Program-made: the position numbers and the translations under genes
Notes under the pieces: model-generated
What the model was told of the DNA's origin: nothing
The model's database searches: none
What the model saw: the letters and a program-made list of their open reading frames with translations, nothing else
Shown here: piece after piece, positions 1-64,000 of the stretch
Position numbering within the stretch: position 1 is the first letter of the stretch
Layout: each line of letters starts with the position of its first letter
NCBI GenBank assembly: GCA_046269625.1
Contig: JBJURY010222185.1
Location: 1-64,000, forward strand
DNA length: 64,000 bases
Direction of reading: 5' to 3'
Source: Hausera hauseri
Taxonomy: Eukaryota

Positions 1-165
1 AAAGGTGCCGCGCAAAGTTGCCACCATATCCGCCACCTCCGCATCTAGCGCGGGCTGCGGCGACAGGGGAAGGGCGCGGATGGCGTCATATGCCTCCGAA
101 ATCCGGTCGCACCCGGATAACGCGGTCAGGACCGCTTCCCGCATCTGTTTAGCTCTGTCGGTCAT
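1..165 (-). CDS. hypothetical early protein (partial, runs off window start)
   Basis: ATG at 165 (MTDRAKQMREAV...) preceded by AAGGAG; read manually. Confidence 0.5.
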   Translation of the reverse strand, partial: MTDRAKQMREAVLTALSGCDRISEAYDAIRALPLSPQPALDAEVADMVATLRGTF

Positions 166-317
166 TTCAATCTTCTCCTTGAACAAAACCAGATCGCCGC
201 CACTGTGGACCCCGCCGCGAAGCCAAGCGCCGCTACCAGCAAGACCGGCGGCGCGGACAAGAGGTAGGCGATGACAAGGGCCATCCAACCAATGGCAACG
301 ATTCCAGCGACGGTCAT
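162..317 (-). CDS. small hydrophobic (membrane) protein, 51 aa
   Basis: MTVAGIVAIGWMALVIAYLL...; ATGA overlaps with both neighbours; below the ORF-track cutoff. Confidence 0.5.
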   Translation of the reverse strand: MTVAGIVAIGWMALVIAYLLSAPPVLLVAALGFAAGSTVAAIWFCSRRRLK

Positions 318-499
318 TCCTCATCCCTTTCATAGAGTTTCCACGGGTCGCGAAAGAAGAACCGCGCGTTCAGGGTGTCAACCTCGTCTTGGTGTCCGTT
401 GACCTCCGCCAGCAGCGCCTCAATGCGGTCGGCGGCTCTTTCCATCATGGCGTTCCCGTAAGGTTTCCGCAGCCATTCGAGCAGTTCTGCGTCAGTCAT
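314..499 (-). CDS. hypothetical protein
   Basis: MTDAELLEWL...ERAADRIEAL; ATGA coupling with the upstream gene. Confidence 0.6.
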   Translation of the reverse strand: MTDAELLEWLRKPYGNAMMERAADRIEALLAEVNGHQDEVDTLNARFFFRDPWKLYERDEE

Positions 500-726
500 G
501 CTCGTGCCCTCTCCCATGCAAGCCGCCCGATGCGGTTGGCCAGTGCCTCGAGGTCTTCGGCGCTGAGGTCTTTCTTGTCGGCCAGCGCCGTGTAGACAGC
601 GTTGCAGGCAGGGCGCGAGGGCATTGAGCGCACCGCATCCATGAGGATAACCGCGGCGGACTGTGTGGAGTGTGTGTTGAGGTTAGGCAACGGCCTAACG
701 GGTTGATCGTTGTTCCAGAACGCCAT
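496..726 (-). CDS. hypothetical protein
   Basis: MAFWNND... with GGAG upstream; sits in an operon. Confidence 0.55.
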   Translation of the reverse strand: MAFWNNDQPVRPLPNLNTHSTQSAAVILMDAVRSMPSRPACNAVYTALADKKDLSAEDLEALANRIGRLAWERARA

Positions 727-1018
727 GTGTATTCTCCAAGATTGTTTTGACTTCATTCATGTTGTCTTCGTTGATGACGAGGGCGATGCCGCCCGCGCCG
801 TTGATCTTGTCGATGTTGAGCTGCTGCAGTGCCGTGGGCTTGTTGCCGTTGGCTTTGCACTCGAGCCCAAAGAACCGACCTTTGTAGCACACGATGATAT
901 CGGGCACGCCCGACGCACCGCCGAACCCACCCGCCACTGGGTAGAAGTAGTAGGCACCCAGCGCTTTCAGCTGGGCGACCACCTTGTCTTTCACTGCGCG
1001 TTCAGGAGTCTTTGCCAT
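695..1018 (-). CDS. VRR-NUC family nuclease / Holliday junction resolvase-like
   Basis: TPE..VK, GVPDII, LECKA, PTALQ motifs of phage VRR-NUC PD-(D/E)XK proteins. Confidence 0.85.
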   Translation of the reverse strand: MAKTPERAVKDKVVAQLKALGAYYFYPVAGGFGGASGVPDIIVCYKGRFFGLECKANGNKPTALQQLNIDKINGAGGIALVINEDNMNEVKTILENTHGVLEQRSTR

Positions 1019-1467
1019 TGCTTACCCTTTTCAAATGTCCCCCATGTCTTCCAACGCCACCATGCCAACTCCTTGGATATCCCCACATGAGCCGCGCACT
1101 CTACCAAAGTCCCAGTAAACAAGCCGTCGGTATAAACCTTGGTGGACGTTTTGTTTTTCTGTTGTTCACTCTTGGTGGCCCATCGACAGTTGCTCGGCGT
1201 GTAGTCCCCCGCAGAGTCTATACGGTCTAGGCTCGCCCAACTCCCCGGGCGTTTGCCCATGTCTGCTAAAAAGTCCTCAAAGTTTAGCCAGCGGTCGCAT
1301 ACGATAACCCCCTTTCCCCCGTAGTATCTGTACATCTTATGGTTTGGGTTGTTGCACCGGGCCAACATAGAGCGCCAAGTGTAGTGCTCCACGGACTCGA
1401 CGCCCCCACCATAAGCACCGTGCTTAGTGCGCGCGGCCATCCATCGCTCTCTCGTATTGCTATCCAT
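991..1467 (-). CDS. free-standing HNH-type homing endonuclease
   Basis: W.SM..RC.N.N...Y..YGG.G..VC.RW..F..F..DMG..P...SLDRID..G.Y.P.NCRWAT..EQ..N signature; lower GC than flanks. Confidence 0.85.
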   Translation of the reverse strand: MDSNTRERWMAARTKHGAYGGGVESVEHYTWRSMLARCNNPNHKMYRYYGGKGVIVCDRWLNFEDFLADMGKRPGSWASLDRIDSAGDYTPSNCRWATKSEQQKNKTSTKVYTDGLFTGTLVECAAHVGISKELAWWRWKTWGTFEKGKQWQRLLNAQ

Positions 1468-1491
1468 GTCATTCGCCCGATAATAAGTAAA

Positions 1492-1520
1492 ATTTAACCA
1501 TGTATCGGGAGTTCTGTCAA
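1492..1520 (-). promoter_or_regulatory. sigma70-like promoter for the HNH gene
   Basis: TTGACA-17 nt-TTAAAT with an extended TG, 25 nt upstream of ATG 1467. Confidence 0.65.
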
Positions 1521-1527
1521 GCGGCCA

Positions 1528-1812
1528 TTAGTGCCGCACCGCGTTCTTATGTTCTTCATCGTAGATGCCCACTGTGTGCCGCAGCCCAGCTGATATAGTC
1601 TCATAGCTAAACCCGACAGGCAGACCATAGGAGTAGATCGTGGCGATCAGTTGGGTGATGACCTCGCTCGGGCTGTCTATGTAGGCATCGTGGATGGTCA
1701 AGGGCAGGGCACAAAGCTCTGCCTCTTCCATGTTCTCCGGCAGCGTGGACATGATCTCGTCGAGTTTCTCCGGCGTCATGTTCGGTGAGAGGTCGTCGTT
1801 CAAAATGGGCAC
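1528..1812 (-). CDS. hypothetical protein (start may be 1779)
   Basis: acidic ORF within the early operon. Confidence 0.55.
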   Translation of the reverse strand: MPILNDDLSPNMTPEKLDEIMSTLPENMEEAELCALPLTIHDAYIDSPSEVITQLIATIYSYGLPVGFSYETISAGLRHTVGIYDEEHKNAVRH

Positions 1813-1934
1813 TCCTTTCCTTGTTTATACCATTCGTTGCTAGTCGGCTGCCTAACAGTCTCGACCTTTTCTGGCGGTGTAGGTTGCTTGGGTGTGAACC
1901 CAAGCTCTGCAAGATGCCTCTCGAAGTCCGTCAT
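1800..1934 (-). CDS. small hypothetical protein, 44 aa (MTDFERHLAELG...ECPF)
   Basis: ATGA overlap with the upstream gene; C-terminal PF; read manually. Confidence 0.5.
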   Translation of the reverse strand: MTDFERHLAELGFTPKQPTPPEKVETVRQPTSNEWYKQGKECPF

Positions 1935-2149
1935 TGCGGTATCTCCGTCAGCGTTCCGTCAGCCTCTTCGTGATAGACAGGCACGGGCTGCCACCCCCAA
2001 GGGCCAAGCTGCTCGACCCGCCAGTTGATGACAGGCGTCTCTGGGCCCTCGTTGCCAAAGATGTCCTTGGCCCGCTGTGTTCCATCGATGTAGTTGACCA
2101 CACGGATCGCGCCGTCAAAGGCTTGCTCTACCGTTTTCCACTTAGCCAT
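1931..2149 (-). CDS. hypothetical protein
   Basis: ORF with RBS, coupled to neighbours. Confidence 0.6.
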   Translation of the reverse strand: MAKWKTVEQAFDGAIRVVNYIDGTQRAKDIFGNEGPETPVINWRVEQLGPWGWQPVPVYHEEADGTLTEIPQ

Positions 2150-2540
2150 TGCCCTCTCCCTTGATTACCCAATACACGCTCTCGTCGACGCGCATGCCGA
2201 TGCCTTCGACCTTGGTCTGTGGCGGGTCCACCTTCATCATAGACAGCACAGCCACGCGCTCCTGCATCCACGCAGGGAGTTCGGACATATCAGCGTAGGT
2301 GCCTTCGGCTTCCTTGTCTACGCTGTCGATCCCCAGACACACGACCTCGATAGGATCACCGACGAGCACCCGGTAGACATTCTCGAGCCCGCCTGTCCAC
2401 TTGGCGTTCATCTCGGACACTTTCCTAGCGGCATTCTTCGCCTCCACGACTCTCGTGGGGTTGCTTCCTGTCGCCGCACGGCTGAGGTCAACGCGCTTAG
2501 TGCGCTCCAGCATAGCCAACTGTTCAAATCTGTTCCTCAT
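2142..2540 (-). CDS. hypothetical protein
   Basis: C-terminal ELPAWMQERVAVL...EGIGMRV...YW domain. Confidence 0.7.
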   Translation of the reverse strand: MRNRFEQLAMLERTKRVDLSRAATGSNPTRVVEAKNAARKVSEMNAKWTGGLENVYRVLVGDPIEVVCLGIDSVDKEAEGTYADMSELPAWMQERVAVLSMMKVDPPQTKVEGIGMRVDESVYWVIKGEGNG

Positions 2541-3439
2541 TCCTCGACGCCCTCCTTCGAGATATAGTAAACCTTGTCGTCCAACCGCAGGCCCACGCCC
2601 TGCACATAGGTCTCGGGCTCCACCAACTGCAGCACAGCGATGCGCCCCTGCACCTACTCTGGAAGCGCCTCGGCAGGGATGCGCGTGAAGTCCCCCGCTA
2701 TCAGGTAATTGATCCCATCGCCTACCGCCGTGTCCGCCGTGTCGGCCACCAGCTGCCCGTGGTTGTCCATGAACGCTACATACTGCAGCCCACGCTCCGC
2801 GACGGCCTTGCTCTCATTCCACTTGTCCACAGCGGCGAAGAAGCTGGTCGTGTTCTGGTTCACCTCTTGCGAGACAAAGGTGATGTTGCGAAGCTCTCGG
2901 AAGAACTCGGTGGTGAAGGCGTTGCCGTAGCTAGACTCCCCGGTGAGCATCCTGAAAAACTTTCTGGCCTCCGCGTTTGCGTCACTGATGCGCTCACTTA
3001 TCACCCGGCGCGCGACCTCCGCAGTTAGGGCGAAAGACTTGTGGGGCTCGATGGGTTTGAGGTGCTCCACGGCCAGCTTGACACCGCGCTTCATCGTCTT
3101 GGTCGGCAGGATACTGTGTTGCCAGATCGAGTTGCGGTAGTTGTCGTTTGCGATACCCACGGCCCGCACGAAGAACTTAGGGTCCGACGACCCGTCGCCT
3201 TTGACCCGCACGTCCTTGTAGCCCACGACACCCCGCGCATGGACCTCTCCGGGGTGGTAGATCACAGCGCTCGCGTAGTCGATGTTGTGGTAGGACGCAC
3301 CGCCTAGCGCCTCGCAGACAGCGGTGACAAACGCCTTACACGCCTCCTGCCGGTAGTAAGGCCGCTCATACTCGAGGTGATGGCTCCGGGGCGAGTTCGC
3401 ATAGAGCGACACAAGGTTTGGTTTGTAAGTGTGTCCCAT
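2537..3439 (-). pseudogene. hypothetical protein interrupted by an in-frame TAG at 2654-2656
   Basis: frame stays open for 38 codons after the TAG, to a TGA overlapping the next ATG; this tail resembles the C-terminus of the neighbouring gene. Confidence 0.6.
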
Positions 3440-3440
3440 T

Positions 3441-4544
3441 TTATTTCTCCTCACGGGTGGTCACGGTGAAGCCACCCAGCTTGCTGATCCATCTGTTGAA
3501 GCGGGCGCGAACCGCCTTGTTGCGCGCGGCGTCTCTCTCCTCGTTGGTGTAGTGGTCGTCGTTACGGAAATTCCCGAAGTCCGCCACGGCGTAGTGAATC
3601 TCGAACATGGCTGCGATGTTCAGGCCGTGCCGCATCGGGTGCTCCGGGCCTTTCAGGATAGCCTGCACGAGTTCGGGTTCGGTGTGCTCAAACAACTCGC
3701 CGTAGGACACGGTGTGGCCCACGATCTTGTGCTGCTCGGTGATCTCCTTGAGGTCGGCGTTAGTCTGTCCCTTCAAGCTCCAGTTCAACTGGCTCCGCAT
3801 CATCGGGTAGAAGGCCATGGCGCTCTCGAACAGGCCAGCGATGTCGGCCTTGAAGGACCCCTTCAACTCCTTGTTCATGCGGGTGCGGTTCACCATGACC
3901 TTGGGTGCCTCACCGACCAGCGTGAATGTGCCGTTATCCTCGCGCTTGAATGTCACGCTCAGCCCGTCATCGCCCGGGGTGAACGCCTTGGCCCACCGCA
4001 GAGCCCACTGCTGATTCCCGGCCTTCTTCATCTGCTCCTTGTAGTATTCGATCACATGGCGCGGTGCGCTGGTGGTCTTGGGCAGGTGGACAGTCTGCCC
4101 CTTGCTGCGGTTGTAGATGAACTGCTTGCCCACACGGGTCTGTCGGAACCACAGTTCACGCGGCAGCGCACGGTTCAGGAATGAGTAGACGTTGTTGTGG
4201 TTCCACTCACCGGCACCGTTGCGGATTTTAATGGTCTCGGTGCCATCCTCGTGCTTGCGCCAGACGATAGGCGAGAGCCTAACAATCTCTCCGGTCGTGA
4301 TAGGGTATTTGTTTCGGGTTGCCGTGTCGCCCGGCCCCCATGTGAATACAGGATCGACCCCATCCCCGCAGGACAAGACGTAACAGTTGTCGTCGATCTT
4401 GATGATCCGCTCCCACTTGCGGTTGCGAGCACCGAGCGGGCGCACGTCCTGTTCGCGGGTGTGGTTCTTGCTGACCACGGGTTTGGTGTTGTTGTAACGC
4501 GCCTCGGCGTCTGCGAAGCTGTCGATCTTGTTGATGTAAACCAT
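3441..4544 (-). CDS. hypothetical protein, 367 aa
   Basis: long ORF with AGAGGA RBS and typical codon bias. Confidence 0.75.
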   Translation of the reverse strand: MVYINKIDSFADAEARYNNTKPVVSKNHTREQDVRPLGARNRKWERIIKIDDNCYVLSCGDGVDPVFTWGPGDTATRNKYPITTGEIVRLSPIVWRKHEDGTETIKIRNGAGEWNHNNVYSFLNRALPRELWFRQTRVGKQFIYNRSKGQTVHLPKTTSAPRHVIEYYKEQMKKAGNQQWALRWAKAFTPGDDGLSVTFKREDNGTFTLVGEAPKVMVNRTRMNKELKGSFKADIAGLFESAMAFYPMMRSQLNWSLKGQTNADLKEITEQHKIVGHTVSYGELFEHTEPELVQAILKGPEHPMRHGLNIAAMFEIHYAVADFGNFRNDDHYTNEERDAARNKAVRARFNRWISKLGGFTVTTREEK

Positions 4545-4560
4545 TGGATTTGTTCCTCTT

Positions 4561-4968
4561 TTAGAAGTCGGTTCTGATTTCTCTAATCACGCCCAAGCGC
4601 TCGTAGAGTTCGTCGAGCAGTTCATAGCCCGGGTCGTTGTTGTCGGAGTCGTGCTCTATATCCTGATCCTCCTCCCCGATCCTGATCTTGCGGTAGGCGT
4701 AGAGGAACACATCGCGCTCCTCGACAAACTTCTGCACCACGTCGAACATGTGCTCGAAAGCCTGCACGTCCTCGTAGTTGTCATACCATTTGACGTGCTC
4801 GGCGGTGTAGGTGAGCCCCCACTTGCCGTTCCACTCATGCACCTTCCACTCTTTGGCGAGGTCATACTCCTGCACAAACTTGTGCATCTGGTAGATCGCC
4901 AGCACCTCGTCGACCTGTTCCTTGTGCTTGAACACATAGACTACGGCTACGTCGCTCTGGTATCCCAT
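4561..4968 (-). CDS. hypothetical protein (MGYxSDV...RIGEE-type phage protein)
   Basis: ORF with GGAG RBS. Confidence 0.7.
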   Translation of the reverse strand: MGYQSDVAVVYVFKHKEQVDEVLAIYQMHKFVQEYDLAKEWKVHEWNGKWGLTYTAEHVKWYDNYEDVQAFEHMFDVVQKFVEERDVFLYAYRKIRIGEEDQDIEHDSDNNDPGYELLDELYERLGVIREIRTDF

Positions 4969-4972
4969 TGGG

Positions 4973-5305
4973 TTACTCCGTCGTCATCTTGGTTAGCTTC
5001 ACCGCAGCCACGTTTTGGGCTTTGGTAAGCAGGCTCTCCGTCTCGTTGAAGATGTAGAGAAACCCCGTGGTAGCCATCTCCTTGGTTAGGTGCGCGCCTA
5101 ACGTCGGGGACGCACTAATCATCATGCCGACCATCTCGCCGTTGGTCGGCTGCACCTCTGCGAGGCTGTATTGCTTGACCGCGGCTCCGTGCCCCGTGGA
5201 TAGTTGGGTTGGCATGATTGACCCGCTCCTAATGGCCCCAATGTGTTGCTGCTGTCTCCGCAGGTGGTCGAGCATTCCCTTCCGGTATTCTTCATCCATT
5301 ATCAT
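4973..5305 (-). CDS. hypothetical protein
   Basis: ATGA overlap with the stop of the VWA gene. Confidence 0.55.
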   Translation of the reverse strand: MIMDEEYRKGMLDHLRRQQQHIGAIRSGSIMPTQLSTGHGAAVKQYSLAEVQPTNGEMVGMMISASPTLGAHLTKEMATTGFLYIFNETESLLTKAQNVAAVKLTKMTTE

Positions 5306-6507
5306 ATCTCCCGCTGCTTGATGTGCACGGCCTTGCCCACGCTGGGCACGGCGTTCTTGTTGTCGAGGATCACCCACATGAGCGGGTGGTGCCACTCGCC
5401 CCACGACCCACCCAGATAGCCATCGGTCAGCACGATGACGCACTGTGCCTTGATCTGCTTGTCCTGCAGGTATGCAGGGACGCACTCCACCGTGGTGCCA
5501 CCGCCACCCTTGGGCTTGGTGGACTTGGTCAGGTTAGCCACCTCGTCGCCCTTGTAGGTCTCGTCACCGCAGACCTCGGTGTCCCAGTAGAGCAAGCGGA
5601 TAGCCTCGGGGTGGACGGTTTCGGCGATGCTGCCCACCTCGGACAGGAAGGCGGATAGCTGCGGCCCACCGATGGAACCCGACGTGTCGATAGCCACCAC
5701 GATCTCGCCGATCTGCTCAGAGATACCGCTCGGCATATACATGCCAGCCCCGATGTAACGCCGGTTCGGCTTGCGCCACGTGGAGTAGTCGGACCCTGCA
5801 CAGGTGCTGGTGATGAAGTCACGCAGAGCCTCACGCCAGTCGATCTGCGGTTGGAGCAGTTCGACCATGTCCCGATCACCGCCGGAGCCCATCTTGCCAG
5901 CCATCAGCGCGCCCTGACGGATCGCCTCGTCAAGCTCGCGTGCCAGCTCGTCGCGTTCCTGTGCGGTCATCTCCTTGGCGTCATCCCAGCCGTGCTCATC
6001 GAAGCCAGTTCCCGACCCGCCGCCCTTACCACCACCCTCACCACCGCCCTTCTTAAGATCGTGGAACACCTGCGCGCTGTCCCAGCCCCGATACTTCTCG
6101 TCGAAGTGGCCGAGCTTGAGCGGGCCCGTCATGGTGGCGAAGCTGTCGGTGTTGGCGTCCACCAGCTTGACGTTAATCACGAAGTCGCAGGCTTGGTTGG
6201 CCAGCTGACGGTTCTCGTCATACATCCAGCGCCACGTGGTCAGGTGCCGATAGAGCTTGTGGTAGCACTCGTGCAGCACAAGGAAACGCAACTCGGCGTC
6301 GTTCAGCTGATCGACAAAGGCACGGCCATAGACCTCGTCCCGCCCGTTAGTGTAGGCGGTAGGGCAGCGCCTAACATCGTCCTCGACACTGCGATTACCG
6401 ATCATCAGGATGCCCGCAAGGGCGATGTATTTGGGGTTGGCCATGATGTCGATCACAGCCTTCTGCAGGCGCTGTTCTGCGCTCAGAGGTTTGCCAAAGT
6501 TAAGCAT
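5302..6507 (-). CDS. putative metallopeptidase + VWA domain protein (DUF2201-like)
   Basis: PTAYTNG, LHECYH (HExxH), MIDAS DTSGS, GGGT and LTDGY motifs. Confidence 0.85.
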   Translation of the reverse strand: MLNFGKPLSAEQRLQKAVIDIMANPKYIALAGILMIGNRSVEDDVRRCPTAYTNGRDEVYGRAFVDQLNDAELRFLVLHECYHKLYRHLTTWRWMYDENRQLANQACDFVINVKLVDANTDSFATMTGPLKLGHFDEKYRGWDSAQVFHDLKKGGGEGGGKGGGSGTGFDEHGWDDAKEMTAQERDELARELDEAIRQGALMAGKMGSGGDRDMVELLQPQIDWREALRDFITSTCAGSDYSTWRKPNRRYIGAGMYMPSGISEQIGEIVVAIDTSGSIGGPQLSAFLSEVGSIAETVHPEAIRLLYWDTEVCGDETYKGDEVANLTKSTKPKGGGGTTVECVPAYLQDKQIKAQCVIVLTDGYLGGSWGEWHHPLMWVILDNKNAVPSVGKAVHIKQREI

Positions 6508-6522
6508 AGAGTTCTCCTTGAT

Positions 6523-7170
6523 TTATTTTACTTTGGGTCCAAGCACCCGCTTACGAGGGGCAACCAACGCTGCCCCTCTAAGTCCTCTTCTCCACCGCGC
6601 ATCTAGCGTGGATGCGGGGAGTCCGTATTTCTCGGACATCTCTGACAGAGACAACTTTTCTCCCCCCACCATATCTGCTCGGGTGCTTCTGCGGTTATTG
6701 AGTTGCACCTTTGAAGAAGTCCACCGGACATTCCCCGGTATATACCCCAACGCGTTGTCTATACGGTCCAAGGACACATCCCTCCCTGTGCCGGGTGCCG
6801 CCCCTATGTGTGCGTAGAAAGCGGGAAAGCTTTTTACCCACTCCTCACACATAGTTATCCCCCTACCCCCATAGTGGTGATACTTTGGGTTGTTTGTGTT
6901 GAAGCATCGCTGCTTTGCAGAAGTCCAAGCCCTCCACTCTTTATGACGTGCTACTCCATGCCTTGCACGGTGCCGGTTACTCTCGGACACTCCGCACGGG
7001 ATAGAGCATGACTTTACGCCCTGTCGAAGGTTACCGCTGGACTTGGCGCAAAGAGTGCCGCAATCGCAGCGGCACTCCCACATTGCTTGCCCATCTGAAC
7101 GTCTGTCCATACGTCGAATAATCAACAACTTGCCTTGCCTAACACCGAGCCAGTCTCTGGGTGCGCCCAT
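6523..7170 (-). CDS. free-standing HNH-type homing endonuclease
   Basis: W.C.CDCG, YGGRGI.MC..W, SLDRIDN..GY.PGNVRW; inserted between the MoxR and VWA genes. Confidence 0.85.
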   Translation of the reverse strand: MGAPRDWLGVRQGKLLIIRRMDRRSDGQAMWECRCDCGTLCAKSSGNLRQGVKSCSIPCGVSESNRHRARHGVARHKEWRAWTSAKQRCFNTNNPKYHHYGGRGITMCEEWVKSFPAFYAHIGAAPGTGRDVSLDRIDNALGYIPGNVRWTSSKVQLNNRRSTRADMVGGEKLSLSEMSEKYGLPASTLDARWRRGLRGAALVAPRKRVLGPKVK

Positions 7171-7178
7171 GCTATGTC

Positions 7179-8273
7179 CTATCTTTTATCAGCTGCGAAG
7201 AGGTGACTGTTTGCCATTGCCCATGCCGTGAAGGCACGATTTGTCATCACAATGGCCTGCTTTCCGTATTTAGGAGCGCGCACACCGTTGGCGAACATGC
7301 CCTGCGCTTCCTTGTCCAACCTTTGGCAGTAAACCATCCAGTTGTCAACCCACTCTTTCTCGATGGTGGCCAGCGTGCGGTAGACCACCATGCACACGGC
7401 AGCGGCAGACGTTGGCACCTTGGCGTTCTCGGGGTCTTTCTTGATGCTCTCGAGCGAGGGCAGCTGATCTGCCAGCTTGACGAAGGCCATGAGGTCCATC
7501 GCACCGCGCTCACCGATAGTGCCCATGAGTGCAGCCGTGGTGGTCTGGTCGTCGAAGTGCATGCGCTCCTTCAAGATATCCGACGCCGCTTCCAGCGAGC
7601 GAGGCGTGACGAAGGCCGCACGCTGCTGCTTGGGGTGGTAGATATACGGGTTGTCGTCGGGGTTCTTGTAGTCGTCGAAGCTATGGAACAGCTGCGGGTT
7701 GTCCTTGCACCAGCCAAGCAGGGTGTGATCCACGCCAGCGTTGATGCCCCACTCGATCCACTCCATGTTAGACGGCTTCCTAGCAGTCACGACGGTGATG
7801 CGGTTCCGGGCATGGGGCGGCAGCAAGTCACCAACACCCTCGGCACCAAGGTTAGTGGTTGCGAACACGATGCTGTCAGGGTGCAGGCTGTAGCTACCGA
7901 TCTTACGCTCGAGCATGAGACGCAGCAGGGCGTTCTTCACCGACGGGTTAGCCTTGCCATACTCGTCGATCATCAGGATGATCGGACCACCATGATGCGC
8001 GCCCAATTCCTCGTTGGTAGCGTAGCTGACATAGGCAGCGTCTGCGCCCGCCTCGGCGATGCGCGGCAAGGTGATGTCGCCCAAGTCTTTAGTGGTGCAG
8101 TCGAAGTAGCACGGCGTGTGGTTGGGCAGTTCCGCAGACAAGGTGCGGAGCAACGAGGATTTACCCGTGCCCATGTGGCCCTGCACCAGCGTGGTGCGCT
8201 TGCGGCCCACGGCTTTAATCAGGGCCACACACTGGTCAATCGACAGGGCATACATGTTGGTTGCGCTAGACAT
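7179..8273 (-). CDS. MoxR-like AAA+ ATPase
   Basis: Walker A GHMGTGKS, Walker B ILMIDE, ATTN sensor, TPRS. Confidence 0.85.
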   Translation of the reverse strand: MSSATNMYALSIDQCVALIKAVGRKRTTLVQGHMGTGKSSLLRTLSAELPNHTPCYFDCTTKDLGDITLPRIAEAGADAAYVSYATNEELGAHHGGPIILMIDEYGKANPSVKNALLRLMLERKIGSYSLHPDSIVFATTNLGAEGVGDLLPPHARNRITVVTARKPSNMEWIEWGINAGVDHTLLGWCKDNPQLFHSFDDYKNPDDNPYIYHPKQQRAAFVTPRSLEAASDILKERMHFDDQTTTAALMGTIGERGAMDLMAFVKLADQLPSLESIKKDPENAKVPTSAAAVCMVVYRTLATIEKEWVDNWMVYCQRLDKEAQGMFANGVRAPKYGKQAIVMTNRAFTAWAMANSHLFAADKR

Positions 8274-8336
8274 TGGATAGTTCTCCAGTTGAGTTGTTCA
8301 GTTCAGTCGTTGTTAGGCCGTGGCCTAGCGGTTGAT

Positions 8337-9245
8337 TTAGAAATCCAAGCTGGGCAGCGATTTGATCGCAGCGTCGATGGCCTGCTTCGTGGCACGGCGC
8401 AGGTATGCGTCGTCCTTGACCGCCTCGGCGTTGACACCACGGAAGGCCACAGCCAGCTTGCGCTGCATCAGCTGCATCTGCATGTCCCCAGTCAGGTTGC
8501 ACGTCTCCATCAGCTCGATGATCTCGTGCATCCGGTCGAACACAGAGGTGAAGATTTTAGGCGTCTTGCCGTCCTCGGTCTTGTCGGACAGCTGACGCGA
8601 CAGCGTGCTGAGCGTCTCATAGAGGCGTTTCCAGATGTCATTCATGGCACCCGTCAGCTGGTTGGCGTAGTGGGTTTGGTATTGTTCCTTAAGGGAACTC
8701 AGGGCATCGTTCGCGATGTCCAAGCGCCAGTCGCCAGCATCGGGCAGCGGGATGTAGTTGAACTTGAACCAGAACTTCTGGCGCAGATCGGCAGCGTTAG
8801 GATACTCCCTAGCATCGAACAGGTCGCCCAGCTTGGCCTGTGCCGCAGCAACCTCGAGGTCGTATGCAGCGATGAAGGCGTCCACCATGCGATAGAACTC
8901 GGCCTGCAGGGCGCTGATGTTCTTGTGGTATCCGAAGTAGCGCGGCGTCGGCAACAGGCGTGGGCCCGAGTCCGCCCAAGGCAGGGTGCTGCCATAGTGG
9001 ATAGCCCGCACGTTGGCTGAGAATTTCACCAGTGCGTCGAGCTCGTCGCAGTTGCCCAGCAGGCTCTTGGTCACGCGTGCTACGCCCTTGTCGGCCTGCT
9101 TGGCCGTGGTCACTTCCTCGGATGCACGCTTGTCAAGTTTCCTACCGCTCCATACCCCAATGCCCAGTTCAACCAGCATGGACGACGAGGCTATGCTCGG
9201 GGCTGCAGGGGTGAAGTTCATTTCGAGTTGGGTCATGGTAGTCAT
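8337..9245 (-). CDS. conserved phage protein (DUF3150-like)
   Basis: TLPW...G.RLLP and F...EYP....R.KF pattern; typical partner upstream of phage MoxR/VWA genes. Confidence 0.6.
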   Translation of the reverse strand: MTTMTQLEMNFTPAAPSIASSSMLVELGIGVWSGRKLDKRASEEVTTAKQADKGVARVTKSLLGNCDELDALVKFSANVRAIHYGSTLPWADSGPRLLPTPRYFGYHKNISALQAEFYRMVDAFIAAYDLEVAAAQAKLGDLFDAREYPNAADLRQKFWFKFNYIPLPDAGDWRLDIANDALSSLKEQYQTHYANQLTGAMNDIWKRLYETLSTLSRQLSDKTEDGKTPKIFTSVFDRMHEIIELMETCNLTGDMQMQLMQRKLAVAFRGVNAEAVKDDAYLRRATKQAIDAAIKSLPSLDF

Positions 9246-9317
9246 TCTATTCTCTCCGTTGCGTTAGGCTCTGGCCTAACAGTTGGTTTGATCGAAGGAT
9301 GAGTGGGCGTAGCCCGG

Positions 9318-9671
9318 TCACCAAATAACATCACATACCACCATATTACACTCCAAGTCAATGTGTGTGGATATTTTACACCCAAGCATGTCCATATACA
9401 CGGCTACCGCATCGGCGTTGCGGGCGATGATCGTCGCGGTCCTGAACGCTTGCGGCGTAGTGATCCTAAGTCGATCCTCTGCTGCCATATCTACCTGCCG
9501 CATGAGCTTCCCCTTGGTGTCGAGCCACACGCCGACGCTATCGGCCACGTATACCCGCAGGGTGTCATGCGCCCACCATAGGCTGAGCTCGTCGTTGATG
9601 TTGCAGATGAACGTGGCCTCCCCGATCAACGACCGCCCCGGCTTGAACAGCGGCTTTTCTTCTGTGGTCAT
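9318..9671 (-). CDS. hypothetical protein
   Basis: GGAGG RBS; ATGA coupling. Confidence 0.55.
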   Translation of the reverse strand: MTTEEKPLFKPGRSLIGEATFICNINDELSLWWAHDTLRVYVADSVGVWLDTKGKLMRQVDMAAEDRLRITTPQAFRTATIIARNADAVAVYMDMLGCKISTHIDLECNMVVCDVIW

Positions 9672-10009
9672 GCTGTTACCTCCTCGTCCCACTCTGGCAG
9701 CCTGCCGCCCTGCGCGAAGCACCTGCACATTGCTAGGGCCAACTCTAACTGCTCGGCGGTGGGTGGTGACTTTCGGGTGGCGCTATGCCCTTTATTCCAT
9801 TTCGCGTTCTGCTCCCGCGCACGCAGCCACCAGCAGTCTCCGGTCTCGCTGCTGAACTTCACTATGACGCTTGTCGGGTTCTGCATCCAGAACACGTCCA
9901 TGTCCTCGATACTCCCGACGAACTCGGGCTTGCGAGACGGGGGTGCCCTTAGCACGTGGCGCTGCTGTGGGCGCAGTCTTTCAATATCCGTTACCCTATC
10001 TTCGATCAT
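9668..10009 (-). CDS. hypothetical protein
   Basis: ATGA coupling on both sides. Confidence 0.55.
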   Translation of the reverse strand: MIEDRVTDIERLRPQQRHVLRAPPSRKPEFVGSIEDMDVFWMQNPTSVIVKFSSETGDCWWLRAREQNAKWNKGHSATRKSPPTAEQLELALAMCRCFAQGGRLPEWDEEVTA

Positions 10010-10215
10010 GTCGGCGGAACCTTATTATTCAATCCCACAAGCTGGGTCTTGCTGGATATCAGGACGTAATTACTCTTATGCACTGGTGCCACGCCCCAAC
10101 CCGCCCGGACCTCGCGCGCCGCGCGCTCACCACACGTGAGACATAGGCGGTAGCCTAACAAGGCGCGGCGTTCAGAGAACGTCGCGCCGCAATCCTCGCA
10201 CTCAGGTGTTTTCAT
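10006..10215 (-). CDS. small Zn-finger protein
   Basis: CEDC...CLTC motifs and PVHKSNY. Confidence 0.65.
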   Translation of the reverse strand: MKTPECEDCGATFSERRALLGYRLCLTCGERAAREVRAGWGVAPVHKSNYVLISSKTQLVGLNNKVPPT

Positions 10216-10582
10216 TTTGTGTTAGTCCTTCTCCTAACACCCACGGCGCGAAGCACCGCAGGTATGTCTCGATCTCGTTGACCTGCGCACGTGACAGGTG
10301 GATGTCGCCCAAACGGCCTTGGAGTTTGCGCCCCTCGGGGTGCATGCTGAGGTTCGTTTCTATGTTCAGGTGCAGTAGTAGGCGGAACTCGCCCCAGTCC
10401 ATGCCCTCGCTTATCACCACCAGCCGCAGGTATGGCAGCACGTCAGGCTCGGGTATGTTTACCCCGCGCTTCTTTGCCTCTTGGTCGTCCCGATACCACA
10501 GGTCGAAATCGGCTATGCCACCCAAGAACCACAGGTTCGGACGGGTCTTGAGCCAATTCTTGTATTCCCTTGGTTCAAACAT
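10202..10582 (-). CDS. hypothetical protein
   Basis: AAGGAG RBS. Confidence 0.55.
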   Translation of the reverse strand: MFEPREYKNWLKTRPNLWFLGGIADFDLWYRDDQEAKKRGVNIPEPDVLPYLRLVVISEGMDWGEFRLLLHLNIETNLSMHPEGRKLQGRLGDIHLSRAQVNEIETYLRCFAPWVLGEGLTQNENT

Positions 10583-10597
10583 CTGTTAGGCTCCTTC

Positions 10598-10690
10598 CTA
10601 CCAGCCCAGCCCATAGCCAATGGCGAACGCCCCGTAGCCGATGGCGAACAGCATCACCGCGCCCAGCGCGTCCTCAATCCACTCACGCAT
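10598..10690 (-). CDS. small membrane peptide, 30 aa
   Basis: MREWIEDALGAVMLFAIGYG...; GGAGG upstream; read manually. Confidence 0.4.
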   Translation of the reverse strand: MREWIEDALGAVMLFAIGYGAFAIGYGLGW

Positions 10691-10691
10691 C

Positions 10692-11021
10692 TCATTCCTC
10701 CGGGTAGACAGGTAGGTCGGGGTTAGTGTCGGCGTTGATGTCAATCAGCAAGTATTCCGCACCGGCACGATTGGCGTAGGCGAAGAGGTGGTAGAGATCG
10801 GCAGGGATATTCTCGTCGTGGTCAATGTCGTGAGGCACCCACATGAACCAGCTGTAGTTGCCCCACATGCCAATGGTCAGCATGATAGTGTGGCTCGTGC
10901 CGTTGGCTTCGCTCTCCAACAGCTGGGCTGTCGAGGTGCAGATATGGTTGGTAGAGACGATGAGCAGGGCGCTCAGGTCGGCGTTAGGGAGCGGACTAAC
11001 AATCTTTGCGCGGCTTGCCAT
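10692..11021 (-). CDS. hypothetical protein
   Basis: VSTNHI...IPADL..LF.YA...GAEYL.ID...LPVY pattern resembling small phage/plasmid proteins. Confidence 0.6.
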   Translation of the reverse strand: MASRAKIVSPLPNADLSALLIVSTNHICTSTAQLLESEANGTSHTIMLTIGMWGNYSWFMWVPHDIDHDENIPADLYHLFAYANRAGAEYLLIDINADTNPDLPVYPEE

Positions 11022-11022
11022 A

Positions 11023-11235
11023 TCACATCCCCCGTGCAGGTAGGACGCACGGGCTCAGCTCGGCGTGCATCCAATTCTTGTTCGCCATCAGGAAGGCGTC
11101 GAGGGCGGTCTGCCCGCGCTTCACCACGGCACAGGTCCATGCCTTCGGGTGCCATCCCATCGTGCCGCAGCGGCCAGCGGGCCGGACGATCATGCAGTCA
11201 CGGAGTTGCACAGTCTCGAGTTCTATTGTCGTCAT
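11023..11235 (-). CDS. hypothetical protein
   Basis: AAGGAG RBS. Confidence 0.5.
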   Translation of the reverse strand: MTTIELETVQLRDCMIVRPAGRCGTMGWHPKAWTCAVVKRGQTALDAFLMANKNWMHAELSPCVLPARGM

Positions 11236-11250
11236 TTGATTTCTCCTTGG

Positions 11251-11481
11251 TTAGGTTTGCTGGAAGGTCTTGTAGGTGGGGATGTCGAACCCTGCGCCGT
11301 AGACGCCTTGGCGTGGGTAGATGCGGCGTGGGCGCGGAGCGCGCACATTCGGCGGAGCCTTGTCGTTAGGCACCTCCCTAACAGCCTTACCGGCGGGGCG
11401 GCGCACGACATAGGCACGCCCGTCTGCGATAGCAGCAGGCACGAGGTCGGCGAGTAGAGCGCGCATCTGGTCTTTGGTCAT
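11251..11481 (-). CDS. hypothetical early protein
   Basis: first ORF after the strong promoter; GAGG upstream of MTKDQ. Confidence 0.5.
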   Translation of the reverse strand: MTKDQMRALLADLVPAAIADGRAYVVRRPAGKAVREVPNDKAPPNVRAPRPRRIYPRQGVYGAGFDIPTYKTFQQT

Positions 11482-11595
11482 GGCGAGAGCCTCGGCATTG
11501 AATTGGATCGAACGAGTGGAGCAGGCAGGTGTTAGGCAGCGCCCTAACAGCCCCTGCGGGCCGGGTAATAAGGTAACCATTCAACAACTCCTTAC

Positions 11596-11624
11596 AGTAT
11601 AGGCCATCTGTGATCCTATGTCAA
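11596..11624 (-). promoter_or_regulatory. strong sigma70 early promoter
   Basis: TTGACA-17 nt-TATACT, flanked by palindromic boxes at 11531 and 11660. Confidence 0.8.
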
Positions 11625-11699
11625 ATGGTGTGAAATAAATAGTTTTGGTGGCATTGGCTGTTAGGGAGTGTCCTAACGTGGTATCCGGTGGCAGGCAGT

Positions 11700-12070
11700 G
11701 GAATGTCCTAATGTTATATATATTGTTACTAATAATAGATTAGATAAGCCCTTGAAAATACTGCAATGTTCTTAGTGTTACTAATGTTGGGGGAAAAACA
11801 ATGATGCGAGACCGTGGAGTTGGCGCGGTGGTTTCAGGGAGATGCCAAGCCCCCGAACCCGAAGGTCGGGTATCTCTGTTTTACGCGGAACATTAGGAAC
11901 ATTGTGTAAAATCAATGACTTACGAGGCACCAATCGGTAACATTACGAAAAATCAGGAACATTGTTAGATATCAATGACTTAGCGGGAGAACATTAGTAA
12001 CATTACATTAAATAACAGAACAATGTCTGTGTATAAACCAACGCGAAAGTTAGGCGACGCCCTAATGTAA
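11700..12070. repeat. AT-rich region with inverted AATGTT/AACATT repeat clusters and IHF-like boxes (origin candidate)
   Basis: ~9-nt periodic AATGTT repeats on the left and AACATT on the right; WATCAA-N4-TTA at 11910 and 11970. Confidence 0.55.
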
Positions 12071-12225
12071 CTTTTTCGCCGAAAATCGCCCAACCCCCTT
12101 GACGAAATAAAATTTCTTGGTAGACTCCTAGGCGTCGTCATGACGATCCCCAAAGGGATAGTCGCTGACTAGCAGAGGAGCCGCTGAAAGCAATAAAATT
12201 GCGCGGCCCCGAAAAGCCCCCCCGC

Positions 12226-12382
12226 ACGCGCAACGCTGCTAGAGAACTGGTCTCGGGCTGTTAGGGAGCTGCCTAACAGGTGTTTTGCGTTGGTCGTGGG
12301 GTGTTCAGCCTCGGTCCTTGGCCACGCCGAAAGCGGCTGGGTGCGGTGCATAACGCGCAACGCTGCTAGAGCACTGGTATCG
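12226..12382. repeat. 30-bp direct repeat, 2 copies (12226-12255, 12353-12382)
   Basis: ACGCGCAACGCTGCTAGAG(A/C)ACTGGT(C/A)TCG. Confidence 0.8.
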
Positions 12383-12411
12383 CGCGGCCTGCGCGCCGTG
12401 GTGCAGGCAAC

Positions 12412-12441
12412 AAAAAAGGGCCAGCCCCGAAGGGCTGGCCC
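12412..12441 (-). terminator. rho-independent terminator
   Basis: GGGCCAGCCC-TTCG-GGGCTGGCCC followed by T6, right after the gene at 12447-13103. Confidence 0.85.
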
Positions 12442-12446
12442 AAAGA

Positions 12447-13103
12447 TCACTTGACGTTTAGGTCAATCTTGAACGCGGCGCAGATATCCAGCAGCGCCTT
12501 GCCAAACTTAGGCGCGACGTCGACCGGAACCGAACCGTCAAACTTTTCCGCGTCGCGGCGCAGCCGACCGATAACCGCGTTGAGCCGATCCGCGATATAC
12601 TTAGCGTCGCTGGACTTGGTGCCAGCGCCGCGCTTGGTATCCTCGCCGCCCGCATCCCGGATTGAAATCATGCGCCCGACGAAATCCTTTTTGAAGTAGG
12701 ACGATCCCGAACCGTATGATTGCATGATTTGACGCTTGGCCTGATCCTTGTAAGGCAAGCCGGTGTCGGTCAGGAATTGCGAGATAGGGAGAACCGTATC
12801 GCCCGCCACATTGCGATCATGAATCTTTGTCGCAATGTCCTGCCCAAAGCGCCAAGTCCAATAGACTTGCATGGTGAAATCATGCGCCGCGGATTCCTCA
12901 TTAGACCGTTCAGCCGCCTTTTTCAGCAGACCATCTAATGACACGTCATGCGCGACGATCACGGTTTCATAGAACGATTTGAACGCTTTGGCCGCATCAT
13001 CGCCTTTCGCACGCGCCGCCACGGCGGCTTCTATTTCCGAAACGCCAACGGAAAAGCGCACCATATCCGAACGGGGGGAAGAAGTATTTTTACGGGGGGT
13101 CAT
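12447..13103 (-). CDS. hypothetical protein, monocistronic early gene
   Basis: AAAGGA RBS, own terminator, promoter-like TTGTCA...TGGTATCT upstream. Confidence 0.7.
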   Translation of the reverse strand: MTPRKNTSSPRSDMVRFSVGVSEIEAAVAARAKGDDAAKAFKSFYETVIVAHDVSLDGLLKKAAERSNEESAAHDFTMQVYWTWRFGQDIATKIHDRNVAGDTVLPISQFLTDTGLPYKDQAKRQIMQSYGSGSSYFKKDFVGRMISIRDAGGEDTKRGAGTKSSDAKYIADRLNAVIGRLRRDAEKFDGSVPVDVAPKFGKALLDICAAFKIDLNVK

Positions 13104-13559
13104 GATTTGATCCTTTCAAGATCGTTTGTCGGGCCGAACCATTCAGCGCCGATAGGCATTAGATACCACCAAATAACACCAAATGACAATAGATAGGCCC
13201 GTGGCTTGTTAGGGAAAGACCTAACATTCAGGCCGAAAGCAGGCAAATCAGCGCCGAAACGGCCCGCGCGCAGGCAAATCCGGCATATCCAGACCCCCAC
13301 CGGGGGGCACCCCCCTTGGACCGGGGCAGCGCCTGCCTCTCTATAGTATTACTATTCCACACAAACCCATCGCTATTTCAGTACATTACACCATTTATCA
13401 TCAAATTACATCAAAACACAGTACATTACACACCCCCTCCCCCTTCATTTTCGGCGCTGAGTCACAACTCTGCAAACCCGAGCCCCCTCTCCACATAAGG
13501 GACTCCCAAATCGTCACAACCCGGGCTATATTGTAGAAAATCTCCCAATCGGGTGCACC

Positions 13560-14138
13560 ATGCTGACAAATCTTCCTATCGACTCTGACATCCCCCTTGC
13601 CGCCAGCGACTCTAAAGATGGGTTCATGCCCACTGTGGAGGCCGCTGCGGGCACCGCTCGCCTCTTGGAAGCGGCTGGTTTAGACATCACAGTCACCGAC
13701 GCTGATCTGGATGACGCCGCGGCGACCGCCCGGCAGGCGGCACGTGCCCCGCACGTGCTACAACAAAGAAGCGCAATTAAGGCCATAACCAAGAAAACCC
13801 CTGCAGCCCTCCTGCTGACGGAGAAAATCCTCAATGACTACGGTCACAAGATCGTCGAGGAAGCCTCTCAGGTGCGTCATATGGTGGTCAACAAGCTCAT
13901 TCAGGAGACGGAGAACCCCGATGCACGCATCCGCGTGAAGGCCCTTGAGCTCTTGGGCAAGGTTTCCGACGTCGGGCTGTTCACCGAGAAGCAAGAGGTC
14001 ACGATCACCCACCAGACAAGCGACGACCTGCGGGCCCGGCTCAGGAAAAAGCTCGAGAAAATGATGGTCGACGTGACTCCCGACGTCGAAGACGCCGATT
14101 ACGTCGATGGAGAGGGTGCGGAGGGCGACGACGAATGA
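13560..14138 (+). CDS. putative terminase small subunit
   Basis: upstream of TerL; helical, with RIRVKALELLGK..DVGLFTEK. Confidence 0.6.
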   Translation: MLTNLPIDSDIPLAASDSKDGFMPTVEAAAGTARLLEAAGLDITVTDADLDDAAATARQAARAPHVLQQRSAIKAITKKTPAALLLTEKILNDYGHKIVEEASQVRHMVVNKLIQETENPDARIRVKALELLGKVSDVGLFTEKQEVTITHQTSDDLRARLRKKLEKMMVDVTPDVEDADYVDGEGAEGDDE

Positions 14139-14302
14139 AAGACGACTACCAGCCGTACCACGTCTACCCGCAGGGTGACCTGAAAGAACACGAAATTTCG
14201 CCCAAATGTTGGTGCGATCCAGAGCTCGTAGAGGGTGTCTGGGTGCATAATTCGGCTGACGGGAGGGAAGCGTATGAAAATGGCGACCGAAAGCCCCACT
14301 AA
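14135..14302 (+). CDS. small His/Cys protein, 55 aa (HVYP..DLKEH...CWCDP...VHNS.DGRE)
   Basis: ATGA overlap with TerS; fills the gap to TerL; read manually. Confidence 0.6.
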   Translation: MKDDYQPYHVYPQGDLKEHEISPKCWCDPELVEGVWVHNSADGREAYENGDRKPH

Positions 14303-16754
14303 CTTCAATCGAGCGGAGCTCGAGACGCTGCTTAAGAGCGTCGACATGCTGGACGAGCAGGAGTTGACCGAGATCGAGCGGATGCTCGAGGAATTGGACA
14401 AGCGTGCCACGCTGCAGGCTGCCAGAGACGACCTGATTGCCTTCTGCAAGTACATGGACCCCCACTATAAGGTGGGTCGGCACCATAGAATCCTCGCGGA
14501 TCAGCTCATGGCCATCGAGGCGGGGGACAAAGACAGGGTCTGCGTCAACATTCCACCCCGTCACGGCAAGTCTCAGCTCGTCTCCACATACTACCCGGCG
14601 TGGTTTATCGGCAGAAACCCGGGAAAAAAGGTCATGTTGGTGTCCCACACCACTGATCTGGCCGTGGATTTCGGTCGTAAGGTGCGAAACCACATCGACT
14701 CGGACCCATACCGGGATATTTTCCCGGCGACGGCCCTCTCAGCGGACTCAAAGTCGGCTGGGCGGTGGAATACGACCACGGGATGCGAGTTTTACGCCAC
14801 CGGCGTGGGTTCGGCCCTCGCGGGCCGCGGTGCAGACCTGCTCCTCATCGACGATCCGCACTCAGAACAGGACATTTTGAACGGAAACTTCACGGCTTTC
14901 GACAAAGCCTACGAGTGGTTCGCCTTCGGTGCCCGGACGCGTCTGATGCCGGGAGGGCGCGTAGCGGTGGTGCACTGTATGACCGGCGATACACCTGTTT
15001 TGATGGCTGATGGCAGCGAAAAGCCTCTGCAGGACGTACGTCCGGGAGACATGGTAGCCTCGTTTGAGGGCGGCGCACTGTTTGGGCGTAAGGTTATCAA
15101 CTACCAGTCAAACGGTATTGATAGCATCTTTACAATCAAGATGACCTCAGGTAGAGTTGTCCGGGCAAACGCGAGGCATCCGTTCCTTGTCGTTAGAGAG
15201 GGGGCGTTGGAATGGGTGCGCCTGAGCGGCTTGAAGACGGGCGATACCGTTGTGTCACTGACGGATGCCAACAACCTTCTCGATCCAGCACAAAACGCGG
15301 TAAGTGTCAGCGGTGTCAGTCTATCGACCACTACCACCGAAAGCACCCCGATGCCCCCTACCGGGGTGTCGGCCACCACGGGAAATGGAAAGGGATCGCC
15401 TGCTCCGTTGACGGGTGTGAAGAGCCCGCGGCGGCAACCGGCCTTTGCACCGGACACTACAACAAGCAGAAGTGGGAAAGCGGAAAATACCGCCGCAGTG
15501 CCGCTGCGAACCGTGACGCCCACCTCAAACATCGGTACGGCATCACGCTGGATGAGTATCACCGGCTTCTTGCGGAGCAGGGTGGCGTCTGCGCGGTCTG
15601 TAATGAGTCCCCTACTGAGAAAAACACTCGCGCGCATTGGAACAGCAAGCTCTGCGTGGACCATTGCCACGATTCGGGGCGGGTCAGGGCCCTACTGTGC
15701 AACGACTGCAATCTCGCTGTCGGCTATGCAAAGACCGAGCGAACCGCTCTGGCAGTTGCAGAGTATATACGCACTCACACTCGACCCGATTCTTGAGGTA
15801 ACGCCTTCTGGTGAGGCCGAGGTGTTCGATATTCAGGTCGAACGCAGTGAAAACTTCATAGCCAATGGTCTCGTGAGCCATAATACAAGATGGCATAAAA
15901 AAGACCTCACGGGGCGGCTGATCCAAGATATGGCCAACAACGAGGACTCCGACCAGTACGAGGTGGTGGAGTTCCCGGCGATTCTCGAGGTCGAGGACAA
16001 AAATACGGGTGAAATCGTCCAAAAAGCCCTCTGGCCGGAGTTTTTCGACCTTCCGGCGCTCATCCGCACCAAGGCGTCCATGCCTGTGTTCCAGTGGAAC
16101 GCGCAGTATCAGCAGAATCCGACGGGCGAAGAGGCGTCAATCATCAAGCGAGACTGGTGGAGACTGTGGCCGGACGAGGACCCGCCGCACGTAGAGTACA
16201 TAATCATGTCTCTCGACGCCGCTGCAGAGGCAAACAACCGTGCCGACTTCACGTCGCTGACCACGTGGGGTGTGTTCTTCAATGAGGAGGAGAACAACCA
16301 CCAGATCATCCTGCTCAACGCCATAAAGAAGCGCATGGAGTTCCCGGAGCTCAAGGCTCTGGCCATGGAGGAGTACCGCGAGTGGGAGCCTGATGCCTTC
16401 ATCGTCGAGAAAAAGAGCTCGGGGACGCCCCTCTATCAGGAGATGCGGCGGGCTGGGCTCATGGTGCAGGAGTACACACCGGTCAGGGGGTCTGTGAACA
16501 ACCCCAACAGCAAGATGGCCCGTCTGAACTCCGTATCCGACATTATCTCCTCCGGGATGGTCTGGGTGCCGCCTAAGCGCTGGGCGGAGGAGCTCGTGGA
16601 AGAAGTGGCTGGGTTTCCCTTCGCCGAAAACGACGACCATGTGGACACTATGATTATGGCGCTCCTGCGGTTCCGTCAGGGGGGGTTCATTCGTCTGGAC
16701 ACCGACGAGCCGGACGAGGAGCTGCCTTACCGGCGGCGAGTTGATTACTACTAA
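14274..16754 (+). CDS. terL: terminase large subunit, intein-containing
   Basis: PPRHGKS Walker A, LLLIDDP Walker B, H-TRWH coupling motif, C-terminal nuclease with DDHVD; GGGAGG RBS. Confidence 0.95.
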   Translation: MKMATESPTNFNRAELETLLKSVDMLDEQELTEIERMLEELDKRATLQAARDDLIAFCKYMDPHYKVGRHHRILADQLMAIEAGDKDRVCVNIPPRHGKSQLVSTYYPAWFIGRNPGKKVMLVSHTTDLAVDFGRKVRNHIDSDPYRDIFPATALSADSKSAGRWNTTTGCEFYATGVGSALAGRGADLLLIDDPHSEQDILNGNFTAFDKAYEWFAFGARTRLMPGGRVAVVHCMTGDTPVLMADGSEKPLQDVRPGDMVASFEGGALFGRKVINYQSNGIDSIFTIKMTSGRVVRANARHPFLVVREGALEWVRLSGLKTGDTVVSLTDANNLLDPAQNAVSVSGVSLSTTTTESTPMPPTGVSATTGNGKGSPAPLTGVKSPRRQPAFAPDTTTSRSGKAENTAAVPLRTVTPTSNIGTASRWMSITGFLRSRVASARSVMSPLLRKTLARIGTASSAWTIATIRGGSGPYCATTAISLSAMQRPSEPLWQLQSIYALTLDPILEVTPSGEAEVFDIQVERSENFIANGLVSHNTRWHKKDLTGRLIQDMANNEDSDQYEVVEFPAILEVEDKNTGEIVQKALWPEFFDLPALIRTKASMPVFQWNAQYQQNPTGEEASIIKRDWWRLWPDEDPPHVEYIIMSLDAAAEANNRADFTSLTTWGVFFNEEENNHQIILLNAIKKRMEFPELKALAMEEYREWEPDAFIVEKKSSGTPLYQEMRRAGLMVQEYTPVRGSVNNPNSKMARLNSVSDIISSGMVWVPPKRWAEELVEEVAGFPFAENDDHVDTMIMALLRFRQGGFIRLDTDEPDEELPYRRRVDYY
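14976..15884 (+). mobile_element. intein in TerL (303 aa)
   Basis: H|CMTGDTPV block A, NARHPF block B, VFDIQV..ENFIANGLVSHN|T blocks F/G; removal restores VVHTRWH. Confidence 0.93.
15212..15796 (+). CDS. Endonuclease VII-type endonuclease overprinted in an alternate frame of the TerL intein
   Basis: YGITL.EY..L...Q.G.CAVC...VDHCH..G.VRALLC..CN..VG; GAGGGGG SD 7 nt before the ATG. Confidence 0.85.
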   Translation: MGAPERLEDGRYRCVTDGCQQPSRSSTKRGKCQRCQSIDHYHRKHPDAPYRGVGHHGKWKGIACSVDGCEEPAAATGLCTGHYNKQKWESGKYRRSAAANRDAHLKHRYGITLDEYHRLLAEQGGVCAVCNESPTEKNTRAHWNSKLCVDHCHDSGRVRALLCNDCNLAVGYAKTERTALAVAEYIRTHTRPDS

Positions 16755-17083
16755 AAACTATGCTACAAAATTTTTAGCGACGTTTTCGGCTCCTTGGCGT
16801 CGCTGTTGGGCGTGTATCTAATGTGGCCCGGTGTTTCTCCCCACCGGGCCATTTCTTTTTCAAAAAGGTGTTGCAGGGGCTGATCTTACCCCCTAAAAAT
16901 GTCTCCGAGGGGCGTACCAACTCAGAGATCGTCACGGGTCGGTTTGGTAGTGGTCGAGGATCAGACTGCGCTACGGCTTATCATCAACCGCGCCCCTCAC
17001 GACTCCTCCCGCCCAATGACTCCCCTCTTCCTATGCGGCGCACTTTGCTGCTATAGTCGCACAAACCTTTCAGGGGATATGCC

Positions 17084-19564
17084 ATGGCAATCGAGAAGCC
17101 GATGACGCCGTTCGAGTTTGGGCCGGGTGACGAGCCCGAGATCGAGGTGGCCATTGCCACGGACGAAGAGCCGGAAATCGAGATAGACACCGAGACTGGC
17201 GAGGTCACAATTGACTTCGGGGAGGGTGAGGACGATGAGAGCGAGGATATGACCGCTCACGATGCCAACCTCGCCGAAAGCATCGAGGATGGGGAGCTCG
17301 AAAGTATTGCAAGCGACCTGATCGAGTCGTTTTTGTCTGATCGCGACAGCCGCCGGGACTGGGCAGCCGCATATATCAGCGGTTTGGACCTCTTGGGCAT
17401 GAAGATCGAGGATCGCTCGCAGCCTTGGGCTGGTGCCTCCGGTGTCTACCACCCGATGCTGACCGAAGCCGTGGTGCGGTTCCAAGCGCAGGCTATGAGC
17501 GAGCTGATGCCCGCATCGGGCCCTGTGCGCACTAAGATCATGGGTAAACTGACGCCCGAGAAGGCCGAGCAGGCCCAGCGCGTGCAGACCGAGATGAACT
17601 ACCTCATCACCGAGGAGATGCCGGACTACCGGGACGAGATGGAGCAGATGCTGTTCCGCCTGCCGCTGGCCGGGTCCTCATTCAAGAAGACATACTACGA
17701 CCCCATCAACGAGATTCCAGTCTCCGTCTTTGTGCCCGCTGAGGACTTCGTGGTCTCTTACGGCGCGTCTAACCTGCGTGTCTGCCCGCGGTTCACGCAT
17801 GTGATGAAGAAGACCGACAATGAGGTCCGGGAGCTGCAGGTCGTTGGGTTCTACCGCGACGTCGAGCTGCCCGCAGCCGAGAAAGACCTCACCGACATCG
17901 AGGAGAAGTACAACGAGCTCGCTGGCGACTCTCAGACTTACGAGGACGACCCGCGGCGCACTATCCTCGAGATGCACGTAGACATCGACCTGCCGGAGCC
18001 GTTCGCGGACGAGAAAGGTGTAGCACGTCCCTACGTCATCACCATCGACAAGACCTCTAAGATTGTCCTCGCCATCCGCCGTAACTGGAAGGAAGACGAC
18101 GCCAAGAAGCGCAAGCTGATGCACTTCACGCACTATCCCTACCTGCCGGGGATGGGGTTCTACGGCACGGGTCTGATCCACCTGATCGGTGGTCTGGCTA
18201 AGTCCGCCACATCTATCCTGCGCCAGCTCATCGACGCGGGCACGCTGTCTAACCTCCCGGCGGGTCTCAAGGCCCGCAGCCTGCGTATCAAGGGCGACAA
18301 CACCCCGCTGATGCCCGGCGAGTGGAGGGACGCTGACGTGACGGGCGGCACGCTCCGCGAGAGCCTGTTCCCGATGCCGTATAAGGAGCCGTCGAGCGTC
18401 CTGTACACCCTGCTGGGTAACGTGGTCGAGGAAGGCCGCCGCATCGGCTCCGTGGCCGATATCCAAGTGGGTGACATGAGCGCAAACGCCCCCGTGGGCA
18501 CCACGCTGGCCCTGCTGGAGCGTAGCCTCAAGGTCATGTCTGGGGTTCAGGCCCGCCTGCACGCCGCGATGAAACAGGAGCTGCGCATCCTCGCGCGGAT
18601 CATCCACGACCACATGCCCGAGCAGTACGCCTACGAGATGGACGGTGACTTCAACCGCATCGAGGACTTCGATGGGCGCGTGGACGTGATCCCGGTCTCC
18701 GACCCTAACGCCGCCACCATGGCGCAGCGGATCATGCAGTATCAGGCCGCCCTGCAGCTCTCGCAGCAGGCTCCGCAGCTCTACGACATGGGTAAACTGC
18801 ACCAGCAGATGCTCGAGGTGCTGGGTATCCAAGACGCCGCCGACATCATTAAGCTGCCCGAGGACATCAAACCGATGGACCCGGTGGCCGAGAACATGGC
18901 GCTGCTGCAGCAGACCCCGGTCAAAGCGTTCCTGTATCAGGACCACGAGGCACACATCGCGACCCACATGGCTGCGATGCAGGACCCGAAGATCGCCCAG
19001 ATGGTCGGCCAGTCACCGTTTGCACCGGCAATCCAAGCCGCTGCCATGTCCCACATCACCGAGCACCTCGCCTATCAGTACCGCAAGGAGATCGAGATGA
19101 CTCTGGGCGTTCCGCTGCCGCCCGAGGGCGAGCCGCTGCCTGAGGATGTCGAGGTCCAGCTGTCTCGCATGGTCGCGCAGGCTGCCGCCAAGCTGTTCAA
19201 CAAGAACGTGGCAGAGGCTCAGCAGGCTCAGGCCGAGCAGCAGGCTCAGGACCCGTTGACGATCATCCAGATGAAAGAGCTCGAGCTCAAAGAGAAAGAG
19301 CTGGATCACAAGATCGACATCGACAACAAGAAGCTGCAGGTCAACGCAGCGACCAGCACTGGGAACCTCTACATCCAGCAAGAGCGTGTCGAGAGCGAGA
19401 ACGAGCGGTCCGCGGCAAACACCATGGCAAAGATCGCCACGGACGCCGCTCGCGAGAACGTCAAGGCGCAGATGGACGGCACTCGCCTCGCCATCGAGGC
19501 TGCCCGGGTGCTCCAAGAGCGCAACAAGCCCCCGGCTCCCGCGCCCAAGGTTGAGGGTCAGTGA
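17084..19564 (+). CDS. portal protein
   Basis: 826 aa following TerL; PWAGASGVYHP and GFYG.GL motifs seen in podovirus portals. Confidence 0.85.
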   Translation: MAIEKPMTPFEFGPGDEPEIEVAIATDEEPEIEIDTETGEVTIDFGEGEDDESEDMTAHDANLAESIEDGELESIASDLIESFLSDRDSRRDWAAAYISGLDLLGMKIEDRSQPWAGASGVYHPMLTEAVVRFQAQAMSELMPASGPVRTKIMGKLTPEKAEQAQRVQTEMNYLITEEMPDYRDEMEQMLFRLPLAGSSFKKTYYDPINEIPVSVFVPAEDFVVSYGASNLRVCPRFTHVMKKTDNEVRELQVVGFYRDVELPAAEKDLTDIEEKYNELAGDSQTYEDDPRRTILEMHVDIDLPEPFADEKGVARPYVITIDKTSKIVLAIRRNWKEDDAKKRKLMHFTHYPYLPGMGFYGTGLIHLIGGLAKSATSILRQLIDAGTLSNLPAGLKARSLRIKGDNTPLMPGEWRDADVTGGTLRESLFPMPYKEPSSVLYTLLGNVVEEGRRIGSVADIQVGDMSANAPVGTTLALLERSLKVMSGVQARLHAAMKQELRILARIIHDHMPEQYAYEMDGDFNRIEDFDGRVDVIPVSDPNAATMAQRIMQYQAALQLSQQAPQLYDMGKLHQQMLEVLGIQDAADIIKLPEDIKPMDPVAENMALLQQTPVKAFLYQDHEAHIATHMAAMQDPKIAQMVGQSPFAPAIQAAAMSHITEHLAYQYRKEIEMTLGVPLPPEGEPLPEDVEVQLSRMVAQAAAKLFNKNVAEAQQAQAEQQAQDPLTIIQMKELELKEKELDHKIDIDNKKLQVNAATSTGNLYIQQERVESENERSAANTMAKIATDAARENVKAQMDGTRLAIEAARVLQERNKPPAPAPKVEGQ

Positions 19565-19752
19565 TGGAGGATACCATTTTCGCCTTTCTGCTCCGCAACA
19601 TCGCGGAGCAGAAAACAGCTCTCGAGCTGCACCTCGCAACGGGCGGTGCCAAGACCTACGAGGACTACTGCCGTAGCACCGGTGAGTATGCTGCGCTACA
19701 GCGCATGTATGATGACATTAAAGACCTAGAGAAAAGATTTATTGCGGATTGA
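19564..19752 (+). CDS. small conserved protein
   Basis: coupled to the portal stop; L.TGGAK.YEDY....G. Confidence 0.6.
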   Translation: MEDTIFAFLLRNIAEQKTALELHLATGGAKTYEDYCRSTGEYAALQRMYDDIKDLEKRFIAD

Positions 19753-19831
19753 TACCATCCGCTATACTTCTTTGAGCTACGCGGATGTCCCGCGCAAGGC
19801 GCTGTGAGCCTCAATCACTGCAGGAGGAACT

Positions 19832-20200
19832 ATGTATACGGCTAACAAAGTCGACGACGAGCAGCTAAAGGCTAAGCTGCCGGAACCCTCGGGATACAGG
19901 CTCTTGATCGCCGTCCCAGAGGTCAGCGAGAAAACCGAAGGTGGAGTCTACATGCCGGACCAGCTGAAAAAGGCTGAGGAAACGGCGTCCATCATTGGTT
20001 TCGTGGTCAAGTCTGGCCCTGATGCCTACGCTGACCTGAACAAGTTCCCCAACGGGGCTTGGTGCAAAGAAGGCGATTTCGTCATTTTCCGCTCCTACTC
20101 CGGCACCCGCTTCAAGGTAATGGGGAAGGAGTTCCGTCTCATCAATGACGACACCGTCGAGGCTGTTGTCGAAGACCCACGGGGGTATAGCCGCGCATGA
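19832..20200 (+). CDS. GroES-like co-chaperonin
   Basis: P.GYRLLI, KTEGGVY.PD, G.VVK.GPDAY, GDFVIF..YSGT, RLINDD.VEAVV. Confidence 0.85.
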   Translation: MYTANKVDDEQLKAKLPEPSGYRLLIAVPEVSEKTEGGVYMPDQLKKAEETASIIGFVVKSGPDAYADLNKFPNGAWCKEGDFVIFRSYSGTRFKVMGKEFRLINDDTVEAVVEDPRGYSRA

Positions 20201-21123
20201 CCGACAAGAACGATGACATCGAAGTCGACGTCGAAGGCGACGACGAGCTCGAGATCGAGGTTCAGGACGATACCCCTGAACCCGACAAAGGTAAGCCGAA
20301 AGCTGCTGAGGTAGAGACTGAGACGAAGGGCGCGGATGACGACGACTTGGAGGGCTACTCCGACAGCGTCAAGAAGCGCATCAACAAGCTCAAGTTCGAC
20401 CAGCACGCTGAGCGCCGGGCCAAAGAAGAGGCAATTCGTCTCCGTGAGGAGGCCATTTCCTACGCGGAGAAAGTCCGTAAGGAGAACGAAGAGCTTCGCA
20501 AGGCTTACGCCGAAGGCGAGACTGTCCTCGTAGGGCAGACCAAGGCCCGTCTCGAGAGCGAACTTACCGCGGCGCGCACCGCGTACAAGCAGGCTTACGA
20601 GAGTGGTGACGCCGATGCTGTGCTCGCCGCGCAGGAGAAGCTGCTCAAGCTGCAGGTCGAGAATGACCGGGTGCAGAACTACAGGCCGCGCGCCGCGCAG
20701 GCCACCGCACCGGCTCCCGCTGCACAGCAGCAAGCCGCTCCGCAAGTCCAAAAGCCCGATGATCGGGCTATGAAATGGGCCGAGAAAAACGCTTGGTTCA
20801 TGAAGGACAAGGCCATGACGGGCTTTGCTATGGGCTTCCACGAAGACCTAGTATCGCAGGGCGTTGATCCGCAGAGCGATTTGTACTATTCTAAGATAGA
20901 CGAAGCGGTTCGCCGCACGTTCCCAGACAGGTTTGACGACGGGCATATTGAGGAAAAAGCACCCCGACGTCAGACTGGTACCGTGGTCGCCCCGGCTGCT
21001 CGCAGCACGAAAGCACCGCGCAAGATTGTGCTAACCTCCTCCGAGGCCGCTCTCGCCAAGCGCCTTGGTGTGCCTCTCAAGGTATTCGCGGCGCAGAAGC
21101 TAAAGGATATGCAAAATGGCTGA
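20197..21123 (+). CDS. putative capsid scaffolding protein
   Basis: acidic N-terminus, coiled coil, C-terminal LT.SE..LAKRLGV; lies between portal and capsid. Confidence 0.65.
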   Translation: MTDKNDDIEVDVEGDDELEIEVQDDTPEPDKGKPKAAEVETETKGADDDDLEGYSDSVKKRINKLKFDQHAERRAKEEAIRLREEAISYAEKVRKENEELRKAYAEGETVLVGQTKARLESELTAARTAYKQAYESGDADAVLAAQEKLLKLQVENDRVQNYRPRAAQATAPAPAAQQQAAPQVQKPDDRAMKWAEKNAWFMKDKAMTGFAMGFHEDLVSQGVDPQSDLYYSKIDEAVRRTFPDRFDDGHIEEKAPRRQTGTVVAPAARSTKAPRKIVLTSSEAALAKRLGVPLKVFAAQKLKDMQNG

Positions 21124-21562
21124 CCGGACCCCACGTACTCTCGAAACTCGTGAACACACGAGTCCGCGCAAAAAGACGTGGAAGCGGCAATCCATGCTGC
21201 CTACCCCCGAGCCCCGGGACGGCTTGAAGTTCCGGTGGATTCGCACCTCCACTCTGGGTAACGCAGACATGACGAATGTCTCCGCACGGTTCCGTGAAGG
21301 TTATACGCCAGTGATGGCGGCTGACTATCCTGAGCTGCAAATTATGTCCGACGTCGACTCGCGCTTCAAAGGCAACGTCGAAGTCGGGGGCCTCCTGCTC
21401 TGTGCCGCACCCTCTGAGGATGTGCAGGCACGTGTGGAAGGCCAACTCGAGATCGCGCAGAATCAGATCGACGCTGTTGATCGTAACTTCATGCGTGAGA
21501 ACGACCCGCGGATGCCGGTGCTTCGGCCCGAGCGTTCAACCAAGACCTCGTTCGGCAAGTAA
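21116..21562 (+). CDS. conserved head-region protein
   Basis: RWIR...G..D..N...R.REGY pattern. Confidence 0.65.
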   Translation: MADRTPRTLETREHTSPRKKTWKRQSMLPTPEPRDGLKFRWIRTSTLGNADMTNVSARFREGYTPVMAADYPELQIMSDVDSRFKGNVEVGGLLLCAAPSEDVQARVEGQLEIAQNQIDAVDRNFMRENDPRMPVLRPERSTKTSFGK

Positions 21563-21600
21563 TTGCCGTGAACTGAAACTGTAGATGAAGGAGAGAACCT

Positions 21601-22200
21601 ATGGGTTCCCTTAATGCTCCCTTCGGTCTGCGGGTGACTGGCCGTCTCGACGCCGGGTCGCTGGAGGTTTTCCGCCAGTACCCCATCGCCTCGGGCTACG
21701 CTGCCAACATCGCGGCTGGTGACGTCGTCATGCTGACCGACAACGGCACCTCGACCACGATCACCAAGCAGACCGCTACCGGTGATACTTCGGCTGACAT
21801 CGCCATGCTCGGCGTGTTCATGGGCTGCTCGTACACCGATCCGTCGACCGGCCAAATCACGTTTTCGAACATGTGGCCGACCGGCACCGTCGCTTCGGAC
21901 GCTCTGGCGTTTGTCTGTGACGACCCGCAAGCGCTCTATGTGGTTATGGCCGACGAAGCCATCACCAACACCCTCGACATCTACGGCAAGAACGCCGCGA
22001 TTGTTCAGGGCGCGGTGAACACCACGTTCAAAGCCTCGCGCGTTGCGCTCGATGCGTCCACCATCGGTACGGACGCCAACCTCCCGCTGCGAATCATCGA
22101 CTACGTCGGTGGCCCTCGTGGCGACGAGGTAGGCACTACCTACCCGCTGTTGGTCGTGAAACTGAACTACACGCAGCTGACCGCTGCTGTTGGCGTGTAA
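21601..22200 (+). CDS. putative capsid decoration/minor structural protein
   Basis: AAGGAG RBS; directly upstream of the MCP; beta-rich. Confidence 0.6.
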   Translation: MGSLNAPFGLRVTGRLDAGSLEVFRQYPIASGYAANIAAGDVVMLTDNGTSTTITKQTATGDTSADIAMLGVFMGCSYTDPSTGQITFSNMWPTGTVASDALAFVCDDPQALYVVMADEAITNTLDIYGKNAAIVQGAVNTTFKASRVALDASTIGTDANLPLRIIDYVGGPRGDEVGTTYPLLVVKLNYTQLTAAVGV

Positions 22201-22212
22201 GGAGGGCTGACA

Positions 22213-23118
22213 ATGGCTATTTCGCGCGCACAGGCCCTCAAAGAACTGTTTCCGGGCCTTAACGCCCTGTTCGGTCTTGAGTACGCCAAGTACGAAAACG
22301 AGCATGCTGAGATTTATGAGACCGAATCCTCGGAGCGTAGCTTCGAAGAAGAAGTCAAGTTGTCCGGCTTTGGTGCAGCTCCGGTGAAACCGGAAGGCTC
22401 CGCCATCTCGTACGACAACGCACAGGAATCGTTCACCGCTCGTTACAACCACGAGACGGTGGCCATGGGCTTCTCGATCACCGAAGAAGCTATGGAAGAC
22501 AACCTGTACGACTCGCTCTCGGCTCGCTACACCAAGGCGCTCGCTCGTGCCATGGCGTACACCAAGCAGGTCAAGGCGGCTTCGCTGCTGAATACGGGCT
22601 TCACCACCTTCACCTCGGGTGACGGCGTGACTCTGTTCAACTCGGCGCACCCCACCGTTGCTGGCGGCACCAACGCCAACCGTCCTTCGGTTGACGCCGA
22701 CCTCAACGAGACCTCGCTGGAACAAGCGGTCATCGACATCGCTGCTTACAAAGACGAACGCGGTCTGCTGATCGCTGCTCGTCCGCGCAAGCTGATTGTT
22801 CCGCCGAGCCTGATGTTCGTTGCGACTCGTCTGCTGCAGACCGAGCTGCGTGTCGGCACCGCCGATAACGACATCAACGCGCTGAACACCAACGGGTCGA
22901 TCCCCGAAGGCTATCGCGTGAACCACTACCTGACGGACAATGACGCGTGGTACCTCACCACCGACATCCCGAACGGTATGAAGCACTTCGTCCGTGTCGC
23001 TATGTCGACTTCTATGGACGGGGATTTTGACACCGGCAACGTTCGCTATAAGGCACGGGAGCGCTACAGTTTCGGCGTTAGCGACCCGCTGGCAATGTAC
23101 GCATCGCCGGGCGCGTAA
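22213..23118 (+). CDS. major capsid protein
   Basis: MAISRAQ..KEL.PGLNALFG.EY...GDFDTGNVRYKARERYSFG; strong codon bias; followed by a terminator. Confidence 0.85.
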   Translation: MAISRAQALKELFPGLNALFGLEYAKYENEHAEIYETESSERSFEEEVKLSGFGAAPVKPEGSAISYDNAQESFTARYNHETVAMGFSITEEAMEDNLYDSLSARYTKALARAMAYTKQVKAASLLNTGFTTFTSGDGVTLFNSAHPTVAGGTNANRPSVDADLNETSLEQAVIDIAAYKDERGLLIAARPRKLIVPPSLMFVATRLLQTELRVGTADNDINALNTNGSIPEGYRVNHYLTDNDAWYLTTDIPNGMKHFVRVAMSTSMDGDFDTGNVRYKARERYSFGVSDPLAMYASPGA

Positions 23119-23142
23119 GCGCTAAGTACCTGAAAACACTGG

Positions 23143-23171
23143 AAAAGCCCGCTTCGGCGGGCTTTTTCTTT
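23143..23171 (+). terminator. rho-independent terminator
   Basis: AAAAGCCCGC-TTCG-GCGGGCTTTT followed by TCTTT. Confidence 0.85.
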
Positions 23172-23256
23172 ACCATAAGCGATATAAAGCTAGAGTATTA
23201 TGTTGACCCCACGTCTTTTGTTTTATATCTATACTTTACCAACACAGGAGCTCGCT

Positions 23257-24192
23257 ATGTCCGTCATTTATCAGATCACCAATATGCTTACCGGGGACTT
23301 CTATATCGGTAGCGCGCAGTCATTTGCCCGCCGGGAGTGGCAGCACCGTTACGCTCTCAAGCGCAACGAGCATAAGAACCCCCACATGCAGTCCTCGTGG
23401 AACAAGTATGGGGAGGAGGTATTTGTCTTCGAGGTACTCGAGGAGGTGCCAGATGAAGAAGACGTCCTCGCGGCGGAGAACAAGTACCTCCATAAGCATG
23501 TTGGGCAGCACAACTGCTTCAATGTGAACAAGGACGCTCTTGCCCCGAGGCTCGGGCAGGTCATGACCGCCGAGTCCAAGGCCAAGCTTAGCGAGAGCAG
23601 GAAGGGCAAGGGCGCGGGCGAAGAGCATTACCGGTACGGCCAAGAAGTATCCGCAGAGGTACGTGCCAAGATCAGTGAGACACAAAAAGGCCGCCAGAGC
23701 CCGATGAAGGGCAAGAAGATGTCCGAGCAGGGGCGAGCCAACGTCGCAGCCGCCGTGACGCGCGGCGCAGATTCGCACTTCTATGGGAAGCGCCCAGCGA
23801 GCGCTGACGAATTGCAGAAGGCAATCACGGCGCAGTATTCGGACGGGCGGCAAGAAACTTACCCTAGCTTGACACACATCCGCGATACATTTGGTGTGTC
23901 GCTTATGACGACTATCCGGGCATGCAAGAGCGGAAACCGTGTGGAGCGCGGGGCTTTTGCGGGGGCACTCATGTGGTATGCAGATTCTGAAAAACCCGCT
24001 TTGGCAGATGAACAAGTCCCCGCAGAGTACGCCGATCTTCCGCGCACGCGAACTGAGGCTAAACGTCTTGGGGCTAAGAAGTACTTTACTGGGGAACCGT
24101 GCACGCATGGCCACGTAGCGCCCAGATACACTAAGGGTATGTGCGTAGCCTGCGCGGCAGAGGGGCAAAGAGCTAGGGCTCGTAAGCTCTAG
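23257..24192 (+). CDS. GIY-YIG homing endonuclease with NUMOD3-like repeats
   Basis: VIYQITN....FYIGSA; R...H...L....H.N...Q..WNKYG; ESKAKLSES/EVRAKISE repeats. Confidence 0.85.
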   Translation: MSVIYQITNMLTGDFYIGSAQSFARREWQHRYALKRNEHKNPHMQSSWNKYGEEVFVFEVLEEVPDEEDVLAAENKYLHKHVGQHNCFNVNKDALAPRLGQVMTAESKAKLSESRKGKGAGEEHYRYGQEVSAEVRAKISETQKGRQSPMKGKKMSEQGRANVAAAVTRGADSHFYGKRPASADELQKAITAQYSDGRQETYPSLTHIRDTFGVSLMTTIRACKSGNRVERGAFAGALMWYADSEKPALADEQVPAEYADLPRTRTEAKRLGAKKYFTGEPCTHGHVAPRYTKGMCVACAAEGQRARARKL

Positions 24193-24308
24193 CGCGATTA
24201 GCGATAGTGGTGTACACTCCCTGCAGGGTAACATCAGCCGCACAGACAGGACGCCCGACCTGACGATGCACAGACTGCGCGGCGAATCCTTGTGCAAGGG
24301 GTACTACC

Positions 24309-24542
24309 ATGGCTAATACGACCTTCTCTGGTCCCGTAACCTCGCAGAACGGCTTCGTCGTTGGCGCTGACAGCTTCATCGCCCTCACCGCCCAGACCAC
24401 GGCTTCTCTGCCCACGGCAGCTGCAGCCAATGCTGGCCACGTTCGCCTCATCAACGACAACGGTGCTGGCAACAACGAGTACTGCCTCGTGATCTCGACC
24501 GGCTCCGCTTGGGTCACTGCTGTTGGCGCAGCCCTCAGCTAA
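24309..24542 (+). CDS. small structural protein
   Basis: MANTTFSGPV N-terminus. Confidence 0.65.
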   Translation: MANTTFSGPVTSQNGFVVGADSFIALTAQTTASLPTAAAANAGHVRLINDNGAGNNEYCLVISTGSAWVTAVGAALS

Positions 24543-24554
24543 TAGGAGGCCCGT

Positions 24555-24830
24555 ATGGCCGACGAACTTGACGTAAGCTCTAAGCGAGTAACCGGCACCG
24601 GTGCCTTGAGCATCGGTCGTGCCCGTATCCGCATGGCGGTAGTTACGCTTAGCGGGGCGGGTCGTGTTACCATGACCAGCGGCAGTGGTGGGACAACGAA
24701 GATTGACATGGATTTTGGCGCAGCCGGAACCTACGATATCTTCATCCCGGGCACTGGGGTTCTGTTTGATGCAGACCCCTATGTGTCCACGGCCACCAAC
24801 GTCACCGCGATGACGATATTCTGGTCGTAA
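24555..24830 (+). CDS. small structural protein
   Basis: AGGAGG RBS; beta-rich. Confidence 0.65.
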   Translation: MADELDVSSKRVTGTGALSIGRARIRMAVVTLSGAGRVTMTSGSGGTTKIDMDFGAAGTYDIFIPGTGVLFDADPYVSTATNVTAMTIFWS

Positions 24831-24840
24831 GGAGAATAGA

Positions 24841-25578
24841 ATGGCTCGGGAGCTATCTTCCATCTCTCGGTTCGGTCTTACCGAGCCATTCGAGCTTCAA
24901 GTGGCCCGTGGCCAGATCACAGGCCACAAACGCCTTCTGAAGTTTGGCTTCAACGCCCTCATTAATGAGGTCGAGGAGACCGTGTGGGAGGCTGGAGGAA
25001 TCTATGCCTACCCGGCATCAGCTATCACGCTGACCGCTACGAGTTCCGCAGGGGCAACAGATAGCGCTGTAGTTATGACCGTGCAGGGCTTGGATGCTGA
25101 CTACAACGAGATTGGCGAAAGCATCACGTTATCTGGCGCCGGAACCGCGACGACCACCCAGCAGTTTCTTAGGGTCAACCGTGCGTTTGTGACTGGCTCG
25201 AAAGGGCTTACTGGGACGGTGTCGTTTACCAATAACGGCACCACATACGCCACGGTCAACAGCGACAATCAGACCCTCATGGCGCTGTGGACAGTACCTG
25301 CGGGCTACACGGCTTACGTCATCCAAACCGACGTGACGGTGCTGACGGAGACTAACAACAAGTTTGGCACGATACGGTTTGTGACGCGTCTCCCGGGTAG
25401 CGTGTTCAGGACGCAGGACATGTTCTCGGCGCAAAACAGCAATGTCACCCGGACGTACAGCATCCCCCTCCCCGTGCCGGAGAAAACTGACATTGAGTTT
25501 CGGGCCATTGGCAGCAGTGCCAACGCAGCCCTCCATGTGTCGGCGACCTTCGAGATCATCTACATCTGGAACGGATAA
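24841..25578 (+). CDS. putative structural protein
   Basis: AAGGAG RBS; FELQVARGQI.GH. Confidence 0.65.
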   Translation: MARELSSISRFGLTEPFELQVARGQITGHKRLLKFGFNALINEVEETVWEAGGIYAYPASAITLTATSSAGATDSAVVMTVQGLDADYNEIGESITLSGAGTATTTQQFLRVNRAFVTGSKGLTGTVSFTNNGTTYATVNSDNQTLMALWTVPAGYTAYVIQTDVTVLTETNNKFGTIRFVTRLPGSVFRTQDMFSAQNSNVTRTYSIPLPVPEKTDIEFRAIGSSANAALHVSATFEIIYIWNG

Positions 25579-25580
25579 TC

Positions 25581-25835
25581 ATGGCCAAAACACCAGCATG
25601 GACTCGCAAAGAGGGGAAGGACCCGAAAGGGGGCCTCAATGCAAAAGGGCGGGCGTCCGCCAAGGCTCAGGGTATGAACCTTAAGCCTCCGGCACCGAAC
25701 CCTAAGACCAAGAAGGACGCAGCGCGGCGCAAGTCGTTCTGCGCCCGGAGCGCAGGACAGATGAAGATGTGGCCTGACGCTGCTAAGGACCCCGATAGCC
25801 GCCTGAGAAAAGCGAGGAAAGCATGGAACTGCTAG
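25581..25835 (+). CDS. small basic protein
   Basis: AWTRKEGK.PKGGLNAKGR...RRKSFCAR...W.C. Confidence 0.7.
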   Translation: MAKTPAWTRKEGKDPKGGLNAKGRASAKAQGMNLKPPAPNPKTKKDAARRKSFCARSAGQMKMWPDAAKDPDSRLRKARKAWNC

Positions 25836-26320
25836 GAGAGCGTTGGGTCGATATCCACGGCTACGAGGGTCGCTACGCAGTTAGCGACCACGGGCGCGTC
25901 AAATCTTTGTCGCGGTTCCGTCGCGGTAAGTCTGGCGGCATGGTGCCTGTTCCGGAAAAAATTATGCGACTGACCGCCAAGAAGCGTTCCGCAAACGGCA
26001 GAACACTACCATACCTTGAGGTAAAACTGCGCGACGGCTCCCCTCGAGATGTTCGGTGTACGTCCTTTTTGGTGCATCGACTGGTGGCACAGGCGTTCAT
26101 TGGAGAGCTTTTCGACGGCGCGCAGGTTGACCACATAGACGGGGACCACTCAAACAACCACTGGGGAAACCTTCGCATTTTATCCGCAAGGGATCACGGC
26201 CTGCTCCACCCATGCATTGCGGATCGAGCAAAAAACTCTCAGATGCAGGCGGCGGCTCAGGCAAAAATCATCGAGCTTCGCGCCTCCGGTGCCATTGTGG
26301 GAAAGCGGAGAGTGTGCTGA
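25823..26320 (+). CDS. NUMOD4/HNH homing endonuclease
   Basis: W.DI.GYEGRYAVSD.GRVKS; VHRLVA.AF...VDHIDGD..NN...NL. Confidence 0.85.
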   Translation: MELLGERWVDIHGYEGRYAVSDHGRVKSLSRFRRGKSGGMVPVPEKIMRLTAKKRSANGRTLPYLEVKLRDGSPRDVRCTSFLVHRLVAQAFIGELFDGAQVDHIDGDHSNNHWGNLRILSARDHGLLHPCIADRAKNSQMQAAAQAKIIELRASGAIVGKRRVC

Positions 26321-26321
26321 C

Positions 26322-26462
26322 ATGCCACTGACCGCCAAAGGCAAGAAGATTAAGGCCGCGATGGCCAAGCAGTACGGCAAAGAGAAGGGCGAACGCGTCT
26401 TCTATGCCGCTGAGAACAAAGGCTCTATCAAGGGCGTAGCCAAGAAGAGGAAGACGAAATGA
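26322..26462 (+). CDS. small basic protein
   Basis: MPLTAKGKKI...YGKEKGERVFYA. Confidence 0.6.
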   Translation: MPLTAKGKKIKAAMAKQYGKEKGERVFYAAENKGSIKGVAKKRKTK

Positions 26463-26650
26463 TGAGTCGCGCAAACATGGGTCGCCAGATCGCGACCGCT
26501 CCCGCCTCTCGCGCCGCTGGCATGCCCGGTGCAGAGCGCCGTATGGCAATGCAGGCCATGGCTAAGCCCATGCGTATGGCCAAAGGTGGCAAAGCCAAGA
26601 AGATGGATGGCTGCTGCATGAAGGGTCACACCAAGGGGATGATGAAGTAA
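26459..26650 (+). CDS. small basic protein with MAKGG motif
   Basis: ATGA coupling; DGC..KGHTKG. Confidence 0.6.
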   Translation: MMSRANMGRQIATAPASRAAGMPGAERRMAMQAMAKPMRMAKGGKAKKMDGCCMKGHTKGMMK

Positions 26651-26793
26651 TGGCCAAGAAAACCACGCCGAAAGTAGAGACGCAGGTGAACACCGTTGCG
26701 GTCGAACAGGCCGCGGAGTTCACCCCGTGCAATCAGTGCGGCAACCCGGGTGACTGCGCCCGCGCCTCGACGTGCCGGAAGGGCTTCAAGTAA
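26650..26793 (+). CDS. small Cys-rich protein, 47 aa
   Basis: TAATG overlap; CNQC...C....C; read manually. Confidence 0.5.
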   Translation: MAKKTTPKVETQVNTVAVEQAAEFTPCNQCGNPGDCARASTCRKGFK

Positions 26794-26795
26794 CC

Positions 26796-27170
26796 ATGGG
26801 CCGCACCAACGAGAAGCTATGGGAACAGGCCAAGGCGCAAGCCAAGGCCAAGATGGGCGGGAAACACTCCGCCCGGGCCATGCAGCTCGCTGGTAAAATC
26901 TACAAGGAGAAGGGCGGAGGGTACACGGGTGAGAAGACCGCGGCCCAGAAGTCCCTCTCCAAGTGGACCAAGGAAGACTGGGGCACTAAGAGCGGCAAGC
27001 CGTCGGGTAAGACCGGGGAGCGCTACCTGCCTAAAAAGGCTCGTGACGCCCTGACCCCTGCGGAGTATGCTGCAACCACCCGCGCCAAGCGCGAGGGCAC
27101 CGCCAAGGGCAAGCAGTTCGTGGCACAGCCGAAACGTATCGCGAAGAAGACCGCGAAATTCAGGGACTAA
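26796..27170 (+). CDS. small basic conserved phage protein
   Basis: SARA.Q...K.YK..GGGY; SLSKWTKEDW.TKSGK...ERYLP. Confidence 0.7.
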   Translation: MGRTNEKLWEQAKAQAKAKMGGKHSARAMQLAGKIYKEKGGGYTGEKTAAQKSLSKWTKEDWGTKSGKPSGKTGERYLPKKARDALTPAEYAATTRAKREGTAKGKQFVAQPKRIAKKTAKFRD

Positions 27171-27173
27171 ACC

Positions 27174-27860
27174 ATGGCCGTCATCGTACCTGATCTGCCG
27201 GAACTCTTTGAGGAAGCCTTTGAGCGGGCTGGCCTCGAGATGCGCTCTGGGTACGATCTCAAGACGGCTCGTCGGTCCCTGAATCTGCTCACGCTCGAGT
27301 GGGCTAACCGCGGACTTAACTTGTTCACCATCGAGTCTGGCACGCTGGCGCTGACGGCGGGGGTCAAGACATATACGCTTCCGGCTGGGACTATCGACAT
27401 CATCGAGCACCAGCTACGTACGGGTACGGGCACTGCACAGGTAGATACCGCCCTCGAGCGCGTCTCTGTTTCGACCTACGCACAACAGACCAACAAGGAG
27501 ATCACCGGTCGCCCGACCCAAGTGTTCGTGCAGCGCCTTCCGACGAGCACGACGGTGACGTTCTGGCCCAAGCCGGACAACTCGCAGAGTTACACCCTGT
27601 TCTACTACCGCCTGAAAGGCATCGACGGGTTGGCCTCGGGCATCGGCGCAGACACCACCAACATCCCTCCGCGCTTCGTACCCGCCCTTGTGGCTGGTTT
27701 GGCCTACTACATCGCCATGAAGAAGCCGCAGGTCATGGACCGAGTGACGCCGCTGAAAGCGGTGTACGACGAGCAGTTTGATCTCGCCGCTGGCGAAGAC
27801 CGTGACCGCTCGTCTGTCATGTTCGTCCCGTTCAACACGATGATGATCGGGGGTGTCTGA
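27174..27860 (+). CDS. putative head-tail adaptor/connector
   Basis: EEAFERAG...GYDLKTARRSLNLL..EWANRG; position after the capsid genes. Confidence 0.6.
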   Translation: MAVIVPDLPELFEEAFERAGLEMRSGYDLKTARRSLNLLTLEWANRGLNLFTIESGTLALTAGVKTYTLPAGTIDIIEHQLRTGTGTAQVDTALERVSVSTYAQQTNKEITGRPTQVFVQRLPTSTTVTFWPKPDNSQSYTLFYYRLKGIDGLASGIGADTTNIPPRFVPALVAGLAYYIAMKKPQVMDRVTPLKAVYDEQFDLAAGEDRDRSSVMFVPFNTMMIGGV

Positions 27861-28180
27861 TGCCCGCATACGCACGGGGAAGTAAGGCCCTCGGCATCTG
27901 TGATCGCAGCGGCTTTAGCTACAAGCTCTCGGACCTCGTATGGGAGTACCAGAACGGGGTTAAGACTGGGTTCCGTGTAGGGCGGGACATCGCAGACCCG
28001 GACCAGCCCCAGAACTTCTTGGGCCGCTTGAAGATCAACGACCCACAAGCCCTGCAGAATCCTCGCCCTGACTATGCGCCGGGCAACGGGCTCTTCGGAT
28101 GGAATCCTGTTTGGAACCCTATTCAGGATATGGTAGGGTCTGTTGGAACCGTGACCGTGGTCACAGTTGATGGAGATTGA
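27860..28180 (+). CDS. hypothetical structural-region protein
   Basis: ICDRSGF.YK...D.DQPQ...DPQAL.NPRPD. Confidence 0.65.
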   Translation: MPAYARGSKALGICDRSGFSYKLSDLVWEYQNGVKTGFRVGRDIADPDQPQNFLGRLKINDPQALQNPRPDYAPGNGLFGWNPVWNPIQDMVGSVGTVTVVTVDGD

Positions 28181-28529
28181 GATGGAAACTTCGCCCCGCC
28201 CCAAGGCCAACCCGATGCGCGGTATGACCACCTCGCCCCGCCCCAAGGCCAACCCGATGCGCGGTATGACCACCTCGCTCCGCCCCAAGGCTAACCCGTT
28301 GAACGACCGCATGAGCCCGCTATCTATCGAGCGTCGTTCTACCCGCGAGATGGCCAAAGGTGGCAAACTCTCTGAATACGGCGGCAAAGAGACTTACAAG
28401 TCCAAGGCTGCTATGATGAAGCACGAGAAAGCCGAATCTCCCGCGAAAGAACGCGCAGAGAAAATGGCCTCTGGCGGTATGTGCCGGGGTATGGGCGCTG
28501 CCACTAAGGGTGGCAACTATAAGGGCTAA
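28170..28529 (+). CDS. basic protein with repeats and AxGG motifs
   Basis: TSPRPKANPMRGMT repeats; MAKGG and MASGG. Confidence 0.6.
   Translation: MEIEMETSPRPKANPMRGMTTSPRPKANPMRGMTTSLRPKANPLNDRMSPLSIERRSTREMAKGGKLSEYGGKETYKSKAAMMKHEKAESPAKERAEKMASGGMCRGMGAATKGGNYKG
28188..28298 (+). repeat. 42-bp coding tandem repeat (~2.6 copies)
   Basis: TCGCCCCGCCCCAAGGCCAACCCGATGCGCGGTATGACCACC. Confidence 0.85.
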
Positions 28530-28534
28530 GGCGA

Positions 28535-29185
28535 ATGAACTACACGCAGCTCACTCAGGCCCTGCAGGATTACTTGGAGACTTCGGAAACGAGCTTTGTC
28601 TCCAACATTCCTACATTTGTTCGGCAGGCCGAGGAGCGCATTTATCGCGCGGTGCAGCTTCCCGAGCTGCGTAAGAACGCCACAGCCTCCACGACGGCGG
28701 GCAATCAGTACCTTGCCCGTCCGTCAGATTTCCTTTCCGTGTTCTCTCTGGCCGTTGTCGACGGATCGGGGAACTACAGCTACCTCTACGACAAGGATGT
28801 CAACTTCATCCGCGAGGCCTACCCGGGCCCGTCAACGCAGGGGCTGCCGAAATACTACGCACAGTTTGACGGCGACCAGACAGGTACAGAAGGTAACTTT
28901 ATTCTCGGGCCGACCCCCAACTCGGCGTACACCGTAGAGCTGCACTACTACTATGACCCGCCGTCCATCGTAGATACCGGCACTTCGTGGCTTGGCACCA
29001 ACGCCGAGACCGCCCTCTTGTATGGCTCGCTTGTCGAGGCGTATACCTACCTCAAGGGGGACGCCGATATGCTGCAGCTCTACACAAACCGCTACATGGA
29101 CGCCATGGCGCAGCTCTTTGGTATCGATATTCGGTCCAAGCGCGACGACTACCGCGACGGCGTCAAGAGCGGCTCGGGGGTCTGA
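28535..29185 (+). CDS. putative tail tubular/adaptor protein
   Basis: MNY..L...LQDY.E...GPTP...Y.VELHY...LLYGSL.EAY.YLK. Confidence 0.65.
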   Translation: MNYTQLTQALQDYLETSETSFVSNIPTFVRQAEERIYRAVQLPELRKNATASTTAGNQYLARPSDFLSVFSLAVVDGSGNYSYLYDKDVNFIREAYPGPSTQGLPKYYAQFDGDQTGTEGNFILGPTPNSAYTVELHYYYDPPSIVDTGTSWLGTNAETALLYGSLVEAYTYLKGDADMLQLYTNRYMDAMAQLFGIDIRSKRDDYRDGVKSGSGV

Positions 29186-29187
29186 CT

Positions 29188-29466
29188 ATGCTCTCCTCAG
29201 CGGTAGGTTCTCCCTTCGTCGTAACCTCTACCAACGGCGGGCATAGCCCCGAACAGGTTGCAGCGCTCTGTGTTAACCGCTTGATTCAGGTGTCCGACAC
29301 GGCTCCGCCTGAGATTGCCATGCAGGCTAGGGCCTTCCGCGAGCAAATGTTGGCTGTCGTCCTGCACTATGTTAAGATGGCCGCAAGGGAAGACCGGGAG
29401 TCGGTCATAGCAAAACTCGAGCTGGCCGGTGCGGCTGACGTAGCTCAACAGATCAGGAGACTTTGA
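29188..29466 (+). CDS. hypothetical protein
   Basis: TS.NGGHSPEQVA...I.VSD.APP.I..QA.AF. Confidence 0.6.
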   Translation: MLSSAVGSPFVVTSTNGGHSPEQVAALCVNRLIQVSDTAPPEIAMQARAFREQMLAVVLHYVKMAAREDRESVIAKLELAGAADVAQQIRRL

Positions 29467-29467
29467 G

Positions 29468-29914
29468 ATGGCTTTCACTGGCAACGCTATGTGCACTTCG
29501 TTCAAGGGCCAGCTCCTTGAGGCCGTGCATGATTTCCGCGCTTCGGGCGGAGATACTTTCAAGTTGGCGCTCTACACCAACTCCGCCAGCTTTACCGCGG
29601 CCACCACTGCCTATACGGCCACCAACGAAGTCCCCAACTCGGGCACTTACGTTGCCGGTGGCGGTGCCCTGACTAATGTCGATCCGACAACGTCCGGCAC
29701 CCAGGCATTCACGGACTTCGCGGATTTGTCATTCACCTCGGCGACCATCACGGCTCGCGGTGCGTTGATCTACAACTCGACTCCGACGCACACATACACA
29801 GACCCGACCGTGGCAGTGCTCGATTTCGGGGCAGACAAGACCTCGACGACCGGTACGTTTACCATCCAGTTCCCTACCGCTGACGCAACAAACGCGATTA
29901 TTCGTATAAGTTAG
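29468..29914 (+). CDS. putative tail/structural protein
   Basis: CTSFK..LL...HDF...FKLALYT...ITARGALIYN...LDFG.DK. Confidence 0.7.
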   Translation: MAFTGNAMCTSFKGQLLEAVHDFRASGGDTFKLALYTNSASFTAATTAYTATNEVPNSGTYVAGGGALTNVDPTTSGTQAFTDFADLSFTSATITARGALIYNSTPTHTYTDPTVAVLDFGADKTSTTGTFTIQFPTADATNAIIRIS

Positions 29915-30006
29915 CGATACGGGGAATTGCGCCTGAAGTGTGGTATGGGTGTTGTTGAGGCTCTTACAACGCCAAAGGCGGCGAGGTTTTTGTAGGGAGG
30001 AGTGCC

Positions 30007-30975
30007 ATGGCTAACACGACCCTTACGGGATGGGGCCGTGGCACTTGGTCCTCTGGTCCTTGGGGCGAGGCTATTCCGGTTGAGGCTACCGGCGTAGCGG
30101 CCTCTGGGCAGGTAGGCTCTGTAACTGTCACCGGCACCGCCCTAGTACAGCCCGCCGGGGTATTTGCTACCGGTGCGGTTGGGAGTGTCATTGTAGCCGC
30201 CAACGCTAACGTCCCCGCCACAGGGGTATCGGCGACTGTTAGTGCGGGTTCCGTCGCTGTTACCGGATCAGCCGTTTTTGATGTCTCGGGTGTCTCTGGA
30301 ACATCGGCTCTCGGGGATGTCTCTGTCGATGCTGGGGCCATAGCCGCTGTCACAGGTCTGTCTGCCGCCACCGAACTCGGCACAGTCATCGCAGAGGCGG
30401 AAACAATTGTTCCTGTGGGCGGTGTCCAAGGTGACTCGCAGGTCGGAGAGGTATACGCGGCGGGCGTCACAATTGCTGAAGTCGCAGGCGTAGAGGCAGC
30501 CGCTGACGTTGGCTCCGTTATCGCAATCGGCTCCGCCAATGTGGGGGTTATCGGCTCCGCGGCCAACGGCGCAATCGGCTCTCCGGTAGTCACGGGCTCA
30601 GCGGTATTTTCTGTATCTGGGGTAAGTGCGACCGCCGCCGTCGGAACGGCTATAGCCTTCACCTCGGTGGTCGCCGCCGTATCTGGAGTATCCGCCACCG
30701 GCGCGATTGACTCCGTCACTGTTACGGGCTCTGCTGTTGTGGTTCCTATTGGCATCAGCGCCGTTGGGGCTGTCGGGCAGGCCGTCGTCTGGGGAGACAT
30801 TGTCCCGGTTCCCGGAACGGTTTGGGGGCCGTTTTCCCCTACTCCATCGACCTCTTGGTCTGGTTTTACCCCGACATCCAGTTCGGCATGGACGGAGGTC
30901 GATCCAGATGCTATAAATTCGTGGACCGGAGTGGACCCGTCCCCCGATACCACGTGGACAAACATCGCGGCGTGA
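30007..30975 (+). CDS. G/V/S/A-rich repetitive structural protein
   Basis: GWGRGTW N-terminus; repeated GVSAT..VG.V. Confidence 0.65.
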   Translation: MANTTLTGWGRGTWSSGPWGEAIPVEATGVAASGQVGSVTVTGTALVQPAGVFATGAVGSVIVAANANVPATGVSATVSAGSVAVTGSAVFDVSGVSGTSALGDVSVDAGAIAAVTGLSAATELGTVIAEAETIVPVGGVQGDSQVGEVYAAGVTIAEVAGVEAAADVGSVIAIGSANVGVIGSAANGAIGSPVVTGSAVFSVSGVSATAAVGTAIAFTSVVAAVSGVSATGAIDSVTVTGSAVVVPIGISAVGAVGQAVVWGDIVPVPGTVWGPFSPTPSTSWSGFTPTSSSAWTEVDPDAINSWTGVDPSPDTTWTNIAA

Positions 30976-30984
30976 GGATGACCT

Positions 30985-32577
30985 ATGCCTAGCACATACA
31001 CTTCGAACCTTGGTATCGAGCTTCCCGCCGACGGTGAACTCGACGGTGTTTGGGGCGATGTCGTCAACGATAATATGAGCATCATTGACCGTGCGGTTAA
31101 TGGCTCGCTGTCACTTTCCCTCAGTGGCACGTCCTCCACGCTCACCACCACGGATGGGGCCCTCTCGAACGGCCAGTACAAGCTTCTTGTGCTTGCTGGC
31201 TCCCCCAGCGGGACGCACACCATCACCATCGCGCCCAACGACGCCCAGAAGATTTACTTCGTCCGCAACACCACCGCCCAGAGCGTAGTGTTCACGCAGG
31301 GGTCCGGGGGCAACGTGACTATTGCCACCGGAGACACGGCCATCATCTACGCCGACGGCGGCGGATCGGGCGCAGGGGTTGTGAATCTGACCGATAACTT
31401 CGCCATGAACTCGGTGAAGATCACCGGGGGTACGATTACCGGCATTACCGATCTTGCCGTGGCTGACGGTGGTACCGGCGCGTCGGATGCCGCAACGGCC
31501 CGAACTAACCTCGGTCTCGGGACAATTTCAACTCAGAGCGCCGCTTCTGTTGCTATTACCGGCGGCACTATCTCCGGCATTACCGATCTTGCCGTGGCTG
31601 ATGGTGGCACTGGGGCATCTACCGCTGCGAACGCGAGAACAAACCTTGGACTGGTTATCGGCACAGATGTGCAGCCCTATGACGCAGAACTCACGGCGAT
31701 TGCCGCCCTTGCTGTCACTGATGGCAACTTCGTTGTTGGTAATGGTACGACTTGGGTGGCCGAAAGCGGGGCCACGGCGCGTACCTCACTCGGCCTTGGA
31801 AGCATTGCCACGCAGGCGTCCTCGTCTGTGTCCATCACTGGCGGCTCTATCACAGGCATCACTGATCTTGCTGTAGCTGACGGAGGTACTGGCGCTTCTG
31901 ATGCGGCGGGGGCAAGAACCAATCTCGGTCTCGGGACGATGGCAACACAGGGCTCCTCGTCTGTGACCATCACCGGAGGCTCAATCACAGGCATTACCGA
32001 TCTTGCCGTAGCCGACGGGGGTACCGGTGCGTCCGATGCAGCGACTGCGCGCACCAATCTTGGGGCACAGGCTACGATCACTGGCGGCGCAACCACCATC
32101 ACATCTTCTGACCTCACCGCGTCCCGCGCCCTTGTGTCTGACGCCTCCGGTAAGGTAGCCGTGAGTGTTGTGACCTCTACGGAAGTCGGCTATTTGGACG
32201 GCGTGACATCTTCGATCCAGACGCAGCTCGACAACCGGGTTACGGCCAATGCTGACGATGCGCTGACGGGGGGCTACACCACCACGGCAGACAACGATGG
32301 CACTATCTCCTCAGGTACTTACACCCCGACCCCTTCCGGCGGAAACATGAAGCGCATCGTCAACGGCGGCGCGTTCACGCTGGCCGACCCTACGGCAGCG
32401 GGTGATTACACGCTGGTCATTCAGATCACCAACAGTGCAAGTGCCGGGGCCATCACCATGTCAGGCTTCAGCAAGGTCATAGGAAAAGCGTTCACGACGA
32501 CCAGCGGGCATGATTTCTTCGTGTACATCACGAAGTGTAATGGCTTCATTCTTGCTAATGTGGTGGCTCTGCAATGA
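30985..32577 (+). CDS. tail fiber protein
   Basis: MPSTYT.NLGIEL...GE..G.WG head; four GITDLAVADGGTGAS.A..ARTNLG repeats. Confidence 0.8.
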   Translation: MPSTYTSNLGIELPADGELDGVWGDVVNDNMSIIDRAVNGSLSLSLSGTSSTLTTTDGALSNGQYKLLVLAGSPSGTHTITIAPNDAQKIYFVRNTTAQSVVFTQGSGGNVTIATGDTAIIYADGGGSGAGVVNLTDNFAMNSVKITGGTITGITDLAVADGGTGASDAATARTNLGLGTISTQSAASVAITGGTISGITDLAVADGGTGASTAANARTNLGLVIGTDVQPYDAELTAIAALAVTDGNFVVGNGTTWVAESGATARTSLGLGSIATQASSSVSITGGSITGITDLAVADGGTGASDAAGARTNLGLGTMATQGSSSVTITGGSITGITDLAVADGGTGASDAATARTNLGAQATITGGATTITSSDLTASRALVSDASGKVAVSVVTSTEVGYLDGVTSSIQTQLDNRVTANADDALTGGYTTTADNDGTISSGTYTPTPSGGNMKRIVNGGAFTLADPTAAGDYTLVIQITNSASAGAITMSGFSKVIGKAFTTTSGHDFFVYITKCNGFILANVVALQ

Positions 32578-33248
32578 GCTTTCCACTGATGCCAAACTCT
32601 GGGGACTACTCCATTTATGCCACCCCCACGGTGACATATGTGGCCCAGTACCGGAGCTCGTCTAACACCTATACGTACACCTTCTCCGCATCCGCGATTG
32701 GGACTGCGGCGGCTGATAGGCTCGTCGTTGTGTGTGCCATGATAAACGCTTCGGACAGCGGCTCTAGCTACGGCATCAGTTCGATAACAATCGGCGGCGT
32801 GGCTGCAACAATAGCCGTGGAAGCCGCTGGCGGGAAAAACAGCACAATCGGATACCGTCTTGTTACTACGGGTACAACGGCGGATATAGTCGTCACGCTC
32901 ACCGGCACCGGAACCCCCGGTCGCTGTGTCGTAAACATCTTCAACGTGAATGGATGGAGCAGTCAGACACCTGCGGCTACGAGCTCGAACACCAGCTCTG
33001 GGGCTGTGTCTTCTCTGTCAACATCAGCCCCAGCTTCCACGGGGGCCTGTGCGATTTCCTGCTGCTTCACATATGCAGAGATTACGCACACGTGGGGCTC
33101 ACCGTTTACTGAAGTTGCCGATCAGATCACGGAGGACAGCTCCACGACGGCGGCATACGCTCAGGGGCTGTCGGTTGGAACCCTCACGGCGACGGTAACA
33201 AATTCTGCCGCAGCAGAGTCCAATATGTCTCTGGCGGTGTGGGAGTGA
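32574..33248 (+). CDS. putative fiber tip/receptor-binding protein
   Basis: S/T/A-rich beta protein, ATGA-coupled to the fiber gene. Confidence 0.55.
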   Translation: MSFPLMPNSGDYSIYATPTVTYVAQYRSSSNTYTYTFSASAIGTAAADRLVVVCAMINASDSGSSYGISSITIGGVAATIAVEAAGGKNSTIGYRLVTTGTTADIVVTLTGTGTPGRCVVNIFNVNGWSSQTPAATSSNTSSGAVSSLSTSAPASTGACAISCCFTYAEITHTWGSPFTEVADQITEDSSTTAAYAQGLSVGTLTATVTNSAAAESNMSLAVWE

Positions 33249-33270
33249 TACTTAACATGGGGCGAGAAGT

Positions 33271-33588
33271 ATGCTGAACCTTAAGGATGGAGACCAAGTG
33301 CTTCGGTCTGTCGCGGAGGGATCGCGGTTTTCCCTGCCGAACGGAGATGTTGTATCCCCAGCTTACGCCGGGTGGGCAAGCGGGAGCTATTCTTTGGTCG
33401 AAGCCCCGGACACACCGGACATCGCGATAAGTCCGACAAAAGACGCGCAGGAGTTGAGCCGGAGGAACGCCTACATACATGAGTCGGACCCCCTGTTCTT
33501 CATGTCGCAGCGCGGAGAAGCAACTATTGAAGAATGGCAGGCCAAGGTCGCAGAGATCAAGGCCCGCTACCCATACCCTGCGGAGTAA
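33271..33588 (+). CDS. tail fiber-associated protein
   Basis: RR.AY..ESDPLFF..QRGEAT..EW.AKVAEIK.RYPY C-terminus. Confidence 0.6.
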   Translation: MLNLKDGDQVLRSVAEGSRFSLPNGDVVSPAYAGWASGSYSLVEAPDTPDIAISPTKDAQELSRRNAYIHESDPLFFMSQRGEATIEEWQAKVAEIKARYPYPAE

Positions 33589-33592
33589 CCCA

Positions 33593-33835
33593 ATGACCCC
33601 GGAAATGCTCTGGAGCCTTGGTCTATCAGCAGCACTCGGCCTGATCGGCTGGGTGCTGAAGAACCATGTCGAAGAAGTGAAGCGGCTGCAAATCCTGCTG
33701 AACAGAACGCGGGAAGAAGTCGCCAAGGACTACGTCACGCGGGCCGACATGCACACAGACATGAACCGGGTGATCTCGCGGCTGGATAACCTCGACAACA
33801 AGATCGACAGCATCCTACAGAGGTTGGCCAAGTGA
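33593..33835 (+). CDS. putative holin-like membrane protein
   Basis: one N-terminal TM segment plus coiled coil (REEVAKDYV..D). Confidence 0.5.
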   Translation: MTPEMLWSLGLSAALGLIGWVLKNHVEEVKRLQILLNRTREEVAKDYVTRADMHTDMNRVISRLDNLDNKIDSILQRLAK

Positions 33836-34047
33836 GACTAGTACTCGTCCTCTTGGTCGCTGGCTGCGGCCCTGTTAGTGTGTCGTCGGTGGCCTACACG
33901 ACGGCCTGCCCGAAAGGTGACCGCGAGTGCGAGATCAGACAGAACGCAGAAACGCTCTATTACATGAGCCACGTGGAAGCCGCCAACGCGCTGATGTGCA
34001 GTGGCGAGGCGCGGGATACTATGGGGGCGCTCTGCTCTGTCTACTGA
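33832..34047 (+). CDS. putative lipoprotein
   Basis: MRLVLVLLVAGC lipobox. Confidence 0.55.
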   Translation: MRLVLVLLVAGCGPVSVSSVAYTTACPKGDRECEIRQNAETLYYMSHVEAANALMCSGEARDTMGALCSVY

Positions 34048-34706
34048 TGACCCTGCCTGCCGCAGCCCAAGTAAATGGCGATCTGAATACCAACAGCGGC
34101 AACAACGACAGCACCATCGGGTCGAACAACACCGAAAACACCACTAACTACAATGGTGCCGGGTCTGCGCCGTTCTCTACGCCAGTGCCGACAGCCGCTG
34201 CGCCGACAGTCATGGGCGGCGGTGGCAACGATAGCTGCCTCATTCCCTACCAGCAGGCCTTCCAGATCAGCATCTTTGGCAGGGCCGAGGGCAAAATGGA
34301 GCAAGACCCTGAGTGCAATCGCCGCAAGGATGCGCGGTTGCTTGGCACCCCTCAGGAGGCCGGAGGCCTTGGACTGCAGGTAAGTGGCATCTCGGTCATG
34401 TGTGGGAGCCCGGCGATCTTCAAGGCGATGGCGTTGGCCAGCACTCCCTGCCCGATCTATTCCATAGAGACAGGCAAGCTGTTGGTGGGCCGCGAAGGCT
34501 ATCTCGCAATGCGTGACGAACCCTATATTTATGTGGTAGGATACTCCGGCGACCGGGCTTTCTGGGACGCCTTCCTGCGCATGAACGAGGAGCTACCTGA
34601 TGTCCTACCTCAAGAAAACACTGGCCCTCTTCTGTCTGAGCGCTTCCGCCGCTCACGCCGACCCGACGATAACGAACCTGCAGGGGTCAGCCCAAGCAAT
34701 CCTTGA
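33996..34706 (+). CDS. putative secreted Cys-containing protein (start uncertain)
   Basis: signal peptide ending LPAAA|Q; N-rich stretch followed by a Cys-containing domain. Confidence 0.55.
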   Translation: MQWRGAGYYGGALLCLLMTLPAAAQVNGDLNTNSGNNDSTIGSNNTENTTNYNGAGSAPFSTPVPTAAAPTVMGGGGNDSCLIPYQQAFQISIFGRAEGKMEQDPECNRRKDARLLGTPQEAGGLGLQVSGISVMCGSPAIFKAMALASTPCPIYSIETGKLLVGREGYLAMRDEPYIYVVGYSGDRAFWDAFLRMNEELPDVLPQENTGPLLSERFRRSRRPDDNEPAGVSPSNP

Positions 34707-35349
34707 CCAGCTGAACGCGGCCCAGAGTCTGACGGCGGGTGCGATTTACAGTGCGGACCAAGGCGATATCCTCGCACCGGGCGTCATGCAGGACGCCGCC
34801 ATCGCCGAACAGATGCGGCTGGATTACAACTCTGACATTCAGGGGGTGATCGACGCGACCTATTATAACGCGGAAATTCTGTTTCAGGATCAGCACGAAG
34901 CAGCAATGGCAAATCTCGATACGGCTGTCGATAACCTCGTTGCCGCAACTGCAGTTCTGATGGAGGTGCAGGTCATCGCCAACATGGCTGCCAACGCCGA
35001 CACCGTCCAAGAGCAGCTGGCCTTCCAGACTGTCCTGACCAGCAATGACATGACCATCAGCGCGGCTGACGTGAGCAACTATAACACCGCTCTCGGCGCG
35101 GTGCAGACCTATGCCCGCGATGCTGGTGCCTTCTTGGCAGCGTCTCGCAATGCCAGCATGACCAGCACGGTAGACGCCTATGCCGCCAACAGTGGAGCCA
35201 GCCTCTACGGGGCAACAGTGGCCTACAGCGCAACTGCCGACATTCTGAACGTCACCGCTGCTGGGGCCTTTGGCATCGGCTTCCAAGGCTTCTTGTCTAG
35301 CAACACCGTGACGCTCGAGGAAGTCTATGCCGCAGGGTATGGCTCGTGA
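34600..35349 (+). CDS. putative secreted protein
   Basis: GAGGAG RBS; signal peptide LALFCLSASAAHA|D; acidic and helical. Confidence 0.65.
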   Translation: MSYLKKTLALFCLSASAAHADPTITNLQGSAQAILDQLNAAQSLTAGAIYSADQGDILAPGVMQDAAIAEQMRLDYNSDIQGVIDATYYNAEILFQDQHEAAMANLDTAVDNLVAATAVLMEVQVIANMAANADTVQEQLAFQTVLTSNDMTISAADVSNYNTALGAVQTYARDAGAFLAASRNASMTSTVDAYAANSGASLYGATVAYSATADILNVTAAGAFGIGFQGFLSSNTVTLEEVYAAGYGS

Positions 35350-35777
35350 GCGAAGAGGCTGAAACCAATGGCCTGCGGATCGCAGGCTTTGACGTAAAGG
35401 GCTGGTGGCTTGCTGCCGCCCTGCCTGTCTTGTCCGGTATCAGCGGCACGATCTATTATGCCTACGACGTGGTGAACCGTTTCTGGGCTGTCGAGGAGAG
35501 CGTGGATGGCGTCTTGGGTGTCGAGAGCAGAGTGCAAACTCTGGAGCAGGCGATCCAAGATAACGACGTGCGGGGGCTCGCACCGAAGCTTAGCGCAATC
35601 TCGACCCAGATGGGGACGATCCTTGAGCAACAGAAAGACCTGATGAACCTTCGTTCCGTGGTCGAGAAGTCGGATAGCGTGACCAGCGGGCTGCAAGGCA
35701 AGCTGGAGAAATACGACGCCGAAATCGAAGACCTATGGAAGGCCATGGACGACCTAGTGAGGAACCCGATCCGATGA
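35346..35777 (+). CDS. membrane-anchored coiled-coil protein
   Basis: N-terminal TM segment followed by a coiled coil. Confidence 0.6.
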   Translation: MSEEAETNGLRIAGFDVKGWWLAAALPVLSGISGTIYYAYDVVNRFWAVEESVDGVLGVESRVQTLEQAIQDNDVRGLAPKLSAISTQMGTILEQQKDLMNLRSVVEKSDSVTSGLQGKLEKYDAEIEDLWKAMDDLVRNPIR

Positions 35778-35956
35778 TTGAGAAACTGATCTGGCTGGGC
35801 TTTGCCGCTGCAATTGGCGTAATCTTCTACCTGTCTGGCGACGGGTTCTACCGCTATACCTGCCAAGACCCGGCCAACTGGTCGAACTTGGAGTGCACCC
35901 CACCCATTTGCCTTCGCACCGGGATGTGTGCGGACGACCTGACAGGAGGTAACTGA
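35774..35956 (+). CDS. small Cys-rich membrane protein
   Basis: TM segment plus YRY.CQDP.NW...EC.PP.C...G.C. Confidence 0.6.
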   Translation: MIEKLIWLGFAAAIGVIFYLSGDGFYRYTCQDPANWSNLECTPPICLRTGMCADDLTGGN

Positions 35957-36240
35957 TGTCCCGTAAAGACGATCCAGAAGTGATGGAAGCCAAGCTGCGC
36001 TACTTCATCGGCGTGGCCCTGACCGTGATCCTCGGGGGCACGATCTTCGTGATCCTCTACTCGCTAGTCTTCGTGACCCAGCCGCTCGGCGAGAGCTCCG
36101 AGAATGACCGAAAGTTCTTCGAGCTGCTGACCCCCATCGCCTCGTTCATCGTTGGCGCGCTTGGGGGTGTGATGGCGGCGGGCAACAACCGCAACAAGGG
36201 TGGCAACGACGAGCCGCCGACGCAGGAGTACACCGAATGA
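35956..36240 (+). CDS. two-TM membrane protein
   Basis: LVFVTQP...SEND..FFELL.PIA.FIVG.LGG. Confidence 0.65.
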   Translation: MSRKDDPEVMEAKLRYFIGVALTVILGGTIFVILYSLVFVTQPLGESSENDRKFFELLTPIASFIVGALGGVMAAGNNRNKGGNDEPPTQEYTE

Positions 36241-36452
36241 TCGGACGCATCGTCGGGATGCTTGTTGGCCGCAAGCTGAAAGAAAAGGCCGTTGACGCAG
36301 TGCTGGACAAAGTGAACCTGCCTGACCCGGTGGAGGGCGCTATCAAGGTCGCGGTCACTGGAAACGTCGGTGACCTGCTGGGCAACATGGGCAAAGACAT
36401 GGCCAAGGACGCTGTCCTCGGTGCCGTCACCAAGAAGAAGCCAAAAAAGTGA
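36237..36452 (+). CDS. hypothetical protein
   Basis: coupled to both neighbours. Confidence 0.55.
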   Translation: MIGRIVGMLVGRKLKEKAVDAVLDKVNLPDPVEGAIKVAVTGNVGDLLGNMGKDMAKDAVLGAVTKKKPKK

Positions 36453-36856
36453 AGTGGCTCGTTGCCTTGCTCCTGTCGGCCAGCCCCGCGCTGGCCGCGC
36501 CATATGAGATCACCCGGGTGATAGATGGCGATACGGTAGAGATTGCGGTGGACTTTCTGCCCGAGCCTCTGCCGCCAAGACTTTCGATTCGGGTGATGGG
36601 CATCGACACCCCTGAGAAAGCACCGCGCGCCCAGTGCGATGCCGAGGCTGCCTTGGCCAAGAAGGCCAGCGCCTTCACGAAGAACGCTGTCGCCAACGCC
36701 CTTGAGGTCGATGTCGTGATCCTCAAATGGGACAAATACGGTGGCCGGGTGCTGGGTGAGGTCTATCTGGACCACCAGAGCCTTGCCGAAAGCCTCGTCT
36801 CCGCCGGGTTGGCCCGGCACTACAAAGGTGACGCCAAGCAGTCTTGGTGCGAATAG
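36449..36856 (+). CDS. thermonuclease (SNase-like) with signal peptide
   Basis: RVIDGDTV, IRVMGIDTPE and DKYGGRVLG motifs. Confidence 0.85.
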   Translation: MKWLVALLLSASPALAAPYEITRVIDGDTVEIAVDFLPEPLPPRLSIRVMGIDTPEKAPRAQCDAEAALAKKASAFTKNAVANALEVDVVILKWDKYGGRVLGEVYLDHQSLAESLVSAGLARHYKGDAKQSWCE

Positions 36857-36866
36857 GAGAACATAG

Positions 36867-37721
36867 ATGACCCTGCTGACTGTAGACCAACTGCGTGTCA
36901 TGATCCCGACCAACAAAGAGGTCGAGGCTTGGTGCGAGGAACTGAACAAGGCACTCCCGAAGTACGACATCACCACGCCGCAGCGCATTGCCGGGTTCAT
37001 CTCGCAGTGCGCTCACGAGTCGATGGACTTCAACGCCCTGTCCGAGAACCTGAATTACCGCGAAGAGACGCTGAACAAAATCTTCTCGCGCTACTTTGGC
37101 CCCGGCAAGCGCAACGCCGCCGAATATGCCCGCAACCCGGAGAAGATCGCCAACTACGTCTATATGGACGAGTTCCGCACTTCGAAGCTGGGCAATACGC
37201 AACCGGGCGATGGCTGGCGCTTCCGTGGCCGTGGCCTCAAGCAGTTGACTGGCCGGGACAACTACACCCGCTTTGCCAAGGACTACGACATGACGGCTGA
37301 GCAGGCCGCCGAGTGGCTGGAGACGAAGGAAGGTGCGCTAGCCTCGGCCCTCTGGTTCTGGAACACTAAGAACCTGAACGCAGTTGCCGACACCGGCGAC
37401 GTGGTGCGCCTGACCAAGATCATCAACGGCGGCGACATCGGTCTCGCAGACCGTCAGGCCCGCTACACCCGTGCCATGGCTGCACTCGGTGGGAAGATCA
37501 CGGCCCCCGCACCGGCTGCCGCCTCTACGGCCACCTCTGGCTCTATGCGTCGTGGCTCCAAGGGTGAGGGTGTCAAGAAACTGCAGGCAAAGCTTGGTCT
37601 TGTGGCTGACGGTGACTTTGGTCCCGGCACCGAGGCGGCGCTCAAGAAGTGGCAGGCTGCAAACGGTCTGACCGCTGACGGCGTAGCTGGTCCGAAGACA
37701 TTGGCTAAGCTGCTCGGGTGA
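36867..37721 (+). CDS. endolysin: GH19-family with C-terminal peptidoglycan-binding domain
   Basis: Q.AHES, ENLNY, GDGWRFRGRGLKQLTGRDNY, INGG; GSKGE.VK.LQ..LG...DG.FGP.T. Confidence 0.9.
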   Translation: MTLLTVDQLRVMIPTNKEVEAWCEELNKALPKYDITTPQRIAGFISQCAHESMDFNALSENLNYREETLNKIFSRYFGPGKRNAAEYARNPEKIANYVYMDEFRTSKLGNTQPGDGWRFRGRGLKQLTGRDNYTRFAKDYDMTAEQAAEWLETKEGALASALWFWNTKNLNAVADTGDVVRLTKIINGGDIGLADRQARYTRAMAALGGKITAPAPAAASTATSGSMRRGSKGEGVKKLQAKLGLVADGDFGPGTEAALKKWQAANGLTADGVAGPKTLAKLLG

Positions 37722-37750
37722 TGTAGTATCTCCGACAACAGGAGACCGTC

Positions 37751-39613
37751 ATGGCACTTACGAAGCTTGTATTCCGGCCCGGTATCAACCGCGAGACCAC
37801 CGCCTACGCCAACGAGGGCGGCTGGTGGGATGGAAACCTTGTGCGTTTCCGGGCCGGAAAGCCCGAGAGCATCGGTGGCTGGACCCGTTACACGAAAACC
37901 CAGATGCTTGGCACCGCCCGGTCTCTACTGACGTGGGCTGCGTTGGATGGCACCATCTACACCGGTATGGGCACCAACCTGAAATACTACATCGTCCGCG
38001 GTAGCGGGCTTAGCGATATAACTCCGATCCGTGAGACGACCGTTGCCGGTGCGGTTACCTTTGCTGCGACCAACGGGTCGTCGGTAGTCACTGTTTCAGA
38101 TACCGCCAACGGGTGTGTGCTTAATGACTTCGTAACCTACTCTGGCGCGGTCTCTCTTGGCGGCAACGTCACGGCAGCTATCCTTAACGCCGAGCACCAG
38201 ATCACCCATATTGTGGATAGCAATACTTACGAGATCACCCTCAGCGTTACGGCAAACTCTTCTGATGTCGGGAACGGTGGCGCGTCCGTTGTTGGTGCCT
38301 ACCAGATCAACACGGGCCTCGATACCTCCGTGTACGGGACTGGGTGGGGCACCGGTGTGTGGTCGCGGGGGACTTGGGGCTCCGGGTCATCCATTTCTGC
38401 GGCTGGCGCGCAGCTTAGAACATGGTCAGAGGACAACTTTGGCGAGGACCTGATTATCTCTGTTCACGACGGGGGTATTTACTACTGGGATACTAGTTCG
38501 GGACTCACGACCAGAGCTGTAGCGCTTGAGGACTTGGCGGGGGCACAGGCTGCCCCGACGGTCGCAAAGTGCATCATCGTGTCTGAGACCGACCGGCACA
38601 TTATCGCCTTCGGCTGTGATCCAGAGGCAAACCCCGGGGTTCAGGACCCCCTAACTATTCGCTTCTCGGATCAAGAAAGCGCGACGGAGTGGAGAACGCT
38701 CCCCACGACCACGGCAGGCGAGCTTCGGATTGGCACTGGGTCAGAGATCATAACAGCCGTGCAGACCAAACAGCAGGTCGTTGTCTTTACGGACGTGTCT
38801 ATCCACGCGATGCAATACATCGGGCCGCCCTTTACTTTCGGGCTGCAGGAGGTCTCCTCTTCGGTGTCCATCAGCGGGCCAAACGCCGCGGCGGCTGTGG
38901 GCGACTCCGTGTACTGGATGGGTAAAAACGAGTTCTATGTCTACGACGGTGCCGTCGTTCAGATTCCGTGCGACGTCAAGGAGTACGTTTTTTCTGGCAT
39001 GAACACCGCGCAGCAGCTTAAGGTTTACGCCGGGCACTGCAGCTCGTTCTCCGAGGTCTGGTGGTTTTACCCGAGCTCAGATTCGGAGGAGAACGACAGC
39101 TATGTGGTGTATAACTACGAGCAGCGTATTTGGTACTACGGCACCATGGCGCGCACTGTGTGGCAGGACAGAAATGTCCTCTCTTACCCCGCGGCGGCAT
39201 CTCCCGACGGCTACGTCTACTACCATGAGAACGGCCTTGACGACGGCAGCGTGAACCCGCCGGTCGCTTTGACCCCCTATATTGAGTCCAGCGTCATTGA
39301 CATGGGTGACGGCGATCAGTTCATGTTTGCCACGAGGATCATTCCCGACCTTACGTTCCGCAACTCGACCAACGCCGCACCGATAGCCACGCTGACGCTT
39401 AAAGCCCGAAACTTCCCCGGCGGTGCCTACTTCGCGTCGGACGCTGACCCAGTGACTAAGACCTCGTCGCTCCCCGTCGAGCAGTTCACCAATGAGGTTT
39501 ATGTCCGCCTTCGCGGGAGGTCTATGTCCTTGCGGGTGGAATCTGACCAGACCGGAACCTCTTGGCGTCTTGGAGACCCTCGCCTTGATCTGCGTACTGA
39601 CGGCAGACGTTGA
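37751..39613 (+). CDS. tail nozzle/stabilization protein (P22 gp10-like)
   Basis: 620-aa beta-rich protein; IRFSDQE, EVWWFYPS; lies before the ejection proteins. Confidence 0.7.
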   Translation: MALTKLVFRPGINRETTAYANEGGWWDGNLVRFRAGKPESIGGWTRYTKTQMLGTARSLLTWAALDGTIYTGMGTNLKYYIVRGSGLSDITPIRETTVAGAVTFAATNGSSVVTVSDTANGCVLNDFVTYSGAVSLGGNVTAAILNAEHQITHIVDSNTYEITLSVTANSSDVGNGGASVVGAYQINTGLDTSVYGTGWGTGVWSRGTWGSGSSISAAGAQLRTWSEDNFGEDLIISVHDGGIYYWDTSSGLTTRAVALEDLAGAQAAPTVAKCIIVSETDRHIIAFGCDPEANPGVQDPLTIRFSDQESATEWRTLPTTTAGELRIGTGSEIITAVQTKQQVVVFTDVSIHAMQYIGPPFTFGLQEVSSSVSISGPNAAAAVGDSVYWMGKNEFYVYDGAVVQIPCDVKEYVFSGMNTAQQLKVYAGHCSSFSEVWWFYPSSDSEENDSYVVYNYEQRIWYYGTMARTVWQDRNVLSYPAAASPDGYVYYHENGLDDGSVNPPVALTPYIESSVIDMGDGDQFMFATRIIPDLTFRNSTNAAPIATLTLKARNFPGGAYFASDADPVTKTSSLPVEQFTNEVYVRLRGRSMSLRVESDQTGTSWRLGDPRLDLRTDGRR

Positions 39614-39663
39614 CTTATGCTAGGATTAAGGCAATACTACGCTCTCGGTAAGGGGGGACGGCT

Positions 39664-40281
39664 ATGCCTACGTTTGTTGACCGTACAGGGGTTCGGTACG
39701 GGAGGCTCACAGCGCTCACAATCGCTGGGAAAACTGCGGCTAAGAAAACCCTGTGGCGCTGCGCCTGCGATTGCGGGAAAGAGGTGCTCGTAGACGCCTG
39801 TAGGCTACAGACAGGGAATACGACCTCGTGCGGGTGCTATCTGAAAGACCGGATAACCAAGCACGGAGGTACAGGGAAAGGCTCATATAACACGTGGCGT
39901 GCAGTGGTGCGCCGGTGCACAAACCCGAACGATAAAGACTACTACCGTTACGGCGGTATGGGGATCACCGTGTGCGCGGAATGGTTGGACTATCCGCGGT
40001 TTAGGGCGGACATGGGGGAGCCCCCGACCGATGGGCATAGTCTTGACCGCATAGACCCTTGCGACGGGTACAGCAAAGCTAACTGCCGCTGGGCAACCGC
40101 CCTTGAGCAGAATCGGAACATACGTAGCTTTGGAAAAGCTCGCGGGGTATCCCTCCGAGGTAATAAATGGTATGCAATTATTGGGGTGAACAACCGACAG
40201 ATATATTCGCGGGGGTTCGACACTAAAGAGGAAGCTATGGCTGAACGGCAGCGGCAAGAACAGCTATATTGGAGCTCGTAA
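39664..40281 (+). CDS. HNH homing endonuclease with C-terminal AP2-like domain
   Basis: WRC.CDCG, YGG.GI.VC.EW, SLDRID...GY...NCRWAT; RGVS....KW.A.I......Y..GFDTKEEA. Confidence 0.85.
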   Translation: MPTFVDRTGVRYGRLTALTIAGKTAAKKTLWRCACDCGKEVLVDACRLQTGNTTSCGCYLKDRITKHGGTGKGSYNTWRAVVRRCTNPNDKDYYRYGGMGITVCAEWLDYPRFRADMGEPPTDGHSLDRIDPCDGYSKANCRWATALEQNRNIRSFGKARGVSLRGNKWYAIIGVNNRQIYSRGFDTKEEAMAERQRQEQLYWSS

Positions 40282-40284
40282 TAT

Positions 40285-40536
40285 ATGGCCACTAACGCAC
40301 CCGCACCGTTCTTCCCGACACCGCCCGGGGAATACAACCGTCAATACATGGCGCAGCTTGTCCGCGCCTTCTCGGTCTTCGTGCAGCAGACCAACAACCC
40401 GGGTGATGCGATCTTTACCACGCTCAGGCTGACCGCACTGCCAATTTACGCCAACAACGCCGCAGCTGTCGCTGGAGGGCTCATCGCCGGGGATGTCTAT
40501 AAAACGTCGACAGGAGAGCTTCGGATTGTCGTGTAG
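40285..40536 (+). CDS. small tail-associated protein
   Basis: P.PP.EY...Y..QL.R; LP.YANNAAA..GGL..GDVY. Confidence 0.6.
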   Translation: MATNAPAPFFPTPPGEYNRQYMAQLVRAFSVFVQQTNNPGDAIFTTLRLTALPIYANNAAAVAGGLIAGDVYKTSTGELRIVV

Positions 40537-40580
40537 CGCGGCATCTGCTAAGTTGTGTCAAACTCGCTAGAGGAACTGCC

Positions 40581-41651
40581 ATGCTTCCGATGATCTTGGG
40601 CTTTCTCGGGTCCGTCTTCGCCCCGGCCATCGCCGGCGCCACCGGCATCGCCGCCCTCGCTAGTCCGCTCCTCGCAGGTGCAATCGGGCAGGGTGTAGGC
40701 ACCGCAATCGAGCAGCGGGACCTTGGTGCAGGACTTCGTGCCGGGCTCGGCTCTTTCGTCGGCGGCAAGGTTCTCGGCGGGCTCATGGGCAGCACGGCTG
40801 GTGCGGCTGGTGCGGCTGGCGCTGGCGCAGCGGGTGGGACACTTCCTCCCGGCGTTTCTCCTACAACGTCTATTCGTCCGATGCCTAACCCGGCGAATGT
40901 AGCACCCAAAGGTCTCCCCGGTCTATTCGGGCAAGGCACCCTCGGCCAAGGGCTGCGTAGCGGTATGGACTTTATGGGTTCGGCCCAAGGTATCGGCTCC
41001 GCGCTTGGTACCGCGCTGACTACCCCTCCGCCGAAGGTAGAGACGGGCACTAAGGGGACTAAGCCCACCGAGGCTGACAAAGAGATGAAGCCCATCCCAC
41101 GCCAGCAGATTACTCCTCCGCCGGGCTACCGCCCCGGCGTCGACCCGGAGTTTAACTACGACCTCAGTACGCCATACTCCTATGAGGATATTCTCGCCTA
41201 CCGTGATAAGGGGATTATCCCGTACGCTAAGGGCGGTAAAGCTGAAAAAGCTAACCCCAAGACCGAGATTGTAGAGGCAATCGCAGCCATCAAGGGCCAG
41301 CATCCGCAGCCCGAGGTCGCGCTCGGTAAGTTCTTGGCCAAGTACGGCGAGGAAGCCCTGCGTGATCTGGTAAACTCCGTGCAGTCTGGTGAGTTTGACG
41401 ACACTCGCGAGCGCTTCGCCAACGGTGAAAACGGCATGGTCCGTGGCCCCGGCGATGGCTCCGGCGTAGATGACAAGGTGCCTGCCACAATTGATGGCGA
41501 GCAAGATGTGCTCCTCGCCGACGGCGAGTTCGTGCTCCGCAAGGACGCCACCGATGCACTCGAGAAGAAGTTTGGTGGGGGCTTCCTCTCCGCGGTCAAC
41601 TCCGCAGGCGACAAGGCACCCGAGGTGCTCAAGAAGAAAGCCGCTGCATGA
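40581..41651 (+). CDS. putative internal virion (ejection) protein
   Basis: G/A-rich N-terminus; GPGDGSGVDD.VPA..DG....LLADGEFV. Confidence 0.6.
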   Translation: MLPMILGFLGSVFAPAIAGATGIAALASPLLAGAIGQGVGTAIEQRDLGAGLRAGLGSFVGGKVLGGLMGSTAGAAGAAGAGAAGGTLPPGVSPTTSIRPMPNPANVAPKGLPGLFGQGTLGQGLRSGMDFMGSAQGIGSALGTALTTPPPKVETGTKGTKPTEADKEMKPIPRQQITPPPGYRPGVDPEFNYDLSTPYSYEDILAYRDKGIIPYAKGGKAEKANPKTEIVEAIAAIKGQHPQPEVALGKFLAKYGEEALRDLVNSVQSGEFDDTRERFANGENGMVRGPGDGSGVDDKVPATIDGEQDVLLADGEFVLRKDATDALEKKFGGGFLSAVNSAGDKAPEVLKKKAAA

Positions 41652-42091
41652 AGGACGTAACCACCCGTCTGGTCTACACTCCGGTACCAAAGGCGTTTGT
41701 CGACGCCGTCTGGGCTGACGTGGTGCGCGGGCTTAAACGATCTGTCGATACTGCCCGTGGCAAATTCGACATGCAGGACATCTACAACGGTATAAAAGAG
41801 GACGTCTACGTCCTCTGGATCGTACTGGACGATGACACGGTGATTGCGGCAGTGACCAGCCGGATCGTGGACTACCCGGGCCCGCACCGCGGTATGGCGC
41901 TCGATTGGATCGGCGGAACCCGCATGGCAGAGTGGCTTCCCATGGTGCAACGTGCTATGAGTAAGTATGCACGGGACAACGGGTGCACGCACCTCGAGGG
42001 TTTTGGCCGTAAGGCTTGGGGACGATGGTTGGCTAAGTACGGGTGGGAACCTGAATACATAGCCTACAGGATGGAGTTGAGCGATGGGTAA
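41648..42091 (+). CDS. GNAT-fold-like virion assembly protein
   Basis: LW.V......AA.T.RI..YP...GG....W...A...GC..LEG.GR..W. Confidence 0.55.
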   Translation: MKDVTTRLVYTPVPKAFVDAVWADVVRGLKRSVDTARGKFDMQDIYNGIKEDVYVLWIVLDDDTVIAAVTSRIVDYPGPHRGMALDWIGGTRMAEWLPMVQRAMSKYARDNGCTHLEGFGRKAWGRWLAKYGWEPEYIAYRMELSDG

Positions 42092-43517
42092 GGGCAGCAA
42101 GGCTCCGACAGAGCAGACCGTAACGCAGACGAACATCCCCAAGGAGTTCATGCCCTATTTCGAGCGCCTCATGGGGCGCGTCGAAGAGCAGTCCTTGCAG
42201 GGGTATCAACCCTACGGCGGGCAACGTCTGGCTACCGCCGATCAGTTTGGCGACATTGCGGCTTCGCAGGAGGCGACTCGGGCGCTGGCAGCTGCCGGTA
42301 CCCCGCTGCTTACCGAAGCGCAGGGCATGGCGCGGAACGTCGCGCAGGGCGCAGCCGGGCTTGCCTCCATGCAAAGGCCCTATCAGTTCTCGCAGTATGG
42401 TGGTTTCCAAGCCGGGCAGGCTACGCCTTACGCAGGCTTTTCCGCAGTGTCTCCGACGGAGTACACTGATTTTCGGGCTGGTACGGCCACACCCTTTGCT
42501 GACTTCGGTGAAGCGGGCTTCCGCGAGTTCCAGTTCGGCCCCGCTGGTCAGTTCACTGGGGAAGCCGTAGGCCAATACATGGACCCGTACATGCAAAATG
42601 TACTGGATATCCAAAAACAGCAGGCACAAGAAGATTACGATATCGCCCGGGCGGGGCGCAGTGCTCGCGCTGTGGCTGCTGGAGCGTTTGGCGGGTCTCG
42701 CGCCGCAGTGCAGGAAGGACTTGCTGAACGCGACTTGCTGCGTCGGCAGGCCGATATCCAAGCTCAGGGGCTGTCTTCCGCCTATAGCGATGCCCAGCGT
42801 ATGTTCGAAGCTGATCGTGCTGCGCGTATGGCTACGGAGCAGGCGCAGGCCGGGGAAGGTGCCCGCGTACAGACCGGTGTGGCCGGGGAAATGGCTCGCG
42901 TGCAGGCCGCACGGGCTGCAGAACTCGCTCGCACGCAGGGTATCGGTATCGACGAGGCTGCACGTGTTCAGGCAGCCAAAGCCGCGGAACGTGCCCGGGT
43001 GCAGGGTATGACGCAGCAAGAAGCTGCACGTGTTCAAGCGGCGCAGGCCGCAGAGCTTGCCAGAACTCAAGGTATTGGCATCGACGAGGCCGCACGCGTC
43101 CAAGCAGGGCAGGCTGCAGAACTCGCACGGGTGCAGGGTGCACAGGCCGCCGAAAACCTTGCCTCTAGCCAGTTTGGCCTTGACGCTCTGCGACTGCAGG
43201 GGCAGCAGGCTGGGCAGTTGGCTGGGCTTAGCGAACAGGAGCGCGCAGCGCGGATTCAAAACGCTCAGATGCTCGAGGCCATTGGCCGTGCGCAGCAAGG
43301 TGAGGCACAGGCCGGGCTCGATATCGGCTACCAAGACTTCCTGCGCCAGCGGGGGTACCCCATGGAGCAGCTCGGTTTCTACTCGGATATTCTCCGGGGC
43401 CTGCCGGTGGCAAACGCAGGTACGACCACCGAGACCGCGTCGGTCTACACTAACCCGCTCCAGCAAGCGCTCGGTGCCGGGCTCTCCGGTCTGTCTCTCT
43501 ATAGGGCCTTCCAGTGA
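42084..43517 (+). CDS. putative DNA ejection (pilot) protein
   Basis: MGKG.K.P; YMDPY...V; AGAFGGSR; Q/A-rich ELARVQ repeats. Confidence 0.7.
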   Translation: MGKGSKAPTEQTVTQTNIPKEFMPYFERLMGRVEEQSLQGYQPYGGQRLATADQFGDIAASQEATRALAAAGTPLLTEAQGMARNVAQGAAGLASMQRPYQFSQYGGFQAGQATPYAGFSAVSPTEYTDFRAGTATPFADFGEAGFREFQFGPAGQFTGEAVGQYMDPYMQNVLDIQKQQAQEDYDIARAGRSARAVAAGAFGGSRAAVQEGLAERDLLRRQADIQAQGLSSAYSDAQRMFEADRAARMATEQAQAGEGARVQTGVAGEMARVQAARAAELARTQGIGIDEAARVQAAKAAERARVQGMTQQEAARVQAAQAAELARTQGIGIDEAARVQAGQAAELARVQGAQAAENLASSQFGLDALRLQGQQAGQLAGLSEQERAARIQNAQMLEAIGRAQQGEAQAGLDIGYQDFLRQRGYPMEQLGFYSDILRGLPVANAGTTTETASVYTNPLQQALGAGLSGLSLYRAFQ

Positions 43518-45280
43518 TGAACATCGTCCAACTCCAAGACCAGCTGAAAAACTTCTCGCAGGACCAGCTCGTGCGGGAGATGCAGATGCCCTCGGGTAAC
43601 GCCCCGCAGTTTCTCGTTCTTGGAGAAATCATGCGCCGCAAGCGCATGCAGGATGACTTCACGGCACAGCAAACCAAGGGCGATCAGGGCACGGTGGCTC
43701 AAGAGGCTGTCGCAGCTGCAGGCGTCCCGCGGGGCGGCATCGCCGATATGGCCCGGGCTTTGGCCCCGAGCACTGACATGGCGCAGAACACGGGCGTGCA
43801 GGCTATGTATGCTGGTGGCCCGGTGAAGAAGATGAAGAGGGGCGGCAAAGCCGAGACCGACCCGGCGGTCATCGCTATGGCGAACCGTGCGGGCATGTCG
43901 GTCTCTGAGTACCTCGACGCGCTCGGCGAGGAAGAAGCTGCGCGTATTGAAGCCGGTGCAGCACAGCGTGCCGCCCGCAACCGTATGATGGCTATGGAGC
44001 CTGTCGGCGATAGCATCACGATGCCGACGCAGTCGGACCTCGACCGCCGGTTCCAAGAAGAGCAGTTCGCCTTCGGTGCTTCGCGCCCGATGGTGGCCCC
44101 CGCCGCTATTGATATGCCGGTTGTTCCCTCAGTTCCGGGACGGGTTATTGGCGCTCCGGCAGCTGGGCTTGCGTCTATCGCCCCGGCTCTGCCTGCTGCA
44201 CCTGCTGCCGATATGGCTCCCACTGCGTCGATGGAAGTGCCCGCGCCTGTACGTACCCCTGCCCCGGTGTTCGAGGAGCTCGGTCGTGAGGTTGGTGGTG
44301 CGTCTATTCTCGACATGGCAAACACTGCCGCTGCTCTCGCCCCTCCAGAGGCGGCTCCGCCGGGTGCCCCGGTCGCCCCGGCCCGTGTAACTCGCACGGC
44401 ACCGCGCGCAGCCGGTATCGGTAGTGCAGCCGTAGTGCCCGGTTCGGTTGATGGTGGCATCCTGTCGGATATCGTTGATCCGGCTTTGTCGTGGCTTGGA
44501 GAATTTGGCCGCGCTCTAGGCGGCGAAACTGCGGAAGAGCGTGACGCCCGGAGAGCAGCGGAAGCCGCTGCAGAAGCCGCACCGGGCAGGGCTGACCGCG
44601 ACCAGCAAGGTGCCGCAGCTGTGCCTACTCCCGCTGAGATCAAAGAAGCCGAAACCGCCGGCGGAGCTGGTGGGGGCGGAGGCGGTATCGCTGGCGTAGG
44701 CGGCATGTCGTCCTACGAGCAAGAGCTCATGGATACCCTCGCACGGCGTGAGAAGGCTGCTGAGCAGGACAAGTGGCTGGCGCTGGCCCAAGTTGGCTTG
44801 AACCTCATGTCGTCCACGCAGCCGACACTTGGCGGTGCTCTCGGCGAAGCCGGGCTCAAGGGCGTCGAAGCTGTGCGCAGTGCACGTGACCAGTACGACA
44901 AAGACCGCCTCGAACTCCTCGGTGCCTTGGATAAATCGCGCATGGCACGGGCCGCAGCCGCTTCTCGTGGCGGGTCGGGCGGTATCAAGCCGTTGACTGC
45001 CAGTGGGATTATGACCCAGCAGAAGTATATGCTGGACCTCGCTGAATCGCGCTTGGCCTCGCTGACCGGCGGGCAAGACCCTGCTACGTATGCTGCAATG
45101 CTTACCGAAGCAGCGCAGGGCGGAGACACCATGGCGGCAAGCCAGCTAATGGCCCTCGACAACGCTAAGCGGGACTATGACTCTGCGTACAATAACTACA
45201 TGTCCGCGGCGAACCAGCTTGGTGCATTGACCATGACCGAGACCGGTGGCGGCAGCGACGTGCCAGACCTGTCAGACTAG
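43514..45280 (+). CDS. putative internal virion protein
   Basis: P.FLVLGE..RRKRM N-terminus; P/A-rich; AGG motifs. Confidence 0.6.
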   Translation: MMNIVQLQDQLKNFSQDQLVREMQMPSGNAPQFLVLGEIMRRKRMQDDFTAQQTKGDQGTVAQEAVAAAGVPRGGIADMARALAPSTDMAQNTGVQAMYAGGPVKKMKRGGKAETDPAVIAMANRAGMSVSEYLDALGEEEAARIEAGAAQRAARNRMMAMEPVGDSITMPTQSDLDRRFQEEQFAFGASRPMVAPAAIDMPVVPSVPGRVIGAPAAGLASIAPALPAAPAADMAPTASMEVPAPVRTPAPVFEELGREVGGASILDMANTAAALAPPEAAPPGAPVAPARVTRTAPRAAGIGSAAVVPGSVDGGILSDIVDPALSWLGEFGRALGGETAEERDARRAAEAAAEAAPGRADRDQQGAAAVPTPAEIKEAETAGGAGGGGGGIAGVGGMSSYEQELMDTLARREKAAEQDKWLALAQVGLNLMSSTQPTLGGALGEAGLKGVEAVRSARDQYDKDRLELLGALDKSRMARAAAASRGGSGGIKPLTASGIMTQQKYMLDLAESRLASLTGGQDPATYAAMLTEAAQGGDTMAASQLMALDNAKRDYDSAYNNYMSAANQLGALTMTETGGGSDVPDLSD

Positions 45281-45345
45281 TAATAACCGGACTAGCCTAG
45301 AGCGGCACCTTTACGTATACTCCGGCCAAGCAGAGGAGTCTTCGC

Positions 45346-48300
45346 ATGGGTGTCATTCAGGTTCCGGGCCGTCTGAGCGGGAAGACCTACAGCGTCAAGA
45401 TCAAGGGCGACACTCCGTCCGAGACTGAGCAGGCACGCATCCGTGCGTATCTGGACGAGCAGGAAGGCGCTTTTGTACAGGACTTCTCGCAGCGCTTTGG
45501 TTTTACGCCCCCCACTCCCGACGACGGCACGGCTCTCGGTCGCGGCTTTGAGCGCGGCAAGGCCGGTGCAAAGTCCCTTCTCGGCACCACTGTGGAAACT
45601 ATCGGCCAGCAGGTCGGCCTGCCCAGCATCGCCGAATATGGCCGGGGTATGGAGGAAGCCGCTGCACAGCGGCAGTTCGAGCTGAGCCTCCTGCAGCCTG
45701 CACCGACGACGCGCCAAGATGTTGCTGCAGCCGAGGGCTTCTTCCCGACTATCGGCGCGGGGCTTACCTATGCTGGTGAACTTGCGGGTGAACAGATTCC
45801 GCAGTTGGGTGTTGGTTTGGCGGGTGGCGCTGCTGGTGCTGTCGTTGGCGGCCTTACGTCGGGACCCGCCGGGGCTCTGGCTGGTTTCGGTATCGGCTCC
45901 GGTCTTACCGAGGCACCTCTGCTGTTCGGTTCCAACGTCCAGCGCCAAGAGGAAGAAGTCGCAGCCGGGCGCAAAGCCTCTGTCGATCTCACTGATGCCC
46001 TCAGCGCTACCGTCGGGCAGGCGGGGCTCACTGCTGTTACCAATGCGCTGGCCGGTGCAGGCGTGTTCGTCCGCCCCGGTGCCAAGCTCTTTACCCGCGC
46101 CCTGTCAGGCGCAGCTGTCGGCGGCACAACGGAATCTTTGAACGAAGTCGGCCAGCAGATGCTGGAGCGCTATCAGGCCGGTCTGCCGATTGATAGCCCC
46201 GAGGCCATCCAAGAATACATCGACGCTGGTGTGGCTGGCGGCGTTCTCGGGTTCGGTGCTGGCGGTCTTGGCGGCGCTATCGGTGGACCGCGTCCTGCAG
46301 AGGCACCCGAGGCACCCGAGGGTGCCGAAGTCCCTGCCCCTGCTCCGGCGGCGGAACCCACTACCACCGCACCGGTGGCCACCCCCGAAGAAGTTGCTGC
46401 AGCTGCACAAGAAGTGACGGCGGAACCTGTTGTCGCCCCGGAACCTGTTGTCGCCCCGGAACCTGTCGTTGCCCCGGAGCCTGTTGCCGCGGCTCCAAAA
46501 CCTGCTGCCCCGGAACCTGTCGCAGCGACGGAGCCTGTTGTCGCCCCGAAGCCTGTCGTTGTCCCGGAGCCTATTGCCCCCGCCCCCGCCCCGACAGTCG
46601 CGGCTGATGATTACTATACTCCTATGGAGACCGAGGAGGAGGCGTTCGAACGGGCGGCGCAAATCTATGCGCCGAAACCTGAGTATCGCGAAGAGGCCGA
46701 GGCTGTCACAGCAAAGCAAGAACAGCTGGCGCTGGAGCTCGCTCCCGAGACGCGCACTGCTGTGCCAGCGGTCAAGCAGGGGCAGCCTGAACAGGTCTTG
46801 ACCGACGACCTCGTGACTCAGCTTGGCGTTCGCCCGGCGAAATCGGCGTCGTTGCGTAAACTGGTAGGGAAACCCCTAACGGACACCAAGGTGATCCGTG
46901 CACTGGACAGTTGGGCCCAGAATGATCGTGCGACTCCTGAAAACAAGGCTATGGCGCGCAGTCTTATCACTGGGCAACCTATGCCGGAGGCCCCGGCTAT
47001 CGCCCCCACGCAGGAGGTCGCAGATGTCCCCGAGATTGCAGCGCCTCAGTCAGAAGAAGTGGGAGCTGGCGCTCCGAGTGGTGGACAAGGCGTGGAAGGA
47101 GGCGGACGGCCCGCTGACGACACTGGAGGCCCCGCCGGGGTTGAAGCACCTACAAGCGGAGGACTGGGAGGAGGTTTGCCGCTGTCTGTGGGTCCTGCAG
47201 CTGCAGAGGGAGAACAACCAGCTGCACTGATTGAAGCACCTAACCTCAGCACACCGGTCGTCCAGCAGCCGACACTCCGGCGTGAACAGGGCATGAATAT
47301 TGTGCAGGCGGGGCAAGTCATTCCTGCCCCCGTGCGGGTGCCGCAGGCACAAACCATGTCGCCCGTGCAGCGTGTCACAGCGCAGCAGTTGGATCAGGCT
47401 CTTGCCACTCGGTACGAGACCTTGACTCCGCCGGACGTCAAGCGCGGTGCGAAGTTCTTGAACGAGCGGGGCGTGCAGGGCACTGTCCCCGATAAGCTGA
47501 CCATTGCCGATAAGCAGGTCGTCATCAATCTGCTGGCTACGCGGGATGATCTCCTGTCGCCGCAGGCCAAGTCCGCGAAACTTTATTTCTCCAAGGTGGC
47601 TCGCCCCATGGAGGCCGTGCTGATGGTCGTTGATGACCTGACCGCACCTTACGGCAAGTATCGCGCTGAACCCGGCACCGACCCCTACACCCGTGCGTTC
47701 CTGTCCCAGACCGGTACCGTAGCAGCCAAGCAGGCGCTCGAGTTCATCAAGACCCGTATGTCCAAGGAATTGAACAGCGAGGTTACGTTCCGGCAGGACC
47801 TGAGCGCGCAGCAAAACGCGAATATCGAGACATGGGTCAGTGATCTCGACCGGGTCGAACTCAAGCGGGCCGAACGGCTCCGCGAGAGGGAAGCACGCTT
47901 CGAGGCCGCAAAAGAATCTGGCTATGTCGACGAGACGCAGATCAACTCCATGACTGCGAAGAACCCGCTGGCGGCGCTCGACAAGCCCATGCACTACGCG
48001 GTGAAGGCTGCACTCGACGCGGGCGATCTGCGCGGGGCACTCCGTGCCGTGGCTACGACGACGAACAACGCGGAACTTGCGGCGCTTGCAAACAAGTTCG
48101 CCGACCTCGCCGGAACCACCCGGGTGCGGACGCTCTACGAGGGCGACTCCGCTAAATACATTGGCCGAGACCGTGCCGTGTTCGTGCAGCAGGCGGAAGG
48201 CGTTGATCCTGAGTATGAGAACATCATTCTCATCAACGGCTATACCGGGATGACCACCCACGTGTTTATGCACGAGATGGCGCATGTGGTGACGAGCCGA

Positions 48301-51300
48301 CTCCTCAACACGCAGCCTAACCACCCGGTGACTAAGCAGCTGGCACAGCTCCTCTCGAGCCTGCGGGACGCTGCACCGCCGAATATCACCTACAAGGAAG
48401 GCGACTTCTACGGGCTCTCCAGCGTCAGTGAGATGGTGGCGGAGGCTTTCGGGCGTCTCACTCTTGGCGAAAACGACAATGGCCTGCGTGACCTGATGAA
48501 GCGCACGGCTTATACCAAGTACACCCCTGTCACGAAAGAGCTGCCCCTGACCAACTGGGAGCGGTTCAAGGAGGTTGTCGGCAATTTCATGCGTGGGCTG
48601 ATCGGTCTCCCGGCGAAGCCGTACCCGCGCCGCACAGTGAAGTCGACTATCGAGTCGCAAGAGAGCGGGCTGGACCGGTTCCACCGACTGATCGACGGCC
48701 TGCTGTCCGAGGCACCGCAGGTGCTTCCCGACTACGTGTTCGACAAAACGCTAATTAGCCCCATGACGGCTAGGACGGTGCTTAACAACGCCATCCAGAA
48801 CGCCCCTACGTGGGACAAAGCGGGTATGAACCGCCTCTCTAATCAGATGCAGGCGTCCATTCCTAATCCGCTGCGCCGCACGTTGTTGGGCTTGCTGCAC
48901 CTCGACTGGTTCAACGACCTCGCTGGGAAATATTTCCCGCAGATTGCGGAACTCAAGCGCCTCGACGACGAGCGCCGTGGCGAAATCATTCGCATGGCGG
49001 ACAAAGCGAAGCCAGTTCTCGAAGACCTGCAGACGTATTCGGAAAAGCAGCCCGCGCTGTTCTCGCAGCTGATGGCCATCATGGGCCGTGCGACCATCGA
49101 AGAAGTCGATCCGACCAAACCTGTGTCCGCATATGGTGCAGACCAAGACAAGGTGAAGATTTGGCACGATCTTAACCGCGAAATGACCTCGGCGGACTCG
49201 ACGGGGGAACTGCGCACCCTGTTTAAGAAGGTCCGCAACATGTATCAGGGCTACCGCGACGAGATCGCGAACGTCCTGCGTGAGCGGGTCAAGGAGATTT
49301 CAGAAGACGTTGCAACGCAGAACCAACTGTTTGCACGCCTGATGGCAAAGATGGATGAAGAGGGCGTTATTGACCCCTACTTCGCCCTGATGCGTAAAGG
49401 GGACTTCTGGCTGTCTTACACCGCCGAGGATACCACTGCAGACCCTGTGTCGCTCGACCCCGAAACCGGGCTTTCCCAGCGCCCCGTCACCAAATTCGTG
49501 CAGACCTTCGAGTCCGCATGGGAGCGGCAGCAGTTCCTTGACAAGCTGCGTGCGACTAAGGACGCGCAGGGTAACGACGTGGCATGGGACTACGAGGAAT
49601 ACATGCGCCCCCTCGCGTTCAACGCGGGGCAAATGGTGCCTAGCTCCTTCGTGCAGGGCGCGATCAACATCATCAACACCACGGTGCCGGAGACCAAGGA
49701 CGCTGCAGCGAAAGAGCGCGCGGATGCGGCTATCAGCGCCATCCAAGACATGTTCGTGCGGTTCACCCCCGAGCACTCGCTGATGAAGTCCTTCACCAAA
49801 CGTAAGGGCACCCGGGGTTTTGTCGGCGATATCACGCCGCTCGGTGTCGTAGACCGTCCGGTAGACATGGTGCAGTTGCTGGCGGAGAAGTCGTCCGGGC
49901 TTGCCTACCAGCTCTCGAACATGAAGTACGGGGCTAAAATTCAGAAGCTCCGTAACGATGCACAGACCCAGTACAAGACGCTCAATGCTTCTCCCGCACT
50001 CACCGCCGGGGAAAAAGTAGCGGTGCTGGCCTACCTCGAAGAGTTCGACGACCGCGCCAAGTTTGCTCAGAGCCCGCATGTTAGCCAAGCCGCGCAGCTG
50101 ACGCGCGGGGTTACGTTCGGTATGACGCTCGGGTTTAGCATCGCCGGTACGGCTAACAACCTCATGCAAATCCCCATGATCGGTACGACCGAACTCGGCG
50201 GGCGCTATGGTATGGCTGGGGCCATTCGGGAACTCGGGTCAGCTGCACGGCTCCTGATGAACGCGGGCAAGACCCACAAGGTCCGTTCTTACGGTGCCGA
50301 CGGCATGGAGACCCGCGAGCTGTCCGGGGTCGACAACTTCGGCTCGATGGCCAACTACTTTGAGGTAGACGACGCCGGTAGATACACGCTGCGCACGGAC
50401 AAAAAGATTCCGGCTAAGTTGCGGAGCAAAATCGGCGATCTGGATGCGCTCGTTGAAGTGATGTCCGCTAATGGCATGCTCGCCAACTCTATGGCGCAGG
50501 AGATGCTCGAGGCAGACGCAGGGTGGCTGCAGAAGATTAACCGCTGGTCCGGTTTCCTGATGCACCACGCCGAACGCTTTAACCGGCAGGTTATGGCCAT
50601 CGCTGCCTACAACCTCGAACTCGGCAAGGCCAAGGCCGGTGGAGGCTCGCTCGACTACGAGACGAAACTCGCCGCCGCAAAGAAGGCCGTCGAGATCACT
50701 GAACGTGTGAACGGCAGCATCGGTGCCTCCACTGCACCGCGCTGGGCTCAAGGTCCCATCGGCTCTATCGTGTTCATGTTTAAGCGGTTCGGTCTGCATA
50801 TGGCCCGCTACATCATCGGCACGGCCGATCAAACCATCCGCGGTATGTCGAAAGAAGATCGGGCGGTCGCGCGCTATCAGATCATCGGCATGCTGGGCAC
50901 CACAGCGCTCTTTGCGGGCGTGCAGGGTCTCCCGTTCTTCGGGGAACTCATGTCGATCTTCAACCTGCTCTTTACCGAGGACGACGAGGAACCGGCAGAA
51001 GTCGTCATCCAGAAGTTCCTTGGCGAACCCTACTACAACGGTGCGATCAACTACCTGACCGGTGCCGAAGTCGCCTCGCGTATCTCGATGAGCGGTCTGA
51101 TCTTCCGTGAGAACCGCATCGAGAAGGACCAGAGCATCGCCTACGACATCTTCGAGTCGCTCGGTGGTCCGGCTGTTGGCGTGTTCATGAACGTGGAGCG
51201 TGGTATGGAGCTGCTCTCGCAGGGCGAACTGTATCGCGGCGTCGAAGCCATGATGCCCTCGGCGGTCAAGAGCGTGATGAAGTCCGTCCGGTTCGGCACC

Positions 51301-51723
51301 GAGGGTGCCACCACCCTGCGGGGCAACGAGATCGTGCCGGTGTCTAACTGGGACCTTGCCCTGCAGGCGGTCGGCTACACGCCCGGTGCCTATGCACGGC
51401 AGCAAGAGCGCGTCTCTGGAGAGAAGCGTATCGACAAGGCTATCGTGTCGGAGCGTCGGTCGCTGCTTCTCAAGTACAACATGGCTTTCGCCGAAGGCGA
51501 CTTCGAGACGGTGCGTGAAGTGCTCAAGGATATGTTCGAGTTCAGCAAGAAGCACCCGGAGGCGGCTATCACCGCGGACACTCTGGAGCGGTCTGGGCGG
51601 AGCTTCTCGCAGCGGACGTCGGAGATGATTGGGGGTGTGACCTTCACGCCGTCCTACCTACCCCGTGCACAGAAGTCGATCAGCGAGTACGACCAAGACA
51701 TCTCGTTCTGGGGGTCGGAATAA
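45346..51723 (+). CDS. large (2125 aa) internal virion / polyvalent-type protein with zincin-like HExxH
   Basis: last late gene; G-rich hydrophobic N-terminus, EPVVAP repeats, FMHEMAH...EMVAE, helical C-terminus. Confidence 0.75.
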   Translation: MGVIQVPGRLSGKTYSVKIKGDTPSETEQARIRAYLDEQEGAFVQDFSQRFGFTPPTPDDGTALGRGFERGKAGAKSLLGTTVETIGQQVGLPSIAEYGRGMEEAAAQRQFELSLLQPAPTTRQDVAAAEGFFPTIGAGLTYAGELAGEQIPQLGVGLAGGAAGAVVGGLTSGPAGALAGFGIGSGLTEAPLLFGSNVQRQEEEVAAGRKASVDLTDALSATVGQAGLTAVTNALAGAGVFVRPGAKLFTRALSGAAVGGTTESLNEVGQQMLERYQAGLPIDSPEAIQEYIDAGVAGGVLGFGAGGLGGAIGGPRPAEAPEAPEGAEVPAPAPAAEPTTTAPVATPEEVAAAAQEVTAEPVVAPEPVVAPEPVVAPEPVAAAPKPAAPEPVAATEPVVAPKPVVVPEPIAPAPAPTVAADDYYTPMETEEEAFERAAQIYAPKPEYREEAEAVTAKQEQLALELAPETRTAVPAVKQGQPEQVLTDDLVTQLGVRPAKSASLRKLVGKPLTDTKVIRALDSWAQNDRATPENKAMARSLITGQPMPEAPAIAPTQEVADVPEIAAPQSEEVGAGAPSGGQGVEGGGRPADDTGGPAGVEAPTSGGLGGGLPLSVGPAAAEGEQPAALIEAPNLSTPVVQQPTLRREQGMNIVQAGQVIPAPVRVPQAQTMSPVQRVTAQQLDQALATRYETLTPPDVKRGAKFLNERGVQGTVPDKLTIADKQVVINLLATRDDLLSPQAKSAKLYFSKVARPMEAVLMVVDDLTAPYGKYRAEPGTDPYTRAFLSQTGTVAAKQALEFIKTRMSKELNSEVTFRQDLSAQQNANIETWVSDLDRVELKRAERLREREARFEAAKESGYVDETQINSMTAKNPLAALDKPMHYAVKAALDAGDLRGALRAVATTTNNAELAALANKFADLAGTTRVRTLYEGDSAKYIGRDRAVFVQQAEGVDPEYENIILINGYTGMTTHVFMHEMAHVVTSRLLNTQPNHPVTKQLAQLLSSLRDAAPPNITYKEGDFYGLSSVSEMVAEAFGRLTLGENDNGLRDLMKRTAYTKYTPVTKELPLTNWERFKEVVGNFMRGLIGLPAKPYPRRTVKSTIESQESGLDRFHRLIDGLLSEAPQVLPDYVFDKTLISPMTARTVLNNAIQNAPTWDKAGMNRLSNQMQASIPNPLRRTLLGLLHLDWFNDLAGKYFPQIAELKRLDDERRGEIIRMADKAKPVLEDLQTYSEKQPALFSQLMAIMGRATIEEVDPTKPVSAYGADQDKVKIWHDLNREMTSADSTGELRTLFKKVRNMYQGYRDEIANVLRERVKEISEDVATQNQLFARLMAKMDEEGVIDPYFALMRKGDFWLSYTAEDTTADPVSLDPETGLSQRPVTKFVQTFESAWERQQFLDKLRATKDAQGNDVAWDYEEYMRPLAFNAGQMVPSSFVQGAINIINTTVPETKDAAAKERADAAISAIQDMFVRFTPEHSLMKSFTKRKGTRGFVGDITPLGVVDRPVDMVQLLAEKSSGLAYQLSNMKYGAKIQKLRNDAQTQYKTLNASPALTAGEKVAVLAYLEEFDDRAKFAQSPHVSQAAQLTRGVTFGMTLGFSIAGTANNLMQIPMIGTTELGGRYGMAGAIRELGSAARLLMNAGKTHKVRSYGADGMETRELSGVDNFGSMANYFEVDDAGRYTLRTDKKIPAKLRSKIGDLDALVEVMSANGMLANSMAQEMLEADAGWLQKINRWSGFLMHHAERFNRQVMAIAAYNLELGKAKAGGGSLDYETKLAAAKKAVEITERVNGSIGASTAPRWAQGPIGSIVFMFKRFGLHMARYIIGTADQTIRGMSKEDRAVARYQIIGMLGTTALFAGVQGLPFFGELMSIFNLLFTEDDEEPAEVVIQKFLGEPYYNGAINYLTGAEVASRISMSGLIFRENRIEKDQSIAYDIFESLGGPAVGVFMNVERGMELLSQGELYRGVEAMMPSAVKSVMKSVRFGTEGATTLRGNEIVPVSNWDLALQAVGYTPGAYARQQERVSGEKRIDKAIVSERRSLLLKYNMAFAEGDFETVREVLKDMFEFSKKHPEAAITADTLERSGRSFSQRTSEMIGGVTFTPSYLPRAQKSISEYDQDISFWGSE
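46423..46580 (+). repeat. 18-bp coding repeats (EPVVAP)
   Basis: GAACCTGTTGTCGCCCCG units. Confidence 0.75.
47024..47230 (+). CDS. small gene overprinted (+1 frame) inside the large virion protein
   Basis: AGGAGG 6 nt before the ATG; 68-aa helical product; host frame there is a G/P/A/E linker. Confidence 0.5.
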   Translation: MSPRLQRLSQKKWELALRVVDKAWKEADGPLTTLEAPPGLKHLQAEDWEEVCRCLWVLQLQRENNQLH

Positions 51724-51748
51724 AAAAGCCCCGGCGCGAAGCCGGGGC
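51722..51748 (-). terminator. terminator between the convergent arms
   Basis: GCCCCGGC stem with A6 on the + strand (T6 on the - strand). Confidence 0.75.
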
Positions 51749-51807
51749 AAGTCTGGAGAACAACAGGAGGCGAGCTGGCGGCAGGCTCTTCTGTCAGGCA
51801 CACAATA

Positions 51808-52026
51808 TCATGTGGTTCTCCAAATACGCAACCCCAACCGCTGGGTCTCGATTCGCTGCCTGCACGTTAGGCCGATTCCTAACCTTTGTGCCACACCTTG
51901 AACCTGCTTCTCGCAAGCCTCGGTGTTGATGCAGGGGACGAAGATCGAGCCCCCCACATGCAGTTCACGCCACGGCACGATGATGCGCACGCCGTCGGGG
52001 TCTAGGTCATTTACCTTCTTCGCCAT
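51808..52026 (-). CDS. hypothetical protein
   Basis: W..L.VG.SIFVPC...GLRIWR. Confidence 0.65.
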   Translation of the reverse strand: MAKKVNDLDPDGVRIIVPWRELHVGGSIFVPCINTEACEKQVQGVAQRLGIGLTCRQRIETQRLGLRIWRTT

Positions 52027-54874
52027 TAACTTCGCTCAGCACAATCGGGAGCTCGATGGTGTCGGCGACGGGCATTTGCAGTTTGGTGCCTTTGGTCAGC
52101 CGAACCTTCGACCGCTTGGCATTATACTTGGCTTTGAGCTCAGCGAGAACCGAGTTGTAGTTGACCTGCTGCTCAGCCAGCCAGACCTTGAACGGTGTCG
52201 GCAGGAGGTAGAGGATGTGCAGGTCGGTCTCATAACGGCCAACGATATCGGCGGTGCGGGGCTGCTGATCGGGCACCACGAGGTCGTCGATGCCGTTGCC
52301 GTTCTCCTTGCTACGCCGGTCAATGGTGGACTTGATCTGCAGGATGCGGCCCAAGTTCTGGTAGGTGTAAGCCGTCACGAGGTCCATCGGGTCGAGAGAC
52401 ATATCGGCACTGACCGACTTGTTGGCCTTGAGGATGTTCTTGATGATGTAGTCCCGCAGCGTGGGGATGTCGTAGTCCAAGAGCTCGAGGTGTTTGCAGA
52501 TCACCGCAGCGGCGAGGGAGGTTGCCACGGCTGCCGACCAGAAGCGGTTCTCAGGGCCAAGGTCAGCGGCCTCGTCGATCTTGCGCTGCAGGGTCTCAAC
52601 GAGGAGCTTCGTCTCTGCAAGGTTGGACATCACGTACTGTACGAACAGGATGCCTGCGTGGCCGTAGTTGTTCTGGATTTTGGCGCTGAACTCGTCGGTG
52701 TGGCGCTTGTCGGCCTTCTCGGTGAAGAGCTTGCTCGTCTCGATCTCCAGCACCCGCTGTGCTTCTGCTTTCGGCATAGCCTTGGCCATGGCCACCTTGT
52801 CGATCAGGCTGCAGTTTGCCGAGGAGATAAACAGCAGGTTCCACGGGTCGCCACGATAACGCTCTGTGTTGCCTGTCGATGACAGCCGGTTGCGCTGCTG
52901 GCCCCCGGTGATCTGGTAGATCATGTCTGAGGCGTCGTGTGGCTTGACGTTGGTGATCTCGTCCATACAGACCGGCAGGCTGTGCATCACGTCGGCGCGG
53001 TTCATACGGGAGTTGTGGGTGTCGCGTTCCTGCAGGATCAGTTTACCCGGATTGCCCCACGGCGAGAGCGCTGCGAACTGGGCGTGCGTCTTACCGAAGC
53101 CGGAGTCCTTGGACCAGATGTGCAGGAGCGCCGCGTTGATGGGCAGGAACTTCATCAGCACCGAGCCGAAACCGACGCAGGTGATGAACTGGTGCAGCTC
53201 GAAGCCGGGCCGATTGTAGAAGTTGACCGCCTCGCGCCACCCGTCGAGCGTGCCCGCAGGCTCAAAGAACTCGATCATCCCCCGGGTCGCCGAAGAAGGT
53301 GCGTTGAACTCGATACGGTCGCCATACACAACCTTGTCGCCGATGACAAAACCCTTGAAGTCAGGGAGCCAGCCGAACTGGCGGTGTGCGTTGTCTGCCT
53401 GCGTGGTGATCTGCAGGTCTTTAACCATGCTCTGCGTAAAGCTCATGATCGCATCCACTTCCTTGTTGATCGCTATGACGCCGTTGGTGGCGAGGACTTT
53501 CCGAAACTCTTCTTTCGACGTGACGACGTAGAGAGGCACCACAAACGACCGCACCCCGTCACGTGGGAGATGGTGCCGCATCTCGATGATTTCACCCTGC
53601 TCTGGGTCTGTCAGTCGCCGCACGACGTAGAGATCGTGGTGCCAGATGATCCGCTCGCTGACCTCTCCTTCGTCGTCAACCACTCGCATGAACACGCCGC
53701 CGTCCTTGCCGCGGAAATACGGGTTCGGATAGGTCGGGATTTCATAGACCCTCGGCGGTGCCTCGGGCATAGCCGGGTCCGCCACAACAACGGTGTTGTC
53801 CTCGGGCGTAGCCTCAGTGAACTGCTGGCCGAGCACGATGGGGGACTTGATCTTGTTCCAGTTGGGGCAGCCTTGGCACCCACCCGGGTTATACTCTTCG
53901 AAGCGCGTGCAGAGGTACGGGCCCTTGATCCGCTCTGCCTTCCACATGGCTTCGTCTTCGTCGTATTCAGCATGACCCATGGACACAGCCTTCACGGCCT
54001 TGACCATATCGGTGCAGTGCTTGGCGATAGAGAGCGCCGCGCGCCACATGGGTTCAGGCAGCTCTGCCCGGTGCTCGATACAGTAAGCCAGCTGGGCGCA
54101 GCCCTTGCCAGCCATAGTCTTCTGCATGATGGTTTTGAACGAGGCTTCGCGCTTGCCGATCAGGGCGTCCATCATCGCGCTGTTTGTCACGGCAGGGGAG
54201 TAACGCCGGGAGGGCATGCTAGTCGGCAGACTACCGGCCACGCTCTCAACCCGTGCAGCGAAGTCAAAGAACTCCACCGGCTCGGGCGGCGCTAGGCCGA
54301 AAAAGCTGACCGGCTTGGGATCATCGCCCTTGTGGTTATGGGTGCCCGGCACTCGCAGCACGCGGGCGGCGTCGGCGGTGACGTTCTCGTCGGCCTTGAA
54401 CCCCTTGGCCTTGGCCAGCGCCTTGAGCTTCTCAGCCACCGGGAGCCAAGTCATAAAGTCCACGGGTGCGGTCAGGGGCCAGTAGACGTGCACCCCGTAG
54501 CCAGAGTTGACCAAGAACGGCTTAGGCAGCCCGGTCGACTTGACGAAGTCCTTGAGCGCCAAGATGGCGGTGTGCTGGTCAGGGAAGTCCTTGGGCTTGC
54601 CCGTCTTGAGATTGACGCCGCAGTCGAGGTCCATAAAGAACGCCCGCAGCTGCTTGACGTTTTCGGCTTCGCGAGAGCCCGGCTCCTCGAACGTGCCGAG
54701 GGCGTAGTAGGCATCGTAGCCGTTCTCGTCGAAGTTCAACGCAGCGTGCTCAAGCTGCTCGATAGTGTCGTAGAACTTCTGAATCCGTCTGTTCTCACCG
54801 AGTGCGAGAACGCAGTATGAGCCTGCAGTTCCAAGAACGGACTGCAAAAACGTCGTTGTATCCATTGCCGCCAC
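52007..54874 (-). CDS. primase-helicase (RepB/AEP-like primase + Cys-rich domain + DUF927 ATPase)
   Basis: F.DLDC, VNSG.GVHVYW, RVLRVPGTHN; QFGW; SGFGKT; DEITN. Confidence 0.85.
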   Translation of the reverse strand: MAAMDTTTFLQSVLGTAGSYCVLALGENRRIQKFYDTIEQLEHAALNFDENGYDAYYALGTFEEPGSREAENVKQLRAFFMDLDCGVNLKTGKPKDFPDQHTAILALKDFVKSTGLPKPFLVNSGYGVHVYWPLTAPVDFMTWLPVAEKLKALAKAKGFKADENVTADAARVLRVPGTHNHKGDDPKPVSFFGLAPPEPVEFFDFAARVESVAGSLPTSMPSRRYSPAVTNSAMMDALIGKREASFKTIMQKTMAGKGCAQLAYCIEHRAELPEPMWRAALSIAKHCTDMVKAVKAVSMGHAEYDEDEAMWKAERIKGPYLCTRFEEYNPGGCQGCPNWNKIKSPIVLGQQFTEATPEDNTVVVADPAMPEAPPRVYEIPTYPNPYFRGKDGGVFMRVVDDEGEVSERIIWHHDLYVVRRLTDPEQGEIIEMRHHLPRDGVRSFVVPLYVVTSKEEFRKVLATNGVIAINKEVDAIMSFTQSMVKDLQITTQADNAHRQFGWLPDFKGFVIGDKVVYGDRIEFNAPSSATRGMIEFFEPAGTLDGWREAVNFYNRPGFELHQFITCVGFGSVLMKFLPINAALLHIWSKDSGFGKTHAQFAALSPWGNPGKLILQERDTHNSRMNRADVMHSLPVCMDEITNVKPHDASDMIYQITGGQQRNRLSSTGNTERYRGDPWNLLFISSANCSLIDKVAMAKAMPKAEAQRVLEIETSKLFTEKADKRHTDEFSAKIQNNYGHAGILFVQYVMSNLAETKLLVETLQRKIDEAADLGPENRFWSAAVATSLAAAVICKHLELLDYDIPTLRDYIIKNILKANKSVSADMSLDPMDLVTAYTYQNLGRILQIKSTIDRRSKENGNGIDDLVVPDQQPRTADIVGRYETDLHILYLLPTPFKVWLAEQQVNYNSVLAELKAKYNAKRSKVRLTKGTKLQMPVADTIELPIVLSEVNGEEGK

Positions 54875-54943
54875 TCTACCTGTTGGGATGCCGCGACGAG
54901 GTGAGATTGTTTTTATCCCCCGTCGCGGCGAGCCTATCTAGGA

Positions 54944-55858
54944 TTACTCGTCGTCCCATTCCGTGACAATAGCCGAGAGGTCAGGCTTAGAACCTGCGCC
55001 AGCCATTGCCGTCTTCTTGGCCTCGACCTTTTTGGGCTCTTCGACCACGTCATCGTCCTCGTCATCGACGACGATCTTCTCCTTGGCCGGGTTGTAGTTC
55101 TTGGTCCCGGCTGCGGAGTCCTTCTTCTTGACGTTATCGGTCTGTGCGACGGTCAGGGTGATGGCCTTGATGGCTTCCTCGCTATCCTTGGCGGCAACAG
55201 CCTCGTGCAGTTCTTCCTCGGTCAGAGGACGCACCGGCTTGAAGAACAGCTTCGGGGTCTCCGAGTTTTCGTCGAACCGCATCTCAGTCATCACCGCGAT
55301 GATCGGCGTGTTGTGAGCATCGAGGAACTTGGCGTATGCCTGCATCCCCATGTTGCCGTTCTTCGACTCGCCGAAAATGGACGTAGCCGGGAGCTGCAGC
55401 TGATAGACCTCGTCAGGCTTACCCTCGAGCGTGATGGCCAGACGCTGGTTGAAGCGGCAAGCACGCCCATTGTTGGCGCCGGAGCCCTTGACGTTCATCG
55501 GGCAGTCCGCGCAGCGCGAGGCTTTCTTCTGCTCTGCAGGGACGTCAGGCGACGGAACTTTGGAGTCCGCAGACCAGCAGGTCGGTGCAGCCGTGTTGTT
55601 CGGGTCGTAGTCGCCCTCGTAGTAGGTCCGCGAGATGGATGCGGCGTTCACCACAACGATGTTCATGGTGTCGGACTTGGACACGGAGACCTGCTCGCCA
55701 TCGACGAAGAGACGGAACTTGCCGCCCTTGATCGAGAGGCGCTTGCCGCCGCCACCGCCGCCACCGGCGAGGGTCTTGTTCATATCACGCAGCGACTTGA
55801 ACAGGTCGCTATTGACGAGAGCGTTGCTGCCTCCGAAGAGGGTCATTTCACCAGCCAT
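54944..55858 (-). CDS. putative ssDNA-binding/annealing protein
   Basis: RLSIKGG.F, P.CWS.D, C..CP.N.KGS...GRACR; acidic tail ending WDDE. Confidence 0.65.
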   Translation of the reverse strand: MAGEMTLFGGSNALVNSDLFKSLRDMNKTLAGGGGGGGKRLSIKGGKFRLFVDGEQVSVSKSDTMNIVVVNAASISRTYYEGDYDPNNTAAPTCWSADSKVPSPDVPAEQKKASRCADCPMNVKGSGANNGRACRFNQRLAITLEGKPDEVYQLQLPATSIFGESKNGNMGMQAYAKFLDAHNTPIIAVMTEMRFDENSETPKLFFKPVRPLTEEELHEAVAAKDSEEAIKAITLTVAQTDNVKKKDSAAGTKNYNPAKEKIVVDDEDDDVVEEPKKVEAKKTAMAGAGSKPDLSAIVTEWDDE

Positions 55859-55869
55859 GTGGGTTCTCC

Positions 55870-56091
55870 TTAGTTACCGTTGTCGAAGTTCATTTCCAGC
55901 TGCACGGGCGCTTTCGGCGCGTTCAGCAGGGCGGTTTCCAGTTCGCGCAGGCTGAACCGGTAGGTGTTGCCAACCTTGATGTAGGTGTGCTTCGGGATCG
56001 TGCCGTTACGCAGCCACTTGCGGAGCGTAGCAACCGACACGGCGAAGTGCTTGGACGCTTCCTCGATGTTGGCGAAGGGTGTATCGGACAT
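55870..56091 (-). CDS. excisionase/MerR-like HTH DNA-binding protein
   Basis: IEEA..HF.VS..TLRKWLRNG.IP...IKVG..YRF. Confidence 0.8.
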   Translation of the reverse strand: MSDTPFANIEEASKHFAVSVATLRKWLRNGTIPKHTYIKVGNTYRFSLRELETALLNAPKAPVQLEMNFDNGN

Positions 56092-56516
56092 TACTTCTTC
56101 CTCACAGTAATGACGTATTCGCTGTCCGAGTTGAGCCCCGGGGGCAGCACGTCAGGGTTCTCTTCAAGGAACTGCTTCACCACAGTCTGATTGAGGCGCT
56201 TCTCGTAGAACTGCGGGACCCCGTTTTCCAAGATGAACTTGTTCATCGAGTCCCAGTCGTTGGTCCAGTAGCGCGTCTTCATAGTGCGGTAGAACGTCCC
56301 GGCGGGGGTGCGGACGCTGTCGATGCCCTGCGTCTTGCAGTAGTCGAGCAGCTCCGACTTGAGGGCATTGAGCTGCATCTCCAAGACTTCATCCCGCTGC
56401 TCGAACTCTGCTTTGAGCTCGGCCCGCTTGTCGCGGATTTTGATGTAGGTCTTGGTCAGCTGCTCAGGGGTGAGAGCGGAGCCGCTCTCGGTGTCAGTGT
56501 CGGTGTCGGTAGGCAT
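56091..56516 (-). CDS. conserved replication-region protein
   Basis: YIKIRD coiled coil; SVRT.AGT; DW....FI. Confidence 0.7.
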   Translation of the reverse strand: MPTDTDTDTESGSALTPEQLTKTYIKIRDKRAELKAEFEQRDEVLEMQLNALKSELLDYCKTQGIDSVRTPAGTFYRTMKTRYWTNDWDSMNKFILENGVPQFYEKRLNQTVVKQFLEENPDVLPPGLNSDSEYVITVRKK

Positions 56517-56566
56517 AGTGGTTCTCCTTCACTATCAGAATTTGATATTTAGTGATATCCGTTACA

Positions 56567-58981
56567 CTAGTCAAGCAATTCCTTATACAGGTCGACGACC
56601 TTGGTATGCACGTCGATCTTCTCGTCGAGCAGCTTGTAGACCCGGCGCTCCACGCCAGAGCCCTGCAGCTGGACCACGGTGCACTTATTGACCTGCCCCT
56701 TGCGGTGCACCCGGGCGTTAGCCTGTGCGTAGGTCTCGAGCGAGGATGTCGGTGCCCACCAGACCACCGTGTTGGCCGCCGTTAGGGTCACGCCGTGCGC
56801 CGCAGCCTGCGGCTGGATGACCAGCACCCGAGGATCGGGCTGCTCTTGGAACTGCTTGAAGATCGAGGTCCTCGCTCCGGCGCTCACCTCGCCGCTGATG
56901 ACGGCGTTAGTAATACCGTCCTTGGCCAGCTGCTCCGACAGCATATTGATGACGTGCTTGAACGGTACGAACACCAGCACCTTGTGGGTGCTTTCGGCGA
57001 TGACCTCTTTGAGAACGCTGTAGCGGTTGCCGATGTCGAACTGCACCGTGTCGCCGGATTCGGTATAGCTTGCGCCCGCTGAGATTTGCAGGAGCTTGCC
57101 CATCATCACAGCCGCGTTGACCGCGGTGATCTGCTCACCGGCCACTTCCATGACCATCTGGTTCTTGAGGCGCTTGTAGTAGAGCTCTTGCTGCTTCGTC
57201 AGCGCGACGTCCCGCTTGACGTAGACCATGTCCGGCAGGTCGAGGCACTCGTCCTTGGTGTAGCGGATGGCAGGCTGCAGGGCGCTATGCACGGTGCGCT
57301 CGGAGTTCTCCTTGGGCTTCCAGCGATACTGGGAGACCTTATACATCACCATGTCTTTCCAAGCGTTGAAGAACTTGGGCACGCCCGCCGGGTTGACCAG
57401 CTTTGCCAAGCCGTAGGCGTCCTCGGGCCCTTGAGCCGCAGGGGTGCCGGTCATCATCCAGAGCCACATGTCGGGCTTCACCAACGAGTTCAGCACCTTC
57501 CAGCGCTTGCTCTGGGCGTTCTTGTAGTGGCTGCAGTTGTGCACTAGGTGGGCGTTTTCCCCAACAAAATAGTTAGGCGTTCCACTAACTTCGAGGTTAT
57601 AGACGTATTCGTCACATCTCGGTTCGCGATACGTAACACTGTCCACCCGAGCTCCGAAAGTTTTTCCATTTTCCGCCGATCCCGCTCCTGACCTTTCGTC
57701 GTGCGGTGGCTGTTTCCATCCACTTCCAACCCAAGTTTCTTCTCCGGCCACGCGAAGTCGAGCTTGTAGTTCGTAGGATAGCCGGGCTGCCTCTTTCCCA
57801 ACGCTACTGGGAAGTTCCATATCCAACCAACCGGAAGCTGCGACGACACCAATACCTCCGCCGCTGTTAGGCCCGTACCGTTCCCACCCCGAACCACTGG
57901 ACGAATCCCCTTCGCTTTCGCCACATCCGATAGATGCGCACGCTGCTCCGACGTCCGGTGAAACCCAGCGCGAACCCCTTTCGCCCTCTGCTCTTGCGTC
58001 AAGGATTTCAGTGCTGACTGACCCGGATGCAGGAGGTGCCATCTCTTCCGAGCGCAGGATCGAGAGCAAGACGTCCCCGTGCTCGACTGATGTTTCCGAT
58101 GAAACCGCCACTTCCGCATTATCACGGTGTACTGCGTTCCGCATATCGGACAAGCCAGCAAAACTGACAAGTCGTCTACCCGCAATAGCTCTGGCGGGAA
58201 CCCAACCCCAGTCAGTGAAGAAAGGATGTTCTGGAGTGCAGGTGATAATTTCTCCGGTTTCAAGTTTCACCTCCACCAGCCTGTTAGGCTTCCGCTTGGA
58301 CACCGTTTTTATATTACGTACCCCGTCACTTGCAAACACAGTGTCTCCGAGGGCCAAAGTTTCTATGGCCACCGGCCCGTTGGGGGTGTGCACGGGGGTG
58401 CCTGCGACAAAGCACTCGTCAACGATGATGAGGTCGTAGCCCGCAGCGGCGATATCATCCCGTACGATCTCTACACCGTCGTAGTTGATAATGAGGAACT
58501 CGGGCTTCCCGGCGATGATCTTCCGGCGCTTGTCGGCGGTGCCGTGAGCGATACCCACCGTGCGGTGCATGGCGAAGGTGAACAGGTCTGCATGCCACGC
58601 ACTGTCCATGATCGAGAGCGGGCAGATGACCATGGCACGCTTGATGATGCCCTGCTTCATGAGGAAGTCCGCAGCCCAGATCGCGCTGGCCGTCTTGCCG
58701 GTCCCGGCTTCGTTGAAGCAGAACGCCTTCTGGTTCATGGTCAGGAAGGACGCCGTCGTGCGCTGATGCGCCATCGGAGCGAACTTACCCGTCCAGTTGT
58801 AGCGGCCCTCGATGGGCGACGGCACCTTGATATTCAGCCCCCGCAGGGTGTGCGTCTCGGGCACGCCCCAGTTCACGATGACCTCGTGCTCGCTGATCGC
58901 CTTGCTCTTCGGGATGACCGTAGTGACTTGTTTTGGATTGCGTAGCTTGAGAAGCAACGCTTTACCGTCGATGATCTGCAT
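56567..58981 (-). CDS. SNF2-family helicase, intein-containing
   Basis: GTGKT, INYDG, IVDE|CSH, MTGTP, HGVTLT, QANARVHR.GQ. Confidence 0.92.
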   Translation of the reverse strand: MQIIDGKALLLKLRNPKQVTTVIPKSKAISEHEVIVNWGVPETHTLRGLNIKVPSPIEGRYNWTGKFAPMAHQRTTASFLTMNQKAFCFNEAGTGKTASAIWAADFLMKQGIIKRAMVICPLSIMDSAWHADLFTFAMHRTVGIAHGTADKRRKIIAGKPEFLIINYDGVEIVRDDIAAAGYDLIIVDECFVAGTPVHTPNGPVAIETLALGDTVFASDGVRNIKTVSKRKPNRLVEVKLETGEIITCTPEHPFFTDWGWVPARAIAGRRLVSFAGLSDMRNAVHRDNAEVAVSSETSVEHGDVLLSILRSEEMAPPASGSVSTEILDARAEGERGSRWVSPDVGAACASIGCGESEGDSSSGSGWERYGPNSGGGIGVVAASGWLDMELPSSVGKEAARLSYELQARLRVAGEETWVGSGWKQPPHDERSGAGSAENGKTFGARVDSVTYREPRCDEYVYNLEVSGTPNYFVGENAHLVHNCSHYKNAQSKRWKVLNSLVKPDMWLWMMTGTPAAQGPEDAYGLAKLVNPAGVPKFFNAWKDMVMYKVSQYRWKPKENSERTVHSALQPAIRYTKDECLDLPDMVYVKRDVALTKQQELYYKRLKNQMVMEVAGEQITAVNAAVMMGKLLQISAGASYTESGDTVQFDIGNRYSVLKEVIAESTHKVLVFVPFKHVINMLSEQLAKDGITNAVISGEVSAGARTSIFKQFQEQPDPRVLVIQPQAAAHGVTLTAANTVVWWAPTSSLETYAQANARVHRKGQVNKCTVVQLQGSGVERRVYKLLDEKIDVHTKVVDLYKELLD
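57536..58414 (-). mobile_element. intein in helicase motif II (293 aa)
   Basis: DE|CFVAGTPV block A, TPEHPF block B, VYNLEV..TPNYFV...LVHN|C. Confidence 0.93.
57544..58263 (-). CDS. Vsr/DUF559-like PD-(D/E)XK endonuclease overprinted in the helicase intein
   Basis: CPIC...CSRSC, then YKLDFAW...KLGLEVDG.SH...D..K...L...GWTVLRI; GGAGG 6 nt before the TTG. Confidence 0.8.
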   Translation of the reverse strand: MKPEKLSPALQNILSSLTGVGFPPELLRVDDLSVLLACPICGTQYTVIMRKWRFHRKHQSSTGTSCSRSCARKRWHLLHPGQSALKSLTQEQRAKGVRAGFHRTSEQRAHLSDVAKAKGIRPVVRGGNGTGLTAAEVLVSSQLPVGWIWNFPVALGKRQPGYPTNYKLDFAWPEKKLGLEVDGNSHRTTKGQERDRRKMEKLSELGWTVLRIANRDVTNTSITSKLVERLTILLGKTPT

Positions 58982-59010
58982 GTCGTTCTCCGTAGGTGTT
59001 AGGGTTTACC

Positions 59011-59268
59011 CTAACCTTTGTTCTTGCCGGGCTTGTGACCGTTCCGGCTGCGGTTCTTCGAGGGGCTCTCCAGCTTGTAGCCGTCGGCGTTGCTGCCGCC
59101 CTTGGAGAGCATCTTCTTGTGGCTCACATCCTTGCCGGTGCGGTCCACACCTTTCTTGTCCAGTGCGCGCCGTGCACGCTGCCGCTCCATGCGGTCCTCG
59201 TGCTCACCACGTTTCTTCTGCATCTGGTATTCGTGACGATAGGGGCGCGGCGACTTGGTGTACGGCAT
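59011..59268 (-). CDS. small basic HNH-like protein
   Basis: KDVSHKK.LSKGGSN......S.NRSRN. Confidence 0.6.
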   Translation of the reverse strand: MPYTKSPRPYRHEYQMQKKRGEHEDRMERQRARRALDKKGVDRTGKDVSHKKMLSKGGSNADGYKLESPSKNRSRNGHKPGKNKG

Positions 59269-59270
59269 GG

Positions 59271-59621
59271 CTAACCCGTGCGGTTGGAGGTATAGGTATT
59301 GTGTATAATACCACGAGCAAACTCCTCGCGCACCATCCGTCGTAGCTCTGTCATCTCTTCCCGTATCACATTCTTGACGAGGTAGTTCAGGTTGTTCTGA
59401 AACGCTGAGGAGTGCATGATCTGCAGAGCCAGCTCTTCCCGGGCCGTGTGCGCCGCGAAAGCTAAGTTGTCGCCCTCGATAGCTGTGTCGAGCACCCGGT
59501 GCGAGCCTATGGTGTCCGAGAACAAGAAGTCCTTGACAGCATGTGCCATCTTTTTCTGGATGTGCTGCTCCAGCAGAAGGGCGGTGTTAGCCGCCTCGTC
59601 CATGGATACCTCGTCGCTCAT
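59271..59621 (-). CDS. hypothetical protein
   Basis: ATGA coupling to the upstream nuclease gene. Confidence 0.55.
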   Translation of the reverse strand: MSDEVSMDEAANTALLLEQHIQKKMAHAVKDFLFSDTIGSHRVLDTAIEGDNLAFAAHTAREELALQIMHSSAFQNNLNYLVKNVIREEMTELRRMVREEFARGIIHNTYTSNRTG

Positions 59622-60289
59622 TTCCCACCCCCATGGTGTGCGCATTGCGTAACCGGACAGTGCTTTCGGCACAGTCCTGACGGTCGCGGGTTCCATACGT
59701 TGGTCTCGTGTGCCTTTTCCAAGGCGGCGTATTTCATCACCCACGGCTTCCACAGCACACCCTCGTCAGTCACCGAGTAGTCCTGCTTCACGATGTCGTT
59801 GGCGATGGTGAAGAGCAACGCGCCCTTCACCTTCTTGACCTGCGGGAAGTGCTTGAAGATGGCCAGCGCCATAACCTGCAGCTGCCCAACGTCGGCATAC
59901 TTCGCGCTCTTGCCAGTCTTGTAGTCCACGTAGCGGGCGGTGTCTCCGTTCACGATGACGAGGTCGCCGATGCCGCGGAACCACACGTCCTTATCGAAGA
60001 AGCCACACGGCTCCAGATCAGCGGTGAGGCCCATCTTGAGTTCGCAGTGCTTCTCCCCCGGCATAGCCGCAAGCCGTTCCATAGTGGCCTGCATGAACGA
60101 GAACTGCGGGGGCATGGGTTTGCCGTCGCGGATGAACTCCTCGCACGCCGTATGAAAGGACTTCCCGTATAGGGTTGCCTCGGTGTCCTTAAAGGGAAAC
60201 TCATTCAGCACGGTGACGTGGTAGAACTGCTTCGGACACTTTTCGAAGTTACTGATCTTGCTGAACGACCATGCACCGGCTCCACTCAT
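59618..60289 (-). CDS. Cas4/RecB-like PD-(D/E)XK exonuclease
   Basis: WSFS....FEKCP, G..FH, D.....DYKTGK, QL, C..HCP...C. Confidence 0.85.
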   Translation of the reverse strand: MSGAGAWSFSKISNFEKCPKQFYHVTVLNEFPFKDTEATLYGKSFHTACEEFIRDGKPMPPQFSFMQATMERLAAMPGEKHCELKMGLTADLEPCGFFDKDVWFRGIGDLVIVNGDTARYVDYKTGKSAKYADVGQLQVMALAIFKHFPQVKKVKGALLFTIANDIVKQDYSVTDEGVLWKPWVMKYAALEKAHETNVWNPRPSGLCRKHCPVTQCAHHGGGK

Positions 60290-62952
60290 TACGTCTCTCC
60301 ATAGTTCTTGCCGATTCCGGCTTCACAGTCGACGGGAAGGCCCTCGGCCCACGCGGGGACCCAGCGCATACACTCTTCGACGTAGGACTTGCACGCTTCG
60401 GCGTCGTTGTCAGGAACACAGCATACGATGCTGTCATGCACAGTCAACACAACTCTGTATTTTTTACTAATTCGCAGCATTTGCTCGCCGATGATAAGTC
60501 TCGCCAGCGCCTGCGTTACGTTCTCGACCACCTTCCCGCCGTAGATACGGGTGCGTCCTATGCGGGTTTTGTAGGAATACTCGATGCCGCCCTTCTCGTT
60601 CTCGGCCTCTTCCAGCTCGTCGTAGCGGATCAGCAGGCCGTTGGGCAGCACGATGCCGGGAGCGCGGGTATCCACGCTGAGAACACCGTCCTTACCGAAG
60701 GGCATAGCGTCACCCCGCACCATGTATCGCAGCATGATACCGGCCTGCTTCCACATGCCCGAGATCATGTCGTTGGTCTCACGGTAGATGCCGATGATCT
60801 TGGCCGCCTCGTTCTTGGAGATGTCCACGCCGGAGTTCTTGAGGGCCAGCTGGAACTTCTCACCGCCCATGCCATAGCCGCAATTATGAACGATAAGCGG
60901 CCCCGCAGCAGTCGCAACTGTGTATCTGTTCCTCGGCCCGGCGAAGGCGATGTCGTAGGTCATCAATCTCTGCCTGTAGGTCTGCGACGCGGCGCTTGTT
61001 TCTCGCGTTCTCAGACTTTGTGGCGAAGCGGAGGTTCCCCGGCGCATACCCTTTTTCGTTGTCGATTCGGTCAAGGTCCCGCGCGGGGTCGTCCCAGCCC
61101 TCCAACGTGAGCAAATATCGAAGAAACGCTGCGCGGTCCGCACGCCATACCGCGTATACTTGGATGCCACGCCCCCCGTAGTGTGAGTATATTGCACAGG
61201 TTGGGGTATGGCAGCGCGATATACAGGACCCAATGCGGTTGAGCAGGCGCTTTCGATGAGCGTCGTCGGGTAACACACTGCGGTACTTGAGCCATCGCTT
61301 ACTGTTACTAGCTTGCTTGGCGCAAGCATTGCAGCGTGTTGTGCGCCCAGCCTTGAGGTTAGCGCGGTCCACCATGCCCTCCCACCCGCAAGAGCAGCGG
61401 ACGACAGGGTGCCAGCCGGAACCAGATTTTTGTTGCCAATCCCGGACCTCGAGCTCGCCGAACGTAGCGCCGACTGGAAAAGGGAAGGGCTTGTAATTAC
61501 CTCGAACCACCCCCGCCACCCACGTTCCGTTAGAATTTCGTGGTCCGGTGTTGCGGCGACCCCCGAGAACCGGACCGTCTCCTTCACCCCTTGCGGCACT
61601 ACACCCTTGTGCGTTACCCATTCCTCACCATCCCATACCATATCCGTAACTGTAATATTTACGATAGGAACCCAACCACGTGGCGTCAACACTTTTGTAT
61701 CCGCAGCGAAGCAACCGAGTACCGTGGTCTTACCCACGAACCGCTGGTCCTTGGTCACGTCGCTCTCGGCTACACCATAGATCGCTGAGGCCATCTTCTT
61801 GTAGACGTCGCCCTTGGACGCAAAGGTCTGCACCACGTCGTCCTGCCCAGCCAGCCACGCAAGCATGCGTGCTTCGATCTGTGACGAGTCGGACTCGACG
61901 ATGCTGTAGCCCTCGGGCGCGATGATGCACTTCTTGAGCGCCTTGGCGTTAGGCCCCCGACTAGGGAGGTTCTGCAGGTTGATCTTGTCGTCACCGCCCC
62001 AGCGGCCTGTGTGAGCCGCGTAGTAGCGCACCGGGACAGGCAGCTTGCCCCGCCCAGCGATGTCGATGAACCGCTGTGTGCGGGTCTCCTCGAGCGTAGA
62101 CTTCACCCCGAGCCGTGCGGCAGCCAGCGCCTGCACCTGCGGGTCGTCATCTTCCAGCAGGTCCTTCATGCCCTGATCGCTCTTAGCCAGTGCGTAGGTC
62201 ATGTTGCCCGTGGTGGGGCTGATCTTCATGGGGCAGGGCACCCCGAACTTACCGAGCAGTGCGGCAAACTTCGGGTTCGACATGAGGTCGGCCTTGTCCT
62301 CGACGCCAGCAGACTTGAGCAGGTCTTCCTTCATCATCTGCGTCTTACTGAGGTGCTCCTCGAGCCGCTCCCGGTCCAGCTCCAACGTAGGCTCAGTGAA
62401 CATACGCAGGGTCAGGTCGATCAGCTTGAGCTCCGACTTCGGGAACCCCCGAGACAGCATGATGTTGAAGATGTCGTAGGTCAGGTCTACGTCATTGACA
62501 CAGTAGCGCCCGTAGGCCGACAGCTCTTCCGGCGTGAAGTCGTTGCGGCGTTTCCCCTTGGCGTCCAGCACCTCGGTGCCTTTCTCCCCTACCCCGTAGT
62601 TTTCGGCGAGAGCCTTGAGGCTGGCACTCTTCTCGACGCCGTGGATCGCACGAGCCATGCAGAGCGTATCGAACAGCACCTTCGGACGGATGCCGAACCG
62701 CCAAGACATGATCGCACCATCGAACATCATGTTGTGCGCCAGCACCGCAGAGTTGGCCCAGTCGTATGATGCCAGTGCTTGCTTGATCGCACCGTGCGTC
62801 CCGGTGATCCACGCAGTCTCGCCGTCGTTGACCTTCACCCCCACCCCAATGACTTGGAAGCGAGGGTCACGGATATATTCTTCCGTGGTGATCTTAGACA
62901 GCGAGTAGTCTTTGTCGTAGTAGGTCTCCGTGTCTATAGTAATTACGTCCAT
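60289..62952 (-). CDS. polA: family A DNA polymerase, intein-containing
   Basis: DTET exonuclease, HN..FD, HTGRW, NLQN, DSSQIEAR, GK..VLG|CGYG, TVHDS. Confidence 0.95.
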   Translation of the reverse strand: MDVITIDTETYYDKDYSLSKITTEEYIRDPRFQVIGVGVKVNDGETAWITGTHGAIKQALASYDWANSAVLAHNMMFDGAIMSWRFGIRPKVLFDTLCMARAIHGVEKSASLKALAENYGVGEKGTEVLDAKGKRRNDFTPEELSAYGRYCVNDVDLTYDIFNIMLSRGFPKSELKLIDLTLRMFTEPTLELDRERLEEHLSKTQMMKEDLLKSAGVEDKADLMSNPKFAALLGKFGVPCPMKISPTTGNMTYALAKSDQGMKDLLEDDDPQVQALAAARLGVKSTLEETRTQRFIDIAGRGKLPVPVRYYAAHTGRWGGDDKINLQNLPSRGPNAKALKKCIIAPEGYSIVESDSSQIEARMLAWLAGQDDVVQTFASKGDVYKKMASAIYGVAESDVTKDQRFVGKTTVLGCFAADTKVLTPRGWVPIVNITVTDMVWDGEEWVTHKGVVPQGVKETVRFSGVAATPDHEILTERGWRGWFEVITSPSLFQSALRSASSRSGIGNKNLVPAGTLSSAALAGGRAWWTALTSRLGAQHAAMLAPSKLVTVSDGSSTAVCYPTTLIESACSTALGPVYRAAIPQPVQYTHTTGGVASKYTRYGVRTAQRFFDICSRWRAGTTPRGTLTESTTKKGMRRGTSASPQSLRTRETSAASQTYRQRLMTYDIAFAGPRNRYTVATAAGPLIVHNCGYGMGGEKFQLALKNSGVDISKNEAAKIIGIYRETNDMISGMWKQAGIMLRYMVRGDAMPFGKDGVLSVDTRAPGIVLPNGLLIRYDELEEAENEKGGIEYSYKTRIGRTRIYGGKVVENVTQALARLIIGEQMLRISKKYRVVLTVHDSIVCCVPDNDAEACKSYVEECMRWVPAWAEGLPVDCEAGIGKNYGET
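60883..61713 (-). mobile_element. intein in PolA motif B (277 aa)
   Basis: LG|CFAADTKV block A, TPDHEI block B, TYDI...NRYTV.....IVHN|C. Confidence 0.92.
60884..61621 (-). CDS. HNH-type endonuclease overprinted in the PolA intein (start uncertain)
   Basis: CSCG...C..C, RC.......YGGRGI, LDRIDN.KGY.PGNLRFAT.SEN..N. Confidence 0.82.
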   Translation of the reverse strand: MGNAQGCSAARGEGDGPVLGGRRNTGPRNSNGTWVAGVVRGNYKPFPFPVGATFGELEVRDWQQKSGSGWHPVVRCSCGWEGMVDRANLKAGRTTRCNACAKQASNSKRWLKYRSVLPDDAHRKRLLNRIGSCISRCHTPTCAIYSHYGGRGIQVYAVWRADRAAFLRYLLTLEGWDDPARDLDRIDNEKGYAPGNLRFATKSENARNKRRVADLQAEIDDLRHRLRRAEEQIHSCDCCGAAYRS

Positions 62953-63500
62953 CAGAGAAAATTCCTACCCTTGTTGATTTCAAGCAGGTGCTTAGCCTGA
63001 GAGATTGCATCGTCGAGGGCGTTGTGGTGCGTACCGCTACGTTCCATAGGAACGTCAGGATACATGGATTTCACGGTGCGGTAGCACCGATCCTTCCAGA
63101 AGGGCCACGGTGGCGTCATACCCACACGCTTGTAGGTTTCGGCGAGGATCGTGTTATCGAAGCTCGCACCGTTGCCCCATACACCGTCCAGCATCAAATC
63201 CACGGCGTCCGAACCGCCGCTTACCTCGCTAAACCATGCGTCGAGTTTGAGCAGTGCGGTCACCACTTCTACACCTTTGGTATCAAAGGCGGCACGTGCT
63301 TCGCTGCTTTGCTTCATCCACCACAGAACCGTGCTCGGGTCGATCTTTGCGCCGGTGGTAACCGCGCTCTGCAGGTCCACGTTCAGATAAAAGTGTTGCC
63401 ACTTCCAGTCCGGGTCCACGTCAAAAGACACAGCCCCGATGGCGATAATCGGTGCGTCCGGGCGGGTTCCCATAGTCTCAAGGTCGATCATGATGTGCAT
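62952..63500 (-). CDS. DEDDh 3'-5' exonuclease (Rv2179c/DUF5051-like)
   Basis: MIDLETMG, WGNGASFD, RCYRT, HNALDDA. Confidence 0.85.
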   Translation of the reverse strand: MHIMIDLETMGTRPDAPIIAIGAVSFDVDPDWKWQHFYLNVDLQSAVTTGAKIDPSTVLWWMKQSSEARAAFDTKGVEVVTALLKLDAWFSEVSGGSDAVDLMLDGVWGNGASFDNTILAETYKRVGMTPPWPFWKDRCYRTVKSMYPDVPMERSGTHHNALDDAISQAKHLLEINKGRNFL

Positions 63501-63511
63501 GATGGTTCTCC

Positions 63512-64000
63512 TTACTCCCCGTCAGCCAGCGGTGTGTCGAGGTGGTCGTAGAGCACGTCCACGTTCTTGGCGTAGTAGACTGCGCTGGCGTTCTGCTGGT
63601 CACCCCGGGCATAGACCTTGACGCAGGCTACGTCGCCGCTCTTGTGCAGGGTGTGCAGGCGACCACCCACCTTCTGGATCAGGTCGGGCATACCCGACAG
63701 CGGCAGGCTGGCCTTGGCGATGGCATGGGTCAGCTCATTGACCGACCACGGGCGCGGCTCCTTCATCAGGGTATCCATCACCCCAACGAAATCGGTGATG
63801 TGGGGTTTGGGCGGGGCAGCCGGTGCAGCAGGGGCCGGTGCGGTGTTAGTCGTGTCCCTAACAATGTCGTCCACCCGGGTAGCGACCTCGACGCGCACAG
63901 CCCGCCAGCGGGAGGCGTAGTGCGCCGTGTGCGGCGAAGCAAAGTTGTCTGTGGCCCAGACACGGATCATGTCGCCGACGATAAGGTTAAGGCGCTCTAC
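63512..64000 (-). CDS. hypothetical protein (probably begins beyond the window end)
   Basis: frame remains open to the window edge. Confidence 0.55.
   Translation of the reverse strand, partial: VERLNLIVGDMIRVWATDNFASPHTAHYASRWRAVRVEVATRVDDIVRDTTNTAPAPAAPAAPPKPHITDFVGVMDTLMKEPRPWSVNELTHAIAKASLPLSGMPDLIQKVGGRLHTLHKSGDVACVKVYARGDQQNASAVYYAKNVDVLYDHLDTPLADGE

Follow-up and report, generated by a model that had tools for sequence, protein, structure and literature searches.

A putatively PacI-type nuclease gene overprinted on a phage DNA polymerase intein forms a probably mobile element, with distant relatives among the free-standing genes of the same contig

The stretch of DNA that we analyzed, hereafter the window, comprises the first 64,000 nucleotides of contig JBJURY010222185.1 in the Hausera hauseri assembly GCA_046269625.1. 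It carries a polA gene that remains open in one frame across an intein (Table 1), the borders of which are placed by the translation at LG/CFAAD...IVHN/CGYG, with slashes marking the junctions. The marks of a class 1 intein are present (Cys1, a block B His, the terminal His-Asn and a +1 Cys), and C1, T55, D57 and H58 are invariant in 16 intein relatives; the match to Pfam Hint_2 is weak (E 0.057), and the single-sequence model, with a pLDDT of 33, is too low to speak on the fold. The intein is contiguous rather than fractured, in that no two ORFs lie around the nuclease gene described below. On the basis of these motifs and of purifying selection, we predict that it splices itself out of PolA. 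Elsewhere in the window, a terminase intein carries Endonuclease_7.

Within the intein, in the −1 frame relative to polA, lies a second ORF. The initial annotation of the window had placed this nested gene at 60884-61621, with its TAA stop inside the CAT-AAT codons of the intein's terminal His-Asn, and the sequence confirmed both statements. The predicted product consists of an overlap tail, an N-terminal beta/Cys domain, a PacI-type beta-beta-alpha-metal core and a C-terminal helix; its best PHROG match is phrog_374 (E 9e-28), and it matches no Pfam family, Endonuclease_7 included. 'HNH' is only a loose name for this family, as Arg stands in for the catalytic His: D-R-x6-Y is found in 176/176, 51/51 and 76/76 distinct cores of three sets, and among the 303 distinct cores with a locus, which were sampled with patterns that themselves partly select for the D-R motif, none has the D-H of canonical HNH enzymes and all have D-R. 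In cores of the nested-nuclease type, a Tyr is invariant seven residues after this Arg. The structural model of the nested nuclease (pLDDT 80) had PacI (3m7k) as its top match among 48,161 chains, albeit a weak one (Z 5.2, rmsd 3.3, 86 aligned), while Foldseek returned nothing at E ≤ 0.001, and the sole nuclease found by a sequence search of the PDB was the I-HmuI entry 1u3e (E 0.35), with no match to PacI. The nested nuclease resembles PacI and His-Me finger group 20, as described in the available portions of the literature, in lacking the catalytic His and in its putative loop Tyr, a residue that in PacI takes the place of the His (PMC5714182, PMC3384342); it differs in that PacI is a stand-alone restriction enzyme, and the two have no match at the sequence level.

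Table 1. Features of the polA locus and of related nuclease genes in the window
Feature	Positions	Strand	Basis
Family A DNA polymerase precursor, 887 aa, single open frame	60289..62952	-	Pfam DNA_pol_A, DNA_pol_A_exo1; translation
Intein, 277 aa, in PolA motif B (O helix)	60883..61713	-	Cys1, TPDH block, YDI...HN end
+1 Cys codon, moves with the element; Ala in intein-free alleles	60880..60882	-	Ala in 79/79 empty alleles scored
Overprinted nuclease gene, 245 aa, −1 frame relative to polA	60884..61621	-	Translation; PHROG; pN/pS 0.24 and 0.17
Putative active site D184-R185-x6-Y192...N196...N205 (Arg for His, loop Tyr)	61007..61072	-	Alignment; PacI structural match
Nuclease TAA stop within intein His-Asn codons CAT-AAT	60884..60886	-	Sequence; 60/172 clade members
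SD-like GGTGA (contains in-frame TGA) and ATG from intein Glu-Trp codons	61619..61629	-	Read from sequence
Sigma-70-like promoter TTGACG-17-TATCGT in intein block A codons	61661..61689	-	Promoter scan; clade codon-choice test
Free-standing family member, core only; distant, not donor	991..1467	-	PHROG, alignment, tree
Free-standing family member with C-terminal HTH; distant, not donor	6523..7170	-	Pfam, PHROG, alignment, tree
Free-standing family member; distant, not donor	39664..40281	+	PHROG, alignment, tree

Both frames of the intein are under selection, each over its own part. Across 15 non-overlapping sequence pairs, pN/pS over the two domains of the nuclease was 0.24 and 0.17 in the nuclease frame and ~1.5 in the polymerase frame, for which the middle of the intein is a stop-free linker without constraint. 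At the intein ends the values were reversed, with 0.20–0.30 in the polymerase frame and 1.2–1.4 in the nuclease frame, and the switch between frames coincided with the domain borders. The nuclease frame is under purifying selection.

The intein codons also hold candidate signals for expressing the nuclease. There is a single promoter-like site, at 61689-61661, where 0.2 would be expected; its −10 box ends 40 nt upstream of the nuclease ATG, and its position scores highest across the clade of related inteins (8.7, compared with a mean of 3.6 and a standard deviation of 0.8). TTG is used for Leu9, the codon from which the −35 box derives, in 77 of 109 thinned sequences, as opposed to 207 of 1601 extein Leu codons, and the equivalent Leu of a related clade with its nuclease in the +1 frame is TTG in just 2 of 19; such counts across the 109 sequences are not independent of descent. 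The base preceding the Trp codon that forms the ATG is A at 22 of 30 four-fold sites, against a background of 12%. No hairpin covers the nuclease start site (z 0.48). From this choice among synonymous codons, we infer that the nuclease is transcribed from its own promoter, with promoter and start both kept in the coding sequence of the intein.

These signals bear on the possibility that the nuclease has no initiation of its own and is made by −1 ribosomal frameshifting from the polymerase frame. Polymerase and nuclease do lie on the same strand, and in some relatives no stop closes the nuclease frame upstream of the intein. In the window, however, a TGA stands two codons upstream of the ATG, and a start codon occupies the nuclease start position in 164 of 169 scored inteins (105 ATG, 48 GTG, 11 TTG), although the Glu-Trp codons of the intein yield one automatically. 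With the promoter signal added, frameshifting seems very unlikely. The other end of the gene is more variable: in 172 related inteins the nuclease stops at CAT-AAT in 60, earlier in 109 (mostly 22–49 nt upstream of CAT-AAT) and later in 3. The terminal His is encoded by CAT in 60 of the 61 inteins whose nuclease reaches it, as opposed to 47 of the 106 whose nuclease stops earlier, a bias that hints at selection to end within the element.

The polA alleles closest to that of the window lack the element altogether. Among the 80 polA N-exteins most similar to that of the window, 79 could be assessed; each of them was empty at the window's site and had Ala at the +1 position, and the nearest were 95% identical at the amino-acid level. 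Contigs from three of four sequencing runs, belonging to separate studies, skip 834 nt, which is the intein plus its Cys codon, and have an Ala codon instead, and one such contig differed from the window at 19 positions in 899 nt (~98% nucleotide identity). Empty alleles this similar suggest that the 834-nt unit arrived recently and complete, with its own +1 Cys. Moreover, five of the six close relatives of the nuclease (62–66% identity) reside in host exteins that are only 45–68% identical to those of the window, while the exteins of the sixth, L007, are 83/92% identical. The close extein of L007 fits some vertical descent. In the source metagenome we found no copy beyond the window's own. 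The element in the window is probably mobile, as judged from these comparisons.

The nested nuclease belongs to a well-delimited clade. It has 118 close relatives (E ≤ 3e-31, 40–66% identity), after which a gap extends to E 2e-10. Each of the first 85 relative loci, from 80 viral contigs and 5 GenBank phages, had a long host frame, always with the same offset. A wider search gave 260 loci in the −1 frame class, 247 of them with a contiguous intein and the remainder truncated or broken. The 176 distinct cores with known context form one clade (support 99/99 and 100/99; stem 0.66–0.96), all out of frame in PolA motif-B inteins and none free-standing; 59 further clade proteins lack a locus. The intein of the Salmonella phage Ent1, a Jerseyvirus, is a member. 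Counted from the motif-B lysine, clade inteins occupy position +2, +3 or +6. In the intein tree, which is poorly resolved and has its outgroups on long branches, inteins at +2 do not separate from those at +6, and the starred branches require no fewer than 4 changes of site.

The clade proteins without a locus include P0191, a fusion of SNF2 and nuclease, and P0223, an in-frame fusion of PolA, intein and nuclease. The latter raises the possibility that an in-frame intein nuclease slipped out of frame through compensating indels, for which the initial annotation had proposed a diagnostic outcome, namely that the nested protein would cluster only with in-frame intein nucleases. We picked inteins by their N-terminal splicing domain alone, regardless of nuclease. 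Among the resulting 80 loci, 61 were contiguous with a −1 nuclease, 13 were likewise contiguous but lay at a different polA site and had a +1 nuclease, 1 was split, 1 was a mini-intein and 4 were cut off; the nuclease was in frame in 0 of the 76 complete inteins. Eleven longer-protein matches turned up among 8000 candidates scored, a weak test, and none was a complete PolA whose intein held the nuclease in frame. P0223 itself is a lone fragment that lies inside the nested clade and looks derived, and a second protein, P0130, which lies outside the clade and for which viral contigs yielded no DNA context, joins half of an intein, the N-terminal one, in frame with a related nuclease before terminating at a stop. 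The conserved promoter and start, together with a stop-free second frame of ~200 codons that would presumably not have been selected in an in-frame ancestor, make such a double frameshift highly improbable. Conversely, the absence of in-frame nucleases among the 76 inteins renders ancient capture of a free-standing gene plausible. A search for mini-inteins lacking the insert, also suggested by the initial annotation, yielded one (L540), which retains both ends of the nuclease ORF; we rejected it as an ancestral empty intein, in favor of a deletion product.

Three further genes in the window, at 991-1467, 6523-7170 and 39664-40281, had been recognized from the outset as free-standing members of the same nuclease family, and this assignment held. 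All four proteins match PHROG 374, 3377, 2081 and 8790 and share 18 invariant columns, among them YGG.G, LDRID, Y and N.R[W/F], with the nested protein 26, 27 and 30% identical to the other three; at the DNA level, similarity between the nested gene and the three did not exceed chance (best blastn E 0.45). The equivalent second frame of the local-gene cores contains 3–5 stops, and no Rfam family, hence no Rfam intron, was found in the 64-kb window, which indicates that the three genes are free-standing. The initial annotation had gone further and taken this kinship to show the likely origin of overprinted intein nucleases, by capture of a free-standing family abundant in these phages. The shared profile and the wealth of such nuclease genes in the genome would favor local capture, from a free-standing gene of this genome or of its close relatives. 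However, a profile built from the nested protein together with 36 relatives, searched against clusters at 50% identity, matched 156,517 clusters at E ≤ 0.001 and 111,063 at 1e-10. In a family of more than 150,000 clusters, and in a phage rich in homing nucleases, the co-occurrence of three local members is ordinary.

The trees also speak against local capture. In a 296-row tree, the three local genes ranked 98th, 99th and 168th by tree distance among the 173 rows outside the nested clade, and the AU test rejected a clade of the nested protein plus the three (p=0.0002) as well as one of the nested protein's whole clade plus the three (p=0.004). Sisterhood of the nested clade with single genes gave p=0.009 and 0.07 for the gene at 6523 and p=0.27 and 0.019 for that at 39664, each in separate tests, and sisterhood with the gene at 991 survived (p=0.07, 0.11 and 0.12). 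The deep branches are weak, as the trees rest on 93–165 columns; a 90-row tree was a quick version, and two of the AU tests used a simpler model. Our best tree, built under a mixture model from 43 rows and 165 columns, has as the smallest starred group that includes the nested clade (97/89) one that unites it with two other PolA-intein lineages and with L094 and L117, both free-standing and the nearest outside relatives with known context; no local gene belongs to this group. In one smaller tree, the gene at 6523 falls among the nearer outgroups. FastTree makes the +1-frame clade sister to the nested clade, a pairing for which the AU test in IQ-TREE gave p=0.47–0.48.

Local capture is thus largely refuted by the trees, by the low identity to the local genes (the nested relatives reach 40–75%) and by the recent arrival of the whole element; in addition, the frame required to be open for such a capture contains 4–8 stops per ~180 codons in the two of the three local genes that were measured. 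We regard it as scarcely tenable. The phylogeny proposed in the initial annotation places the four proteins in one broad family and separates the nested protein from the three local genes. Capture of a free-standing homing endonuclease gene as such is supported by the free-standing nearest relatives and the lack of in-frame nucleases, and it is plausible that it happened anciently and elsewhere, following a model already published (Gosselin 2025, Dassa 2009, to the extent that their text was available).

Related lineages display the nuclease in further arrangements. In a second clade, drawn from Firmicutes prophages and from Streptococcus Javan and Gardnerella phages, the nuclease occupies the +1 frame, at the same polA site, and this clade is embedded among nucleases flanked by split-intein halves at a third polA site (L057, L125; support 98/97 and 98/95). 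A third lineage, at the YGGK...EN site of PolA, includes APSE-1 P45/P46; of its 80 loci, 74 were scored as contiguous and one more by eye, 4 are split, with the ATG of the C-half overlapping the nuclease stop, and 1 (L574) is a free-standing gene immediately downstream of a polA that lacks an intein. These forms would fit one or more captures of free-standing genes.

They also suggest a variant of the capture reading, in which the intein was first fractured by the nuclease gene and its halves were subsequently rejoined across that gene, in either of two frames. The nesting of the +1-frame clade among split loci and the mixture of forms in the third lineage favor this route, as does the finding that two split loci have only 4–5 stops between their in-frame halves. 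Furthermore, when 64 free-standing genes were read over ~190 codons, the needed frame lacked stops in 0 of them and the other frame in 1, which implies that capture in one step is rare. Against these points, the window's clade contains no clear split locus (3 loci have halves in different ORFs), and in the 43-row tree the contiguous forms are interrupted by split ones at two points. One stop and one ATG are enough to split an intein, whereas fusion needs the loss of every stop; given the two placements and the ease of splitting, the split forms may be derived, in line with the expectation of Gosselin et al. in the portions of their paper available. A single origin of all lineages was not rejected (p=0.11). 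We consider fusion across the gene a possible route, although a doubtful one.

Out-of-frame intein nucleases, and their proposed origin through invasion by free-standing genes, have been described in actinobacteriophages (Gosselin, Arsenault and Gogarten, 2025; 10.1101/2025.01.02.630785), and according to the available text they share with the window a contiguous intein and a same-strand nuclease in another frame. The window intein conforms to that type, with a host frame that runs uninterrupted across a second nuclease ORF, itself under selection and on the same strand. The actinobacteriophage nucleases differ in being endonuclease VII-like (frame 3), with DnaE rather than PolA as polymerase host, and their layout is treated there as rare, whereas here it characterizes a large clade with selection, a promoter signal and empty alleles. 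The 'fractured genes' of Dassa et al. (2009; PMC2677866), in which a nuclease gene splits an intein, likewise involve invasion by a free-standing gene, and that layout is found in the relatives L057, L125, L563, L573, L588 and L620. In the sections of that paper available, however, the nucleases are GIY-YIG and Vsr-like and the re-fusion step leaves the nuclease in frame; the window intein is contiguous and its nuclease out of frame. The ShiLan element (Arsenault et al., 2025; PMC11855218), as far as the accessible text describes it, resembles the nested gene in being an out-of-frame HNH insert that is open in the host frame and has its stop in the last bases of the insert (TAAC), but it has no splicing domain and its host is a methylase.

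Two known phages are closer. In APSE-1 (NC_000935), DNA polymerase P45 and the nested 'HNH endonuclease' P46 represent the same intein and nuclease families, also out of frame, but at the YGGK...EN region, in the +1 frame and with a separate nuclease lineage that keeps the C-terminal HTH of free-standing genes. Loss of the APSE polymerase intein has been reported, with the nuclease unmentioned in the available part of the paper (PMC7313666), and the accessible text of PMC8579659 holds nothing further on this layout. Jerseyvirus Ent1 (HE775250) shares the window's clade and frame, but its site lies four codons upstream in motif B (K./C, compared with LG/C in the window); its record describes an intein 'encoding splicing domains' and leaves the nested gene unannotated. 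In the literature searched, for the most part outside subscription journals, we found no paper on a hidden gene in Jerseyviruses or in the nested clade.

We think it likely that the intein and its +1 Cys codon, 834 nt in all, together constitute a homing element. Its polymerase frame would splice out of PolA, and its −1 frame would produce a separate homing endonuclease from the promoter and ATG within the intein codons. The nuclease would cut intein-free polA near motif B, and repair would copy in both the intein and the Ala-to-Cys change required for splicing. The nuclease would descend from a free-standing gene of the huge PacI-type family that joined the intein long ago in another phage lineage; the copy in the window would have homed in recently, and the three local genes would be its distant cousins, which corrects the first reading of them as donors.

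New here is that free-standing, split-intein and overprinted forms occur side by side in related lineages. More tentatively, and with the odds somewhat against it, one intein and one PacI-type nuclease family may have partnered in phage polA at no fewer than three regions and in both alternative frames, with living relatives showing the series from free-standing through split to contiguous, overprinting achieved by fusion across the gene, a promoter held in the codons and a +1 Cys of the element's own, which on this fusion reading would allow it to settle at several positions of one helix. If true, fusion of split inteins across a nuclease would be a step absent from the models of Gosselin et al. 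and Dassa et al. as given in the available text. Split inteins in PolA could also serve protein engineering, and a very large His-less nuclease family may cut by means of tyrosine. Because the clade includes cultured Jerseyviruses with a polymerase intein annotated as 'splicing-only', expression, cutting and homing can be assayed in laboratory strains, and the published hypothesis on how inteins gain nucleases becomes testable.

All three inteins found in the window, in PolA, the terminase and the SNF2 helicase, are overprinted, and the nuclease family differs in each. The ORF nested in the terminase intein lies in the -1 frame and encodes an Endonuclease VII (Pfam, E 3e-18), its ATG being supplied by Glu-Trp codons just as in the PolA intein, and the ORF nested in the SNF2 helicase intein lies in the +1 frame and encodes a DUF559/Vsr-like nuclease.

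Inteins and other features of the window
Feature	Coordinates	Strand	Remark
Terminase intein	14976-15887	+	bears nested ORF 15212-15796 (+)
GIY-YIG/NUMOD3 nuclease, free-standing	23200-24192	+	directly follows capsid gene
2125-aa protein with LPD39 domain	45346-51723	+	
SNF2 helicase intein	57536-58414	-	bears nested ORF 57544-58263 (-)

The nuclease family of the gene nested in the PolA intein also occurs in proteins to which it is joined in frame: to PolA-intein halves in P0130 and P0223, to an SNF2 N-terminal part in P0191, and in P0129 to a Hint-bearing protein that, by eye, looks like a head-morphogenesis protein. Two other polA genes each carry two elements of this PolA intein/nuclease family, namely L057 (1020-2050 and downstream), where a split intein and its nuclease gene occur together with a contiguous intein at motif B, and L210 (524-2110), where two inteins are overprinted. 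Inspection by eye also placed TTGAC hexamers ~50 nucleotides 5′ of the ATG in two free-standing relatives in the window, at 991-1467 (-) and 39664-40281 (+), where they resemble the putative promoter of the nested PolA-intein nuclease gene.

Natural split inteins interrupt PolA at four loci (L563, at 1500-2460, L573, L588 and L620), in each of which the nuclease stop overlaps the ATG that begins the intein C-half; in three the halves are in frame, separated by 4, 5 and 22 stops, and in the fourth they are off frame. A member of the APSE-1-type lineage (PolA inteins at the YGGK...EN site, with the nuclease in the +1 frame) is free-standing in L574 (~1490-2150), immediately 3′ of an intein-free polA. 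Among loci L572-L651 the position of this second polA insertion site shifts by a few codons (K/C, KL/CEN, EN/C and ENF/C, the slash marking the junction), paralleling the small shifts at the motif-B site.
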